From a virus, in the IMG/VR virus record IMGVR_UViG_3300008113_000033, positions 8,943 to 72,942 of that record: a stretch of DNA of 64,000 nucleotides, one strand, 5' to 3'. The notes below the pieces were generated by a model. That model saw only the letters and a list, made by a program, of their open reading frames with translations. It ran no database searches and had not been told where the DNA came from. The translations under genes and the position numbers were made by a program. This document shows positions 1-64,000 of this stretch, piece by piece (the first letter of the stretch is position 1; every line of letters begins with the position of its first letter).

Positions 1-1
1 G

Positions 2-43
2 GATGAGGCTGGTAATGTAACGTATTACACAAAAATTCGATAA
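2..43 (+). CDS. 3' end of an upstream gene (partial)
   Basis: Open frame DEAGNVTYYTKIR-TAA from the window edge, on the same strand as all other genes. Confidence 0.4.
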   Translation, partial: DEAGNVTYYTKIR

Positions 44-69
44 TTCATCCAATTATATATTCCCTTCCG

Positions 70-290
70 CACGGAGCCGCATGTCGCAAAAAGACGTGCG
101 GCTTCCCGTGTATCACAAAAAAATCGCGCTTATTAAAAAAATCTCAAAAGAGACGGTCGATAGCGGGTCGACCGCGACTCGTGCGCGGGTTGCTCCCACG
201 CTGGCCGCGGTCCCCGTATGGCGCGGGTAGGACCGCGTCTTAACCATACACACTCTCAACACGTATACAACTTTACACCCCGCGCCTCGT
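70..290. ncRNA. GC-rich multi-hairpin non-coding element (candidate structured RNA or origin)
   Basis: Stems 70-85/93-110, 154-160/168-174, 174-181/186-193 and 206-213/230-237, plus complementarity of 220-227 with 279-286; much more GC-rich than the flanks. Confidence 0.5.
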
Positions 291-333
291 ATATACAAAT
301 ATAACCAATAAGTCAAATAACGTTTCAACATTA

Positions 334-364
334 TAAACGTAATAAGGAAATCCTAAATTCCAAA
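334..364 (-). promoter_or_regulatory. Bacteroidetes-type promoter-like motif on the minus strand
   Basis: Minus strand reads TTTG-gaatttagga-TTTCC-ttat-TACGTTTA (19-nt spacer), the same layout as 1291-1321 and 25759-25789. Confidence 0.5.
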
Positions 365-491
365 ATAACCCTTTTGCATTAAAAACCCAAAATCCGAAAT
401 TTTAACCTCTATAAAATTTTTTGTAAGCCCAATTGTATATACGAAATGTCCTTACCATATTCCCCAGTTATAAAAAATAAATAAACATAAA

Positions 492-962
492 ATGGAAAAT
501 TTAACAGGTAAGGACACATCCGAATTTTACGAAATGAATTATGAACAAATACGAGATGACGTAAAGTCTGCTCGAGCGTATGATTTTGTTGAAACAGGAA
601 AAAACGCATGGAATGTGCGTTATTTTAGAAAAAAATATGGTACTAGAAAATCATCTTTTTCTACGGGTCATATCTATGTTTTACAAAATACATCAGTACC
701 CGGTATCTTTAAAATCGGATTTACTGAGCGTTCGGTTGCCGAACGTTTAAATGAAATCAATAAATCCACCGGTGTTATTACTCCTTGGCAAATAAGAGAT
801 TTTTGGTTTACCCAGGAACCATATTTAGCGGAACAAGAAATTCACAGACGTTTAAAAGATTTTAGAGTGGAAAATAATCGCGAAGGTTTTGCGATTTCTT
901 TTGATGTTGCGCGTAACGTGATTTTTGAAGTTTTAGGCATACCTAACGAGGATCTCACGTAA
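492..962 (+). CDS. T5orf172-like (GIY-YIG superfamily) DNA-binding/nuclease protein
   Basis: GHIYVLQN..PGIFKIGFT.R...RL.E.N.STGV..P..........AEQEIH..L......NREGF pattern. Confidence 0.8.
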   Translation: MENLTGKDTSEFYEMNYEQIRDDVKSARAYDFVETGKNAWNVRYFRKKYGTRKSSFSTGHIYVLQNTSVPGIFKIGFTERSVAERLNEINKSTGVITPWQIRDFWFTQEPYLAEQEIHRRLKDFRVENNREGFAISFDVARNVIFEVLGIPNEDLT

Positions 963-1005
963 ATTATCAATTTATATATTTATTGTAAACAAATAAAATT
1001 TTAAT

Positions 1006-1290
1006 ATGGCAACATATCTATTTAAAGATGCTAATAAAGCAGCTTTTGTAAACGGTGTAAATACATTATTTAAAGATAATGGTTTGGACCGTGAAATTTC
1101 TTCAACTGATTTATTAGATGCAATGCCTGGAAAGGTAAATTTTACATTTTTTATTACTGATGACCCACAAGAGGACGATATTTTAAAAAATGCTGAGAAA
1201 ATAAAATATTTTTCATTTCCATTTAGAGCAATTGATTTGCAAGAAATGATTAAGGAATCCAAAAAGTTTGCAAAAAAATCCAAGAAATAA
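1006..1290 (+). CDS. hypothetical protein
   Basis: 94-aa ORF preceded by ATATTTAT at 976-983. Confidence 0.75.
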   Translation: MATYLFKDANKAAFVNGVNTLFKDNGLDREISSTDLLDAMPGKVNFTFFITDDPQEDDILKNAEKIKYFSFPFRAIDLQEMIKESKKFAKKSKK

Positions 1291-1321
1291 TTTGGAGTTG
1301 AGAATTTCCCACGTATATTTA
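1291..1321 (+). promoter_or_regulatory. Bacteroidetes-type (-33/-7) promoter-like motif
   Basis: TTTG-gagttgagaa-TTTCC-cacg-TATATTTA; resembles the Bacteroidetes TTTG-N19-21-TAnnTTTG consensus. Confidence 0.55.
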
Positions 1322-1428
1322 AATGTTGGGATGGTTTGAAACCCAAACGATTGGAAAATAAGCGCGAAATGTGTAAACGTTTGCAAACATCACACCAAAC
1401 GCGTATATACGTATAAATGTATTAAATT

Positions 1429-1620
1429 ATGAGATATAAGGATCAAGTCTTAAATAAAATAAATCAATTAGAAAATCTAAACCGTACGTTGGATTTTCAA
1501 CTTTCACGAGGTGAAGGTTTTAATGAATTGATGCAAACATTAAGTGATATGAAAGAAAAAATTGAGGATTTACGCTCAACTGTTTCTTTAGAACACGACG
1601 AGTTTTCCACGTACATTTAA
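1429..1620 (+). CDS. small coiled-coil hypothetical protein
   Basis: 63-aa helical ORF in line with its neighbours. Confidence 0.7.
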   Translation: MRYKDQVLNKINQLENLNRTLDFQLSRGEGFNELMQTLSDMKEKIEDLRSTVSLEHDEFSTYI

Positions 1621-1635
1621 AATAAAAAATAGGTT

Positions 1636-2397
1636 ATGTTAAATGAAGAGCAATTGCTAGAAAACTGGCAACAATTTTTAGGTTATATTGAACAATATGT
1701 TACTGGTGATCGCCAAAAACGGTTAATTGATTTTTATAATAAGTATGAAGAGCGCTTTATATTATTACCTGCATCACATAAACCGCAATACCACAATTGT
1801 TTCCCTGGAGGATATGTTGAGCATGTTAACCGCGTGGTATCAGCTAGTTTGGATATAGATTCAATTTGGAGGAAATTTGATGTTAAACCTACATATACTA
1901 CTGAAGAGGTAGTATTTTCTGCTTTAAATCATGATTTGGGTAAATTCGGTACATTAGAACATGAAGCTGTTTTACCTAATCCGTCTGAATGGCATGTTAA
2001 GAATAGAGGTGAAATTTATACTTTTAACACTCAAATGGATTATATGACCGTTCCAGATCGTGGTTTATGGTTATTATCTCAAATTGGGGTTGAAGTTTCT
2101 AAAAATGAATGGTTAGCTATTAAATTACATGATGGTTTATATGATGACGCAAATAAACCTTATTTAATGTCATGGTCTCCAGAAACTAAATTACGTACAT
2201 CATTACCGTTTATTATTCATCAGGCTGATTTGTTGGCTGCTCGTATTGAATTCGAACGCGAATGGTTAGATAAATTAAATGGAACTCCGGTTGAACAACC
2301 AAAACAAACGGTTTCTCAACCAAATAAAAAACCAGTTCAAATAACAGTTCCAGAAAATTCAAATTTAAAAGATATTATGAATACATTTTTTGATTAA
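1636..2397 (+). CDS. HD-domain phosphohydrolase (YhaM-like HD domain)
   Basis: H..FPGGYVEHV.RV, NHDLGK, KLHDG and QAD metal-binding motifs. Confidence 0.85.
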   Translation: MLNEEQLLENWQQFLGYIEQYVTGDRQKRLIDFYNKYEERFILLPASHKPQYHNCFPGGYVEHVNRVVSASLDIDSIWRKFDVKPTYTTEEVVFSALNHDLGKFGTLEHEAVLPNPSEWHVKNRGEIYTFNTQMDYMTVPDRGLWLLSQIGVEVSKNEWLAIKLHDGLYDDANKPYLMSWSPETKLRTSLPFIIHQADLLAARIEFEREWLDKLNGTPVEQPKQTVSQPNKKPVQITVPENSNLKDIMNTFFD

Positions 2398-2674
2398 TAT
2401 GGAAATTATATTATATACTTTAATTACATTGGTTATAGCAGTATCATATGCGTGTTATAATCTATTCTCAAAAACAGAACAGTTAGAAAAAATTGTTGAT
2501 CAACAAAATCAATATATTACTAATATTTCTGAACTTATAGAATTATCAAATAAAAAAATAGGGGAGTCTGAAGTCGCGCAAGCATTTAAAGCAGATGATG
2601 ATATTGGTTTTTTCTTTGAGACATTACAAGAAATTCAAACTCAATTGAATTCTTTTAAAACTCGAAATAATTAA
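2390..2674 (+). CDS. membrane-anchored coiled-coil hypothetical protein
   Basis: N-terminal hydrophobic helix (IILYTLITLVIAVSYACY) followed by a coiled coil. Confidence 0.7.
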   Translation: MINMEIILYTLITLVIAVSYACYNLFSKTEQLEKIVDQQNQYITNISELIELSNKKIGESEVAQAFKADDDIGFFFETLQEIQTQLNSFKTRNN

Positions 2675-2675
2675 T

Positions 2676-3431
2676 ATGGATTTAATATCCCCTCCAGAAG
2701 AAGAGGTACTTTTAACTAAAAAAGGAACAATACGTAAACGTAAACCTAAAAAATCAATTTTATATTTCACTTCAGATACTGAAGAAGCAATTATAGAATA
2801 TTTAGCCTCTAAAGATCAAGATAATCGTAATCATATATTCGATCAACGAATAGATTATGCATTTCATAAATTAGCAGAAAATATCATCCATACATTTAAG
2901 TTTTATTATACTGATGTTGATACTATTAATGAGTTAAAACATGAGGTAGTAGCTTTTCTTTTAGAGAAACTTCATTTATATGATCAATCTAAAGGTAAAG
3001 CATATTCTTATTTTGGTACTATTGCTAAACGTTATTTAATTATTTATAATGAAAAAAATTATAAAAAAATTAAAGGTAAAGGTACTTTAGAAGAAGTAGA
3101 TGAGGATAAAATAATAGTTGAAGATTTAGTTCGTGAATCAAATAATGATGCCGATTTAAATGATTTTATTTCATATTTTGTTCGTTATATGGATACATAT
3201 CTTGAAAAATATTTTCCAAGAACCCAAGATCAAAAAACAGCAGATGTGATTTTAGAATTATTTCGTAAACGTGAAAATTTAGAAATATTCAATAAAAAAG
3301 CCATCTACATTTACATTCGTGAAATGATAGATGTTGATACTTTTCAAATAACTAAAGTAATAAAAGTACTAAAAAAGGTATATTATAATTTATATAATGA
3401 ATATTACGAAACAGGATTTGTAAAAATCTAA
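2676..3431 (+). CDS. phage RNA polymerase sigma factor (T4 gp55-like, probably late)
   Basis: Sigma region-2-like KLAENII..F.FY...ELKHEVV.FLLEKL..YD.SKGKAYSYFGTIAKRYLI; lies directly before the structural genes. Confidence 0.7.
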   Translation: MDLISPPEEEVLLTKKGTIRKRKPKKSILYFTSDTEEAIIEYLASKDQDNRNHIFDQRIDYAFHKLAENIIHTFKFYYTDVDTINELKHEVVAFLLEKLHLYDQSKGKAYSYFGTIAKRYLIIYNEKNYKKIKGKGTLEEVDEDKIIVEDLVRESNNDADLNDFISYFVRYMDTYLEKYFPRTQDQKTADVILELFRKRENLEIFNKKAIYIYIREMIDVDTFQITKVIKVLKKVYYNLYNEYYETGFVKI

Positions 3432-3460
3432 AAAAATATATTTATAATAAAATAAATATT

Positions 3461-3823
3461 ATGGATTTTGAACAAAAAATATTTGGAAATAAATCGTTTT
3501 CCGATCTTTTAAAAAATATATACGATAATTCTCGAGAAAAGGAAAAACAAATAAAAGATTTAATTACAAGTCTTAAACCTTTAGTAGCCGATACTCAATC
3601 GGCTTTAATGGTTGTTCCATTAATTAAAGAATATCTTGATGTATCTGTTAAAAATGATGATTCATTAATTAAAATGGCGGGAATTGTCCAACGTGCTATG
3701 AATAATAGTGGGGGTAATGGAGATGGGGATTTTTTAAGTGAATCTGAATTAGAACAATTAAGAGGTGAAGTACAAAAAATTAGTGAAGAAGTAGTTAAAC
3801 CCATAGAAAATAATGTCGACTAG
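3461..3823 (+). CDS. hypothetical protein
   Basis: 120-aa helical ORF after ATATTTAT at 3438-3445. Confidence 0.75.
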   Translation: MDFEQKIFGNKSFSDLLKNIYDNSREKEKQIKDLITSLKPLVADTQSALMVVPLIKEYLDVSVKNDDSLIKMAGIVQRAMNNSGGNGDGDFLSESELEQLRGEVQKISEEVVKPIENNVD

Positions 3824-4994
3824 AACTACTAGATATAGTATTGGAGGTTCTTTAACTTCACAATTATCCAATAATAAAATATCTCCTAATTCCCCATTTA
3901 AGATAGGAAAAGTGATGGGTATTATTATGGATGAAAATACTCCTAGTAATGAATTATTTTATCGTGATGGAGGATGGGGAGGAATAGGTACTATATATTA
4001 TATTAATTACCCAACTAATAAAAATACATCTAATACTAATTTAGCAAAATTAAATACTGCTATTCCTTTTTTACCTAACCAAAAATATCTTCCATTAAAA
4101 GGAGAGTTAGTTTTATTATTTGATCTTCCTTCTCCTGAAACTCAAGATAATTCTAGAAAAACTCAAAAATATTATCTAAGTGTTTTAAATTTATGGAATA
4201 ATAACCAACATAATGCTCAACTTATTAATGATGAAACTTTAGGTAAAACGTTTACTGAGAATTCAAATATAAAATCATTGTTACCTTTTGAAGGAGATAG
4301 TATATTTGAAGGAAGAGTAGGTAATTCTTTAAGATTTACAAGTACAACAAAATTTAATAATAAAGAAAATTTTTGGAGTTTAACAGGAACTAATGGAGAT
4401 CCTATTACTTTATTAACTAATGGACATAATTTTAATTCGGGTTCATTAAAACCATATGTTGAAGATGTAAATAATGATAATTCATCATTATATCTTACTT
4501 CAACACAAAAAGTCCCAATTGAAACTAGAATTTTTTCTTATAATCTTTTATTTAATCCTATTAAACCTGATTCTTATTTTAATTCTTCTCAAGCTATATT
4601 ATCTGGTGATAGAATTGTATTAAATGCTAAAAAGGATGAAGTATTAATTTATGGAAAAGGAGTAGGTTTATCTTCAACTAATACTATTTATTTAAATTCT
4701 GATGTTGATATTATCTTAGACGCACCTAAAATTAATTTAGGATTAACCCCTGAAGGAGCAGCTGCTATCGAACCTATATTATTAGGTACTCAAACAATTA
4801 GTATGTTATCATCTTTAATAAAAGAATTAAAATCCTTTTGTACTTCTTTAAAAACAGTAGAAACGACTCCTGTTGGTACCCCATTAACAGATATTACATT
4901 AGCTGCTAAATCATTATATACAGGTTTAGAAGATATAACTACAATTACTGATAATTTAAATAAATTAAAATCTACTAAATCTTATACAGCATAA
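3813..4994 (+). CDS. baseplate hub/spike protein (gp5/gpV-like)
   Basis: OB-fold-like N-terminus (AIPF..PLKGELV), EGDSIFEGRVGNSLRF, beta-helix-like ILSGDRIVLNAK..INLG..EPILLG; lies upstream of the gp25-like gene. Confidence 0.65.
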   Translation: MSTRTTRYSIGGSLTSQLSNNKISPNSPFKIGKVMGIIMDENTPSNELFYRDGGWGGIGTIYYINYPTNKNTSNTNLAKLNTAIPFLPNQKYLPLKGELVLLFDLPSPETQDNSRKTQKYYLSVLNLWNNNQHNAQLINDETLGKTFTENSNIKSLLPFEGDSIFEGRVGNSLRFTSTTKFNNKENFWSLTGTNGDPITLLTNGHNFNSGSLKPYVEDVNNDNSSLYLTSTQKVPIETRIFSYNLLFNPIKPDSYFNSSQAILSGDRIVLNAKKDEVLIYGKGVGLSSTNTIYLNSDVDIILDAPKINLGLTPEGAAAIEPILLGTQTISMLSSLIKELKSFCTSLKTVETTPVGTPLTDITLAAKSLYTGLEDITTITDNLNKLKSTKSYTA

Positions 4995-6265
4995 TGATCA
5001 CTACAGAAGATATATCTAGCGTAGCAGAATTAGGAAAAGGTAATATAGCTAAAAATGCTAAAAATTTCTTAAAGGGTAAAGCTGAAGCTTTTATTGAAGC
5101 TAAAAAACAATCTTTTGAAAAATTAAAAACTGAAATTGAAGATTTAGGTAAACAATTAGAACAATCTGCTAAAGATTATGAAGAAAAAATAAAATCATTT
5201 GGTAATGTATCAACTGGAGCTGTGATTGCTGCTGGAGTTACTACTGCTACTGTTGCTGCTACTACTATTAGAAATAATAATACCGATGATGTTAATCAAC
5301 AAGAAGAGAACCAAATTAAAAAATCATTTGAGGCTGAACAAAAAGCTATTCAAGATAATATTACATCAAAAAAAACAGAATTAGAAAATAAATTAAAAGG
5401 TTATTTACCTCAAGAATTACAGGAAGTTGAAGCGGTTCTTAAATCATCACAAGATACTATAGAAGCAAAACGAAATGATATTAGAAATGGAAATAAAATT
5501 AAAATTTCTTCATCTAGTGTTATTACTGTTGTTGGTGTTTTAGCTGACTATTTATTAGGTACTGTATCTATAGGTAATAAAAAAATAGAAAATTTAGTAG
5601 ATAAAGTAAATTTATTTATAAAAAATATAAAAACAGAAAAAGATATTCAAAAAGCTAAATTATATGTTAATAGAGCTAAACTAATAATAAATACAAATAG
5701 ACAAAGATTAGAAACAATTCAAACTATATTATCAATACTTGAAATATTAGTTCCATTATTAGATGTTATATTAGGCTTATTTAAATCTAATCCTATCCCT
5801 TCAGCTGTTCCCCCAGGAGTTGGTGTTCCTTTAGGTACTATTAATACTATAGATTCAAAGACTAAAACATTAGATGATATAAAACTTGCTGCTTCAATAT
5901 TATTACGTATATCCAATAAAATAGTTTCTAAATTATTAGATGATTTAAATTATCAAGAAAGTAGATTATTACCTATAGAAGGATTATTAGATTCAGGTTT
6001 AAATAATTTAACCGCTAATCAAATCCAAAATTTAGGACCTCAATTAGGATATCTACAAGGATATGATTATAAAGGATTTAAATTTTTTATTAAAGAAGAA
6101 AGTGATCTTAAATTTGTTGTTAAAGGAAATAAACGTAAATATGCAACAGCCGTTAATAGAGATGGAAATGATATTTTAAAAAGTACATCTTCATTTACTT
6201 TATCTCCTGATGTATTAATTGAAGAATTAAAATTACAAATAGACCGAAAGGGTCTCGTAGCTTAA
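4994..6265 (+). CDS. helical hypothetical protein in the baseplate region
   Basis: 423-aa ORF with TAATG coupling; coiled coil plus a hydrophobic PIPSAVPPGVGVP segment. Confidence 0.7.
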   Translation: MITTEDISSVAELGKGNIAKNAKNFLKGKAEAFIEAKKQSFEKLKTEIEDLGKQLEQSAKDYEEKIKSFGNVSTGAVIAAGVTTATVAATTIRNNNTDDVNQQEENQIKKSFEAEQKAIQDNITSKKTELENKLKGYLPQELQEVEAVLKSSQDTIEAKRNDIRNGNKIKISSSSVITVVGVLADYLLGTVSIGNKKIENLVDKVNLFIKNIKTEKDIQKAKLYVNRAKLIINTNRQRLETIQTILSILEILVPLLDVILGLFKSNPIPSAVPPGVGVPLGTINTIDSKTKTLDDIKLAASILLRISNKIVSKLLDDLNYQESRLLPIEGLLDSGLNNLTANQIQNLGPQLGYLQGYDYKGFKFFIKEESDLKFVVKGNKRKYATAVNRDGNDILKSTSSFTLSPDVLIEELKLQIDRKGLVA

Positions 6266-6276
6266 TATTTATAATC

Positions 6277-6585
6277 ATGAAAGTAGACGTATTTAAAAAA
6301 CTTATTAAAGAAGCTGTGCGTGAAGTTCTAAGAGAAGAATTATCACAGGTTAAACCTCCTCCAGTACAAGAAAATAAAACAATGAGTTTTACAACTCAAG
6401 ATATTGACATGGTAGCATATAGACAAAATCTAGCATCTTCTATGGGATTATCAACACCACCCCAACCATCTTATTCAAAACCCCAAATTCAATCTACAGG
6501 AAACCCATATTTAGATATTATATCTGAAACTGCAGCTAGTATGACTCCTCAAGATATAGCAGCAATGAGACAATATAACGAATAA
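6277..6585 (+). CDS. hypothetical protein with KKLIKEAVREVLREE leader
   Basis: 102-aa ORF; N-terminal amphipathic helix resembles that of other small proteins in the window. Confidence 0.75.
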   Translation: MKVDVFKKLIKEAVREVLREELSQVKPPPVQENKTMSFTTQDIDMVAYRQNLASSMGLSTPPQPSYSKPQIQSTGNPYLDIISETAASMTPQDIAAMRQYNE

Positions 6586-6587
6586 CT

Positions 6588-6998
6588 ATGCCTATACCTC
6601 AAGTAGTAAGAATAGATCCTAGAGATTTAGATAAAAATAGAGCAATAGGGATTAGTATTCCTTTTAATGCTGGAGGTGTATTTAATCAAACATATTCAAC
6701 CAAAGATCAAATAAAATCAAATTTAATTAATCTTTTACTAACTTATAAAGGAGAAAGAATTGAAAATCCTGAATTTGGAGCTGATTTATCTCGATTATTA
6801 TTTGAGCCTTTAACTGAAGATTTATATCCAAGAATACAAAATCAAATAATTTCAAGTGTAAATATGTATATTCCTGAAATTACACTTTTAGATATTGAAA
6901 TAACCCCAAATATTGATTATAACATAGTTAGTATTAATGTAAGTTATAGATTAAATATTTCAGGACAACAAGATAATATTATAATTGAATTACAATAA
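6588..6998 (+). CDS. baseplate wedge protein, gp25/GPW-like
   Basis: QIKSNLINLLLT.KGER..NPEFGADL.RLLFEP motif. Confidence 0.9.
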   Translation: MPIPQVVRIDPRDLDKNRAIGISIPFNAGGVFNQTYSTKDQIKSNLINLLLTYKGERIENPEFGADLSRLLFEPLTEDLYPRIQNQIISSVNMYIPEITLLDIEITPNIDYNIVSINVSYRLNISGQQDNIIIELQ

Positions 6999-8815
6999 TG
7001 GCTGAGGATAAACAAATAAAATATATAAATAAAACTTTTAGTGATTTTAAATCATCACTTCAAGAATTTGCTAAAACATATTTTTCAGACAATTACAATG
7101 ATTTTTCAGATGCTTCTCCGGGCAGTATGTTTATTGAAATGGCATCATATGTTGGTGATGTTTCGTCATTTTATATTGATTCTCAAATTCAAGAAAATTT
7201 TTTAAATTTAGCTAAAGAAAAAGAAAGTTTATATAATTTAGCTTATTCATTTGGTTATCGTCCTAAAATATCATATGCTTCTACTACTACTTTAGATGTA
7301 TATCAATTAATCCCAACAATATTAGATGGAGGAAATGTTAAACCTGATTTTACTTATTCTCTTTTAATAGCTGAAAATACTATTATAAATAGTAATTTAA
7401 ATAATCAGAAATTTCTTACTACATCCCCCATAGATTTTTCAGATACCGCATCTGCAACTATAAATTACGTTGATGATAATTATTTTTTAGTAAAAAAGCA
7501 AGTAGATGTAATCTCAGCAGAAATTAAAACTAGTACTTTTTCATTTACTTCCCCTAAAAAATTTGATTCTATTACTATTAATGATACTAATATTCTTCAA
7601 ATTTTAGAAGTTAAAGATAGTGATAATAATTTATGGTATGAAGTTCCATATTTAGCTCAAGATTTAATTCCTTTATCTACAGTAAACCCTATTTCAGGAA
7701 GTGATGGAATTAATTATTTATTAAATTTCCAACGTGTGCCTCGTCGTTTTGTTACACGAATAAAACCAAATGATACATTAGAGTTACAATTTGGAGCAGG
7801 TATATCTACTAATAATACTGATACTACTATATTACCTACCCCAGAAAATATTGATTTAGGATTAATACCAAGTGTGTCAACTAATATAGACGATTATAAT
7901 AAAGCATCAATATTTTATACTAAAGCATATGGTTTAGTACCTCAAAATACTACATTAACTATAAAATATTTAGTTGGAGGAGGTTTAAATTCAAATACCC
8001 CGGCTAATTCATTAACAAGTATTAATAATTCTTCTATATCTTTTAAATACAATGGATTAATTAATAGTGCTATTACAGGAAGTATTTTAAATAGTGTAGT
8101 TTGTAATAATGAATCTGCTTCATCCGGTGGTCGAGGAGCTGATACTATTGAAGAAATTCGCTTAAATGCATTAAATGCTTATTCTTCTCAAAATAGAACT
8201 GTAACTAAAGAAGATTATATTATGCGCGCATTAAGTATGCCTTCTAAATATGGTACTGTATCAAAAGCATATTTAACCCAAGAAACATATAACTCATTAG
8301 GTAACTTATTAGATAAAAATCCATTAAGTTTAGATTTATATGTACTAGGATATAATTCAGATAAAACATTAACATCAGCTAACCCAACATTAAAATCTAA
8401 TTTAAAAAAATATCTTAATCAGTATCGTATGATTACTGATGCTATTAATATTAAAAATGCATTTTATATTAATTTAGGAGTTAACTTTGAAATTAATTCT
8501 GATCCAAGTTATAATAATAATGAATTATTATCTACGTGCATTTCTCAATTAAAAAATTATTTTAATATAGACGCATGGCAAATAAATCAACCTATTATTT
8601 TGGCCGAAATCAATGCGCTTTTACTCAAGATACCTGGCGTTAGATCAGTAGCTAAAGTTGAAGTAATAAATAAACAAGGAGGAGGATATTCTCAGTATGG
8701 ATATGATATCCATGCTGCAACTAGGAATGGTATTTTATATCCATCAATAGATCCTAGCATATTTGAAATTCGTTATCCTGATCTTGATATAAATGGTAGA
8801 ATAATCACATATTAA
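6998..8815 (+). CDS. baseplate wedge protein, T4 gp6/baseplate J-like
   Basis: DFSDASPGSMFIEMASYVGDV.SFY.D; LQFGAG; GG.GADTIEEIR.NA...Y.SQNRTVTKEDY. Confidence 0.9.
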   Translation: MAEDKQIKYINKTFSDFKSSLQEFAKTYFSDNYNDFSDASPGSMFIEMASYVGDVSSFYIDSQIQENFLNLAKEKESLYNLAYSFGYRPKISYASTTTLDVYQLIPTILDGGNVKPDFTYSLLIAENTIINSNLNNQKFLTTSPIDFSDTASATINYVDDNYFLVKKQVDVISAEIKTSTFSFTSPKKFDSITINDTNILQILEVKDSDNNLWYEVPYLAQDLIPLSTVNPISGSDGINYLLNFQRVPRRFVTRIKPNDTLELQFGAGISTNNTDTTILPTPENIDLGLIPSVSTNIDDYNKASIFYTKAYGLVPQNTTLTIKYLVGGGLNSNTPANSLTSINNSSISFKYNGLINSAITGSILNSVVCNNESASSGGRGADTIEEIRLNALNAYSSQNRTVTKEDYIMRALSMPSKYGTVSKAYLTQETYNSLGNLLDKNPLSLDLYVLGYNSDKTLTSANPTLKSNLKKYLNQYRMITDAINIKNAFYINLGVNFEINSDPSYNNNELLSTCISQLKNYFNIDAWQINQPIILAEINALLLKIPGVRSVAKVEVINKQGGGYSQYGYDIHAATRNGILYPSIDPSIFEIRYPDLDINGRIITY

Positions 8816-8818
8816 AAA

Positions 8819-9895
8819 ATGGCAGTATATAAAATATTTCCTAATAAGGACGCTTCAATATATTCATATTACCCTACAAAAAATGCAGGATTAGATGAAA
8901 TATTAGATATAAGTCTATATAAAACAATAGAAGAAACTGGAGAAGTTTCTAGAGCATTACTATCATTTTCTAATACTGAAATATCTGATTTATTAATTAA
9001 TAAAATAGGTTTAAGTAATTATAAAGCATATTTAAAATTGTATTTAGCTAATGCTTCTGAAATCCCTTTAGATTATACTATATATTGTCATCCAATATCT
9101 GGTTCTTGGAATATGGGTATTGGCCGTGCAGCTAATATTCCTTCTACTACAGAAGGAGTAAGTTGGAAATATAGAAATATATTAAGTGGAAGTATATTTA
9201 CATCATCCATATCTAATGCTACTAATGCTTATAATGGAAATAATATAGGGGGAGGAAGTTGGTATACTGGGAGTAATTTAATTTCAACTCAATCATTTAG
9301 TTATATTACTAATAAAGATATAGAATTAGATGTTACTAATGCTATTAGTTCTAGTTATTATCAAGATGGATTTATAATTAAACATTCTTCTTCTTTAGAA
9401 TTTTCTACTGGTTCATCATTTGAGACTAAATATTTCTCTTCAGATACCCATACTATTTATCCTCCGTGTTTAGAATTTAGATGGAATGACTTTACATATT
9501 CTACAGGTTCATTAACAACGATTCAATCCGATAATATTAATATTTCAATAACTAACAATAAAGGAGAATTTAAAGAAGATTCAGTAAATCGTTTTAGAGT
9601 AAATGTAAGAGATCGTTACCCAACTAGGACGTTTCAAACATCTTCATTATATTTAAATAATAAGATTTTACCAACATCTTCATATTATGCTGTAAAAGAT
9701 ATTAAAACTGAAGAAATTGTAATAGATTTTGATGCTACATTTACTAAACTATCTGCTGATTCATCTGGTAATTATTTTGATTTATATATGAATGGATTAC
9801 AGCCTGAACGATATTATTCTATTATAATTAAATCTATAATTGGCAAAAATATATCAATGTTTGAGGATAATAATTATTTTAAAATTATACAATAA
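8819..9895 (+). CDS. putative baseplate/virion structural protein
   Basis: 358-aa beta-rich ORF in the baseplate operon. Confidence 0.7.
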   Translation: MAVYKIFPNKDASIYSYYPTKNAGLDEILDISLYKTIEETGEVSRALLSFSNTEISDLLINKIGLSNYKAYLKLYLANASEIPLDYTIYCHPISGSWNMGIGRAANIPSTTEGVSWKYRNILSGSIFTSSISNATNAYNGNNIGGGSWYTGSNLISTQSFSYITNKDIELDVTNAISSSYYQDGFIIKHSSSLEFSTGSSFETKYFSSDTHTIYPPCLEFRWNDFTYSTGSLTTIQSDNINISITNNKGEFKEDSVNRFRVNVRDRYPTRTFQTSSLYLNNKILPTSSYYAVKDIKTEEIVIDFDATFTKLSADSSGNYFDLYMNGLQPERYYSIIIKSIIGKNISMFEDNNYFKIIQ

Positions 9896-10227
9896 TGCCT
9901 GAAGTTGTAAAATTAAATCAAAATATTTTTATTAAAGGAGATTTTGAAAAAGTAGTTGATACTGGATTTAGACAATTAATAAAAACAACCCCAGATACTA
10001 CTTTTACCTTAGATGATTTTTTTGAATTATATGAAAATTTATTTGAAAATATTCCTAAAGAAGGAGATTTAAAATCTCATAGATATATACTAAATAAAAC
10101 AGCAGAATATTTAGGAATAAACATAAATGAAAATATTGATATTCAAGCTTTATTGGATGAAATAACATCTTTAAGACAAGAATTATTAGATGCTAATAAG
10201 ACATTATTAGATTTAAATAAAAAATAA
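9895..10227 (+). CDS. hypothetical protein
   Basis: 110-aa ORF, TAATG-coupled at both ends, C-terminal coiled coil. Confidence 0.75.
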   Translation: MPEVVKLNQNIFIKGDFEKVVDTGFRQLIKTTPDTTFTLDDFFELYENLFENIPKEGDLKSHRYILNKTAEYLGININENIDIQALLDEITSLRQELLDANKTLLDLNKK

Positions 10228-13200
10228 TGGCAGATAATATTACAATTGTAGGTAACGTAAATAGTATTCAACGTATATCTCGATTTAAAACAACAGATAC
10301 AAATTTATTATCTATTAATGAACTCCCACAAAATTTTGGGCGTAAAGGAGATTTTATTGAATTTTTTGTTTATGATGATAATAATAATTTAATTGCATTA
10401 GATTACGATTATACTGATTATAAATTACCAACTAATCAATTTCTATATAATGATAATACTCTTCCTGAAATACAAATAGATCCAACTTTAGATATTGAAA
10501 ACTCAGGATTTAATAATGGAAATTTTAAATCACAATATAGTTTTTTTAGAAGAAAATTTTCAGAATCTAATATTGATTTATTTATAAGTGAAATTTCTGA
10601 AGATAGAACAGAAATAAGAGTAAACTCTGTTAATCTATCTTCCTCAGATTTAGTCAAAGAAGCTCAAAATTTAATTAATGAATTTACTTCAGTTTCATAT
10701 CAAAAATATTATATAGCAAATTTTTTTGATGATATTCAACAAACAATAATTAATGTTGCTATTGATAATACTACTGATACTCCTTCGGTATTATTTAAAT
10801 TATATGAGCCTTTATCATCAGAAATATTAGAAAAATCTACATTATGGGTTACAGAAGAAATCACTGAGCCTTATGTATTTAGTATTAATTTAGATGTAAT
10901 AGTAATACCTGATCCTCTTCCACAACTAAGAGGACCTAATTTTGATATTGAAATAGATATAAAACAAAATTTATCTACTGGTTATCAAACTTATTCATCT
11001 TTAGTATCATCTTTAACTGGATCTTCATATCATAAAGTTTTAAATTTTATGAATGATAATTCATATGATTTAAATACCGATTATACTTCATTTAATAATT
11101 TTATTCATTTTAGTTCAGCTAAAAAACGTTTAGAAATATTTTATGATAAAGCTAAACAAATTGAAGATTATAATAATGATATTACAACACTTGTAAATTC
11201 AACTTCATTATTAAAAAATACTGAAACCGCATCTATTAAATTAAAAATAGATAATATATTTAAACATTTTGATGGTTTTGAAAATTATTTATACTATGAA
11301 TCTTCTTCATATGCTTGGCCTAAATCTGGAAGTAATAAACCATATGTTTTATTATCTACTGGATCATCTATAACTAAACTTTGGTATAATAATTATACTT
11401 CTTCTGCTATTACGTATGATTATAATAATCTAGATCATCTATATAATACTATCCCAGAATATATTAAAAATGATCCTGATAATTACCAACCATATTTTAA
11501 TTTTATAGATATGATTGGTCATTATTTTGATAATATATGGATTTATATTACATCAATTAATGAATTATATAATGCAGATAATAATCTTGAAAAGGGTGTT
11601 TCTAAAGACTTAGTTTATGATGCTTTAAAATCCTTAGGTGTTAGTTTATATAATAGTAAAGGAGATAATCAATTTGATAATTATATAACTGGTTTAAACA
11701 GTGGTAGTATATTATTTACTAATGATTTTTCTTTAACTAGTAGTTTTTTAAATAATATCCCTAAAAAAGATTTATTAGCTGAAACATATAAGCGAATATA
11801 TCATAATTTAATTTTATTAAATAAAAGTAAAGGTACATCTGTTGGTTTACAAAATTTAATTACTACTTTTGGTATTACAAGTAGTATATTTGAACCAAAA
11901 GAATTTGGTGGTTCAACTAAAATAAATGAACTTAAAGGATATGATAATGATAAAATAACGATTCAAAATAATACTATTGACGGTAATGTTTTATCTCCAT
12001 TTATATCTTTACAAAATCCTATATCATCGTCATCAGAATTTACTTCAACAGATTTACATTTTGTTGATTTATCATTTAGTCCTCAAAACCAACTAAATTC
12101 TAGAATATCAGCTTCAGTTGCAATAACCTCTCCTACATTTTCATTAGATGATTATATTGGTGATCCTAGATTAATGGAATCTTCATCTTATGATTTATTA
12201 ATTGAACAACAATATTATTTTACATCAGCCAGTGCTGCTATTTCTGGTAGTATAAAACGTTTAGATTATAAAGGATTTATTGGGTTAGTAAAATATTTTG
12301 ATAATAGTTTATTTAAAATGTTAAAAGATTTTGTACCTGCACGAACAAATACATTAACAGGTGTAACAATAAAATCTCCCGTACTTGAACGTAATAAAAT
12401 AAAATTATATAATCCAAAAGTCACAGAAGAAACAATACACGAAGCTAATTATATGGTTCCTGTACTTTCTGAAGATAAAGATTATTATTATGATATACTA
12501 CCTGGAAATAAATCCCAATTTTATACCGGAGAACTATCAGGTTCATATGCTAATATAAATGATACTTTTGAAAACTCTAACCCAAACCCATATTTACAAC
12601 CTACAGAATCTATTAATTTAAATAATTTTAATCATAGTGATTTTAATGTTACTTTAAATAATATATCATCTAGTGTAGTATCAAATTCTAAATTTAAAAT
12701 TGAAAAACTATATACATTATCAAATAATAAAATATTTCAATCTACTTCATCTACAGAATATATATCTAATGCTGAATTACAAGATAGTTATGATACATTA
12801 TTAGGCCATCAACGTTCTCGTTATGATGGTTCTAAATTATCTAGTATAACATATAATAATTATACATCAGCTTCTGCTAATTATAGTGGGGATACATCAT
12901 ATGGTAAAACAGCAGCTATTGATCATAATACAGGTAAAATTGGTATATTTACTCAAATAAATGATACCAATAATTTGTTTGATGTACCTCTTAGATCTAA
13001 TGTGTCTTTAAAATATTTAGTTGATGTAGATGGTAATTTAACAGAATTAAATAAAAAGAATAAACGTTGGAATGAAATACAGAATACATTTAAAGCGGGT
13101 CAAACAGCTACAGTAGCTTTATTTGATAACCAAAAATATTCCGATCAAAAGAAAACAGATGGTGTAAAATTAATATATAGTAGTGGATATTCATATTTTC

Positions 13201-14693
13201 CTATGATATATGCTGCTAGTTCTGCTGATGATAAATTATTTTTTAATTATACTGGAGATAGTATATCTAAAATATTTAAAATAAATACTGTTGGTGGATT
13301 TATAATTGGTTCCCCAACTTTAACATATCCATTAGTAGGAGGAAAAGGATATAAATTATTTAATAAAACAAATGATCCAAACTCCCCGGGACCCGATTCA
13401 CCAAATGCAAGTAATTCAGAAGGTAATGCTTATTATTCTACTAATGGAGCTAATACATTTTCTACATACAGTATACAAGAAACAGGTAAGCAAAGATTCA
13501 ATGCTAAATTTGATATTAATGTAACATTTAATGAAACTAATCAAAGTGGATCATTTACATTTAAAATCAATAAAGTAGGTACTGCTACCCCATTAAGAGA
13601 ACTAAGTATAGCAGTAACTTCTTCATATCAATCTACCCAATATACAGATCTTTTATTTGCTGCTAAAACAAGTACTACTATGGTAACAACTGCTCCAACA
13701 AAAGTATATAATACAAATGGAACATTTGTTAAAATTTTACAACCAACTTTATTACATAAGATAATTCCATACCAATATGTTGATGGATGTTATGGTCAAG
13801 GATCATTTGCTAGAGGATTATGGGTTGAAACTCCTTATTTTGATTCAATACTTGACCCATATTATGATATACCATCTGGTAATTTTTGTAGTAATATATA
13901 TGCTTTACCATCATTTAATAGATTTTTATATGAACTCCCTGAAAATAATTTATCACAAACTTTATCTTTCAATGTGTTAACCCCAGAACAAACATTTACA
14001 TTAAATGATAAAATAACATTTGAATTTAGTGCTGGAGGTAGTGCCGGAGAATTTTCAACACCTAATTATACTGCTTCTATAAGTAGTGGAGGTGTATTTT
14101 TTAATCAATTAAGTACCAACCAAGTAGGAAGTTATCCATATGTTGAAAATATTCCAACCCCATTTATTTCAGGTTCAATAGGGATTAATACTATTGCATT
14201 TAGTAGTGAATTAAGTTCATTAAAAGATTATCAATTTGTTCCTAGTGGAAGTGGTATTCCATTTAGTGACCAAAATTCACTGTGGGGTAAATATGGGGAT
14301 ATAGATTATACTTTTTCTCCTAGTGTGGGAGATATTATGTTTATTTATTATGGGGGTACTGGAAATTTTTTCGAATCTAATATTACTGCGGTAACATCGT
14401 CAAACGGAAATCTTTTAATAAGTTTATCCCCAGATTTACCTAGTGGTTTACGATTGACATCATATGTAAATACTCCATCTCCCACAGTAGATAAATTTTT
14501 AATATTAAAAAAAGTAAATGATGAAACTAATGTAGTACTTACATTTCATAAACCTGATAATCCTACATCTTTAGGATTTTTAATTCCTGAAAATATTCAT
14601 CCGGATGTTTTAAATAATATAGATGTAATAACTAAAGAAATTAAACAAAAATTAATTGATCAAGGATCATTAACTAGTGGAGGTTCATTTTAA
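10227..14693 (+). CDS. large baseplate wedge/structural protein (gp7-like position)
   Basis: 1488 aa; RIYHNL..L.KSKGT..GL.NL...FG and MLKDFVPAR motifs typical of wedge proteins; ends in GGSF. Confidence 0.65.
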   Translation: MADNITIVGNVNSIQRISRFKTTDTNLLSINELPQNFGRKGDFIEFFVYDDNNNLIALDYDYTDYKLPTNQFLYNDNTLPEIQIDPTLDIENSGFNNGNFKSQYSFFRRKFSESNIDLFISEISEDRTEIRVNSVNLSSSDLVKEAQNLINEFTSVSYQKYYIANFFDDIQQTIINVAIDNTTDTPSVLFKLYEPLSSEILEKSTLWVTEEITEPYVFSINLDVIVIPDPLPQLRGPNFDIEIDIKQNLSTGYQTYSSLVSSLTGSSYHKVLNFMNDNSYDLNTDYTSFNNFIHFSSAKKRLEIFYDKAKQIEDYNNDITTLVNSTSLLKNTETASIKLKIDNIFKHFDGFENYLYYESSSYAWPKSGSNKPYVLLSTGSSITKLWYNNYTSSAITYDYNNLDHLYNTIPEYIKNDPDNYQPYFNFIDMIGHYFDNIWIYITSINELYNADNNLEKGVSKDLVYDALKSLGVSLYNSKGDNQFDNYITGLNSGSILFTNDFSLTSSFLNNIPKKDLLAETYKRIYHNLILLNKSKGTSVGLQNLITTFGITSSIFEPKEFGGSTKINELKGYDNDKITIQNNTIDGNVLSPFISLQNPISSSSEFTSTDLHFVDLSFSPQNQLNSRISASVAITSPTFSLDDYIGDPRLMESSSYDLLIEQQYYFTSASAAISGSIKRLDYKGFIGLVKYFDNSLFKMLKDFVPARTNTLTGVTIKSPVLERNKIKLYNPKVTEETIHEANYMVPVLSEDKDYYYDILPGNKSQFYTGELSGSYANINDTFENSNPNPYLQPTESINLNNFNHSDFNVTLNNISSSVVSNSKFKIEKLYTLSNNKIFQSTSSTEYISNAELQDSYDTLLGHQRSRYDGSKLSSITYNNYTSASANYSGDTSYGKTAAIDHNTGKIGIFTQINDTNNLFDVPLRSNVSLKYLVDVDGNLTELNKKNKRWNEIQNTFKAGQTATVALFDNQKYSDQKKTDGVKLIYSSGYSYFPMIYAASSADDKLFFNYTGDSISKIFKINTVGGFIIGSPTLTYPLVGGKGYKLFNKTNDPNSPGPDSPNASNSEGNAYYSTNGANTFSTYSIQETGKQRFNAKFDINVTFNETNQSGSFTFKINKVGTATPLRELSIAVTSSYQSTQYTDLLFAAKTSTTMVTTAPTKVYNTNGTFVKILQPTLLHKIIPYQYVDGCYGQGSFARGLWVETPYFDSILDPYYDIPSGNFCSNIYALPSFNRFLYELPENNLSQTLSFNVLTPEQTFTLNDKITFEFSAGGSAGEFSTPNYTASISSGGVFFNQLSTNQVGSYPYVENIPTPFISGSIGINTIAFSSELSSLKDYQFVPSGSGIPFSDQNSLWGKYGDIDYTFSPSVGDIMFIYYGGTGNFFESNITAVTSSNGNLLISLSPDLPSGLRLTSYVNTPSPTVDKFLILKKVNDETNVVLTFHKPDNPTSLGFLIPENIHPDVLNNIDVITKEIKQKLIDQGSLTSGGSF

Positions 14694-14744
14694 TTAAAAA
14701 AATTATAAAATATATATATTTATACCAAAATAACAGATTAAATT

Positions 14745-15407
14745 ATGGCAATTCTAAATAACACTACAGTAACCGTAGATGCTATACTAACAAAAAAAGG
14801 ACGTGAATTACTAGCAAGAAATGATGGTTCTTTTCAAATTACTCAATTTTCACTAGCTGATGATGAAATAGATTATACTTTATATAATCCAACTCATCCA
14901 TCTGGTTCTGCTTTTTATGGAGAAGCTATTGAAAATATGCCAATGCTAGAAGCATTTCCTGATGAAGCTCAAATTATGAGATATAAATTGGTTACTTTAC
15001 CTCGAGGTACTTCAAAATTACCTGTTATTTCTTTAGGTTACAATGTAATTTCATTACGTCAAGGAGCTACATTAACCATTACTCCACAAACATTAAATTA
15101 TTTAGGAGCTACCTCAACATTTGAAGCTAATGGTTATACAGCAACTATTTCCGATATTAGATTAATGTCGGCATTTAATGGATCTGGTATTACATCTGCA
15201 ACTACAACAACAGACGCTAATACAACTACAGGTACTAAATTAAGTAAATCAGTTCTTGGAACATCATTTACTTTAACAGGTACTACAATTAATACTTTAT
15301 TTGGTACTACAACATCTCAATTATCAACTACAATAACTGTAATTGGTAGAGATTCAGGTGCTAGAATAACAATTCCAGTAAACATAATTAAAGTAAACAA
15401 CATATAA
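14745..15407 (+). CDS. putative baseplate/structural protein
   Basis: VDAILTKKGRELLA...ITQFSLADDEIDY, resembling baseplate/fibre-attachment N-terminal domains; ATATTTAT upstream. Confidence 0.65.
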   Translation: MAILNNTTVTVDAILTKKGRELLARNDGSFQITQFSLADDEIDYTLYNPTHPSGSAFYGEAIENMPMLEAFPDEAQIMRYKLVTLPRGTSKLPVISLGYNVISLRQGATLTITPQTLNYLGATSTFEANGYTATISDIRLMSAFNGSGITSATTTTDANTTTGTKLSKSVLGTSFTLTGTTINTLFGTTTSQLSTTITVIGRDSGARITIPVNIIKVNNI

Positions 15408-15408
15408 T

Positions 15409-16401
15409 ATGTCCTTTATAAGATATAATACTGATGACTCAGTAATTAGTTCAGAAACAGTAGTAAGAGGGGCTTGGATTAACGACGCTGCTAATCTAAC
15501 AACATTTTTTACTTCTAGTTTAATTAGTAGCTCTTATTACTTAAATGTATTTAATGCAGCAACTACTTCTTCTCTTCAATTTGCTATTCAATATGGGCAT
15601 ATTAGTGGAAGTGGTTCAACAGCTATTAATTCATCAGTAATAGATAGAACCCCATCACGTGTAACTTATGGACAATATAGAAGTTTAATTTATAATGATG
15701 AAAATTCTTCATTTAATTTTGGAGGGGTATCTTCAGAACATTTCTTTGCAATTAATATTGCTCGTTCACGTTTTAAAGAATCAATTAAACCAGGTTCATT
15801 AACATTAAGACTATCAGGATCTGTTAATATATCATTAACAGATGATAGTATAGTAAGTGGTTCTGTAACTAACTTTATTGGTTCAAATCGTTACTATACA
15901 TTAATTTCCGGTAGTGCAGGAACTGCTGCTCCTATTTCATTAGCTGGAGCAAGTGGAAGTTATGGTTTATTATTCCCAGATTTAGGTACTATTATATTAA
16001 ATGCAAGAGCTTTAGCTTTACCATCCGCAAACGGAGGAATTTCACTAAATTCAAATACAGGAAGTGGAGTTGCTGGTAACCCAAACAATACAGCATTATT
16101 CAGAGCTATAAGTGGGTCAGGAGCTTCTTTATTTACTCTTCAATCCCAAGAAACCGTGTCTTCACGTTATTTCTTTACTCGCGTTAAAAATAGTGATTTT
16201 AATTATACAACAAACCCATCTATTATAAATGTTAGTGGAAGTTTATTATATGACACATTAATTGATAATCCACAAACATACGTTACAACAGTAGGTATGT
16301 ATAATGATAATAATGAATTACTAGCAGTAGCTAAATTGTCTCGCCCGTTAATTAAAGACTTTACAAAAGAAGCTTTAATTAGAATTAAATTAGACTATTA
16401 A
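15409..16401 (+). CDS. putative baseplate/structural protein
   Basis: C-terminal FNYTTNPS..TYVTTVGMYNDNNELLAVAKLS.P domain, paralogous to 25018-25332. Confidence 0.65.
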   Translation: MSFIRYNTDDSVISSETVVRGAWINDAANLTTFFTSSLISSSYYLNVFNAATTSSLQFAIQYGHISGSGSTAINSSVIDRTPSRVTYGQYRSLIYNDENSSFNFGGVSSEHFFAINIARSRFKESIKPGSLTLRLSGSVNISLTDDSIVSGSVTNFIGSNRYYTLISGSAGTAAPISLAGASGSYGLLFPDLGTIILNARALALPSANGGISLNSNTGSGVAGNPNNTALFRAISGSGASLFTLQSQETVSSRYFFTRVKNSDFNYTTNPSIINVSGSLLYDTLIDNPQTYVTTVGMYNDNNELLAVAKLSRPLIKDFTKEALIRIKLDY

Positions 16402-16412
16402 AAATATTATAA

Positions 16413-17738
16413 ATGGCTTCATTTAAAAGATTAAAACGATCGGATGTAATATCCGTTCCGTATGTAGCCAATAAAAATTGGGTTTTTGAATATTGTCCCT
16501 ATCCTGAAAACGATCAAAATATAAGAATATATAAAGGAACTAATTTATCTGGTTCCTTTTCAACATATCTTGATCCTATTACTGAGGGGCAATATGAAAG
16601 ATTAATCTATTCTCAAGTTAACCATTTATTTTATCAAGAATATTCATCTAGTGTTGAATTACTTAACACTAGTTCATTATTATCTTCAGCATATTATAGT
16701 GGAATCTCCGAAGATAGAGCAACTGGTTCTTATTTTGATTATAATGATAACCCAAATTTAATCAAAAATTTCCCTACAGGGGCTAATGCTGGTATTCGTG
16801 TATTATCTATAAATCAAGATATATACGGTCAACGTGTATTACCTTATTATTTTGAATTATCATCATCTGTTTATTATGTTAAAGATGATGGTATAGGTAA
16901 TTTAATTGATCTAAAAAATTCTAATACTCATATAGGTAATATATTCTATGCCCAAGGTATGGCTATTATAACACATCAAGATTATCAATTGATGTGGCCT
17001 TTACCTCCATTAGCAAAATATAAAAGAATTACATTTTTTGATACTGATTCTAATAAAACAGTAGATTTAAGTGATAGTATTGATGGAAGAGGAAATACAG
17101 TTGATTTATCAACTTTATCTATTTCTGGCCCTTATGCTCATTTATGTTCAGTAAACTCAAGTGGTTTTCTTACTTTAAACACAACCATTCCAGGAGTTTA
17201 TGTTATTAATTTTACTTTTAATGCTACTGTTCCTAACTCCCAATGTACTGATACTAATTTAAAAAGTAATAACGGTATTTTAGAAATAATTGTAATAGGA
17301 AATTGTGGATTTAATGCTAGTGTAGTTGAATTACCAACAGCTACTCCTACAGCTACTCCAACTTCAACACCAACATCTACCCCATTAATTACCCCTACTC
17401 CAACTAATACACCTACTAATACCCCAACAGGTACTGTATTAGGAGCAACTCCAACTCAAACCCCAACTAATACTCCTACACAAACCCCAACTCAAACTCC
17501 AACTAATACACCCACAGCTACCCCTACAGCAACTCCAATATGTATAAATTTTAGAGTTGAAAATAGAGATACTACTAGTACAGATACTGTACGGTATAAC
17601 AGTTGTGGAGGTGGATATAATACGATTGTTCTTAACCCTGGAGATATTATTAACATATGTGCTGATATAACATCATTATATCCTTCAGATTTCGCAGGAT
17701 ATTTAACTATAACTTATTTAGGAAGTGTTTGTACATAA
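16413..17738 (+). CDS. structural protein with Pro/Thr-rich linker and C-terminal Cys module
   Basis: N-half resembles 15409-16401; TPTx repeats at about 17333-17540; C-terminal domain with four Cys. Confidence 0.75.
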
Positions 17739-17747
17739 TATATTTAG

Positions 17748-19754
17748 ATGAAACGTTTTAGAGTAACTATTACTGAAGATTATAATTCTGGCCCTTTTAA
17801 CATTTATTATGCTAATAGTGCTGGGGTATATATTGCTACTTTAGAAACAGGAGGAGATGCATCAAATATAGATAAATCATTATTCCCATTAAATATATTT
17901 ACGGCTGATGATATAAATAGGATTGATGTTGTTAATTTAAAAGATGGATGTAATAATGTAGTTAGTAGAGATTTTTATATTCCTACTGCTACTCCTACTT
18001 CAACCCCAACTCAAACTCCTTCATCAACTCCTACATCAACCCCTACTTCTACACCAACTCAAACTCCAACAGTTTCACCTACAGCTACTAAAACAGCTAC
18101 TCCAACAGCTACTCCATCTAATACACCAACTCAAACACCAACAGGTACTATATTAGGAGCTACTCCTACTAACACTCCAACTCAAACCCCTACTAATACC
18201 CCTACAGGTACTCCTACAGCAACACCTACACAAACTCCAACAATAACTCCAACATCAACTCCAACTGCTACTCAAACATCAACAGCAACACCTACTTCTA
18301 CCCCTACTAATACCCCAACTAATACCCCTACAGCAACTGGAACACCTACGAATACTCCAACAGAGACACCTACAAATACACCAACAAATAGTTCAACAGC
18401 TACACCAACAGCTACCCCTACAGCTACTCCAACACGTACACCAACTCAAACCCCTACAGCTACTCCATTTACACCTACTCCAACAAACACCCCAACATCT
18501 ACCCCTACTCAAACTCCATCTAATACTCCAACTCAAACACCTACCAATACTCCAACACAAACTCCAACTGTTACTCCAACTGCTACTCAAACAGCTACTA
18601 CTACTCCAACAGCTACACCAACTGCTACTGGGACATCTACTGCTACTCCAACACAAACTCCAACTACTACCCCAACAGCTACTGGAACATCTACTGCAAC
18701 ACCTACTCAAACACCCACAGCTACACCTACTGCTACGGGAACTGCTACTGCAACCCCAACTCAATCTCCTACAGCTACCCCAACAGTTACACCAACTGCT
18801 ACTGGGACATTAACTGCAACTCCAACAGCAACTCCTACAGCTACAGGAACCCCAACTCCAACAGCTACTCCAACAGGTACAATACCTCCTACTCCAACAG
18901 CTACTCCCACAATCCCTCCATCACTTAATATTCCAAGTTTAACACTTGATTGTAATATTGGAACAATGGCTGTAACAGCATCATATGGAACTCGTCCATA
19001 TCAATTTAGTGCTGATGGTGGATCTACATATTTTGAAGCCCCAGCTTCAGGTAGTAGTTATTTATTTACTGGATTATCTGGTATTATAAATCCATGGGTT
19101 AGAGATGTAACAGGAAATATATATAGATATGAACAACTTGATTGTGGTCCTCTTAATGTAACATTTATACCATCTTACTTAACATCTAACGCATCTGGTC
19201 AAATTTTATCTCCTGATACTACTTACTACAGAGATGCTTTCCAAGTACAAAGTTCAAAAGGCGCTACAATAAGTGTTTCCGGAATACCCGATGCTGGGAC
19301 TAGTACTAGTTTTATAGGATGGTCTTATTATCCATCTAATATACCTAATCCGGTCATTACAGCAAATACAAATTATACTCATACTGTGAAAGGTAATGAT
19401 TATATATACGCTATATTTAAAGATACAACAGTTACTGCAATTCCATTCTGTTTTGCTTTATCATTAAACAATACATTAACTGATAGTGAATTAGCTTGGT
19501 TCTGTGAAGCTTGTAGAACTCCAACAAATGTATTCTTTAGTACTCCAGCATTAGCAGCGGTAGGTAACGATCCGTCAAGATTAACAACATGGTATAAAGA
19601 CTCAGGATTAACAACCCCAGTAGATAATGGATTCTATAAACAACAATCATCACCACTTGGATCTACTATATTTATATTAAATAATGGTGCTCCATCAGAA
19701 TATGCTAAAGTTTGTGATTCATCAATAATAGAAAAAGCCCCAGCTTTTTGTTAA
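17748..19754 (+). CDS. mucin-like Pro/Thr-repeat adhesin-like virion protein
   Basis: About 310 aa of TPT(A/N/Q/S) repeats followed by an SprB-like segment ([17 protein letters not shown]). Confidence 0.75.
17980..18920 (+). repeat. degenerate 12-nt (TPTx) coding tandem repeats
   Basis: ACWCCWACW-type period throughout; C/A-rich plus strand. Confidence 0.9.
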
Positions 19755-19769
19755 TAAAAAAATAAAAAA

Positions 19770-22700
19770 ATGCCATTAAGTTATTCGACAACTATTTCTT
19801 ATTTAAGTTCAGATTTTAGTTTTGCTAATGCTAAAGCCATTAATGGAACTAATAAATATAATAATAAGAAAAAAGAATTAGTAGTCACTTCAGGAGCTGC
19901 TACTTATGGATATGTTAAACTTCAAGTAACTCTTACTGGTAGTAATATTACATATGGTGCTGTTACTTTTTCTACATCTAATGGATCTCCTATATCAATA
20001 GGTCAAAATTTAGATGATATTTTCTATCCGTGTAGTTTAGGTAGTCCTAATGGGTATGAAATTCCTTTACAAGTTGGAATTCCTAAAACAATATATGTTA
20101 TTGTTAATTCTAATTCAAAAAAAACAACTAAAAAAATAAATGTTGTAACTGCTGTTGGAGTAAATACTGCAGCTTCTGTATCAATTGATATTCAATATGA
20201 TTGTATAGTACCGTTATATGAATATTCTGCTGGTGTGCATGTATATTCTCCATATGATGCTGCTAATGCATCTAAATTAACAGCTAAACTATATTCTAAA
20301 ATACAAATAGGCTCAGGAGATAGTAATCCATTCCCAGTAAATCATAAATTATGGGCTTTACCTGATTTTAGTCATCCAGCATATCCATATTATTATTTAA
20401 TTTCAGGTAATAATAATGTTATTAAAGTCGGAGGCCCATATGATAGAACCTTTGGTTTTAAAACTTATTATAAAGTAACTCATAGTGCGTGGAATAATCT
20501 TTGGGGGAAGAAACCTAAAATAGATGTAATAGAAGAAGGTCCTCAAAGTTATGAAGGTCTTACTGGTTTTCCATCATGTATAAATATGATGTTAACTGAT
20601 ATAGGAAAAGTTAAAAGTTGGTTACATAAATCAACATACACAAAACCTACATTATATCAATTTGTTACTGGATATAGCCCCATTAATTCTCAACCATCAA
20701 ATGATGATTTTTTTGCTAAATGGGTATTTAGTAATAATCAATTTTACCCACTTACTGGCAGACGTCATAATATGATTAGATTAGCGTCTGGGTATAAAAA
20801 AGGATTTGCTTCCGATGTAGCATTTAGTAATAATTTTGAAGTATCTCATTTAGTTGCTGGTGGTATGGCTTTAGGAGCTGCTGCTTTTGCTGGAGTATTA
20901 TTAGCTAAACTATTAACATCAACTGTTGCTGCTTCAATATCAGCAGGAGCTGGTACTGCTGCTGCTGCTGCTATAGCTGCAGGATCATCTTCATCTCCAG
21001 TTGTATCAACAGCAGTTGCTAATATTATTGCTAATATAACTTCTACTCTTACAGCTGCTGGAATATCTTCAGCAGGTGCTGTTGCTGGTACGGCAATAAT
21101 TCCTGTAGCTATTTCAAGTATTCCATATGTTACTATTAACAACTTAGTTTTATATCAGGCTATAGGACAAATAAATATGTCAGCGGGTACTTCTTTTTTT
21201 GGTGCTATTTCTGATGTTGCTACTACTACTTATGTTAATATGTTAGCACCAGCTAATTTTTTAACTTCAGCTACAGCTCAAACAACTACAGCCGCATCTT
21301 CTGCTGTGTCTTCAGGAACTCAATTAACAGCTACCTCAGGTACTTCTGCAAGTTCAGGAGCTGCAGTAGCAGGAGCAGCTGCTGCTACAGTAGTTCTTAT
21401 AGTAATATTAATTATAATAGCAATTATTATAATAATTCAATTAAATGAAAAAATTGAAAGATGGATAACTGAAGAATGCAAATCCTTTATATTCCATTAT
21501 GGTCAAAACCCATATATTGAAATAGGAGATACATTACAATACAAAACAAGATTTCCATCTCTAAGTAATCCAAGAGATTATTACTTTCCAGATGATTCTT
21601 TTGGACTTTTTACCCAAACAAATAATGGATATTATTGTGATGGTGTTTATTTTTATCAACAATCTGGAGGTGTTATTACAACTAAAACATTATCATCAGC
21701 TGATACTTTAATTTCTGAGGATCCTAAAATTGTAACTGGATTTGAAGATTCATTAGATGTTTTAAATCCAACAACAATACTTGAAGTTGATAAACTTCAT
21801 TTACTACCATATGCATCGGGTAAACCAATGCAATATACAGCTTCAGTACCTATATATTTTAGTGATTATCATGAAAATATAATTAATATATATCCTAAAG
21901 GTGGATTGCAAACAAAGATTGAAACAAAAACAATGTATGTTAAAGCTAGTTCATCTTTTAGTTATACTAGTTCAGCTGCTGCAAATTCCTCATCTCTTGA
22001 TTACTTAAGTTCATCATTAATTCCTTACGTATCATCATCCCAACCTACATACTACCCATTATATCCTTCAGGATCTACACCACCAACTCCTATAAGTATA
22101 ACATCTTCATTTTTTCCATTAATACCAATAATTGTAACAGGTTCAATTAATGTAACATCTTCATTAAATGCATTTTTTACTCATGAGTTAAAAATTGAAA
22201 ATAATCCAACACCAGTTAGTATATTTTATGATAATACTAGTAGTATTAGTGCAAGTATAGGAAAGAAATTATATTACGATGATTATGGTTATTTTGGTGC
22301 TTTAGATGGATATTACTCAGTTTCAGGTTCAGAAGTCCCAGGATCATCAGATTATAGAGTTTTCTTTAAAACTAGTAAAGGGGTAATAGATAATATATAT
22401 CGTATGCCTTTATCAAGCAGTACAACTGTTACTGATCAAGCAAGTAGTTCTTATTCATTAGTTACTAATTATCTTGATTATTCAAGTAACTGGTATTTAA
22501 TAAATAACGATATTGATCTATTAAACACAGATTATGCTAACATTATCAGTTATAGTTCTATGGGGCAGATGTACCCAGAATATATAACATCTAGTTCTCT
22601 TTATAGTTCTAATGATATGCATCAATTAGTTTCTAGAAGAGGATTTATATCAGGAAGTATGACTGGTACTGGTTCATGTAATAATAATTTTTATTTGTAT

Positions 22701-25004
22701 GATTCTAACTTTTCAACTGCTAGTATAAATGAAGCTCCTTCATCTAATTTTTACAAACCGTGGATTCCATTAAATGAAAGACCAGCTTTCTCATATTCTC
22801 CAACATCATCTATTCAGATAGATATAGAAGAAGTATGTTTTACATCTGGATCAAACCCTTCAAGTTCATTATATGGATTTAACATATATTCACGAAGTAA
22901 TAATTTTTTACGTTCTTTTGGTACTGATGTTTACTTAACTACAAATATATATAAATCAGGAAGTGGATCACCTATAATTTATAATATAACAGCATCAGAT
23001 GCATCTCTTACAGTAAATTATACTTCAAGTTTATCTTACATAACATTTGGTGAAGGATATGAAAGTAGATGGTTTGTTCCTTACGATAATAGAATATCAG
23101 TAAATGATAATGTAACCTCAATATCAATATCATCACTATCTACAGGTAGTGCAGTTTGTAAAACAAACTATATTATTGGAAGTTTTACTAATTGTAATAA
23201 CCCAACTCCTACAGCAACTCCTACATCTACTCCAACTCAAACACCAACATCTACTCCTACAGCAACTCCTACATCTACTCCAACTCAAACACCAACATCT
23301 ACTCCAACATCTACCCCTACAGGTACAATTCCTGGAGCAACTCCCACTTCAACTCCAACCGCTACACCATTAGATCCAACACCAACTGCTACACCAACAG
23401 CTACTCCAACTGCTACTCCAACTGCTACTCCATTAGATCCAACACCAACTGCTACACCAACATCAACTCCTCAAGCTACAGCTACTGCTATGGCTACTCC
23501 AACTGCAACTCCAACTGCAACATTTTCACCAACCCCAACTGCTACTCCAACTTCAACTCCACAAGCCACAGCAACTAACACAGCTACACCAACTGCGACA
23601 CCAACTGCTACATTACCTCCATCTAGTGCATTAACTATGTGGGCTAGATTAGCTTCAGCAACTGATCCATTACAAGGATGGAGTACATCTTTTGAGGCAT
23701 GTGCTGATACTGGTACCGAGGTTACAGTATTTGTAGATTCTACTGGATATACTTCAATATTTGATGCTTATACTGATGGTAAGATTTTATATACTACTAA
23801 TGCTATTATAACACCATATGTTGGTGGAGGAACTTACTTTAAAGCAGTTGCAAATAATTCATTTGGTGATTACTTTACAATAGATAATTCAGGATTCATT
23901 ACTGTTTATAGTGCTTGTTCTGCTCCTCCTACAGCAACCGCGACTCCAACTGCTACACCAACTCAAACACCAACAGCAACACCAACTAATACTCCAACAT
24001 CTACCCCAGCTTCATCAACATATTATGAATTATCTTCATGTGTTGAGGTATTGTATAAATTTACTACTATTCCTCCTGATGGAATAAATCAAAGATATGT
24101 ATTACCATCAGAACCAGGAGTACATTACATATATAATGGTAATTCAGTATTCCAATACCCAGCTCCTCCAACATATGATAGTAGCTTCCAGAAAACATCA
24201 TTTTATAACTGTGCTGATCCTACCCCTACTGCAACACCAACATCAACACCAACAGCCACACCAACTCAAACTCCAACTGCTACTCCAACTGCAACACCAA
24301 CAGCTACACCTTTAGCTCCAACTCCAACAGCAACTCCAACAGCTACTCCAACTGCAACACCAACTCAAACTCCAACAGCAACTCCATTAATACCATCTCT
24401 TAATATAGATTCAGGATGCGCTGGATATACAGGAACTGGGTATATTAATTTAAGTGCAAGTGGTGGATCTGGAAATTATACATTCCATATCTCAAATACA
24501 CCTCCTCCAGGATATAATGGAGTACAAAATGCTTCTAACTTAGGAAATGGAACATATTATGTTGGTGTTTATGACAATGTATATGGTACTTCATCAGTGA
24601 CAACAAGATCTATTAGCTGTGCGGCCGCTCCAACACCAACTGCTACTCCAACTGCAACACCAACAGCTACACCTTTAGCTCCAACTCCAACAGCAACTCC
24701 AACAGCTACTCCAACTGCAACACCATTAGATCCAACACCAACAGCTACACCAACAGCTTTACCTCCAACACCAACAGCTACACCAACAGCAACTCCAACT
24801 GATATACCAGTAAATTGCCAGCAGTATACTTTAACTAATAGTGATTTAGAATATTCTGATTATTATGATTATACAGCATGTGATGGAACTGCAGTATCAG
24901 GTACTTTAGGAGCTGGAGGAGGAATGACTATATGTGCTAGAATTTCTACAGTATACGCAGGAGGTGCTATTATAATAGATGGCCCACAAGGAACATGTTC
25001 TTAA
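19770..25004 (+). CDS. 1744-aa multidomain virion protein with hydrophobic segment, Pro/Thr linkers and Cys modules
   Basis: Ala/Gly/Ser-rich hydrophobic block ending [17 protein letters not shown]; four TPT tracts separating small beta domains; SprB-like [25 protein letters not shown]. Confidence 0.75.
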
Positions 25005-25017
25005 TATTTATTAACAT

Positions 25018-25332
25018 ATGCCAGCAATTGTAAATACAAATACATTTAAATTAAGTTTCACTAATGAACATACAGTGTATGAAAATTACATTACTGCTCA
25101 AATTAAAGAAAACGAATTTAATTTAACATATAATCCATCTATACGAATAACCGGATCCAATGCATATTCACAAATTAAGAATTTTGCAACTGGATCCGAT
25201 TTCCATCCTTATGCTTCAACACTTGGATTATATAATGATGATAATGAATTATTAATGGTTGCAAAATTTGGTCAACCTGTTCCTATTTCAACAGAAACAG
25301 ACATGACATTCCTAATACGTTATGACTCCTAA
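25018..25332 (+). CDS. small baseplate/structural domain protein
   Basis: ENEFNLTYNPS..PYASTLGLYNDDNELLMVAKFGQP..IRYD, paralogous to the C-terminus of 15409-16401; own ATATTTAT at 25004-25011. Confidence 0.75.
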   Translation: MPAIVNTNTFKLSFTNEHTVYENYITAQIKENEFNLTYNPSIRITGSNAYSQIKNFATGSDFHPYASTLGLYNDDNELLMVAKFGQPVPISTETDMTFLIRYDS

Positions 25333-25768
25333 CTGGTTATTATTTAAAAAACAAATTGAATCTATAGATCAATTTCCTGAAAGTACGTTTGGTTTTATTT
25401 ATAAAATCACTCATATTGACACTAATAAAGTTTATATTGGTAAAAAATCATTATACCATAATAAAAAACATAAACTAACTAAAAAACAACTCGCAGAACA
25501 ACCCATTACTCGAGGCAGAAAATCAACTCACGAAGTAATTCAGAGTGAGTCTGATTGGAAAACTTACTATGGTTCATCTAAAGAATTAATAGCAGATATC
25601 AAACAATTTGGAAAAGAAAAATTTCGTCGTGAAATTATATATATTGCTAAATCAAAAAAACATTTGACATATCTTGAATTAAAGGCACAATTCGAATACG
25701 ATGTGTTAGAAATTAATTCATACAACGATAATATATTAGGTAAATTCTTCCGTAAGGATTTGATATAA
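25322..25768 (+). CDS. GIY-YIG endonuclease (Seg-like)
   Basis: GFIYKIT..TNKVYIGKK, DWKTYYGSS, F.REI, conserved E and YN.NI. Confidence 0.85.
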   Translation: MTPNWLLFKKQIESIDQFPESTFGFIYKITHIDTNKVYIGKKSLYHNKKHKLTKKQLAEQPITRGRKSTHEVIQSESDWKTYYGSSKELIADIKQFGKEKFRREIIYIAKSKKHLTYLELKAQFEYDVLEINSYNDNILGKFFRKDLI

Positions 25769-25789
25769 TTTATTTCCTAATTATTGTTA
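25759..25789 (+). promoter_or_regulatory. promoter-like motif upstream of primase
   Basis: TTTG-atataattta-TTTCC-taat-TATTGTTA, same spacing as the motifs at 1291 and 364 (minus). Confidence 0.45.
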
Positions 25790-25793
25790 TAGT

Positions 25794-26735
25794 ATGGAAA
25801 ATCTAGTTTTGATAAACTTATTGGAAAATGTGTTAGGTAAATCTAAACCTACATCACGAGGCAATCATTCATTTCACTGCCCATTCTGTAACCACCATAA
25901 GCCAAAATTAGAAATTAATGTAGTTACCAACGAAAAGAAAGAAAATCCTTGGCATTGTTGGGTTTGTAATACTAAAGGTAAATCAATTCATTCATTATTT
26001 AAAGCAATGAAAGTCGATCGTTCTAAAGTAGAACAACTAGATGTTATTATTGTACCTGGTAAACGCCAAGAAATAGTTTATAATCAAATAGCACTACCTA
26101 AAGAATTTAAATCGTTGATTGATGTAACTCCATTATCTAAAATGGATCAAATATATGCTAAACAAGCATTACATTTTCTTCATAAACGAGATATTATAGA
26201 CAATCATATTAAAAAATATAATATTGGGTTTTGTACAGATGGTGAATATAATGGACGAGTTATCATACCATCGTATGATTCAGAAGGACAATTAAATTAT
26301 TTTATTGCCCGCTCGTTTGATCAAGACTCACCTCGTAAATACAAAAACCCATCAGTACAGAATAAAAATATAATTGGATTAGAATATTTTGTAAATTGGG
26401 ATGCACCAGTAGTATTAGTTGAAGGTATGTTCGATGCTTTAACAATACAACGAAATGTTATTCCATTATTTGGTAAAGTACTCTCTGAAGCGCTAATGAA
26501 ACGATTAGTAACATCAGATGTAGAAAAAGTATACGTTGCTTTAGATAAAGACGCACAACGTGAAGCATTACAACACTGTCAAACATTAATGAACTACGGT
26601 AAAGAAGTTTATTTAGTAGAAATGGATGGTAAAGATGCAAATGAAATCGGATTTAAGAATTTCTTAAATATAATTGAAAACACATACCCACTAACATTTG
26701 AAAAAATAATGGGTATAAAACTAAAAATCTCATGA
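25794..26735 (+). CDS. DNA primase (DnaG-type, Zn finger + TOPRIM)
   Basis: CPFC...WHCWVC zinc finger; GRVIIP; TOPRIM VEGMFDA and ALDKDA; KDANE. Confidence 0.93.
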   Translation: MENLVLINLLENVLGKSKPTSRGNHSFHCPFCNHHKPKLEINVVTNEKKENPWHCWVCNTKGKSIHSLFKAMKVDRSKVEQLDVIIVPGKRQEIVYNQIALPKEFKSLIDVTPLSKMDQIYAKQALHFLHKRDIIDNHIKKYNIGFCTDGEYNGRVIIPSYDSEGQLNYFIARSFDQDSPRKYKNPSVQNKNIIGLEYFVNWDAPVVLVEGMFDALTIQRNVIPLFGKVLSEALMKRLVTSDVEKVYVALDKDAQREALQHCQTLMNYGKEVYLVEMDGKDANEIGFKNFLNIIENTYPLTFEKIMGIKLKIS

Positions 26736-27523
26736 TTGAGCAAAACTCAAATGTAATCAAAGATCCAAACATTAAACGGATTGTTGAATACACCGAAAAT
26801 TCAAAACAAGTAAATATTTTAGATAGTCGTTTCTACAGGCGTAGTGATAAGTACTACCCATCTGTTACATCAATATTAAATTTCTTCCCAAAGAATAATT
26901 TTTTCCATTCATGGTTAAAAGATGTTGGTCATAATTCCGATATTATAATGCGTAAAGCAGCTAATGAAGGAACACAAGTACACAACGCAATTGAAGATTT
27001 CTTAGGTGGGAATGAAATTACTTGGATTGATGAGTATGGTAATGCTAAATATCAATTAGATGTTTGGAAAATGATTTTACGATTTGCTGATTTCTGGAAT
27101 CAAGTAAAACCAGAATTAGTATCTAAAGAATATCATTTATTTTCTGACCAATATGAGTATGCTGGTACAGCCGATTTAATTGTGAGAATCAACGGGGAAC
27201 TTTGGTTATTAGACATTAAAACATCAAATTCACTACATACATCATATGACTTACAACTTGCAGCTTACGCGCAGGCTTGGAATGAAACTCATACTGAAGC
27301 AGTTACACGTACTGGTATTATTTGGTTAAAAGCTAAAACACATAAGGAAGGTAAAGAAGGTCAGATACAGGGTAAAGGATGGCAAGTTAAAATTGTAGAC
27401 GATATTGAAAAGAATTTTACTATGTTTACTAAAATACAAGACATATATAAACTTGAAAACCCAAATGCTTCTCCATATACTGAAACATTACCTACATCAG
27501 TTAAGCTAGAGACAGAAAATTAA
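26732..27523 (+). CDS. PD-(D/E)XK exonuclease
   Basis: YPSVTSIL, GTQVHNAIE, YAGTADL, LDIKTS and QLAAY motifs. Confidence 0.88.
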   Translation: MIEQNSNVIKDPNIKRIVEYTENSKQVNILDSRFYRRSDKYYPSVTSILNFFPKNNFFHSWLKDVGHNSDIIMRKAANEGTQVHNAIEDFLGGNEITWIDEYGNAKYQLDVWKMILRFADFWNQVKPELVSKEYHLFSDQYEYAGTADLIVRINGELWLLDIKTSNSLHTSYDLQLAAYAQAWNETHTEAVTRTGIIWLKAKTHKEGKEGQIQGKGWQVKIVDDIEKNFTMFTKIQDIYKLENPNASPYTETLPTSVKLETEN

Positions 27524-27556
27524 TATTTATAAGTATATTATACTGTATATTAATTA

Positions 27557-28432
27557 ATGAAGATAGCAATTTATCCAGGCGCGTTTAAACCACCTCATAA
27601 AGGTCATTTCCAAGTAGTTAAACTATTAGTTGATAGAGATGATATTTCTGAGGTGGTAGTTGCCGTTTCATCTAAAGAACGTGGTGGTGTATCAGTAGAA
27701 CAATCATTAAAGATTTGGGAATTGTATACTAATATATTAGGTCCTAAAGTTAAAGTTATATCTATTGAAGGTTCTCCTGTATATTATACATTATCATCGA
27801 TTAAAAACAACCCAGATCAAGATTTTGTAGTTGTATTCGGTAAAGAAGAAAGTTCACGTTTTGCTTCATTAGCTGATAATCCTAAAGTAGAAGTATTTGA
27901 TGCTGGTAATTTTGAAAATATATCAGCAACTGACTTTAGAGATGCTATTCAAGCACGTAATGTAAAGCAAATAGCTAATTTTTTACCTGCTGGTATTACA
28001 ACACATAAATTCTTTGATGTATATGGTAGTGTTTATAATAACAATGAAGAACCAATGAATGAATCTTTATATGAGAATCAATTCCCATTATTGAAAGAAT
28101 TTGTTGGGTACTGCAAAGAATATTTAAAATTAAAATCATTACCTCCATTAAAAATGTCTTATGATCCTACAACAGCAGAATCAAGACGTTCATTTGGTGG
28201 ATACGATCCAAATAATAAAAGTATTGAATTGAGTGTAGCTAATCGTCATCAAGCTGATGTTTTTAGAACATTAGCACATGAATTAGTTCATTATAAGCAA
28301 GACATACAAAATAGATTAACACCCGAATCTGGCAAAACAGGTCACCCACATGAAAATGAGGCTAATACTGCTGCCGCTATAATGATGAGAAACTTCGCTC
28401 AAATGCGACCTGAAATGTTTATAGTAAAATGA
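27557..28432 (+). CDS. cytidylyltransferase-like (HxGH) nucleotidyltransferase fused to a HExxH metallopeptidase-like domain
   Basis: YPGAFKPPHKGH and ISATDFR in the N-half; RTLAHELVHYKQ..ENEAN in the C-half; linker MNESLYE. Confidence 0.8.
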   Translation: MKIAIYPGAFKPPHKGHFQVVKLLVDRDDISEVVVAVSSKERGGVSVEQSLKIWELYTNILGPKVKVISIEGSPVYYTLSSIKNNPDQDFVVVFGKEESSRFASLADNPKVEVFDAGNFENISATDFRDAIQARNVKQIANFLPAGITTHKFFDVYGSVYNNNEEPMNESLYENQFPLLKEFVGYCKEYLKLKSLPPLKMSYDPTTAESRRSFGGYDPNNKSIELSVANRHQADVFRTLAHELVHYKQDIQNRLTPESGKTGHPHENEANTAAAIMMRNFAQMRPEMFIVK

Positions 28433-29664
28433 TAAAATTATTTGACATACTACAAGAAATAACTGGAAAACCTAAAGCAATATTTTTAGCTGGTCCTGCT
28501 GGATCAGGTAAAACATATACTTTAAAACAATTACTTCCAGTTGAAAAATATCAAGTAATAAATGTAGATGATACATACGAGGAATTACTTAAATCGTCTG
28601 GTTTAGGTACTAATTTAAAAGATTTCGGTCCTGAAGAATTATCTCAAGCAGCTAAATTAATGGGGCGTGCTCAAGGAGCAACTAAAGAGAAATATGCTAA
28701 AGCACTTGAAGGATTAAATAACGTTATTATTGATGGTACTGGTGCTGCATCTAAACCATTATTTAAAAAGAAAGCAGAATTAGAAGCATTAGGATACGAA
28801 ACAATGATGTTAATGTTGTATGTTTCACCTATGACATCTTTAAAGCGTAATGCTGAACGCGAACGTTCATTATTACCCCAAATCGTATTGCGTACTTGGA
28901 GAGATACAAATAAAAATATAGATCTATATCGTCAAGAATTTGGTGATCGTTTTATTTTAATTAATAACGATCCTGAAGATGCTAATAAAACATTTAATCC
29001 TGCTGAAGTTAAAAAATTATATTTTGACACAGCTAAATTCTCAGGCAAGCCTAAAACACCAGAAGAACAAGCTAAAGTAAAGGCAGATGCTGAACAATTA
29101 AACCAAGATATAATTTCATTAGTTAAACAAATACCCCAAACAGATACACTAGATTCAGCTAAATCTAAAATTGCTATGTTGGCTGAAGTGCAACAACAAT
29201 ATAAATTATATTGTGATATGGATGGTGTATTAGTTGATTTTGAACGTGGATATAATGATTTAACAGGTAAACAAACACCTGGTGTTGATTCAACATATGA
29301 TAAAGATGATTTTTGGTCTGCAATCACTAAAGCGGGTGTCAAATTTTGGGCTAATTTAAATTGGATGTCTGATGGACATCAATTATGGGATTATATCAAC
29401 CAATACAATCCTAAATTATTAACTGCACCATCACGTGAAAAATCATCAGAAATAGGTAAACAAGAATGGGTAAATAATAACCTACCAGGTACACCTGTTG
29501 TATTTAAACAAGCAAAAGATAAAAAAGATTTAGCAGAACCAAATGCTATATTAATCGATGATAGAAAAGATAATATCCAACAATGGATAGATGCAGGTGG
29601 AATTGGTATTCGTCATATATCTACAGAATCAACAATAAAACAATTACAAAAATTAGGGTTATAA
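28429..29664 (+). CDS. zeta-toxin-like P-loop kinase fused to an NT5C-like HAD 5'(3')-deoxyribonucleotidase
   Basis: GPAGSGKT, INVDD, IIDGTG and RNAERER; then YCDMDGVLVDF, LTAP and ILIDD..NI.QW...GGIGI. Confidence 0.82.
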   Translation: MIKLFDILQEITGKPKAIFLAGPAGSGKTYTLKQLLPVEKYQVINVDDTYEELLKSSGLGTNLKDFGPEELSQAAKLMGRAQGATKEKYAKALEGLNNVIIDGTGAASKPLFKKKAELEALGYETMMLMLYVSPMTSLKRNAERERSLLPQIVLRTWRDTNKNIDLYRQEFGDRFILINNDPEDANKTFNPAEVKKLYFDTAKFSGKPKTPEEQAKVKADAEQLNQDIISLVKQIPQTDTLDSAKSKIAMLAEVQQQYKLYCDMDGVLVDFERGYNDLTGKQTPGVDSTYDKDDFWSAITKAGVKFWANLNWMSDGHQLWDYINQYNPKLLTAPSREKSSEIGKQEWVNNNLPGTPVVFKQAKDKKDLAEPNAILIDDRKDNIQQWIDAGGIGIRHISTESTIKQLQKLGL

Positions 29665-29665
29665 T

Positions 29666-30253
29666 ATGTCAAAAGAAACATTATTAAAAAAAGAATTTCA
29701 AAAACGAGACGTACAACGTATTCGTAATTTACTATCAGGTAAGCAAGGTGACGCTACTCAAACACAAGTAGGATATACTACTAAACATATTGACCGAAAT
29801 GAAGGAGATATTTGGGAAGAATTTGGTAGAAAATGGACTGTAAAGAACGGTATTAAAATGAGTGTTACTAAATTAGATAGAGCTAAAAAAGCTGTATTTG
29901 CACCTTTATTATGTCCAAGTTGTTCTAAACCAATGAAAACTAAATATGATAAAAAAATGTTTTTTATTCATAGTCAATGTTTTGATTGTGTAATTAAAAT
30001 GGAATCACAACTTAAAATAGAAGGTAAATATCAAGAATACGAAGATAAAATCATTAAAGCTAATGCTAATTTTGCATTAGATGAATTCGTAAATGGATTT
30101 GATTCATTTTTAGATTCGATGGATTCAAATAATGGATTTGTAACTGAACAAGGCGATATTGAAGATTGGCATGTAAAAGCTTTAGATAAACAGAAAATAC
30201 GCGAACAAGTAATGAAAGACGTAGAAGAATCACGTGCTAGATTAAATAGTTAA
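29666..30253 (+). CDS. hypothetical protein with Zn-finger-like motifs
   Basis: CPSC and CFDC motifs; EGDIWEE.GRKWT.KNG. Confidence 0.75.
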   Translation: MSKETLLKKEFQKRDVQRIRNLLSGKQGDATQTQVGYTTKHIDRNEGDIWEEFGRKWTVKNGIKMSVTKLDRAKKAVFAPLLCPSCSKPMKTKYDKKMFFIHSQCFDCVIKMESQLKIEGKYQEYEDKIIKANANFALDEFVNGFDSFLDSMDSNNGFVTEQGDIEDWHVKALDKQKIREQVMKDVEESRARLNS

Positions 30254-30291
30254 TATTTATGGTCATAACATTTTTATCTCTTCTTAATAAA

Positions 30292-30462
30292 ATGCATCAA
30301 TCAAATGAGCTAAATGCTGCCGGGGTAGCAACAACGTGTATAGCATTATTTAATAGCTTTTTTTCTATGTTAAATCCTGTACTTACTGGTCTATTTTATA
30401 TCCTATCTATTGGGTGGTTAGGAGTACAGATATATTATAAAATTAAACGTAACGGAAAATGA
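30292..30462 (+). CDS. small membrane protein (holin-like)
   Basis: Two hydrophobic segments and a basic C-terminus; start moved to ATG 30292 because ATATTTAT overlaps the ORF-track start at 30259. Confidence 0.55.
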
Positions 30463-30854
30463 AAAAATCTGAACTTAGAGAACTTATTGCTTTAGAAATA
30501 AAAAAAGCTAAAAAAGATTATGATGGAGATGGTAACATAGAATCTTCCCAAGATGAATATATGGGTTCTCGTGATAAAGCAATCAAAAAGGCAATGTCTA
30601 ATGAAGATTTAGATGTAGGCCATCAAGATGATGAACCAGGAATGCTTAAAAATGATTTAGCTAGAGCTGCTAAAATGGCAGCTATGTTATATAAAAAAGT
30701 AGATGCTTACGATAAGATAGGTGGTGAAGTAGATTTTCCACAATGGTGGCAAGAAAAAATAATCAAAGCAAAGGGTTATTTACAAAGTGCATTTGATTAT
30801 TTAGATGGAGAAGAAATGGTAGCCCAAATAGATAATATGAATCAACCTAAATAA
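30459..30854 (+). CDS. putative internal head protein
   Basis: [13 protein letters not shown] leader; DYDGDG EF-hand-like loop; FPQWWQEKI domain. Confidence 0.65.
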
Positions 30855-31111
30855 TGATTAAATTAGTTAATATATTAAGTGAAGTATCAGAGGTATCACC
30901 TCCATACATGTATTCTCCAGTAGGATTTGGATGTCATGTATGTAAATTCTATTATAAACAAGATGATAAACATATGTGTGCAAGCACAGATTATCAAGAA
31001 TATATGGGTACTTCTGAATTAGTTGATAATGATGGAAATCAAATAAAAGATCCTTCTAAATGGTGCTCTAATTGGTTCTTACCAAAACAAGAAGAAAATG
31101 GATCAGAATAA
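30854..31111 (+). CDS. small Cys-rich protein with [10 protein letters not shown] leader
   Basis: CHVC..C..WCSNW. Confidence 0.7.
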   Translation: MIKLVNILSEVSEVSPPYMYSPVGFGCHVCKFYYKQDDKHMCASTDYQEYMGTSELVDNDGNQIKDPSKWCSNWFLPKQEENGSE

Positions 31112-32648
31112 AATAAAATCTATAGTTGAAAGTGTTATAATGGAAAAAAAGCTTTGTCCTAAGGGTAAAGCTTATTATAATCGTCGTATAGCTGCGGGTG
31201 AAGTACCATCTGCTTATTTATCAGGCCGTGCAGTTAAAGTGTGTAAAGGATTAATGGAAGGAGATGAAGAAACAGTTGAATGTGAAAACTGTGGTTGGGA
31301 ATGGAATTTAGAAGACGGCGGTAAAGAACCATTTCTTTGTCATAAATGCGGACATGATAATACTGAAAAATATGATATGAACGAATCGCTACGTGATTGG
31401 TTTAAAAAGGAAGATTGGGTTCGTATCGATACACAAGGTAATATAACTGGTCCTTGTGGTACAATGAAAAAAGGACAAGCAACAACTCGTTGTTTACCTC
31501 GTGCTAAAGCAAATTCATTAACAAAAGCTGAACGTGCTGCTACTGCTCGTAAAAAAGCAGCTGCTGATCGTAAAGGCGATCGCGTTGTTCCAAATACAGA
31601 TAAAGCTAAAGTACGTTTAGAAAGTAAATCTCCACTATTATGGATTCCTATTTTACAAGCCGAAAACGAGGAAATAGAACGTACAGCAGATGAATTAGGT
31701 CTACCATATGATGTAGTATATAATTCATTCGCAAGTGGTAAAGAAGTCACATTAACTGATGAAATGTGGAGTCGTTTAGAAAACACTGACTCATACGATA
31801 TAAATTCTGAGGAAGAAGCGATTGAATTGGCGCAATATTACGGTAAAGATATTCAAAGCATATTAGCCGCTGAAAAAACACCTCCCGCGTTGATTCTCCA
31901 ATATTCTCCAAATAAATATTATTTAGTAGGTGGTAATACTCGTTTAATGGTTGCTAGAGCAAAAGGTATAAACCCACAAGTAATTTTAGCTACAATTGAA
32001 CCTTCAAACAAATATGCATACCAAGATGTAAATGATATTGGAGCAGATTTAAATGAAGATTGTGGATGTGATGGTCCTAAATTAATATTAAAAGAAATTA
32101 AAAATTTACCTGTATTATCTGAAGGATTAAAACACCATATCAAAGAAGGATTACCATTAATTCATAATATCTACAGACCATTATCTAAAAAATATTTTGA
32201 ATTATTCCGTGAAGCACGTGAATTATATAATAATGGATTAATTTCAGTATCTGAAGACGATATTGAATTATTAGAATCAAATATTGGTGAGATTGATATC
32301 TACGAAGGTGTAAATGTACCCTTAGATTATCCAATATCTGAAGAAGAATTATTAGCTGAAGCAGTAAAAGCAGGTAAGAAAGTAGCAATTGGAAAACCAA
32401 AACGTGGTGGATCTAAAAAATTCTATGTTTATGTCCGTAAACCAGGTGGTGGAGTTAAAAAAGTATCATTTGGTGATACAACTGGATTACGTGCTAAGTT
32501 GAATAATCCACAAGCACGTCGTGCATTTGCTGCTCGTCATGATTGCAAAAATAAAAAAGATAGAACTAAAGCATCTTATTGGTCATGTCGTTTACCTCGA
32601 TATGCTAAATTATTAGGATTTAAAACAACATTTAGTGGATTTTGGTAA
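31098..32648 (+). CDS. multidomain protein (basic Cys modules, Zn ribbon, ParB-like domain)
   Basis: LCPKGKAY..PSAY; CENC..CHKC; LRDWFK.E.WV..PCG..RCLP; YYLVGGNTRL (ParB-like); KKFYVYV..VSFGD..RRAFAARH.C..YWSCR. Confidence 0.75.
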   Translation: MDQNKIKSIVESVIMEKKLCPKGKAYYNRRIAAGEVPSAYLSGRAVKVCKGLMEGDEETVECENCGWEWNLEDGGKEPFLCHKCGHDNTEKYDMNESLRDWFKKEDWVRIDTQGNITGPCGTMKKGQATTRCLPRAKANSLTKAERAATARKKAAADRKGDRVVPNTDKAKVRLESKSPLLWIPILQAENEEIERTADELGLPYDVVYNSFASGKEVTLTDEMWSRLENTDSYDINSEEEAIELAQYYGKDIQSILAAEKTPPALILQYSPNKYYLVGGNTRLMVARAKGINPQVILATIEPSNKYAYQDVNDIGADLNEDCGCDGPKLILKEIKNLPVLSEGLKHHIKEGLPLIHNIYRPLSKKYFELFREARELYNNGLISVSEDDIELLESNIGEIDIYEGVNVPLDYPISEEELLAEAVKAGKKVAIGKPKRGGSKKFYVYVRKPGGGVKKVSFGDTTGLRAKLNNPQARRAFAARHDCKNKKDRTKASYWSCRLPRYAKLLGFKTTFSGFW

Positions 32649-32904
32649 ACCATATACTGATTTAGAAATAACCGAAGAATATACTATTCGTGAGTTCGAT
32701 GAGAATGTAGATCCCATCGAACTCCTTTGGCATCGCGATGATGAACATAGAACATTATATCTTCAGGGAGAAACTGATTGGAAAATTCAATTAGAGGATG
32801 AACTTCCTACTACGTTTAATCCTCCAATATTTATACCCAAACACAAATACCATCGTTTAATTAAAGGAACAGGTAAGTTACGACTAAAAATTTGTAAATT
32901 TTAA
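32635..32904 (+). CDS. small cupin-like protein
   Basis: WHRDDEHR...IFIPKHKYHRLIKG; GTG start. Confidence 0.65.
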   Translation: MDFGKPYTDLEITEEYTIREFDENVDPIELLWHRDDEHRTLYLQGETDWKIQLEDELPTTFNPPIFIPKHKYHRLIKGTGKLRLKICKF

Positions 32905-32908
32905 TGTT

Positions 32909-33538
32909 ATGATTACTAAATCAAATTTCTTTATTATCATTATATTGGTGTTGATCGGTGTGATTGTGGTTCAACAATGTACGTCTAATAATAGTACTGA
33001 AAATCCAATAATTAAGGTTGATGGTAAAAAATATGAACTACTAAAACATAAAATCGATACTGTTGTTGTAGATCATTATAAAACAAAATACATTAAAGGT
33101 TCAGATATATATCATGAAACTATAGTTGAAAAAGAAAAACGTGTTGAAGTACCTGTTTATTTAAAAGGTGATACTATTAGAATAGTTCAAGATTATCATA
33201 AAAAAGTACTATATAAAGACAAATTAGTATTAGATAATGATTTAGGTTCAATTGAAGTAACAGATACTATATCAATGAATAAAATTATTGGACGTAAATG
33301 GAACGCTCAAATTAAAGAACGCACAATTACTGATACTAAAATAGTAAAAGAACTACCTAAAAATCAAGTATATATTGGCGTAGGTGGGGTTGTTGGTAAT
33401 TCATTAGTATTAGCTGGTCCAACCTTATCACTGAAAACGAAAAAAGACAATATTTATGGTCTGAACGTATATGTTGACAACAATTTAAATAAATATATTG
33501 GGGTTAACTTAGCTTGGAAAATAAAACTAAAAAAATAA
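32909..33538 (+). CDS. membrane-anchored protein, possibly lysis/spanin-associated
   Basis: N-terminal TM helix followed by Cys (VVQQC); beta-rich C-terminus ending YIGVNLAWKI. Confidence 0.6.
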   Translation: MITKSNFFIIIILVLIGVIVVQQCTSNNSTENPIIKVDGKKYELLKHKIDTVVVDHYKTKYIKGSDIYHETIVEKEKRVEVPVYLKGDTIRIVQDYHKKVLYKDKLVLDNDLGSIEVTDTISMNKIIGRKWNAQIKERTITDTKIVKELPKNQVYIGVGGVVGNSLVLAGPTLSLKTKKDNIYGLNVYVDNNLNKYIGVNLAWKIKLKK

Positions 33539-33981
33539 TGACTCAGAAAGAACAATTGCGTATCATGGTTAAACAAATGATCGCAGAAGCCGTTTCTCAC
33601 CGTATCGCTCAAATCGATGAAGCTGGTGATATTGCAGCTAACGAAGCAAAAATGGTTCGTATTCAGCAAGAATATAAAAAAGCAGGTAGCGTAAAACAAT
33701 TAATGGAAAAAGTTAACCTATCTCACTACATTGGCGAAAAACTATATGCTAAAGTAATGGAAGAGATGGATAAATCAATAAATGAATATGAAGGTGCTCG
33801 ATTGGAACTTGAGGAAAAAATGTCAGGAGGTAAAGACGCTGATAAAAAAGATAAAAAGAAAGGTGCTAAGTCTGACAAAAAAGACGAGAAGCCAGAGGAA
33901 AAAGATGAAGTTCTAGAAACTGAAAAAACAATTGCTGAAGAACCAGTTGTTGAATTAGAAATTGATGCAACTCAATTATAA
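33538..33981 (+). CDS. hypothetical protein with LRIMVKQMIAE leader
   Basis: TAATG overlap places the start at 33538; charged C-terminal tail. Confidence 0.7.
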   Translation: MTQKEQLRIMVKQMIAEAVSHRIAQIDEAGDIAANEAKMVRIQQEYKKAGSVKQLMEKVNLSHYIGEKLYAKVMEEMDKSINEYEGARLELEEKMSGGKDADKKDKKKGAKSDKKDEKPEEKDEVLETEKTIAEEPVVELEIDATQL

Positions 33982-33983
33982 TA

Positions 33984-34448
33984 ATGACTAAAAAAGAATT
34001 AGCAGATAAAGTAAGAGCAGCAGCACAAAAGATTGCGGGAAATAATAATAAATTAGAAACCCCAACTGCTGCTGCTTTTAAATATTCTCCAATGTTGGAG
34101 AAATTTCCTAAATTACAGGAAACATTAATTACATTAATGTCTCAAGACTTTACTGCATTCGTTGAAAATATTGAATGGGTAGCACCTCGTCCTACTACAT
34201 TTAAGGTTACATTAAAAAACTTTAACACATACCACCTAATTTGGACTGGTACTGAATTTACAGCTCGTGTAGCAGGTACCCAGTACAACTTAGCTAATTT
34301 AGGTGAAGAGCAACGTGCTATTAAAGCAATACAAGAATTGTTAATTACAGGCCCTATCAACCCAGATAAAGGTTCAGCTACACCATCTCAAAATCTAAAT
34401 GCTGCTCCTGAAGAGGCGCCAGCTGAAGAAACACCTGCTGAAGCATAA
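33984..34448 (+). CDS. hypothetical protein
   Basis: 154-aa ORF; WVAPRPTTFKV; acidic Pro/Ala tail. Confidence 0.75.
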   Translation: MTKKELADKVRAAAQKIAGNNNKLETPTAAAFKYSPMLEKFPKLQETLITLMSQDFTAFVENIEWVAPRPTTFKVTLKNFNTYHLIWTGTEFTARVAGTQYNLANLGEEQRAIKAIQELLITGPINPDKGSATPSQNLNAAPEEAPAEETPAEA

Positions 34449-35581
34449 TGAATGTTATAACTAGATTTTTGGAGCATTATTCATTCCGTTTTCCTAAAGG
34501 ATATCCAGATATGAATAATCTTGAGGATAAGGCTCTATTATATGAAATATTAGAGGAATTAGATGTAGTTAATGAAAATTTTAGACCATTATCGTTTTTT
34601 GATTTAAAAAAACGTGGTGGGTTTAGATTTAAAATTGTTGCTGATAAAATAGCAAAAAAATCTCCATTTTCACTTAATCAAGGCAATCCAAAAACCCTTT
34701 CATTCATTGATCCAGAATATCAATCAGCATTCGAAAATGCGGATGATAATAAAATAAAACAATTAGCTGGATCCAACGTTAATACATTCACATTTTTTGA
34801 AGATGAAGCGGGTGAAGAATATTCAATTCAAGATTTATCAAAAGATAAGGATTTCGGAGGTAAAGGAGCTGGATCAGGTACTGTAGTTGAAGATTCTAAT
34901 TTAAGAGCATTAAATGATAAAATTCAATCATTAATTGAACAAAATGATGTTGAATCTATTAGTGTTATTGTAAATGGTAAAAAGTTTGATAGTATTGTAG
35001 GGGCTAAAAGTCAATTTGGTACTCCTAAAGCTGATTTCAATTTAATAGATTCAGAAGAAAAACCAATAGTATTTATATCACATAAGAAAGCAGGTGGTAA
35101 AGGTGCTACAGCTGGGGATTTTATTAGATGGAGTGGTTATACAATGTATGCTGAACACCCAGAAGTTAAAGCATTTAATGAAGCTTTAGTTAAGTTTTTA
35201 CAAGATAATAATCTACAAGGATTACCTAATAAAACTAGATTTATTTCACCTATACAAGATGGTGAATTAATTCAAAAATTAATTTATGGTCCTGATTATG
35301 GTGGAGCAAATAGTAAAGATAATGTAAACATTATTCTACAAGGTGAAATTGACTTAGTACCTAAAGGAAATAACACATATGAGCTAACAGCACAACATGT
35401 TCAAGCTCCACCTAGTTTACCTGAAGATGAGTATCAACCATATTTATCATCATCATATCGTGCTGATAGAGAAATGTTCGGAATACCAAACAATGAAGCT
35501 ATAGTAATGACTAAAGCAGTATCAACTACAGCATCAAATGTATACGAACTTAAAAATGGAGAGTTTGTAAAAGTAAAATAA
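34448..35581 (+). CDS. putative PD-(D/E)XK-fold nuclease with N-terminal leader
   Basis: GTPKADFNL...VFISHKK restriction-endonuclease-like core; leader FPKGYPDMNN..LYEILEE..VNE. Confidence 0.55.
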   Translation: MNVITRFLEHYSFRFPKGYPDMNNLEDKALLYEILEELDVVNENFRPLSFFDLKKRGGFRFKIVADKIAKKSPFSLNQGNPKTLSFIDPEYQSAFENADDNKIKQLAGSNVNTFTFFEDEAGEEYSIQDLSKDKDFGGKGAGSGTVVEDSNLRALNDKIQSLIEQNDVESISVIVNGKKFDSIVGAKSQFGTPKADFNLIDSEEKPIVFISHKKAGGKGATAGDFIRWSGYTMYAEHPEVKAFNEALVKFLQDNNLQGLPNKTRFISPIQDGELIQKLIYGPDYGGANSKDNVNIILQGEIDLVPKGNNTYELTAQHVQAPPSLPEDEYQPYLSSSYRADREMFGIPNNEAIVMTKAVSTTASNVYELKNGEFVKVK

Positions 35582-35631
35582 CATTTAGAACGATTCATAG
35601 CCGTTCGACTTAATATTAAAAATGGATCTGT

Positions 35632-35659
35632 GGCCCAATCGAAAGATTGGGCCTTTCTT
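35632..35659 (+). terminator. intrinsic terminator
   Basis: GGCCCAATC-GAAA-GATTGGGCC followed by TTTCTT. Confidence 0.75.
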
Positions 35660-35690
35660 AATTATATTTAAAAGCAATTTAAAATTTATT

Positions 35691-37016
35691 ATGGACAAAA
35701 AAATTATAATAGTAGGTGCTGGAGTAGCGGGTATTAACGCTGCTACCAAATTAGTGGATAATGGATATCCGGGTGAATTAATCACAATTATTGATAAAGG
35801 AAATGATCCACATAATCGTTTACCTGAAGAAGTAATGACAGGTATGTTAGGTGCTGGTGGATGGTCAGATGGTAAACTAACTTATCATACTGAAATCGGT
35901 GGTCAATTATCAAAATATTGTGGAGATGAGAAGGCAATGGAATTGATGAAACAAGTAGTAGATAATTTTACTCGTTTTCATCCAAAACCAGATGAAATAT
36001 TTATGTCTGATCCAATTGCTGAGCCTGAATTTATCAAACCATATTTTGGATTACGTTTATTTCCAGTATGGCATATTGGTTCAAATTATCTACATGAAAT
36101 CGCTAAAGCGTGGTATTCATATTTAACTGATAAAGGTGTTACATTTAAATGGAATGCAGAAGTATCAGCTATTGATTTTAAAGCCGAATATATTGATATT
36201 AAAGATAGTTTAGAAGTAATATCATATGATGAATTAATATTTGCAGTAGGTAAATCAGGTATTGACTTTGCTCAATCATTATCCGACAAATATACATTAC
36301 CTACAGAACCTAAATCAGTACAAATTGGTGTTCGATTTGAAGCACCACAAAAATATTTTCAAAAATTAATCGATATCAGCTATGATTTCAAACTTTATCA
36401 GAAATTCGATAACGTATCTCTTCGTAGTTTCTGCACTAACAATAACGCTGCTTATGTGGCCGTTGAGGAAACTTATGGTGATGTTACTTACAATGGTCAT
36501 GCGAAAAAAGGGGAACAATTCCGGAACGATATGACTAACTTCGGTATCCTAATGGAAATTAAGGGTATCGAAGATCCATTTGCTTGGAGTAGAGATGTAG
36601 TACAAACACTACAAAAACACGGAACTGGATTATATTATTCACCATCTAGAAAGCCATCTACTACATCTGAAGGCGCAACAGTATCAGCTGTACCAATTAG
36701 TTTAGATGCACTTGCTCATCAGGTTGAACCTGCACTTGATGGATATTTTAAATATGTTTGGGATTTTATTCAAGATATGAATAAAATATTTGAATTTGGA
36801 GATGATTGGGGAATGTATATCCCTGAAGTTAAGTACTTATCGCCTGAACCGTTAGTTAATTACTATGATTTATCATTAAACGACTATCCTAATGTACATT
36901 TTGTAGGCGATGCGTTATCAGCTCGTGGAATTACAGTATCAGGTGCACATGGTATTTATGTTGCTGAAAAATTGATTCAAAGAGATATATTAGAACAAAT
37001 AACAGGAGTAGAGTAA
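35691..37016 (+). CDS. FAD-dependent oxidoreductase (NAD(FAD)-utilising dehydrogenase family)
   Basis: IIIVGAGVAG Rossmann motif, GAGGWSDGKL, GVRFE, RSFCTN, FVGD..RGI..SG..G; start set at ATG 35691, downstream of the terminator. Confidence 0.85.
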   Translation: MDKKIIIVGAGVAGINAATKLVDNGYPGELITIIDKGNDPHNRLPEEVMTGMLGAGGWSDGKLTYHTEIGGQLSKYCGDEKAMELMKQVVDNFTRFHPKPDEIFMSDPIAEPEFIKPYFGLRLFPVWHIGSNYLHEIAKAWYSYLTDKGVTFKWNAEVSAIDFKAEYIDIKDSLEVISYDELIFAVGKSGIDFAQSLSDKYTLPTEPKSVQIGVRFEAPQKYFQKLIDISYDFKLYQKFDNVSLRSFCTNNNAAYVAVEETYGDVTYNGHAKKGEQFRNDMTNFGILMEIKGIEDPFAWSRDVVQTLQKHGTGLYYSPSRKPSTTSEGATVSAVPISLDALAHQVEPALDGYFKYVWDFIQDMNKIFEFGDDWGMYIPEVKYLSPEPLVNYYDLSLNDYPNVHFVGDALSARGITVSGAHGIYVAEKLIQRDILEQITGVE

Positions 37017-37062
37017 AATATTTGTTTCCTAATTATATTTATATTAAACAAACATTAATATT

Positions 37063-37383
37063 ATGAAAACAGAAAGACGGGGTAGACCCAAAAATCGTGA
37101 AACGTTAATTACTGAAGGTGTGATCCAACCACAAAAACATAAATATACTCGTGAATTTAATCATGCAGATGGTACGAGAGATGTATGGACATACGATCTA
37201 GACAAAAACCCATCCGGACCTATATCGGTAGAATGTTTTTATCCTAAGGGATATAATCATATTCTTGATTATACTCATAGAGATAATCATTGGATTCCTG
37301 TTGCTCATAGAACATACATTAATCCAAAGAATGGTAAAGAAGTTAGTCACAATAAAGCATTAACATTAGGTTTAGCACGATGA
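37063..37383 (+). CDS. hypothetical protein with N-terminal AT-hook-like RRGRPK
   Basis: 106-aa ORF; TTTCC-N4-TATATTTA upstream. Confidence 0.7.
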   Translation: MKTERRGRPKNRETLITEGVIQPQKHKYTREFNHADGTRDVWTYDLDKNPSGPISVECFYPKGYNHILDYTHRDNHWIPVAHRTYINPKNGKEVSHNKALTLGLAR

Positions 37384-37904
37384 AAATAGGTTTAGCAGGT
37401 ACAATGTCTGTAGGTAAAACTACATTGGTTAAAGCATTATTAGAATTAGATGAGTTTAAGGATTATATTGGGTGTGTTGAACGATCTAAATATTTAAGTG
37501 ATTTAGGTATCCCATTAAATACTGACTCTAGTGTTAAAGGTCAGTTGGTTTTCATTGCTGAGCGTGCGAGTGAATTATTTAATGATAATCTATTAACTGA
37601 CAGAACAGTATATGATGTTTGCGCATTTACTAAAGAAGCTAAGTCGATTAAGTCTAATGAAAAAGAGATATTATTTGACGCAGCTATGTTGTTGGCTAAG
37701 CAATACGATATTATTTTTTATGTATCGCCCGAAGGTGTAGAAATAGAAAATAATGGTATTCGTGAAACGAATCCTGAATATCGGGATAGGATAGATAAAT
37801 CTATTAAATGGTTTTTAAAAACATATCCTGCTAAACGTGTAGTTGAAATTAAAGGTAGTACTGATGAAAGAATTGCTATCATATTAAATGAGTTAAAAAA
37901 ATAA
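37380..37904 (+). CDS. P-loop nucleotide kinase (NadR/AAA_28-like)
   Basis: GTMSVGKTT, TDRTVYD, YD.IFY, ENNGIR, IKGSTDER. Confidence 0.82.
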   Translation: MKIGLAGTMSVGKTTLVKALLELDEFKDYIGCVERSKYLSDLGIPLNTDSSVKGQLVFIAERASELFNDNLLTDRTVYDVCAFTKEAKSIKSNEKEILFDAAMLLAKQYDIIFYVSPEGVEIENNGIRETNPEYRDRIDKSIKWFLKTYPAKRVVEIKGSTDERIAIILNELKK

Positions 37905-37945
37905 TAATATTTATAATAGACAATTTCTATTCAAAAAACAAAATA

Positions 37946-38872
37946 ATGGAAGATAAATTAAAAGAAATAATTGATAAGATAGTACGTGAGGAAATTATGG
38001 GTGAGGGTAATAAATTATATACCTTAAAAAACCAAGCAGACGCTAATAAGGGTCTCCCAATAACTACTGACCCAGATGATGCAACAGAAAAATCACCAGC
38101 ATTCACCCAAAAATATAAACCAGTTAGTGAAATGGCTCGTGCGGCTGAAGTAAAATATTCATTAAAACCAGATTTCCGTTCTGATTTAACAGACGTACAA
38201 GGTAAATTATCAAAATCTGAATTTAGAAGTTTAGTTGATATTGTTAAAGTATTAAAAGATAAAGGAGAAGCATTAACAGCAACAGATATTTTAAAGTTTC
38301 ATAATGAAGCTAATCCTGATCGCCAATACGCATCACAACAAAGTTTTATCCGTCCATTGGTTATCGGAGCAATTGGAAAGAAAAAAATATCATATGATGA
38401 ACTGCCGTTTAGTGCCTCACAAAAAGATGTGTCAACAGGATTTGAAAAAGCTACAGGTGTGGTTACTCCATCTCAAGACCGCGGTTCAAAATTCGGTCGT
38501 GATATTGAGTATACTGCTGCTACTCAAGCTAATCCAGATTACATGCTTCCTGCAGATCGTGCAGCATTGGCTGCCAAAACATTAGATTATAAACGTGCTC
38601 GTGAAGCATATCGTAAAGCCGATAATGCAGATGCTAAACAACAATATGTTGATAAAATGCAATCTATGGTAGCTAATGATGATGAGTTAGGACAAGAAAT
38701 TGCTCAACAATATGCTGATGGATTAATCCAAACACAAGATCCAGTTACTTTAGAATTAGCTAAAAAATTCCGTATTACTAAAAAGAAATATGGTATACCT
38801 AAAATTTCGGATAAAGAAACTAGAGATGCTGCTGCTATTGTAGGTGCTGAAGACGCTGAAGCAGAAGTATAA
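37946..38872 (+). CDS. putative internal head protein
   Basis: MEDKLKEIIDKIVREE leader; VSE-MAR internal site; flanked by ATATTTAT and a terminator. Confidence 0.65.
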   Translation: MEDKLKEIIDKIVREEIMGEGNKLYTLKNQADANKGLPITTDPDDATEKSPAFTQKYKPVSEMARAAEVKYSLKPDFRSDLTDVQGKLSKSEFRSLVDIVKVLKDKGEALTATDILKFHNEANPDRQYASQQSFIRPLVIGAIGKKKISYDELPFSASQKDVSTGFEKATGVVTPSQDRGSKFGRDIEYTAATQANPDYMLPADRAALAAKTLDYKRAREAYRKADNADAKQQYVDKMQSMVANDDELGQEIAQQYADGLIQTQDPVTLELAKKFRITKKKYGIPKISDKETRDAAAIVGAEDAEAEV

Positions 38873-38900
38873 GATTTTTCATAATAATGTTTGTTTATTT

Positions 38901-38933
38901 AGAGAGTCCGCTTTTAGCGGACTTTTCTTTTTC
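38901..38933 (+). terminator. intrinsic terminator
   Basis: AGTCCGC-TTTTA-GCGGACT followed by a T-rich tract. Confidence 0.8.
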
Positions 38934-38954
38934 TATATATTTATATACAAAACG

Positions 38955-39221
38955 ATGAAACAGGAATCTAATAATATTACTGATACATTTTTTACAAAAT
39001 TAAAAGAGCAATCATTTACAATTATTCTTTTGGTTGGAATATTATATTATCAAAATGTGAATTTTAAGTCACAAATTGAAGAATATAAAAAAATGATTGA
39101 TGATAAAGAAGCATTAGTTTTAAAATTAACTGAAGACGAACGACAAAGGTTATTAGAACGAGAAAAATATCTACGTGAGCAACGTGATAAATTTATTGAA
39201 GATTTAATTAACAGAAAATGA
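38955..39221 (+). CDS. single-TM coiled-coil protein
   Basis: FTIILLVGILYY followed by a coiled coil; start moved downstream of the terminator and ATATTTAT. Confidence 0.65.
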   Translation: MKQESNNITDTFFTKLKEQSFTIILLVGILYYQNVNFKSQIEEYKKMIDDKEALVLKLTEDERQRLLEREKYLREQRDKFIEDLINRK

Positions 39222-39955
39222 CAAGAAACGAAGCATTATATAACGCAAAATTAGCCGTATTAGCTTATTCTAAACAAGAAGAAATTAAGTGGGATGAATA
39301 CGGATTGGAATTAGTTAAGTGGATTGAAAATAAAAAATCAGATACGCAAGGATTTGTAGCAACAAAAGGTAAAACTATATATGTAGTTTGGAGAGGTAGT
39401 GAATCAAAAAAGGATTTCCAAAACGATGCTTCAATTGATAAAGTACCATTTATAAACGAAGGTGAGAAAGTACATATTGGATTTAAAAGTTCATGGGAAT
39501 CGGTATTAGATGATACATACAATGCAATTGATACTGCATTAGAAAATCTACAAGGTAAAGCTACGGATATTGTAGTTTGTGGACATAGTTTAGGTGGAGC
39601 AGTAGCAACATTGTATGCACATTCAATTAAGAAACACTATCCACATTATAACGTTAAATCAACAACTATTGGTAGTCCAAGAGTAGGTAATAAAGTATTT
39701 AAGGAAAATTACGATAATAGTGGTATAGATACTCTACGAATAGTACATAAAAATGATTTAGTAACTCATGTACCATATATTAGATTTCATCACGTAAACT
39801 ATCAAATAAGATTAGATACAGATGGTAATATATTAAAAAAAGAATCATCATTAAAATCACTTTGGTTATATCTTAAAGCATTATTTTCAGGTAAAACTGT
39901 CAAAGACCATATGGGTGATGGGTATTTAAAAGCATTAGAAAACTGGACTAAATGA
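39218..39955 (+). CDS. class 3 lipase (alpha/beta hydrolase)
   Basis: VVWRGS, VHIGF, GHSLGG nucleophile elbow, GSPRVGN, DLVTHVP and a C-terminal His (DHM). Confidence 0.9.
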   Translation: MTRNEALYNAKLAVLAYSKQEEIKWDEYGLELVKWIENKKSDTQGFVATKGKTIYVVWRGSESKKDFQNDASIDKVPFINEGEKVHIGFKSSWESVLDDTYNAIDTALENLQGKATDIVVCGHSLGGAVATLYAHSIKKHYPHYNVKSTTIGSPRVGNKVFKENYDNSGIDTLRIVHKNDLVTHVPYIRFHHVNYQIRLDTDGNILKKESSLKSLWLYLKALFSGKTVKDHMGDGYLKALENWTK

Positions 39956-41523
39956 GCGAACAAAGTATAAAGGATATAATGCGGCAGGAGTATGTTAAAT
40001 GTTTAACAGATCCTATCCACTTTATGCGCAAGTACTGTATGGTACAACACCCAACTAGGGGGCGTGTAAATTTTAACTTATATCCATTCCAAGAACAAGT
40101 ATTAAAATTATGGTTAAAAAATGATTATACAATCATTAATAAATCACGTCAATTAGGTATATCAACATTAGCTGCTGGTTTTTCATTATGGACAATGTTG
40201 TTTCATAAAGATAAAACAGTATTATGTATTGCAACTAAACAATCAACAGCTGTGAATATGGTAGATAAGGTACAATTTATGTACCAACAATTACCAGCTT
40301 GGCTTAAAGGTAAAGATAAACCTGATTCAAATAACAAATTATCATTAAAATTATCTAATGGGTCCCAAATTGTAGCATCATCAGCTGCTTCAGATGCTGG
40401 TCGATCATATGCTGTATCATTACTACTAATTGATGAGGCTGCATTTATTGATGGGATTGATCGAATCTATACCGCAATTAAACCTACAATTTCATCTGGT
40501 GGTGGGTGTATAGCATTATCATCACCAAACGGTATTGGTAACTGGTTCCATAAAACTTGGGTTAGTGCTATTAATAATGAAAACTCATTTTTACCAATTA
40601 AATTACCTTGGGATGTGCATCCTGAACGTGATACTCAATGGTTTGAAAATGAAAAGGCTAATATGGGCCCCCAAGAAATTGCCCAAGAATATGAGTGTGA
40701 CTTTTTAGCTTCTGGAAATAACGTTGTAACAAACGATATTTTAGAATACTATGAGCAAAATTATATTATGGATCCTGTCGAAAGACGTGGTATGAGTGGT
40801 GATTTTTGGATATGGGAATATCCAAATCCATCCGAAACATATATTGTGTGTGCTGACGTTGCCCGTGGTGATGGAAGTGACTACTCTGCTTTTCATATCA
40901 TAGCAACTAAAGAATTCAGACAAGTAGCTGAATTTAAATCTAAAATCGGTACTCGTGAATTTGCAAATGCATTAGTTACAGCAGCAACTGAATATAATTC
41001 AGCATTATTAGTAGTTGAAAACGCAAATATTGGTTGGGATGTCCTAAACTCAATTGTTGAACGTGGATATCAAAATTTATATTACTCACCTAAAGGTGGT
41101 GATTTATCTATTGATAATTTTATATCTAAAATGGAAAATGACCAGACAGTTCAAGGTATAACTAACTCGGGTAAAACACGCCCGTTATTTATTTCTAAAT
41201 TAGAATCTACATTACGTGAGAAACAATTTGTGTTTCAATCTAAACGTATGTTAGAGGAATTAAGAACATTTATTTGGGAAAATGGTAAAGCACAAGCACA
41301 AGGGGGATATAATGATGACTTAACAATGGCATTATCATTTGGATTATATATTAGAGATACAGCATTAGTTTATCATCAAAATGGATTAGATATAACTAAA
41401 GCAGCATTAAATAATATCAATGTAGCATCATCAGGTATCAGTTCAGGAACTTATATAGATAATAATCCATGGCAGATGAAAGATAGCTATGGCAATACAG
41501 AATCATTAAATTGGCTCCTTTAA
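39952..41523 (+). CDS. terL: terminase large subunit (T4 gp17-like)
   Basis: KSRQLGIS Walker A, LLIDEAAF Walker B, SSPNG, QEYECDF, ADVARGDGSDYS, VENAN, NDDLTMA. Confidence 0.95.
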   Translation: MSEQSIKDIMRQEYVKCLTDPIHFMRKYCMVQHPTRGRVNFNLYPFQEQVLKLWLKNDYTIINKSRQLGISTLAAGFSLWTMLFHKDKTVLCIATKQSTAVNMVDKVQFMYQQLPAWLKGKDKPDSNNKLSLKLSNGSQIVASSAASDAGRSYAVSLLLIDEAAFIDGIDRIYTAIKPTISSGGGCIALSSPNGIGNWFHKTWVSAINNENSFLPIKLPWDVHPERDTQWFENEKANMGPQEIAQEYECDFLASGNNVVTNDILEYYEQNYIMDPVERRGMSGDFWIWEYPNPSETYIVCADVARGDGSDYSAFHIIATKEFRQVAEFKSKIGTREFANALVTAATEYNSALLVVENANIGWDVLNSIVERGYQNLYYSPKGGDLSIDNFISKMENDQTVQGITNSGKTRPLFISKLESTLREKQFVFQSKRMLEELRTFIWENGKAQAQGGYNDDLTMALSFGLYIRDTALVYHQNGLDITKAALNNINVASSGISSGTYIDNNPWQMKDSYGNTESLNWLL

Positions 41524-41584
41524 ATTTCTTTGTTATGTTTGTATATTTATAACATATACTACATATTGAGTAACACAAAATAAT

Positions 41585-43414
41585 ATGGCAATAGATACTA
41601 GTCTTTTCGGACGACTAAGAAGGTTATTTTCCACTGATGTAATAATTAGAAATGTAGGAGGTAATCAATTACGTACGATTGATGTTGACCGACTACAGAC
41701 TTACGGTAATATTCAAACCAATTCATTAATAGATAGATTCAATCGGATTCATGCCGGCAATTCAAAATTGTCGTATACTCCATTAATGAATTACCAAACA
41801 TTACGTACTTCACTTTACACGGACTATGAAGCAATGGATACAGATGCTATCATTGCTTCAGCGTTAGATATCATAGCTGATGAAGCTACTCTAAAAAACG
41901 AGCAGGGTGAAGTATTACATATTAAATCTCCAAACGATAAAACACAACGTGTACTTTATAATTTATTTTATGAAGTTCTAAACGTAGAATTTAATCTATG
42001 GTCATGGATTAGAACAATGTGTAAATATGGTGATTTTTATCTACACTTAGACATTGCAGAAAAATTTGGTGTGTACAATGCACTCCCATTCTCTGTATAT
42101 GATGTTCAACGTGAAGAAGGATCTAATCCAAATAATCCATCATATGTGCGTTTTAAGATTAATTTAAACCAATCATACGGATACGCTACAAACACAAATA
42201 AAGATGATTATTTTGAAAACTACGAAATAGCTCACTTTAGATTAATTTCAGACCCATCATATTTACCTTATGGCCGTTCATATCTTGAACCGGGTCGTAA
42301 AATATTCAAGCAATTAACTTTAATGGAAGATGCGATGTTAATACATCGTATTATGCGTGCTCCTGAAAAACGTATTTTCTATACAAACATTGGTAATATA
42401 GCTCCAAATGAAGTGGATGGATATATGGAAAAAATGAAGCAACGTATTAAGAAAGTTCCTTACGTTGATCCAACTACTGGCGATTATAACTTAAAGTATA
42501 ATATGATGAATTTAACTGAAGATTTTTACCTTCCAGTTAGAGGAAATGATACAACTACTAAAATCGATACTTTAAAAGGATTAGAATATACAGCAATCGA
42601 AGACGTATCTTACTTACGTGATAAATTGTTTGCTGCACTACGCGTTCCGAAAGCATTCTTAGGATACGAAAAAGATTTAACTGGTAAAGCTACACTTGCG
42701 TCTGAAGATATTCGTTTTGCTCGTACAGTAGAACGTGTACAACGTATTGTTGTATCTGAATTAACTAAAATCGCTTTAGTTCACTTATACACTCAAGGAT
42801 TTGATGATGCTGAATTAACGAATTTTGAATTATCGTTAACTACTCCATCTATCATTTATGAACAAGAAAAAATTGCTCTATGGAAAGAAAAAGTTGAATT
42901 AGCTGGTAATATAATGGATAAATCATTATTACCTACTGATTGGATTTACCAAAACATATTCCACTTCTCTGAAGATCAATACGCTGAGTTCCGTAACCAA
43001 ACAATTGAAGATAAAAAACGTTCATTCCGTATTTCACAAATTGAAAACGAAGGTAATGATCCAGTTGAATCAGGTACATCATTTGGTACTCCACATGATT
43101 TAGCTTCATTATATGGTAAAGGCCGTTATGGTGAAGTACCTATTGGATATGATGAAAAAGAAGCAGGACGTCCTGAAGAAAAAGTATCTGATTATGGAAC
43201 ACAAGATCACGCATTAGGTAAAGATCCAATTGGTGCTAAAGGTATGCACGAGCCGTTAAAATCGGCTGCTGGTACTGGTGCTACTTGGACATTAGAGAGT
43301 ACTAGAGTCGAATACTTAAAAAACAAGAAAATGTTAGAAAGTATAAACGTAAAGAAAACCAACGTATTCGAAGAACCTTCCATACTAAATGAATCAAATA
43401 TTCAAGATATATAA
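41585..43414 (+). CDS. portal protein (T4 gp20-like)
   Basis: LMEDAMLIHRIMRAPEKRIFY..IGN; EDFYLPVRG; IEDV.Y...KLFAALRVPK. Confidence 0.95.
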   Translation: MAIDTSLFGRLRRLFSTDVIIRNVGGNQLRTIDVDRLQTYGNIQTNSLIDRFNRIHAGNSKLSYTPLMNYQTLRTSLYTDYEAMDTDAIIASALDIIADEATLKNEQGEVLHIKSPNDKTQRVLYNLFYEVLNVEFNLWSWIRTMCKYGDFYLHLDIAEKFGVYNALPFSVYDVQREEGSNPNNPSYVRFKINLNQSYGYATNTNKDDYFENYEIAHFRLISDPSYLPYGRSYLEPGRKIFKQLTLMEDAMLIHRIMRAPEKRIFYTNIGNIAPNEVDGYMEKMKQRIKKVPYVDPTTGDYNLKYNMMNLTEDFYLPVRGNDTTTKIDTLKGLEYTAIEDVSYLRDKLFAALRVPKAFLGYEKDLTGKATLASEDIRFARTVERVQRIVVSELTKIALVHLYTQGFDDAELTNFELSLTTPSIIYEQEKIALWKEKVELAGNIMDKSLLPTDWIYQNIFHFSEDQYAEFRNQTIEDKKRSFRISQIENEGNDPVESGTSFGTPHDLASLYGKGRYGEVPIGYDEKEAGRPEEKVSDYGTQDHALGKDPIGAKGMHEPLKSAAGTGATWTLESTRVEYLKNKKMLESINVKKTNVFEEPSILNESNIQDI

Positions 43415-43449
43415 ACTAATCGATATTTATAACAGAGTAATACTAAGAC

Positions 43450-44304
43450 ATGTCTAAATTAAAAAATTCTAAATACAAAAACACTGGCATATTATTTGAG
43501 CTATTAGTGCGCCAAATTGCTAGTGATATTTTGTCTAATAAAGAACCACACGCGGCTACTTTAGTTAAAAAATATTTTTCAAATACAGAAATAGCTAAAG
43601 AACATAAATTATATCAAACATTAATTAATGTACAAGCATTAGCTGAATCAAAAGCAGATAGCTTAGTTGAAACTATCTTAAAATTATCTGAAAAATTAAA
43701 TAAAACTGCTTTACGTAAGGAAAAATATAACTTGATTAAAGACATCAAGGAAAATTATAACTTAGAAGATTTTTTTAAAGCAAAAATTCAAAATTATAAA
43801 ATTAACGCTGCCATTTTTAATTTAATGGAAGCACATACATCAACTGAATTTACTGATCCTAAATTAGTTATTGATAATCGAGTAACATTACTTGAATTTT
43901 TAACTAAAAAAGCAGTAGATAAATCAGTAGTTAAAGATCAAGTATTAGAAGAATATTCTAAGCAAGATAAGAGTACTCGTATGATGATTTATAAAATGGT
44001 AGTTGAAAATTTCAACTCAAAATATACAGATCTTCTACCAGAACAAAAAACATTATTGTCTGAATTCATCAAGAATATATCTAATACTGTATCATTAAAA
44101 GAATATGTTAATAATCAAATTCAAAATGTTAAATTAGAATTAGAAGTATTAACATCTAAAATTACAGATAAGAAAATTCAAATTAAATTATCAGAAGTAA
44201 ATAATATACTAAACATGATTCCTAAATCAGAAAATGTATCTGATGATGATGTTTTGAATTTGATGAATTACTACGAATTATTACACGAGTTAAGAACAGC
44301 ATAA
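43450..44304 (+). CDS. hypothetical head-region protein
   Basis: 284-aa helical ORF between portal and protease (KYKNTGILFELL). Confidence 0.75.
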   Translation: MSKLKNSKYKNTGILFELLVRQIASDILSNKEPHAATLVKKYFSNTEIAKEHKLYQTLINVQALAESKADSLVETILKLSEKLNKTALRKEKYNLIKDIKENYNLEDFFKAKIQNYKINAAIFNLMEAHTSTEFTDPKLVIDNRVTLLEFLTKKAVDKSVVKDQVLEEYSKQDKSTRMMIYKMVVENFNSKYTDLLPEQKTLLSEFIKNISNTVSLKEYVNNQIQNVKLELEVLTSKITDKKIQIKLSEVNNILNMIPKSENVSDDDVLNLMNYYELLHELRTA

Positions 44305-44780
44305 TGGAAAAATTACGTGAATTAATACGTCAAGCAATTGCTAAAGTTTTAGATGAAGAAAATGCTACATCTGGAGGCGAAGCATATATGACTAAATTTG
44401 CATTCTCTAAAGGTGGTAAAAACCGAGCTACTAAAACCGCTGAAAAGTTAGGATTTAAAGTAGTTGGTAATCGTCCAAAAACAGGAAAAACATACGAATT
44501 TGTTAAATACGAAGGACAAGATCCGATTAATGAGGTATCATATCGTTCATTTAATAAAACAATTTCAGAAGTTACTCCTGAACGTAAAATTTCAAAAGCA
44601 ATATTAGGTATTAAAAAACGTTTACGTGAAGTTAATCAAATAGTTGATTATAGTATTCGTTTACGTGAAGAAAATAGCCTAACTACTGAAAATTATCTTA
44701 CTAATTCAGTCCGCGGATTAGAAGAAATATCAACACGATTAACTGAATTAGACAAGAAAATTAAAAATTTAAAAGAATAA
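44304..44780 (+). CDS. putative internal head protein
   Basis: MEKLRELIRQAIAKVLDEE leader; INE site; coiled-coil end. Confidence 0.65.
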   Translation: MEKLRELIRQAIAKVLDEENATSGGEAYMTKFAFSKGGKNRATKTAEKLGFKVVGNRPKTGKTYEFVKYEGQDPINEVSYRSFNKTISEVTPERKISKAILGIKKRLREVNQIVDYSIRLREENSLTTENYLTNSVRGLEEISTRLTELDKKIKNLKE

Positions 44781-45298
44781 TGAAAAGTATATTCGATCAA
44801 TATAAAGCATTAAACGAAGGAACATTAGGTCAAGCTCAATTTTTACGTAATGTAAAAATGGCATTACCTAAATTTATTTCTAACACAACAACATTTGGTG
44901 ATGCTGTTAGAATTTTAAAAAACAAAGGTATTATTTCTGAAGTAAAATCATCTCCAATGGAGTATGGTATGCCGAATGATTGGTGTAATCCTCAAGAATA
45001 TAATTTAGGAATGCGCTATGAATTAGATAAAGGTACTGAAGAATTAAAAGCTGATAAGATCGTTTGCAAAAACTTAAAAGATAATGCTGCTTATTACTCT
45101 CAACTTCATTTAGCTGGATATGATGAATCAGCAATGAAAGTTGATCGTAAAAAACGTACTGATTTATCTATTGAAGTTAAAGGTGATAACTTTGTAGACA
45201 CTGCAAATGGTGTTAAAAAAGTAAAAATGGATAAATTGACTGAAGATGAAATGATCATTTTAGTTGGTCGTATCTTGAACGAAAGATCTAATGGATAA
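44780..45298 (+). CDS. putative internal head protein
   Basis: LNE, ISE, LTE and LNE sites; GMRYEL..KNL.DN..YYSQL. Confidence 0.65.
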   Translation: MKSIFDQYKALNEGTLGQAQFLRNVKMALPKFISNTTTFGDAVRILKNKGIISEVKSSPMEYGMPNDWCNPQEYNLGMRYELDKGTEELKADKIVCKNLKDNAAYYSQLHLAGYDESAMKVDRKKRTDLSIEVKGDNFVDTANGVKKVKMDKLTEDEMIILVGRILNERSNG

Positions 45299-45920
45299 GC
45301 AATTATTAATAGAAACAGCCTTATTTACCGCTACTCCTCAATCATTGAAGGAGTCGATGATGAATCCAAACGGTAAAATGTTTGTAGAAGGATTGATACA
45401 AATGGCTGAAACCAAAAATGGTAATGGACGTGTTTATCCATACGAAGTATTAAAGCGTGAAGCTGATAAATACCTACAAGGACCAGTTAAAGAACGTCGT
45501 GCATTAGGTGAATTAGACCATCCAGACTCTCCTGTTATCAACTTAAAAAATGTATCACATAACATTGTAAGTTTATATTGGAAGGGGCGCGAATTACACG
45601 GTAAAATTGAATTACTGCCTACACCATCGGGTAATATATTAAAAGAATTATTTAATAACAATATCACCGTAGGTATCTCATCTCGTGGTATGGGTTCTGT
45701 ACGTCAAATTGGTGAAACAATTGAGGTACAAGATGATTTTGAATTAATGTGTTGGGATTTTGTTTCAACCCCATCTACACCAGGTGCGTATATGGAAGTA
45801 GTAAATGAATCTATTTCATATTCTAAACCATCAAAAGATTATTCTAAAATAGATAGCTTAATTACTGAAATTATTTGTAACCGCACAGGATTTTGTACCT
45901 GTGATTTTGATAATATATAA
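45291..45920 (+). CDS. prohead core protease (T4 gp21-like)
   Basis: NGNGRVY, ALGELDHP, VSH, TPSGNI, GISSRGMGS and DFVSTPST motifs. Confidence 0.95.
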   Translation: MDKQLLIETALFTATPQSLKESMMNPNGKMFVEGLIQMAETKNGNGRVYPYEVLKREADKYLQGPVKERRALGELDHPDSPVINLKNVSHNIVSLYWKGRELHGKIELLPTPSGNILKELFNNNITVGISSRGMGSVRQIGETIEVQDDFELMCWDFVSTPSTPGAYMEVVNESISYSKPSKDYSKIDSLITEIICNRTGFCTCDFDNI

Positions 45921-46588
45921 TGGATTTAGAACAAATCGTAAAAGAAACCGTAGCTAAAATCGTTGCTGAAAAAACATTAACTGCTGCTGAAAAGAAAAAG
46001 AAAGAAGATATTGTAATGGCAATGAAAAAGGATTTCAAAGGTCCTAAAGCTGCTATGTATGCAATCGCAACTGATAAAGCTAAAAAATTAGCTGAAGAAT
46101 ACGATTTTGTAAGATCAGCTATTGAATCAGCATCTGGTGATAAAATTAGCTATACTGAAGAAGATGATTACGGTCGTACTATTTACTGGAGTACAAAAAA
46201 TCCTAATGTAAATTATTTTGTAGGAATGGGTGGTGAATTTGAAGGTAAAATTTACCTGTATAATGGTGAAACTGGTGAACGTTATCCAATCGGTGATTTA
46301 AAACACTATGGTGATGGACAAAATCATTCAGCTGATGATGACATGCACGAAGCATTCCAACCAAAATCATCATTTGATGATTATTCAATCGGAGACAACG
46401 TTACAGTAGCAGGTAAAAAAGCAAAAATCACAGCTATGAAAATGGATGATGAAACTGGCGAACGTAGAGCTCGAGTTAGATTCGAAGATGATTCAGTTAA
46501 AGATGTAAATATTAATTCATTAGACGAATCAAAAGAATTAGACAAATACGTCATTCGTAGATGGCAACACTACGCAGGGATTGAATAA
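45920..46588 (+). CDS. putative internal head protein
   Basis: MDLEQIVKETVAKIVAE leader; LAE, MHE and LDE sites; C-terminal RRWQHYAGI. Confidence 0.65.
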   Translation: MDLEQIVKETVAKIVAEKTLTAAEKKKKEDIVMAMKKDFKGPKAAMYAIATDKAKKLAEEYDFVRSAIESASGDKISYTEEDDYGRTIYWSTKNPNVNYFVGMGGEFEGKIYLYNGETGERYPIGDLKHYGDGQNHSADDDMHEAFQPKSSFDDYSIGDNVTVAGKKAKITAMKMDDETGERRARVRFEDDSVKDVNINSLDESKELDKYVIRRWQHYAGIE

Positions 46589-46624
46589 TTTATACCCCAC
46601 TATAGTCTCAGTATTATAGTTCTG

Positions 46625-46657
46625 GTGTCTTTTCTGCAAAGAGAAGGCACTTTTTTT
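46625..46657 (+). terminator. intrinsic terminator
   Basis: GTGTCTTTTCT-GCAA-AGAGAAGGCAC-TTTTTTT. Confidence 0.85.
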
Positions 46658-46790
46658 CGCTTTGAATATATCTACATATATTTATGGCAGACTCAAATAT
46701 ACCATGTCTATATGGTATTCGATTAAATTTAAAAACCCCCATTAAGATTCATTAATAATCTTATTTCCAAAACAAAAATTAAGGACAAAA

Positions 46791-47843
46791 ATGAGTAACA
46801 CAAAGCAAATCTTAAAAGATGCTATTGCTGATGCTAAAGCCGTTCGCGAAACTGCTCTTGCTAATGCCAAACTTGCTCTCGAAGAAGCGTTTACTCCTCA
46901 ACTTCAATCTATGTTAGCTGCAAAGTTACAAGAAATGGAAGAGGAAGACGAAGTTAAAGAGGAAGTTGCTGAAGGCGCAGAAGACCAAATGGAAGAAACT
47001 CTTGATTTAGAAGCATTATTAGCTGAGGATTCAGTTGAAGAAGCTAAAGAAGAAGGAGAAGAAGAAGCTGAAGAAAAAGCATCTGAAGAAACACCTGAAA
47101 AAGGTGAGGAAAAAGAAGGCGAAAAAGAAGAAGATAAAGATATCACTGAAATGTCGCCGGAAGAAGTTGAAGAATATATTCGCCAAATTGCGGCTGAAGA
47201 ATTCGAAAAATTAGAAGCTGGACAAGGTGAGGAAATTCCTGGCGAAGAAGGTGGAGAAGAAATCGATTTAGATGCTGAATTAGGAGCTGATGCTACTGCA
47301 GGTGAAGAAGAAATCAACATTGACGAGATGATCGACGAAACAGAAGAAACAGTAAACGAAGAAGAAATCGACGAAAACGATATCAACATCGATGAATTGT
47401 TAGCTGAGTTCGGTTTATCAGAAGAAGAAGAAGTAGAAGAAGGTTATGGCAAAGATGAAGATGATTCTAAATCCAAAATGGAAGAAGAATTAGCTCAAGC
47501 TTTAGCTACAATCGATGAACTTCGTTCTTCAATTCAAGAAGTGAATTTGCTAAACGCAAAATTACTTTACATGAATAAAGTATTTAAAGGTACTAACTTA
47601 ACTGAATCTCAAAAGATCGACGTAGTTAAAACTTTTGATAAAGCAGAATCAGCGAAAGAAGCTAAATTGGTTTACGAATCAATAATTACTACTTTCACTA
47701 AGAAAGCTGAAACAAAATCTAACATTAAAGAATCAGTTGGTTTTGCTTCAAAAGCAGTAGGAATGATTACTAATAGCGGTGCTAAAGTAATCGAAACTGA
47801 TGCTCAATACAACCGTTGGGAAAAATTAGCCTTCGGTAAATAA
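46791..47843 (+). CDS. prohead core scaffolding protein (gp22-like)
   Basis: Extremely acidic coiled-coil protein directly upstream of the capsid gene; many L/I/V-x-E sites; EVNLLNAKLLY. Confidence 0.85.
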   Translation: MSNTKQILKDAIADAKAVRETALANAKLALEEAFTPQLQSMLAAKLQEMEEEDEVKEEVAEGAEDQMEETLDLEALLAEDSVEEAKEEGEEEAEEKASEETPEKGEEKEGEKEEDKDITEMSPEEVEEYIRQIAAEEFEKLEAGQGEEIPGEEGGEEIDLDAELGADATAGEEEINIDEMIDETEETVNEEEIDENDINIDELLAEFGLSEEEEVEEGYGKDEDDSKSKMEEELAQALATIDELRSSIQEVNLLNAKLLYMNKVFKGTNLTESQKIDVVKTFDKAESAKEAKLVYESIITTFTKKAETKSNIKESVGFASKAVGMITNSGAKVIETDAQYNRWEKLAFGK

Positions 47844-47871
47844 TTTTAATAATAAATAAATTAATTTAAAA

Positions 47872-49548
47872 ATGAACGTACAAAGTCTTTTAGAAAGCGC
47901 AAACCCGTTCCAAGATCGTCAAGCAGAAGCTGGCAAATTAGTTGGAAAATGGGATAAAACAGGTTTATTGAAAAACCTTAAGAGTGAAAATGATCGTAAC
48001 AATATGGCGGTTATTTTAGAGAACCAAGCTAAAGCATTGGTTCAAGAAGCAAACGTAACTGGTGGAACTACTTCTATGTCAGGTGGTGCTGGTGAGAACT
48101 GGGCTGGTGTTGCTTTGCCTTTAGTTCGCCGTATCTTCGGTGAAATCGTAGCTAAAGAATTCGTTTCAGTACAACCAATGTCTTTACCTTCAGGTCTAGT
48201 ATTCTATTTGGATTTCAAATATTCAAACTTAGGAATGGGATCTACAGATGGTAAAGCTGGATTCGGAACTGCTTCTTTATATGGTAACCAAGCAGAAAAT
48301 CATCCAAACGTTAAAAACTTAGAGGTTGCTGGTGGTTTATATGGTGATGGTAGATTCGGATATTCAATCAATACTACTGCATCTGCAGGTATTGCTGGTA
48401 CTTCTGGATCAACTACTATTGCTACATTTAATTACAATTCAGCTGCTTCATCTTCAATTGGATCTTCAGCTCGTACAATTACTATCGCTTCAGGTTCATT
48501 AGTTGGTTTAGATGATAACGCTGTTAAAGCTATTGAAATTGCTTCAGGTTCAGGTGCTGGTTCAGTATCAGCTGCTAACGTAATCAATGAATTTACTACT
48601 TTGAACTCTAACGGTACAATTACTTTAGTTGTTTCTGGTTCTACAATTGGTGCTAACGCTAACCAAGTTTACACAGTAACTTATCCTAAAACTACTACTG
48701 TAGCTGCTCGTGGTGATTTTGAAGATGCTTCAGGTGCTGGTTATCCAAACTCAGAATCTACTACTCAAATTGCTATCCCTTCAGTTGATATCAAATTGAA
48801 ATCAGAAGCTATCGTTGCTAAGACTCGTAAGTTGAAAGCACAATGGACTCCAGAATTTGCTCAAGATTTGAACGCATACCACTCGGTAGATGCTGAATCA
48901 GAAGTAACTTCAATGTTGTCTAACTACATTGCAATGGAAGTTGATTTAGAATTATTAGGTATGTTAATTGAAAATGCTGCTACAACAGGTTACTGGTCAG
49001 CTGCTAACAATACATTCTGGAATGGTTCAGGATTTACAACTGTATCTGCAAACTCACAATCAGGTAATATCTCAGGATACTATAACTCTCAAGGTGAGTG
49101 GTTCCAAACTATCGGAACTGTATTGCAACAAGTTTCTAACAAAATTCACCAAAAGACATTGCGTGGTGGTGCTAACTTCTTAGTTTGTTCTCCAGCAATT
49201 GCTACAGTATTAGAATCAATCCCAGGATTTGCTACTGACGGTGATGGTGAGAAATCAGAATTCGGATTTGGTATCCAAAAAATCGGTTCATTAAATTCTC
49301 GTTACAAAGTTTACAAGAATCCATACTTGACTTCTAACCAAATCTTGATGGGTTATAAAGGATCTCAATTCCTTGAAACTGGTGCTGTTTACGCTCCATA
49401 CATTCCGTTGATCATGACTCCATTAGTATACGATCCAGAAACATTTACTCCACGTAAAGGTTTGATGACTCGTTACGCTAAGAAAATGGTTCGTCCTGAA
49501 TTCTATGGTAAAGTGTTTGTTCACGGATTAGAAACATTAGGATACTAA
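47872..49548 (+). CDS. major capsid protein (T4 gp23-like)
   Basis: LENQ, LPLVRR, VQPM..PSGLVF, KTRKLKAQWTPEFAQDLNAYH, YAPYIPL, FTPRKGLMTRY. Confidence 0.96.
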   Translation: MNVQSLLESANPFQDRQAEAGKLVGKWDKTGLLKNLKSENDRNNMAVILENQAKALVQEANVTGGTTSMSGGAGENWAGVALPLVRRIFGEIVAKEFVSVQPMSLPSGLVFYLDFKYSNLGMGSTDGKAGFGTASLYGNQAENHPNVKNLEVAGGLYGDGRFGYSINTTASAGIAGTSGSTTIATFNYNSAASSSIGSSARTITIASGSLVGLDDNAVKAIEIASGSGAGSVSAANVINEFTTLNSNGTITLVVSGSTIGANANQVYTVTYPKTTTVAARGDFEDASGAGYPNSESTTQIAIPSVDIKLKSEAIVAKTRKLKAQWTPEFAQDLNAYHSVDAESEVTSMLSNYIAMEVDLELLGMLIENAATTGYWSAANNTFWNGSGFTTVSANSQSGNISGYYNSQGEWFQTIGTVLQQVSNKIHQKTLRGGANFLVCSPAIATVLESIPGFATDGDGEKSEFGFGIQKIGSLNSRYKVYKNPYLTSNQILMGYKGSQFLETGAVYAPYIPLIMTPLVYDPETFTPRKGLMTRYAKKMVRPEFYGKVFVHGLETLGY

Positions 49549-49574
49549 TATTACTAATTTTTAGAATAGAAAGT

Positions 49575-49608
49575 AAGGTCGGAGCTCAGCTCCGGCCTTC
49601 TTTTGTTT
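49575..49608 (+). terminator. intrinsic terminator after the capsid gene
   Basis: AAGGTCGGAGC-TCA-GCTCCGGCCTT followed by CTTTTGTTT. Confidence 0.85.
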
Positions 49609-49661
49609 ATTGTAATAAATGGATTTTTACATATTTATTGCTGATAACTAAAATAAGTTTT

Positions 49662-50357
49662 ATGGCTTCAAATCACCACACGGATCCAATGTTTACTGAA
49701 AAACGTAAACCGAAAAGTCCAATTAAGTTCCAACTTCAATTAAATGAAGAACAAAAAGAAACAAAAGCAAAAATTCTAGAAAATGATATAACAATCATTA
49801 CAGGGCAGGCAGGAAGCGGTAAGACATTAGTAGCAGTCCAAACAGCATTGGATCAGCTATTTAACAAGGAAGTTGAAAAAATTATTATAGCAAGACCAGT
49901 AGTAACAGCTAAAGAAGAAATTGGCTTTTTACCTGGAGGAATTAAAGAGAAATTAGATCCATTTGTTGCTCCAATATACGATAATGCATATCGTTTATAC
50001 GATAAAGTAAAGGTGGATAAGTATTTTGAAGAGGGGGATATTGAAATCGTTCCATTCGCATTTATGCGTGGACGTAACTTTTCAAACGCATTTATTATTG
50101 TAGACGAGGCACAAAACGTTACTGATTCACAAATGGAAATGGTAATATCTCGTTTATGTAAAGGAAGTAAAATGGTGATTGTAGGCGATACTACTCAGAT
50201 AGATTTAAAATCTAAAAAAGATTCTGGTATGTATTTTCTATCAAAGCAAGTAGCAGGATCTGTAAAAGGAGTTGCTGCTATTACTTTAAAAACAAATCAT
50301 AGACACCCAATTGTGGAGTCAGTTTTGAATATGTATAAAGAATTAAGAGACTTATAG
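49662..50357 (+). CDS. phoH: PhoH-like ATPase
   Basis: GQAGSGKT, RPVV, GFLPG, AFMRGRNF, DEAQN, GDTTQID and HRHP; start set at ATG 49662. Confidence 0.93.
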   Translation: MASNHHTDPMFTEKRKPKSPIKFQLQLNEEQKETKAKILENDITIITGQAGSGKTLVAVQTALDQLFNKEVEKIIIARPVVTAKEEIGFLPGGIKEKLDPFVAPIYDNAYRLYDKVKVDKYFEEGDIEIVPFAFMRGRNFSNAFIIVDEAQNVTDSQMEMVISRLCKGSKMVIVGDTTQIDLKSKKDSGMYFLSKQVAGSVKGVAAITLKTNHRHPIVESVLNMYKELRDL

Positions 50358-50405
50358 TATATTGTACTAAGTCAATATTTATAACAAACACTACCTATTT
50401 GATTA

Positions 50406-51560
50406 ATGGCTAACATAGCAATATATACTGGTTCAACTTTTTTTACTACTGGATCTACTCCGTTTGGTTTTTATGATGCTGATTCAACATTCAGAACCGA
50501 TGCTGATAAAGTAGTAAAGTGGTGTGCACAACGTTTAGGATATCCAATTGAAAATATTGAATTACAAGATATTCAATTCTATGCTGCATTCGAAGAAGCA
50601 GTTACAATATACGGAAACGAAGTATATCAATGGAAAATTAGAGAAAATTACATTTCGATGGAAGGATCCTCAACTGGATCTGCTCTAAATAATCAAGTAA
50701 TTACTCCTAATCTAGCATCAACAATACGCATTGCTTCAACTTATGGTTCTGAAGCTGGCTCCGGTGGTACTACAACTTACTATACAGCATCAATCCCAAT
50801 TACAGCAGGTAATCAAAATTACAATTTAAATACTTGGGCAAGTGCTTCTGCATCACTACAACCAGGCGATTCGATTGAAGTTAAAACAGTATTTCAACAA
50901 ACACCACCAGCAATTGTTCGTTATTTTGATCCATATGCTGGTACAGGTACAGGTATACAATCATTACTTGAATCATTTAATTTCGGATCATATTCTCCAG
51001 GTATTAATTTTATGTTAATGCCATTGAATTTTGACATGTTAAAGCTACAAGCAATCGAATTGAATGACCAAGTTAGAAAATCAGCATATTCATTTGATTT
51101 AATAAATAATCAATTACGATTATTCCCCATACCAAAAGAAGATACTAATTTATTATTCCATTATATTAAAAAATCAGAACGTAATCAATCATTTATAAGT
51201 GGATCAGCTACCAATTTGGTTACAAACGTGTCTAACGTACCTTACAATAACCCAGTATATTCTCAGATTAACTCAGTAGGTAAAATGTGGATATTCCAAT
51301 ATACATTAGCATTAGTAAAAGAAATGTTAGCATATGTACGTGGCAAATATACTACTGTACCTATTCCAGGTGCTGAAGTTACACTAAATCAAGCTGATTT
51401 ATTAATTGATGCTCGTTCTGAAAAGGCAGCATTATTAGAGCAATTACGTGGAACCTTAGAAGATTCTTCTAGAACAAAACAATTAGAAAAAAGATCAATG
51501 GATGAAGATTATGTTCAAAAAACATTAAATAATATTCCAATGCCACTTTACATATTTTAA
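50406..51560 (+). CDS. neck/head-completion protein (gp13-like)
   Basis: RLGYP...IEL.D.QF...FEEA; W..QYTLAL.KEML..VRGKY..VP.PG..VTLN. Confidence 0.75.
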   Translation: MANIAIYTGSTFFTTGSTPFGFYDADSTFRTDADKVVKWCAQRLGYPIENIELQDIQFYAAFEEAVTIYGNEVYQWKIRENYISMEGSSTGSALNNQVITPNLASTIRIASTYGSEAGSGGTTTYYTASIPITAGNQNYNLNTWASASASLQPGDSIEVKTVFQQTPPAIVRYFDPYAGTGTGIQSLLESFNFGSYSPGINFMLMPLNFDMLKLQAIELNDQVRKSAYSFDLINNQLRLFPIPKEDTNLLFHYIKKSERNQSFISGSATNLVTNVSNVPYNNPVYSQINSVGKMWIFQYTLALVKEMLAYVRGKYTTVPIPGAEVTLNQADLLIDARSEKAALLEQLRGTLEDSSRTKQLEKRSMDEDYVQKTLNNIPMPLYIF

Positions 51561-51561
51561 T

Positions 51562-51891
51562 ATGAAATTAGTAGATATCCTTTTAGAATCATTTGAAACC
51601 TATTTTATGCAAGCCATAATAAAGGTAGAAAAATCTAAAGCAAATCAAACTGAAATATATAATCAAGTTAGAGCAATAAAAGATATTGTTGTAATTAAAG
51701 TTATTTCAAATGAAAAATTAGAATCACTATCAGATGCTAATTATGATTATGCTTTACTTGAAATTAAATTCATTAACGAAGGAACTCCTGAAGAAACAAT
51801 TAAAATGATTAAAGATGCTGCTTTAGGTATTAATGGACTAGTTAAGTTCTTTCCACGTGCTAAATCATTAGTCAAAATTAGAAACTACTAA
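51562..51891 (+). CDS. hypothetical protein with MKLVDILLE leader
   Basis: 109-aa ORF in the neck cluster. Confidence 0.7.
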   Translation: MKLVDILLESFETYFMQAIIKVEKSKANQTEIYNQVRAIKDIVVIKVISNEKLESLSDANYDYALLEIKFINEGTPEETIKMIKDAALGINGLVKFFPRAKSLVKIRNY

Positions 51892-51892
51892 T

Positions 51893-52384
51893 ATGGCGTT
51901 GTTTGGAGGCTCTAGAGACATATCATTATTTCGTCACATCAATAAAGAATTGATCAATAATATCATCCAGCAATCTGTTGGATATTATAAAGTAGTATTA
52001 GATAAAACTGAAGCTAATTTATATGGAGAATCACTTATTAAAACATACAATGATCCTGTTTTAGTAAATTGCTTAATTGAACGAACACCACAAACATGGA
52101 CTGAAACTGAATTTGGTACTGATGTTACTCAAGATATTACTGTACGATTTTTACGCGATATCCTTGTGGATATTAACTTAGTTCCTGAAGTTGGCGATAT
52201 TATGTTATGGCAAGAAGATTATTATGAGATATCGGGTACTATTGAAAATCAATTAGTAGTAGGTAAAGATCCATCTTATTCATATTCATCCGATACTAAT
52301 GATTTTGGTTCTAGTATATCTATTATTGTAAATGCTCAAATGGTTCGTCCTGAAAAGTTGGGTTTAGTTAAAGAACGATTATAA
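51893..52384 (+). CDS. head-closure/neck protein (gp14-like)
   Basis: NLYGES..K.Y; PEVGDI.LW.E.YYEI; position after the gp13-like gene. Confidence 0.7.
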   Translation: MALFGGSRDISLFRHINKELINNIIQQSVGYYKVVLDKTEANLYGESLIKTYNDPVLVNCLIERTPQTWTETEFGTDVTQDITVRFLRDILVDINLVPEVGDIMLWQEDYYEISGTIENQLVVGKDPSYSYSSDTNDFGSSISIIVNAQMVRPEKLGLVKERL

Positions 52385-53625
52385 TGGCTAGAGATTTAAA
52401 ACCACTTCCTAAAAACCAATCACAAGTCGTTCAAGAAGCGTTTGTTCCTTATGATAATACTATAAGTAAAACACCAAGTGATACAGTATTCTCTAAAAAC
52501 AGAGCAAAAGAAATATCATTTAAAGATAAAAAACAAAAAGATTTTTCTGTTTCATTAAAAGATCACGATGAAGTAATTAAATATTATTTTGAAAATACAA
52601 TTAAACCAACAGTAATACAGAATGGAGAACGCCTACCAGTTCCTATTATGTATGGCTCCCCAGAACGTTGGAAAACAGTCCAATCAGACGGTGGTTTACG
52701 TGATAAAAGTGGTAAATTAATGGTACCTCTTATCATGTTTAAGCGCGATACTTTAGAAAAAAATCGTTCATTAGGTAATAAATTAGATGGAAATAAAGTA
52801 CATAACTACCAACTCTTTGAGCAAAAATTCAACTCAAAAAACCAATACGATAAATTTTCATTAATAACTAACAGACAACCTTCAAAAGAGGTATATATGT
52901 CTGTTATACCTGATTATGTTACTTTAACATATTCGTGTATTATATTTACTGATTATATAGAACAAATTAATCCAATTATTGAAGCGATTAATTTCGCTTC
53001 TGATTCATATTGGGGTGATTTTTCTCGCTTTAAATTTAGAGCTAGAGTTGATCAATTTTCTACTGTAACTGAAGTAACAACAGCAGATGGTAGAGCAGTT
53101 AAATCAACATTTAATATTGTTCTAAATGGATACATTATACCTAATGTAATTAACAAACAAATTGCTAATGCGGACATGTATTATAGTACTTCACAATTGA
53201 TATTTAATTTTGAAACTACTACAGCTGATTTGGATACAGTAACATCAACTGCAACTACAGTTGCTCCTGGAGGTTCAACTACTATATTTGAAGGTGGAAG
53301 TAATATTTCATTAACAATTTTAGGTGTTGAGTTAGGAGATGCTGAATATTTAGCTATATCTAAATCTAAAACTGCAAATATAGTAACTCAAAATACAGCA
53401 ACATTCCCATTATCTACATTTGCCCAACCTCCTGCAGGTTCAACTTTACCAGCAACAACAAAAACTAATTTTGTATTTTATGCTAATGGTATTAATATAC
53501 CTAATGATTATGTAACTTCATTTATTGATAATACAAATAACACATGCACTTTAACTATAAATGTTAATGGATTAGGATATTATTTAACTGATAAAGAAAT
53601 AACAGCAATAGGTAAATTCCAATAA
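52384..53625 (+). CDS. tail completion/terminator protein (gp15-like) with C-terminal extension
   Basis: VPIMYGSPERW, PLIMFKR, PDYVTLTY..IFTDYIEQIN. Confidence 0.7.
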   Translation: MARDLKPLPKNQSQVVQEAFVPYDNTISKTPSDTVFSKNRAKEISFKDKKQKDFSVSLKDHDEVIKYYFENTIKPTVIQNGERLPVPIMYGSPERWKTVQSDGGLRDKSGKLMVPLIMFKRDTLEKNRSLGNKLDGNKVHNYQLFEQKFNSKNQYDKFSLITNRQPSKEVYMSVIPDYVTLTYSCIIFTDYIEQINPIIEAINFASDSYWGDFSRFKFRARVDQFSTVTEVTTADGRAVKSTFNIVLNGYIIPNVINKQIANADMYYSTSQLIFNFETTTADLDTVTSTATTVAPGGSTTIFEGGSNISLTILGVELGDAEYLAISKSKTANIVTQNTATFPLSTFAQPPAGSTLPATTKTNFVFYANGINIPNDYVTSFIDNTNNTCTLTINVNGLGYYLTDKEITAIGKFQ

Positions 53626-53626
53626 T

Positions 53627-53860
53627 ATGCCTCAAATTACATTAGACCAATTATTTTCTCCTTTAAAGTTAGATCCAAACGATCCATTACGACTTATTAT
53701 ATCTGGTAGCTTATATGTATCTGGTTCATCTACATTTAGACAATTAGAAGCTTCTAAACCAGCTTTGATAGTATCTGGTTCTGAAGAAATTGTTGATTCT
53801 AAAAATGTAGCTACGAGTTCACTATTTGTAAGTGGTGGATTAGACGGAGGTGGATTTTAA
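53627..53860 (+). CDS. small structural protein ending LDGGGF
   Basis: 77 aa, SGS-rich like the adjacent fibre genes. Confidence 0.65.
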   Translation: MPQITLDQLFSPLKLDPNDPLRLIISGSLYVSGSSTFRQLEASKPALIVSGSEEIVDSKNVATSSLFVSGGLDGGGF

Positions 53861-53939
53861 TCAATATTCTTTATTTTGCTAATATTTATATACAGCCCTA
53901 TATAGGTGTCTATTAGTATATACTGTTAATAATTAGCAA

Positions 53940-56204
53940 ATGTCTCAAAATATTAGGCTCAAAAGAAGTGCCGTACCTGGTCGTATTCCTAGTGTAGATC
54001 AATTAGAACTAGGAGAAATTGCATTAAACACATACGACGGTAAGCTATTTTTAAAGCAAAATGTTGATGGTACTGAACAAATAGTTAATGTTGGATATTC
54101 AGCATCATATGCTGTATCAGCATCATATGCTTTTTCATCGTCATATGCTTTATCAAGTTCATTTGCTAATTCCTCTTCATATGCATTATCTGGGTCATAT
54201 GCTTTAACAGCATCTCATGCTAATTCCTCAATCTCTTCATCATTTGCATTAACTGCATCTTATGTTCAGAATGCTATATCATCATCATTTGCTACTACAG
54301 CATCTTATGTTTTAAATTCAGGTACTTCAACTAGTTCATCGTATGCTGCTACTAGTTCATATGCTAATGATTTTACAGTTGGAGGAACATTAACAGCTCA
54401 AAAAATTGTTGTTCAAACTATTACATCATCAACAGATTATGTAACAGGATCAACAATATTTGGTTCTCAATTATCAAATACACATCAATTTACTGGTTCA
54501 GTTTCAGTAACAGGTTCATTATCAGTAGGAGGGAATTTAATTGCTACTTCATTTAGTGGATCTGGAGCTAATTTAACTGGAATTGATACTATTGAAAAGG
54601 TATTTTATGTTGCCGAAGACGGATCCGATTCAAATGATGGTAAATCATTATCATTTCCATTCAGAACAATAAAAGCAGCTACAATTGCCGCATCTGCTTC
54701 AAGATCCGCTAATCCAGGACTTCCAGTATATAGACAAAGTATTCAAGTTAAAAGTGGATATTATTCAGAAATAGCACCTATTACAGTTCCACCAAACGTA
54801 TCAATATTAGGAGATGATTTAAGATCAGTAGTAGTAGCTCCAACAACAGCAACTTCAGGTTCGAATTTATTCTTAATGAATAATGGTACCTATTGTTGGG
54901 GATTAAGATTAGAAGGATGTAAGATCGATAATTTAGAAGATCCAAGAAATGGTTTCTTCTTTGCATTTGCTCCAAGTGCATCAATTGTAACTTCACCTTA
55001 CGTTCAGAACTGTTCTGCTATTGCAACACCATCAGATAAATTTTATACACCATTAGATTCAGGATCCGCTAATCCATTAGTTGGAAACGGTCCAGGTGGT
55101 ATGATAATTGACGATTCTGTTTTAGATGGATATTCTCCACTTAAATCAATGATTGTAGATGCATACACACAGGTAGCATTTAACGGAATTGGTATATGTG
55201 TTAGAGGTAGAGGATATGGACAATTAGTATCGTTTTTTACTAACTTTTCACGTGTAGGTGTTTATTGTATTGAAGGCGGACATGCATCACTATTAAATTC
55301 AAATACTACATTCGGTGATTTTGGATTACGATCTAAAGGAAAACGAATGTTAGTTAGACCTGACATAACACCAGTATCTGCTTCAATTGATGTTTCTGGA
55401 TCTTTATTAGTAAGCTCTAATAAAACAAATATTCAAACATATATGATAAACAAACTAGTACAATCTGGTAGTTTTGCATCAACATATGTAAGTGGAAGTG
55501 GTTCTCAATATGCATCAACAATTAAAGATAGTGGATTATTAATTGATGCAATAGCAGATGATTTATTATCACCAGGTGCTGCTCGTACATCACAATTTAC
55601 TTCAGGATTATTTAAAGGACAAGATACATCATCAGGTAGTGTTTATACATTACCAATAGCATCTGGTTCTACATTTACAGAAGGAGCAATTTCAGTTATA
55701 CCACAAAATGTATCAAATGCAAGTGGATCATTAACTGGTGATTTTATATTAGCATGGCAATATATGAAAGAATATATTGTAACAGACCCATCAGGTAATT
55801 TTTCAACAATGTCTGCTGCAGCTAAAGGTAAAGTATCACAATTATTTGATGTTTTAATAACAACAATTACTCAAGTAGTAGTAAATGGAGCTGGTGCTTC
55901 ATTACTTGAAGAATTTGGTTCATTAATTACATCAACATCACACGACTTTTCATATGCTGGTGCTGGTGTTAACTTTTTAGCATTACCAATAAATCAAGGT
56001 GGTGTAGGAGAAACAAATATAGCATTAAGAGTCTACCAAGAAGATGGTGGTAGAGTTTACTATACTGCTGGTGATGAAACTGGTGATCAATATCAAGGTA
56101 ATGATTTTATTATCAGACAACAGACAGGTACCATTGAGGGTAGAACATTTAATAAATCAATATCCGCATTAATAACACCATTAAATCTAGCATTAGAAGG
56201 ATAA
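53940..56204 (+). CDS. fibre/spike protein with pectin-lyase-like beta-helix region
   Basis: N-terminal IRLKRS..P....LELGEIALNTYDGKLF fibre module; SASYA repeats; FYVAEDGSDSNDG....PFRTIKAA; SPYVQNCS. Confidence 0.75.
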   Translation: MSQNIRLKRSAVPGRIPSVDQLELGEIALNTYDGKLFLKQNVDGTEQIVNVGYSASYAVSASYAFSSSYALSSSFANSSSYALSGSYALTASHANSSISSSFALTASYVQNAISSSFATTASYVLNSGTSTSSSYAATSSYANDFTVGGTLTAQKIVVQTITSSTDYVTGSTIFGSQLSNTHQFTGSVSVTGSLSVGGNLIATSFSGSGANLTGIDTIEKVFYVAEDGSDSNDGKSLSFPFRTIKAATIAASASRSANPGLPVYRQSIQVKSGYYSEIAPITVPPNVSILGDDLRSVVVAPTTATSGSNLFLMNNGTYCWGLRLEGCKIDNLEDPRNGFFFAFAPSASIVTSPYVQNCSAIATPSDKFYTPLDSGSANPLVGNGPGGMIIDDSVLDGYSPLKSMIVDAYTQVAFNGIGICVRGRGYGQLVSFFTNFSRVGVYCIEGGHASLLNSNTTFGDFGLRSKGKRMLVRPDITPVSASIDVSGSLLVSSNKTNIQTYMINKLVQSGSFASTYVSGSGSQYASTIKDSGLLIDAIADDLLSPGAARTSQFTSGLFKGQDTSSGSVYTLPIASGSTFTEGAISVIPQNVSNASGSLTGDFILAWQYMKEYIVTDPSGNFSTMSAAAKGKVSQLFDVLITTITQVVVNGAGASLLEEFGSLITSTSHDFSYAGAGVNFLALPINQGGVGETNIALRVYQEDGGRVYYTAGDETGDQYQGNDFIIRQQTGTIEGRTFNKSISALITPLNLALEG

Positions 56205-56219
56205 ATAAATAACAAAAAT

Positions 56220-56558
56220 ATGGCATTACCTTTAAATAAATTCCGATTAATAACAGCAAAATTAGTTTCTGGCAGTAATACAATATACCAAGAAAATATA
56301 GATGTAGCAACTATCTTATTATCTTGTCAAATTACTAATGTCACAAGTTCAATCCAAACATGTGATGTAGCTATTCGAAAAAGTGGTTCTGCTGCTGAGA
56401 TAAATTTACTAAAAAACGGTATAATTCCTATAGATGAATCATTGAATCCATTAGCTGGTAAGATTGTATTAGAAAAAAATGATGCATTTGTTGTTAAAAC
56501 ATCTGTTAGCGGTAGCTTAGATGTAGTATTATCTGTTCTTGAGAACGCAATTAACTAA
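56220..56558 (+). CDS. small beta-rich fibre-associated protein
   Basis: 112-aa ORF between fibre genes (GKIVLEKND..SLDVVLSVLE). Confidence 0.7.
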   Translation: MALPLNKFRLITAKLVSGSNTIYQENIDVATILLSCQITNVTSSIQTCDVAIRKSGSAAEINLLKNGIIPIDESLNPLAGKIVLEKNDAFVVKTSVSGSLDVVLSVLENAIN

Positions 56559-56567
56559 GAGTAAAAT

Positions 56568-59500
56568 ATGTCAAAGATAGTAGGAAGAAAACCGATAGAA
56601 CTAAAAATATCCGATCAATTAAACGGATATATACCTGTATATAATAGTTCTTCTCGATTATGGGGTACTATAAGTAAAAATGATTTTATTACAGGTAGTG
56701 CTATTACTAGTGGTTCTAACTTATTTATAGGTAATCAAACAATATCTGGTTCTCTTATAGTTACTCAGGGTATTACTGGTAGCTTATTCGGTACTGCTTC
56801 TTATGCTGATAATGCATGGGCAATCGGAGGTAATACTTTTACTGGTGGTGATTCAAGTAGAATATTAGGTACATTATCTAATCATAATTTATCAATTTTT
56901 GTTAGTGGTTCTAGAGTAGCTACATTTACTAATTCTGGTAGTTTATTAATTTCCCCTAATTTACCTAATAACTTAAATGATGAGAAACTTTTAATTGATG
57001 TTGGTGTAACAACAACACGTAGTATAATACGAGCTTTATCTAGTATTAATAACTATTCTCAGTTTGAAATTTCAAATCAAAGTACAGGATCTAATGCATC
57101 ATCTGATATAGTTGCTACCGCAAATAATGGCGGTGAAACAACTAACTATATTGATATGGGTATTAATAGCAGTACATTTACAGGAGATGTAGGTGATGCT
57201 AATGATGCTTATTTATACTCTACTGGTAACGACTTACATATAGGTAATGCGTCAAATTACCCTGTACAATTCTTTGCCGGTGGTATTGACAATAACGCTA
57301 ATAGAAAATTTCAACTAAATCCAAACAATCTACACCAAATGACTGGTAGTTTGGATGTTAGTGGTAGTGTTGTTGCTCGTTCATTTACAGGTTCATTACA
57401 AGGAACATCATCCTACGCATTAACTGCTAGCTATGCTGATAACTTTACTGTAGCTGGCACTTTAACTGCACAAACTATTGTTGCTCAAACAATAACTTCA
57501 TCAACTGAATTTATAACAGGCAGTACTAAAAACGGATCATTACTATCTAATACACACCAATTTACAGGTTCAGTTTCAGTAACGGGTTCTTTAGAAGTAA
57601 ATGGATCGAACGCTGTATTAACTAATCAGACAGGTTCAATGTCTGTTGCTACAGCATCGTATGTACTTCAAGCACAATCAGCTTCATACTGGTCTGGATC
57701 TATTATAAATGCAGCAACTGCTTCATATGTACTTCAAGCTCAATCAGCTTCATATTGGTCAGGTAGTATAATAAATGCGGCTACAGCATCATATGTTTTA
57801 CAAGCTATAAGTGCTTCATATGCAATTACTGCATCATATGCAGAAACAGCTAGTAACGCTCCTAATTATTTACCATTAGCAGGAGGTACTATGACTGGCG
57901 ACATATATGCTGCTGGTAGAAGTTTTACATTCCAAGATTTATTACTTGGAGCAGGTACAACATTTGGAAAAATTACTACAGATGGTAGTAAGTATATTTC
58001 TATTATGCCAACCTACAATGTTGAATCAGCTAGATTTTGGTCAAATGGTAATGTAACTATTCAAGATGCGGGAACATATGTAGATAATGGATTTAGATTA
58101 GATGTAAGTGGATCAGGTAGATTTACTGATGGATTAACAGTAACAGGTTCTTTACAGGCAATTAGTGGCATTACAGGTTCATTATTAGGAACAGCTTCTC
58201 AAGCATTAACGGCGTCATCAGCCGATAACTTTACAGTTAGAGGTACTTTAACAGCACAAACAATTATTGCGCAGACAATAACTTCATCTACTGAATTTAT
58301 TACTGGCTCTACTAAATTTGGTTCACTATCAACTAATATACATCAATTTACTGGATCAGTTGGTATAACAGGATCATTAAATGTAAATGGAAGTGATTAT
58401 ATTACCACATCAGGTAGTGCATCAACACGTTTAACCGCATTAGAAACATTTAGTGGATCATATAGTACAGGATCATTTACAGGTTCATTTATTGGTCGTC
58501 ATACTGGTTCATTCTCAGGTTCATTATATAACTTACAAAATACTGTTTTAGGTCACATTCCATTCTTTAGTTCATCACAAGTACTAGCAGATAGTATTGT
58601 ACGACAATTAGATAATGGAAGTGGAAGTTATAGTATTGTTATTAATCAAGATAATATTACTACTACTGCTCCTGAAGCATTATATGTGTATCAACCATCA
58701 GCTACATCATATAATGTAATATCAGGTAAAGGTAATTTAAATAACTACCTACAATTAAATATTCAAAATACCAATACAGGAGTAAGTGCTTCTTCTGATG
58801 TAGTTGCTACCGCAAATAATGGTAATGAAACTACCAACTATATTGATATGGGTATCAATAGTGAAGGATTTACCGGACTTGTTGGTGATGCAAACGATGC
58901 ATACTTATATTCTACTGGTAATGATTTACATATTGGTAATGCATCAAACTTCCCAATTCAATTCTTTGCTGGTGGACTAGATAATAATGCAAATAAAAAA
59001 TTCCAATTAAATCCAAACAATCTACACCAAATGACTGGTAGTTTGGATGTTAGTGGTAGTATAGTTGCTCGTTCATTTACTGGATCTTTACAAGGTACAG
59101 CATCAGTAGCTGTATCTGCTTCATTTGCTACTACTGCTTCTTATGCTGTAACTGCATCTTTAGCTATAAATGCTAATAATGCTACTAATGCAGCTACTGC
59201 ATCATATGTACTTCAAGCACAATCAGCTTCATATTGGTCTGGAAGTATTATAAATGCGGCAACAGCATCTTATGTATTAAATGCACAGAGCGCCTCATAT
59301 TGGTCTGGAAGTATTATAAATGCTGCAACAGCATCTTATGTATTACAAGCTATAAGTGCATCATTTGCTACTAGTGCTTCATATTGGAGTGGTAGTATTG
59401 TAAATGCAGCTAGTGCTTCTTATGTTTTACAAGCTGTAAGTGCATCATATGCTACAAGTGCATCATTTGTTGCTGGTATATCTGACGGAACAGCATCATT

Positions 59501-62500
59501 AGCAAATACAGCATCATACGCAATATCAGCATCATATGCTGCGACTGCATCATCTGCTAATGATTTTCTAGTACGAGGTACATTAACTGCACAAACAATA
59601 ATAGCACAAACAATAACATCATCAATTGATTTTGTTACTGGCTCTACTCGTTTTGGAACTACAACTGATAACACACATCAATTTACTGGTTCCGTTTCAA
59701 TATCTGGTTCATTAGCTGTAAATGGAGTTGATTATGCTGCTACATCAGCATCGTTTGATACTAGAATATTAAATAATAGCGGATCAATTGCTCAATTATC
59801 AGGTAGTTATTTAGCATCATCTGCTTCATTCGACACTAGAATATTAAATAATAGTGGATCTGTTGCTCAATTATCAGGTAGTTATTTAGCTAGCAGTGCA
59901 TCATTCGTAACTCGTATTGCTAATAATAGTGCTAGTATTGCTCAATTATCAGGTAGTTATTTAGCATCATCTGCATCATTCGATACTCGAATTAATGTAA
60001 TATCAAGTAGCTATGCAACTACTGGTTCAAATAGATTTATTGGAAACCAAATAATAACAGGATCATTTGCTGTTTCTGGTTCTACTATACAAATTGGAAA
60101 TAATACAGTATTAGGTAATACAACATTAACAGGATCGATTACAGTTTCGGGTCCACTACGATTAGACCCAACAATAGATCCTGGCCAAATCAGTAATACA
60201 TCATCATTTTTATACACCTCAGCATCAAATACTGCTACTGGATATGATTTATATTACAGACAAGGTGAAAATAAGGTCAAATTTAAATGGTTCGAAGGAG
60301 TATTAAATACTGGTATATTATATGGTGGTATTTTAACATATTCAGCTAGTAACTTCTACGTATCATCAGGTTCAGGTATTATAGTAAATCATAATGCTAC
60401 TACAGGTTCAGAAATATCACCTACAATAACTTACGTTAATTGGGCTGCTTCATCACATAGTATTGCTACTCCAAGTGCTCAAAACACATATGTTTTTATT
60501 GATGCTAATGGTGTTTTACAACAACAAAATGCATTCTTTACCCCAGAACAATATCACGAAGCTTTACCAATAGGTAGAGTATCACATTATGGTTCTACAG
60601 GTTCATTAGTTACTGGTGTAGGCAATAATATGCTTACATCATATGATGTTCCTCAACAATTAGGTGAATTTGCAAGAGCATTCGGTCCATTAAAGATAAG
60701 TGGATTTACAATTACTCCACAAGTTGGTAATTTAAGTCTTAATATTGGATCAGGAACTGCATTTAATTTAGGTGGATATTATCAAAATACACCTGATTTA
60801 CCTAGTTCATATAACTCTAACACATACTTAACATCAAGTATCATTAGATTATACCGTTCAGGTTCTGGATTTCAATTCGATAATAATGGAGGATCATATT
60901 ACACTAGTGTAGATCCAACACTTTACGATAACGGAACAGGAACATTAGCTACAGTAGGAAATGGTAACTGGTCGATTCAACGTGTATTTGTAAATCCAAT
61001 AACTGGTAGATCACACGTTTATTATGGTCAATCAACTTATACTACTTATTTAAGTGCTGTTTCATCTGTAGCAACAGATGACTTTGTAGAAAGTGAAGTA
61101 ACTAAAAACGCATATGTGTTTGCTGGTTACTTGGTAATGAATGGAAATGCTTCAAATAATGATTTATCAGTAAGCGATCCAACAAATGCAATTATTCAAG
61201 CTGGTCTATTTAGAAACTCAGTAGGAGGTTCTGGTGGAGCTACTACTGCTGTATCTGAATTAAATGATTTATCTGATGTAAACATTTCCTCACCATCAAA
61301 TGGACAGGCACTGATTTACAGTACTGGAACGTGGATAAATGGAACACCAATATCATCATCATATGCTGCAACTGCATCATTTGTTAATGGTATATCTAAT
61401 GGTACTGCATCATACGCAAATACAGCATCATTTGCTCTAACAGCATCTTATTTATTAGGACAGTCACTTACAGCATCATTTGCTCTAACAGCATCGTATG
61501 TAGAAAACGCACAAAGTGCTTCATATTGGTCTGGATCAATTATAAATGCTACTTCAGCATCATATGCTGCAACTGCTAGTTATGCAAATAATCTTACAGT
61601 AGGTGGTACTTTAACAGCACAAACGATTGTAGCACAAACAATAACTTCATCAATTGAATTTATTACTGGTTCTACGCGTAATGGTAGTTTACTAACAAAT
61701 ACACATGAATTTACTGGTTCAGTTTTAATAACAGGATCATTAACAGTAAACGGATCTGATGCAATTTTAACAAATCAGACATCATCAATGTCTGTTGCTA
61801 CTGCATCATTTGTAACTTTAGCTCAAACAGCTAGTTATGTAGAAAATGCACAAACAGCATCATATGTAACACAAGCACAATCAGCTTCATATTGGTCTGG
61901 CTCAATTATAAATGCTGCTACTGCGTCTTACGTATTACAAGCACAATCTGCTTCATACTGGTCAGGCTCGATTTTAAATGCTACATCAGCATCTTATGCT
62001 AATAATGCAACTTCAGCATCGTATGCTTTAAATGCTACTTCAGCATCATACTCATTAACTGCATCGTATGCTGCTAATGTACCTGAAACCTCATCATATG
62101 CTTTAGTTGCTAATTCTTCATCATATGCGTTAACGGCATCATATGCGGCCAATGTACCTGAAACAGCATCATATGCTTTATTTGCCAACACAGCATCGTT
62201 TGCTCTAACTGCATCTTATATTTCAGGTAGTGTATCTGGTTTTCCATTCTCTGGATCTGCATTAATAACTGGTTCATTAATTGTATCACAATCATTCGTT
62301 GATTTTACAAAAGCAACATATGTAACTGGTTCGTTTACTGGTTCATTAAGTGGTACTGCTACAACTGCATCATATGCATCGTATGCATTGTATGCTGGTA
62401 ATTCACCAGGTGCAACAGTAACAATGACCCAATCAGTAGCTGCTACAACGTGGTCATTTACGCATAATCTCAACACGAGAAATCCATTACTACAAGTATA

Positions 62501-62606
62501 CGATAGCAACAATTACCAAATTATTCCTTCTGAAATTTTTGGATCAGATCCAAACCAAGCATTGATTTACTTCGATACAGCAGAATCAGGATACGCAGTT
62601 GCTTAA
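56568..62606 (+). CDS. 2012-aa repetitive fibre protein (probably truncated by a frameshift)
   Basis: Repeated TASYVLQAQSASYWSGSIINAA and TLTAQTI.AQTITSS..F.TGST..THQFTGS units; duplicated about 120-aa domain; homology continues in another frame after the stop. Confidence 0.8.
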   Translation: MSKIVGRKPIELKISDQLNGYIPVYNSSSRLWGTISKNDFITGSAITSGSNLFIGNQTISGSLIVTQGITGSLFGTASYADNAWAIGGNTFTGGDSSRILGTLSNHNLSIFVSGSRVATFTNSGSLLISPNLPNNLNDEKLLIDVGVTTTRSIIRALSSINNYSQFEISNQSTGSNASSDIVATANNGGETTNYIDMGINSSTFTGDVGDANDAYLYSTGNDLHIGNASNYPVQFFAGGIDNNANRKFQLNPNNLHQMTGSLDVSGSVVARSFTGSLQGTSSYALTASYADNFTVAGTLTAQTIVAQTITSSTEFITGSTKNGSLLSNTHQFTGSVSVTGSLEVNGSNAVLTNQTGSMSVATASYVLQAQSASYWSGSIINAATASYVLQAQSASYWSGSIINAATASYVLQAISASYAITASYAETASNAPNYLPLAGGTMTGDIYAAGRSFTFQDLLLGAGTTFGKITTDGSKYISIMPTYNVESARFWSNGNVTIQDAGTYVDNGFRLDVSGSGRFTDGLTVTGSLQAISGITGSLLGTASQALTASSADNFTVRGTLTAQTIIAQTITSSTEFITGSTKFGSLSTNIHQFTGSVGITGSLNVNGSDYITTSGSASTRLTALETFSGSYSTGSFTGSFIGRHTGSFSGSLYNLQNTVLGHIPFFSSSQVLADSIVRQLDNGSGSYSIVINQDNITTTAPEALYVYQPSATSYNVISGKGNLNNYLQLNIQNTNTGVSASSDVVATANNGNETTNYIDMGINSEGFTGLVGDANDAYLYSTGNDLHIGNASNFPIQFFAGGLDNNANKKFQLNPNNLHQMTGSLDVSGSIVARSFTGSLQGTASVAVSASFATTASYAVTASLAINANNATNAATASYVLQAQSASYWSGSIINAATASYVLNAQSASYWSGSIINAATASYVLQAISASFATSASYWSGSIVNAASASYVLQAVSASYATSASFVAGISDGTASLANTASYAISASYAATASSANDFLVRGTLTAQTIIAQTITSSIDFVTGSTRFGTTTDNTHQFTGSVSISGSLAVNGVDYAATSASFDTRILNNSGSIAQLSGSYLASSASFDTRILNNSGSVAQLSGSYLASSASFVTRIANNSASIAQLSGSYLASSASFDTRINVISSSYATTGSNRFIGNQIITGSFAVSGSTIQIGNNTVLGNTTLTGSITVSGPLRLDPTIDPGQISNTSSFLYTSASNTATGYDLYYRQGENKVKFKWFEGVLNTGILYGGILTYSASNFYVSSGSGIIVNHNATTGSEISPTITYVNWAASSHSIATPSAQNTYVFIDANGVLQQQNAFFTPEQYHEALPIGRVSHYGSTGSLVTGVGNNMLTSYDVPQQLGEFARAFGPLKISGFTITPQVGNLSLNIGSGTAFNLGGYYQNTPDLPSSYNSNTYLTSSIIRLYRSGSGFQFDNNGGSYYTSVDPTLYDNGTGTLATVGNGNWSIQRVFVNPITGRSHVYYGQSTYTTYLSAVSSVATDDFVESEVTKNAYVFAGYLVMNGNASNNDLSVSDPTNAIIQAGLFRNSVGGSGGATTAVSELNDLSDVNISSPSNGQALIYSTGTWINGTPISSSYAATASFVNGISNGTASYANTASFALTASYLLGQSLTASFALTASYVENAQSASYWSGSIINATSASYAATASYANNLTVGGTLTAQTIVAQTITSSIEFITGSTRNGSLLTNTHEFTGSVLITGSLTVNGSDAILTNQTSSMSVATASFVTLAQTASYVENAQTASYVTQAQSASYWSGSIINAATASYVLQAQSASYWSGSILNATSASYANNATSASYALNATSASYSLTASYAANVPETSSYALVANSSSYALTASYAANVPETASYALFANTASFALTASYISGSVSGFPFSGSALITGSLIVSQSFVDFTKATYVTGSFTGSLSGTATTASYASYALYAGNSPGATVTMTQSVAATTWSFTHNLNTRNPLLQVYDSNNYQIIPSEIFGSDPNQALIYFDTAESGYAVA

Positions 62607-63148
62607 ATTTTGAAATCTGGGATTCAAATGACGATGTAGTAATACCATCTGGAATACATGCAGTAAATGATATGTCTGCTGAAATTTACTTTGCATTCCC
62701 AACAACTGGAGTTGCAATAGCTAGTTTTTCAGGTATAAATGGAGCTCCAAATGCTACAACAGCATCATATGCTGTAACATCAACAACATCATCATATGGT
62801 AATAATTTTATAGTAGGAAATACACTTACGATTGACCAAACATTAACTGATTACCATATAGTGCCATCAAGTGCTGCAGGTAGCAATAATATGTTTAACA
62901 GAGCAACTGGATCTTACTCGTCTGCATTCTTTAAATACACAGTAGCAAATGGAGCAAATGCTAGATCAGGAGAAATAATGGCTGTATTTGCTGGTGGAGC
63001 AATTCAATTCACTGACAATTCAACATTAGATATTGGTGATACTTCAGATGTAACTGCAGCAGTAGCGATTGCAGGAAGTTCAGTTCAATTCAATATTAAT
63101 ACTGCAACTTCTGGATGGAAGTTAAAATCATTAGCAACATTCATATAA
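62603..63148 (+). CDS. C-terminal portion of the fibre gene in the -1 frame (ORF-track start 62672)
   Basis: Frame reads LNFEIWDSNDDVVIPSGIHAVNDMSAEIYF from 62603, matching the preceding LLQVYDSNNYQIIPSEIFGSDPNQALIYF. Confidence 0.65.
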   Translation, partial: LNFEIWDSNDDVVIPSGIHAVNDMSAEIYFAFPTTGVAIASFSGINGAPNATTASYAVTSTTSSYGNNFIVGNTLTIDQTLTDYHIVPSSAAGSNNMFNRATGSYSSAFFKYTVANGANARSGEIMAVFAGGAIQFTDNSTLDIGDTSDVTAAVAIAGSSVQFNINTATSGWKLKSLATFI

Positions 63149-63201
63149 TTGAAATATTTATAAATAAAGCATAAATAATAATTCTAAAACAACAACAATA
63201 A

Positions 63202-64000
63202 ATGTTAATACATAGCGCCGTAATTACAGGTTCAGTTCAATTAAATAACACGGATGTATCCGGTATTGTCAACGTAGCCGGTTTTGCATCAACTGGATCA
63301 AATCAATTTAAAGGTCTGCAAACAATATCTGGCAGTTTAAATGTTACAGGCTCAATAAATACCACTCAAGGATTTACTGGATCATTCACTGGTAGTTTAA
63401 CAGGAACAGCTACTAATGCAACATCTGCTTCATATGCAGTATCTGCATCCCACGTTATAGGAGGAGTAGATCCATTCCCATATACCGGTTCAGCAGTTGT
63501 AACAGGTAGCTTAGCAGTAACAGGCTCAATAAATGCCACTCAAGGATTTACTGGATCATTCACTGGCAGTTTAACAGGAACAGCAACATCAGCTTCATAC
63601 GCAGTATCTGCCTCCCACGTTATAGGAGGAGTAGATCCATTCCCTTACACCGGCTCTGCAATCATATCCGGCTCACTTAATGTAATAGGAGACCTATTAC
63701 AAAATGGAGCAGCAATTGAAACTGATCCATTCCCATACACTGGTCAAGCCAACATAAATGGAGGTTTAGGAGTAACAGGTAGTATAGGATTTACATATGA
63801 AGAAGTTGGTCCGTCAGCCTGGTCAGCAGGTGGAGCTTTAATAACTGGAAGACGTAATTTAGCAGGAGCAGGAACACAAAACGCAGGACTCGCTTTTGGT
63901 GGTGGGTTGGCTGACTTCCCCCAAACAGCATTTTCATGTACAGAAGAATATAATGGTACATCATGGTCTGCAGGTGGAGCTTTACCAACTGTAAGACTGC
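63202..64000 (+). CDS. fibre-like protein with Kelch-like repeats (partial, runs off the window; not in the ORF track)
   Basis: ATG 63202 is open to the window end: MLIHSAVITGS.., duplicated GFTGSFTGSLTGTA..HVIGGVDPFPYTGSA, then WSAGGAL..R..LAGAGTQNAGLAFGG..TEEYNGTSWSAGGAL. Confidence 0.85.
   Translation, partial: MLIHSAVITGSVQLNNTDVSGIVNVAGFASTGSNQFKGLQTISGSLNVTGSINTTQGFTGSFTGSLTGTATNATSASYAVSASHVIGGVDPFPYTGSAVVTGSLAVTGSINATQGFTGSFTGSLTGTATSASYAVSASHVIGGVDPFPYTGSAIISGSLNVIGDLLQNGAAIETDPFPYTGQANINGGLGVTGSIGFTYEEVGPSAWSAGGALITGRRNLAGAGTQNAGLAFGGGLADFPQTAFSCTEEYNGTSWSAGGALPTVRL

Follow-up and report, generated by a model that had tools for sequence, protein, structure and literature searches.

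Three genes of a T4-like marine myovirus, starting at positions 27557, 28429 and 31098 of the 64,000-nucleotide stretch of DNA analysed here (the window; positions 8,943 to 72,942 of IMG/VR record IMGVR_UViG_3300008113_000033), encode fusions of unrelated modules, and short motifs of the type hydrophobic-x-Glu (h-x-E) lie between the modules. The question is whether these chains are ordinary multidomain proteins or precursors that are cut at the motifs into separate proteins during head maturation, as a first-pass annotation had proposed. The motifs and domains named in that annotation were all found in their places by translation, position and profile matching; they are listed below together with the neighbouring features.

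27524..27531, + strand: promoter-like motif TATTTATA, 26 nt upstream of gene 27557, repeated before operon starts
27557..28432, + strand: gene 27557 (291 aa), HxGH nucleotidyltransferase (residues 1-169) and HExxH zincin-like module (170-291), without N-terminal tag
28055..28075, + strand: joint of 27557, twin h-x-E (MNE, 167-169, then LYE, 171-173) between the nucleotidyltransferase and HExxH modules
28429..28458, + strand: 10-residue tag MIKLFDILQE of gene 28429 (LQE at 8-10), resembling the T4 capsid targeting sequence
28459..29187, + strand: zeta-toxin-like P-loop kinase module of 28429, residues 11-253, ending MLAE (Zeta_toxin, AAA_33, Foldseek)
29188..29661, + strand: HAD-type 5'(3')-deoxyribonucleotidase module of 28429, residues 254-411, DMDG at 263-266 (PHROG, Foldseek)
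30854..31111, + strand: 85-aa Cys-containing protein of the same operon, with the same tag as 28429
31098..31145, + strand: 16-residue leader of gene 31098, MDQNKIKSIVESVIME, predicted helix at 3-18 (AlphaFold2)
31146..31259, + strand: module B of 31098, basic, two Cys, residues 17-54, net charge +7, ending LME (PHROG match, tail comparison)
31260..31385, + strand: module C, acidic, four-Cys, zinc-ribbon-like, residues 55-96, ending MNE (sequence, pLDDT dips)
31386..31622, + strand: module D, basic, residues 97-175, net charge +11, starting SLRDWF (phrog_23735, E=4.4e-13)
31623..32057, + strand: module E, candidate ParB-like, residues 176-320, GGNTR at 278-282 (Atlas clusters)
32058..32360, + strand: module F, acidic, helical, residues 321-421, ending LAE (immuto gp099 comparison, AlphaFold2)
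32361..32645, + strand: module G, very basic, residues 422-516, net charge +23 (phrog_7595, E=1.9e-11)

In the 411-aa product of gene 28429 the kinase module, closed by the LAE of residues 251-253, is matched by the Zeta_toxin profile (36.2 bits, cut-off 22.3) and by AAA_33, and its best Foldseek matches are zeta/PezT proteins (E=5e-8). Residues 255-411 match the PHROG 5'-3' deoxyribonucleotidase family (E=5.4e-30), and the rmsd between this module and human deoxyribonucleotidases is about 4 A. The matches of 27557 are weak: the nucleotidyltransferase (HKGH at residues 14-17) matches Pfam CTP_transf_like with E=0.0085, under the curated cut-off, a PHROG cytidyltransferase (E=1e-4) and a PDB phosphopantetheine adenylyltransferase (E=1.5e-4), while the HExxH module (HELVH at 241-245) matches Pfam DUF6782 (E=0.013; its 15.2 bits fall short of the cut-off, 27) and a PHROG metallo-protease (E=7.5e-4). 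The 516-aa product of gene 31098 carries IME (14-16), LME (52-54), MNE (94-96), LNE (318-320), LKE (331-333), LSE (340-342) and LAE (419-421), and its residues 17-51, 97-172 and 422-498 each match small stand-alone PHROG families. The name ParB-like for module E is only a lead, prompted by Atlas ParB_N clusters (at 0.93) and by the GGNTR sequence; the module has no Pfam match.

The number of motifs is not unusual. With the pattern taken as [LIVMF]-x-E and composition-shuffled sequences as expectation, the totals are not above the shuffles (5 vs 6.2 in 27557, 3 vs 6.7 in 28429, 15 vs 10.7 in 31098). The claim that domain boundaries coincide with protease-type sites concerns their placement, and here it was borne out: at breakpoints set independently of the motif, from the ends of BLAST segments in relatives, a site is present in 6 of 7 cases in the three proteins (P=2.9e-5, a value that, like the others given here, is optimistic because the sequences in all counts are phylogenetically related). 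The sole miss is the D/E joint (a slash marks a module border or a cut), where VRLE has Arg at P3; the joint after module E is LNE. The motif also precedes ten unrelated module cores, where it occurs in 151 of 170 distinct 12-mers (89%) as opposed to 15.7% of random 12-mers. All 15 contexts upstream of KKLCPKG end in h-x-E, and [LIVM]-x-E ends all 13 contexts before SLRDWF, in which the upstream neighbour is of six kinds. An h-x-E immediately ahead of the core is missing from the stand-alone F+G proteins of the L047 type. The hydrophobic P3 residue before SLRDWF could also belong to the first amphipathic helix of that module.

The position of the sites relative to the folds predicted by AlphaFold2 is largely, though not entirely, what the first-pass annotation would lead one to expect. 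The tested sites lie in low-confidence linkers or at helix ends, except that LAE 419-421 of 31098 falls within a predicted helix. In 28429 only residues 1-12 have pLDDT below 50, and among the internal blocks the one at the joint, 251-260, scores lowest (66); in 31098 values below 50 are found at 52-56 and 93-103.

We compared the genes with 80 related IMG/VR viral loci. In these the modules are found singly, in fusions of a different order, in permuted form or with further modules inserted, and homologues are indeed shuffled, split, permuted and enlarged at the sites. The modules of 31098 are permuted in L012 and L018-22 (module C is missing from the L012-type proteins), split in L013/L014, or stand-alone; the leader is swapped for MIKLTEILQDIIAE or MKLSELKNIIRTTIIE. 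Module D stands alone in two loci (96-97 aa), residues 331-516 correspond to the stand-alone gp099 of Flavobacterium phage immuto (185 aa), and module G is stand-alone in podo- and siphoviruses. In siphovirus Kolga module G begins M/AKYQGRTV, at precisely the point that follows the LLE/ site in the T4-like relatives, and in Roseobacter phage CRP-6 it is fused with a putative head protease (Peptidase_S78_2, E=7.2e-18). At the joint of 27557, relatives have ParB-like, Zn-ribbon or Cys modules inserted and keep the twin sites, e.g. PLKE-GKLNE; module E lies there in L068, L058 and L023, and Zn-ribbon and Cys modules in other loci. That new modules can be inserted between sites is seen from inserts flanked by sites on both sides in L015 (RFRE/...EIKE/), L013 (LME/...MNE/) and L053 (LME/...LDE/). 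The kinase has a gene of its own (241-256 aa) in 57 of the 80 loci and is fused with the nucleotidase in 21; the separate genes are often not adjacent. In enterobacterial T4-likes they are neighbours. Stand-alone nucleotidases without a leader (M/YIIYCDMDG) were found in 8 loci.

The ends of the modules differ according to what comes after them: a module with another one behind it has a Glu at its C-terminus, which is lacking where the protein ends. The joint Glu is found in none of 37 terminal kinase tails and in all 7 fused ones; module B ends with LME in 11 of 11 fused cases and with LMS or QMS, then GKKKKK and a stop, in 2 of 2 terminal ones; and none of 5 terminal module D tails has the Glu. 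Inside the tagged stand-alone kinases h-x-E is depleted about five-fold (44 vs 248 expected), and the family of the 85-aa Cys protein has no internal h-x-E in 18 sequences, where 13.9 would be expected. The median ratio of internal sites is 0.87 in 15 tagged families and 1.15 in 100 untagged families (p=0.027), a depletion that comes mainly from three families, the other 12 tagged families being near 1.

The first modules carry an N-terminal tag with the consensus MIKLxDILxE. Its pattern, M..h..hh.E, is found at 161 of 1094 ORF starts, ahead of more than 25 unrelated proteins, and at only 16 of 4299 internal Met residues (0.4%), i.e. it is about 40-fold enriched at true N-termini, and five different codons encode its Leu-4, from which it follows that selection acts on the peptide. 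The layout, with hydrophobic residues at 4, 7 and 8 and Glu at 10, is that of the T4 capsid targeting sequence (CTS), as in IPII and IPIII (MKTYQEFIAE), gp24 (MAKINELLRE) and Alt (MELITELFDE); residues 4 and 7 of the T4 sequence are reported to serve targeting and residues 8 and 10 processing (PMC9026906). The zeta-like kinase homologues of enterobacterial T4-likes begin MKSFKQFTESTLTE/A, close to the start of T4 IPI, MKTFKEF...ITE/A; this kinase is present in 213-214 phage records. The tag is absent from 27557 in the window phage and in 20 close relatives; proteins of this type start MK/IAIYPG in 21 loci.

The window also contains a Portal_T4 protein and the following two features.

45291..45920, + strand: gp21-type prohead serine protease (Peptidase_S77, 91.5 bits, cut-off 27), the proposed processing enzyme
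48040..48048, + strand: VQE, residues 57-59 of the gp23-type capsid protein, opposite the maturation site LTE65/A when aligned to T4 gp23

T4 gp21 is described as cutting after the Glu of L/I-X-E (PMC9026906), and T4 gp23 as losing a 65-residue propeptide (PMC9958956). In a MAFFT alignment with T4 gp23 from NC_000866 the window capsid protein has VQE/A at the position of LTE65/A, and the window protease begins MDKQLLIE/T where T4 gp21 has MNEPQLLIE/T. Judged by this alignment, the predicted capsid maturation site and the protease N-terminus are of the same motif kind as the module joints. The specificity of the window protease is an assumption, since its identity to T4 gp21 is only 30% (143 aa, E=4e-20). 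The three genes adjoin primase and exonuclease genes, outside the head module, and TATTTATA, which precedes 27557, is present in 22 + strand copies, 12 of them at most 60 nt upstream of an ORF start. It also stands ahead of 11 other operon starts, including those of the portal, a prohead-core gene, and neck and sheath-region genes; the early region, the 8.9 kb that precede the window, has no copy and uses a different motif.

Our preferred explanation, to which we give about an even chance, is that 28429 and 31098, and less surely 27557, encode capsid-cargo polyproteins. The genes sit in an operon, and the promoter-like motif before it, shared with structural operons, would give late expression; the amphipathic tag of the first module (MIKLFDILQE in 28429, the 16-residue leader ending IME in 31098) may let the precursor dock to the prohead scaffolding core; and the activated S77 protease would then cut after the Glu of h-x-E, removing the tag and separating the modules. 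The products, namely the basic Cys-containing modules B, D and G, the acidic spacers C and F, the ParB-like module, the zeta-like kinase and the 5'(3')-nucleotidase, would remain inside the head and pass into the host together with the DNA, like T4 IPI-III and Alt. As an h-x-E joint comes with each module or is supplied to it, no redesign would be needed to add, remove or reorder modules, and such changes are what the relatives show. The idea of beads-on-a-string precursors is partly supported: it gains from the comparison of loci, the tag and the protease, and fits less well with the untagged 27557, the leaderless nucleotidases, the off-motif D/E joint and a domain layout like that of T4 polynucleotide kinase/phosphatase (Pnkp); our searches turned up neither proteomic nor biochemical evidence for any of these proteins or for relatives. 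The leaderless stand-alone nucleotidases and 27557-type proteins suggest that some of the enzymes work in the cytoplasm of the infected cell.

A less probable but serious alternative is that these are uncleaved multidomain proteins from a hyperplastic region, where adjacent small genes are free to fuse or split, and that they act in cytoplasmic nucleotide salvage or repair; the tag would then dock to a common partner or be a translation or stability signal, and the joint h-x-E would be a tag remnant or helix cap. The leaderless proteins just mentioned, the primase and exonuclease neighbours, the chance-level motif total and the i/i+4 amphipathic pattern that P3 before SLRDWF fits all agree with it. 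Kinase and HAD phosphatase in one chain are a known uncleaved design, 28429 has a Foldseek match to T4 Pnkp over about 410 columns (E=1.9e-7) and one to PFKFB, and the adjacent genes of the enterobacterial T4-likes are the usual prelude to fusion. However, the TM-scores to Pnkp are low (0.29), and the kinase has no conserved fusion partner, its gene being separate in most loci, which argues against a Pnkp-like obligate pair. Absence of cleavage also leaves unexplained why the module-end Glu is present solely when another module follows, why the motif stands upstream of ten unrelated families (89% vs 16%), why inserts have sites on both flanks, why tagged kinases avoid the motif internally, and why the tag has the 4/7/8/10 layout of the T4 CTS and, compared with the kinase fold, is disordered. 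Mere coincidence is already disfavoured by the tag enrichment, placement, tail contrast and upstream contexts, and we consider it very improbable. It would hold that short [LIM]-x-E motifs, frequent in Glu-rich proteins of AT-rich phages (1.8% per position in this proteome, about 11 expected in a 516-aa protein), had been picked out near domain borders; the three proteins hold no more of them than their shuffles, but their placement, their conservation over 170 distinct contexts, the sharp contrast of terminal and fused ends and the excess of the tag at true N-termini all speak against it.

Another alternative, which we regard as unlikely, is self-processing: the joints would be cut not by the head protease but by the HExxH zincin-like domain, acting in cis or in trans and either ahead of packaging or once delivered, in the way proposed for polyvalent-type effectors. 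An HExxH module does lie mid-chain in 27557 and many relatives, alongside ParB-like and other modules, and Iyer et al. (2017, PMC5512222) predict autoproteolytic release for polyvalent proteins that contain the zincin-like MPTase. The 28429 and 31098 chains, however, lack an HExxH domain and would have to be cut in trans; matches to HExxH families are weak, and the joint motif is the known S77 signature, found also at the capsid-protein and protease maturation positions of this phage.

The closest counterparts of the proposed capsid-cargo polyproteins are IPI, IPII, IPIII and Alt of T4. Both groups have a short N-terminal propeptide with hydrophobic residues at 4/7/8 and Glu-10 ahead of the mature protein, a protease of the gp21 family in the same genome, a cargo of small, very basic proteins plus an enzyme, and cargo genes that are scattered outside the head cluster and highly variable between relatives (described for T4 in PMC9026906, PMC9958956 and PMC3012670). 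The tag sequences differ (MKTYQEFIAE in T4, MIKLxDILxE here), and the T4 cargo consists of single proteins losing a terminal propeptide, whereas in the window phage the chain is made up of several unrelated modules. Since nearly all joints have a site, a single precursor would give rise to as many as six products, and the predicted cargo would, unlike that of T4, extend to a ParB-like module, a nucleotidase and a zeta-like kinase. Polyvalent proteins, as treated by Iyer, Burroughs, Anand, de Souza and Aravind (2017, PMC5512222), are similar in having several effector-type domains per phage polypeptide, in domain combinations that recombine between relatives, and in the predicted co-delivery with DNA and proteolytic release; the zincin-like MPTase is the hub domain of these phage and plasmid proteins of 2-15 domains, with P1 DdrB as a cited case, and its partners include ParB-like and zeta-toxin-like kinase domains. 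The window proteins are, in contrast, small (291-516 aa, up to 974 aa in relatives), their nucleotidyltransferase is of the HxGH and not the Pol-beta type, and a HAD nucleotidase is present. Joints with the head-protease motif and a CTS-like tag at the chain start, which the parts of Iyer et al. 2017 (PMC5512222) used here do not mention, point to the prohead protease rather than to self-processing. The ejection proteins of giant phages are also comparable, as the substrates of SPN3US gp245 comprise many internal head proteins, which a gp21-related protease cuts at a short motif with Glu as its last residue and which are ejected into the host (PMC10052503, PMC7411985), but all cleavages identified there, as given in the part of PMC10052503 drawn on, yield N-terminal propeptides except for protease self-cleavage, with no release of several functional modules from one chain. 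Lastly, T4 Pnkp (PseT) and 28429 both have a P-loop kinase at the N-terminus and a HAD-fold phosphatase at the C-terminus (Foldseek, 2ia5), but the rmsd is about 21 A, the halves of 28429 best match zeta/PezT toxin kinases and 5'(3')-deoxyribonucleotidases rather than the domains of Pnkp, and the kinase-nucleotidase fusion is found in only 21 of the 80 related loci.

The three multi-module genes starting at 27557, 28429 and 31098 (291, 411 and 516 aa) contain every domain and motif that the first-pass annotation had listed, each where it had placed them. The product of 27557 has a nucleotidyltransferase module with HKGH at residues 14-17, a joint (i.e. a boundary between modules) reading MNE(167-169)-SLYE(170-173), and a HExxH module with HELVH at 241-245. 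Its family matches are weak and under the Pfam cut-offs: the nucleotidyltransferase scores 16.7 bits in Pfam (cut-off 21) and matches PPAT in the PDB over residues 3-77 (E=1.5e-4), gp088 of Flavobacterium phage immuto being annotated as NMN adenylyltransferase, while the HELVH module matches a PHROG metallo-protease (E=7.5e-4) and Pfam DUF6782 (15.2 bits, cut-off 27). In 28429, LQE at residues 8-10 is followed by a zeta-toxin-like P-loop kinase, LAE at 251-253 and a 5'(3')-deoxyribonucleotidase-type HAD module. The kinase has a Zeta_toxin match of 36.2 bits (cut-off 22.3), Walker A GPAGSGKT at 22-29 and 3q8x, 1gvn and 2p5t as best Foldseek matches (E=5e-8), and it qualifies by match, motif and predicted fold as a zeta/PezT-type kinase. 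The HAD module has the features of the NT5C type, i.e. DMDGV at 263-267, a PHROG 5'-3' deoxyribonucleotidase match (E=5.4e-30) and Foldseek matches to 1z4i and 4yih (rmsd ~4 A). The product of 31098 is a seven-piece chain (leader 1-16, then modules B 17-54, C 55-96, D 97-175, E 176-320, F 321-421 and G 422-516), three pieces of which match small stand-alone PHROG families. By net charge, modules B (+7), D (+11) and G (+23) are basic and C, E and F acidic, while the enzymes come close to neutrality. Pfam searches with the single modules D, F and G gave no matches, and a profile search of the PDB based on the alignment of 31098 brought up nothing meaningful.

The window, 64 kb out of a 72.9 kb contig, is AT-rich (~30% G+C), and its long ORFs lie on the + strand nearly throughout. 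The features on which the argument draws are as follows.

28429, gene start: tag MIKLFDILQE
30854-31111: 85-aa Cys-rich protein with a MIKL-type tag, neighbour gene in the same operon
45291-45920: gp21-type prohead protease (Peptidase_S77, 91.5 bits, cut-off 27)
51562-51891: 109-aa protein with tag MKLVDILLE, among neck genes
Within the window: portal protein (Portal_T4, E=3e-67)
Within the window: gp23-type major capsid protein (E=6e-76)
Within the window: large terminase, primase and exonuclease genes
3439, 6266, 14717, 27524, 37036, 37908, 38938, 41544, 43424, 50376, 53883 and 63155, + strand: TATTTATA, 10-60 nt upstream of 12 ORF starts

The closest named phages, immuto, Methylophilales phage Melnitz and Pelagibacter phage HTVC008M, are all T4-like myoviruses. 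An S77 protease is present together with a T4-type head module (Peptidase_S77, Portal_T4, Gp23), as in the T4 system of capsid targeting sequences (CTS). Over 143 residues the protease shares 30% identity with T4 gp21 (E=4e-20); it begins MDKQLLIE/T, T4 gp21 beginning MNEPQLLIE; in the capsid protein the position aligned to the T4 gp23 cut LTE65/A reads VQE/A. The operon with these genes is placed between tail-fibre-like and terminase genes, its direct neighbours being the primase and exonuclease genes.

The motif TATTTATA has 22 + strand copies, of which 12 are at most 60 nt from an ORF start. One stands 26 nt upstream of 27557, and others precede 11 further operon starts, those of portal, prohead-core, neck and sheath-region genes among them. 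The motif lies mostly inside ATATTTATAA, and the ORFs behind it are chiefly structural operons; it is a candidate late-promoter element. TATTTATA is the reverse complement of the T4 late-promoter -10 word TATAAATA; TATAAATA itself was rejected as a motif here, as it is not enriched (27 copies vs 24 expected, just 5 on the coding strand). In the 8.9 kb of small early-type ORFs TATTTATA is absent and another upstream motif is found: in the upstream contig positions 1-8900 and window 1-50, ~27 small ORFs each stand behind a TTCTTAATTA-N2-TTTA...AAATAAATAAAC-type motif, distinct from TATTTATA; this second motif probably represents an early class of promoter plus leader.

Several other window proteins deserve mention. 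The ORFs at 43450-45298 and 45920-47843, in the T4 gp67/gp68/gp22 positions flanking the protease, have leader-like N-termini (MEKLRELIRQAIAKVLDE, MKSIFDQYKALNE and MDLEQIVKE), several with a surplus of h-x-E, i.e. hydrophobic-x-Glu, sites (z=2.1-2.9), and no PHROG or Pfam matches. The 147-aa protein at 33538-33981 begins MTQKEQLRIMVKQMIAE and has 11 h-x-E sites vs 6.1 expected (144 vs 64.8 in its family of 14 members); it resembles a scaffold or core protein degraded to peptides, though it lies outside the head module. A surplus is also found in the 1488-aa structural-region protein at 10227-14693 (31 vs 16.9 expected, z=4.0). The 1744-aa protein at 19770-25004, whose gene coincides with a strongly negative GC skew, combines a hydrophobic stretch rich in Ala/Ser/Thr with long linkers of Pro-Thr-Ala repeats and is likely to be a tail fibre or adhesin whose spacers are mucin-like. 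The 148-aa protein at 25322-25768, syntenic with immuto gp100, matches the PHROG 'NAD synthetase' (E=1e-33) as well as homing-endonuclease PHROGs, and the former label looks doubtful.

Viral contigs were scanned with the 28429 protein; this gave 146 relatives, from which 80 loci were retained, and the three proteins were compared by BLAST with every + strand ORF of these loci. The kinase-nucleotidase fusion occurs in 21/80 loci and a stand-alone kinase (241-256 aa) in 57/80, two loci being without a complete ORF. Where the kinase stands alone, the next gene often encodes a long chain that runs from nucleotidyltransferase through a ParB-like, Zn-ribbon or Cys module to HExxH and sometimes nucleotidase, as in the related IMG/VR loci L023 (610 aa) and L068 (457 aa). 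In L012 and L018-L022 the 31098 modules come in a permuted order (1-56, 175-320, 93-175, 318-516), in L013 and L014 they are divided over two genes (420 + 215 aa), and in L015 a 175-residue insert interrupts them. Small stand-alone forms comprise D (96-97 aa), B+D (136 aa) and C+F'+G' (178 aa). In immuto, F+G form a protein of their own (gp099, 185 aa), and in Melnitz the C-terminus of a 650-aa cytidylyltransferase protein; in the siphovirus Kolga, module G begins M/AKYQGRTV, exactly past the LLE site of the T4-like relatives. In Roseobacter phage CRP-6, gp55 (locus L085, 1411-2100) carries module G N-terminally fused to a putative head protease of the Peptidase_S78_2 (XkdF-like) type (E=7e-18), and the gene after it is coiled-coil and scaffold-like. 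Since modules are split, permuted, inserted and found alone, and homologues do shuffle them at the x-x-E joints, the earlier description as beads on a string is correct.

The tag of 28429 has hydrophobic residues at 4/7, L/I at 8 and Glu at 10. According to a review of Black's work (PMC9026906), positions 4 and 7 of the T4 CTS serve targeting and L/I 8 with Glu 10 processing, gp21 cutting after Glu in L/I-X-E; the tag here shares the length and the 4/7/8/10 layout. The T4 record gives MKTYQEFIAE for the internal head proteins IPII/IPIII, MKTFKEF...ITE for IPI, MAKINELLRE for gp24 and MELITELFDE for Alt. The leader of 31098 is longer (16 residues, ending IME), and 27557 lacks a CTS-type tag, here as in 20 close relatives. 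No family matches were found for the tagged proteins at 30854-31111 and 51562-51891. Across the 80 loci, M..h..hh.E is found at 161/1094 ORF starts vs 16/4299 internal Met (0.37%), the 1094-ORF set (ATG starts, + strand only, simple nested-ORF rule) including some spurious or mis-started ORFs; one of the ORF-set counts left out proteins <100 aa. The tag precedes >25 unrelated sequences with the consensus MIKLxDILxE, and its 30-nt coding stretch occurs in 115 distinct versions with Leu-4 written by five different codons, so that it is the peptide that is conserved. Tags and joints as DNA-level recombination linkers were rejected, the tag DNA of 28429, 30854 and 51562 being alike only over ~the first 12 nt, though short homologies may contribute to shuffling. 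With a looser leader definition, 15/88 ORFs of the window genome qualify vs 4.6-5.0% of internal positions, including protease, scaffold-position, prohead-core-position and capsid proteins.

Internal h-x-E sites are rarer than expected in stand-alone kinases (44 vs 248, 57 sequences), in fusion kinases (70 vs 141) and in the 85-aa family (0 vs 13.9). The family medians of the observed ratio were 0.87 in 15 tagged vs 1.15 in 100 untagged families (p=0.027), in a test that left out proteins <80 aa, families with <3 expected sites and tag fractions of 0.1-0.5; most tagged families are not depleted.

Structure prediction adds indirect support. The AlphaFold2 model of 28429 has a mean pLDDT of 87.7, the tag residues 1-12 being the sole segment <50 and the joint block 251-260 the lowest internal block (66). 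The model of 31098 is poor (mean pLDDT 49, pTM 0.23), as expected of loosely linked modules; dips <50 at 52-56 and 93-103 coincide with the B/C and C/D joints, but LAE 419-421 lies inside a predicted helix, and residues 159-363 are unmodelled, so that the model is silent on sites 318-342.

The first-pass annotation had held that domain boundaries coincide with protease-type sites. Of seven breakpoints, defined by BLAST segment ends in relatives, six hold an h-x-E site (P=2.9e-5); the D/E joint (VRLE) is the exception, and the total number of [LIVMF]-x-E motifs does not exceed that of per-protein shuffles (27557 5 vs 6.2, 28429 3 vs 6.7, 31098 15 vs 10.7). It is the placement of the motif that is unusual, not its number. 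All counts are drawn from related sequences. In the 12 residues upstream of ten unrelated module cores the motif occurs in 151/170 distinct stretches, vs 15.7% of random 12-mers from the same proteins; before the SLRDWF core it is found in 13/13 contexts (MNE, INE, ISE, IDE, MHE, LHE, LDE, LNE, VSE), whether the preceding piece is a Zn ribbon, a Cys module, one of two ParB-like types or an N-terminal leader. Inserted modules have sites on either flank. Kinases end ..FLK-stop or ..FINK-stop in 37/37 distinct terminal forms and ..MLAE in 7/7 fused ones; module B ends ..GLMSGKKKKK-stop when terminal (2/2) and ..GLME when fused (11/11); module D ends ..KLNK-stop or ..KFRK-stop when terminal (site in 0/5) and ..RLE, ..RFRE or ..RLEE when fused. 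The joint Glu follows the fusion state. Conserved internal start codons at M-x-E are not the explanation, because the Met is swapped for I, L or V in relatives. That the sites fall at the joints by chance, as the unexceptional motif totals would permit, is very hard to believe beside the 6/7 breakpoints.

Our best explanation of this pattern, to which we give about an even chance, is that the genes encode capsid-cargo polyproteins that would be cut by the S77 protease. The shuffling at joints, the Glu that tracks fusion and the CTS-like tag speak for the first-pass interpretation, which is thus upheld in part; against it count the untagged 27557, the leaderless stand-alone nucleotidases of 8 loci, the off-motif D/E joint, the helical LAE, the L047-type stand-alone F+G proteins, which have no site directly before the core, and the small number of depleted families. 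A rival reading is that the fusions stay uncleaved, which we consider rather unlikely. T4 polynucleotide kinase/phosphatase (Pnkp) is an uncleaved kinase-HAD enzyme, and 28429 matches it in Foldseek (2ia5, E=1.9e-7, TM 0.29, rmsd ~21 A); here, however, the fusion is not conserved, and 28429 has no Pnkp-like conserved single-chain arrangement. Self-processing by a HExxH domain, as predicted by Iyer et al. (PMC5512222), would call on the HELVH module of 27557; the joints carry a motif of the gp21 type, and we consider self-processing improbable. In the giant phage SPN3US, according to PMC10052503, all identified cleavages except protease self-cleavage give N-terminal propeptides. The literature searched contained no experimental work on these proteins and no virion proteomes of HTVC008M or KP15/KP27, for which supplementary tables may contain such data. 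The virion tables of Morganella phage MP1 were set aside as kinase evidence, since the part of PMC5384007 available gives no link to the zeta-like kinase and MP1 is not among the 99%-identity matches; the same text reports replication proteins in that virion preparation.

Somewhat more tentatively, and at a little under even chances, we speculate that this is a plug-and-play capsid-cargo system of a widespread marine T4-like group. In it, the 10-residue MIKLxDILxE tag would send >15 unrelated protein families into the prohead, head-protease sites would link chained enzymes and basic proteins, cleavage of a single tagged precursor would give several products for delivery alongside the DNA, and fresh cargo could be gained by placing a module between two sites; the related enterobacterial kinases would likewise be unrecognised injected internal proteins. 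In enterobacterial T4-like phages the homologous kinases begin MKSFKQFTESTLTE or MTLKSFKEFITLDE, each followed by A, near T4 IPI, and this kinase type is present in 213-214 phage records. In Klebsiella phage ER45 (L090, 517-1356) and Morganella phage vB_Mm5 (L089, 517-1356) the N-termini are very like the T4 IPI/IPII CTS, and the zeta-toxin-domain kinase genes adjoin a 5'-3' deoxyribonucleotidase gene. If the capsid-cargo reading is correct, the large kinase family of Klebsiella, Enterobacter and Aeromonas T4-like phages would be flagged as likely packaged proteins. The reading would also predict where about a dozen proteins begin and end once mature and name candidate first-minute effectors (zeta-like kinase, nucleotidase, ParB-like module and basic DNA-binding modules), and its natural grammar of tag and joints could serve to load phage heads with foreign proteins.

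A chain with a head-protease motif at its joints was not found described in the literature searched, and the polyprotein design would be undescribed there for tailed-phage cargo. Polyvalent proteins are, according to Iyer et al. (PMC5512222), single polypeptides of phages or plasmids with two to fifteen effector-type domains unrelated to one another. They share with the present proteins the mosaic multi-domain layout, the ParB-like and zeta-like kinase domains and perhaps the HExxH hub, and unrelated domains do occur in mosaic architectures among the relatives. The CTS-targeted internal proteins of T4 follow the same logic as that proposed here, and if the reading is correct, T4 capsid targeting would be a general, evolvable delivery system of abundant ocean phages, reaching beyond the T-even group.
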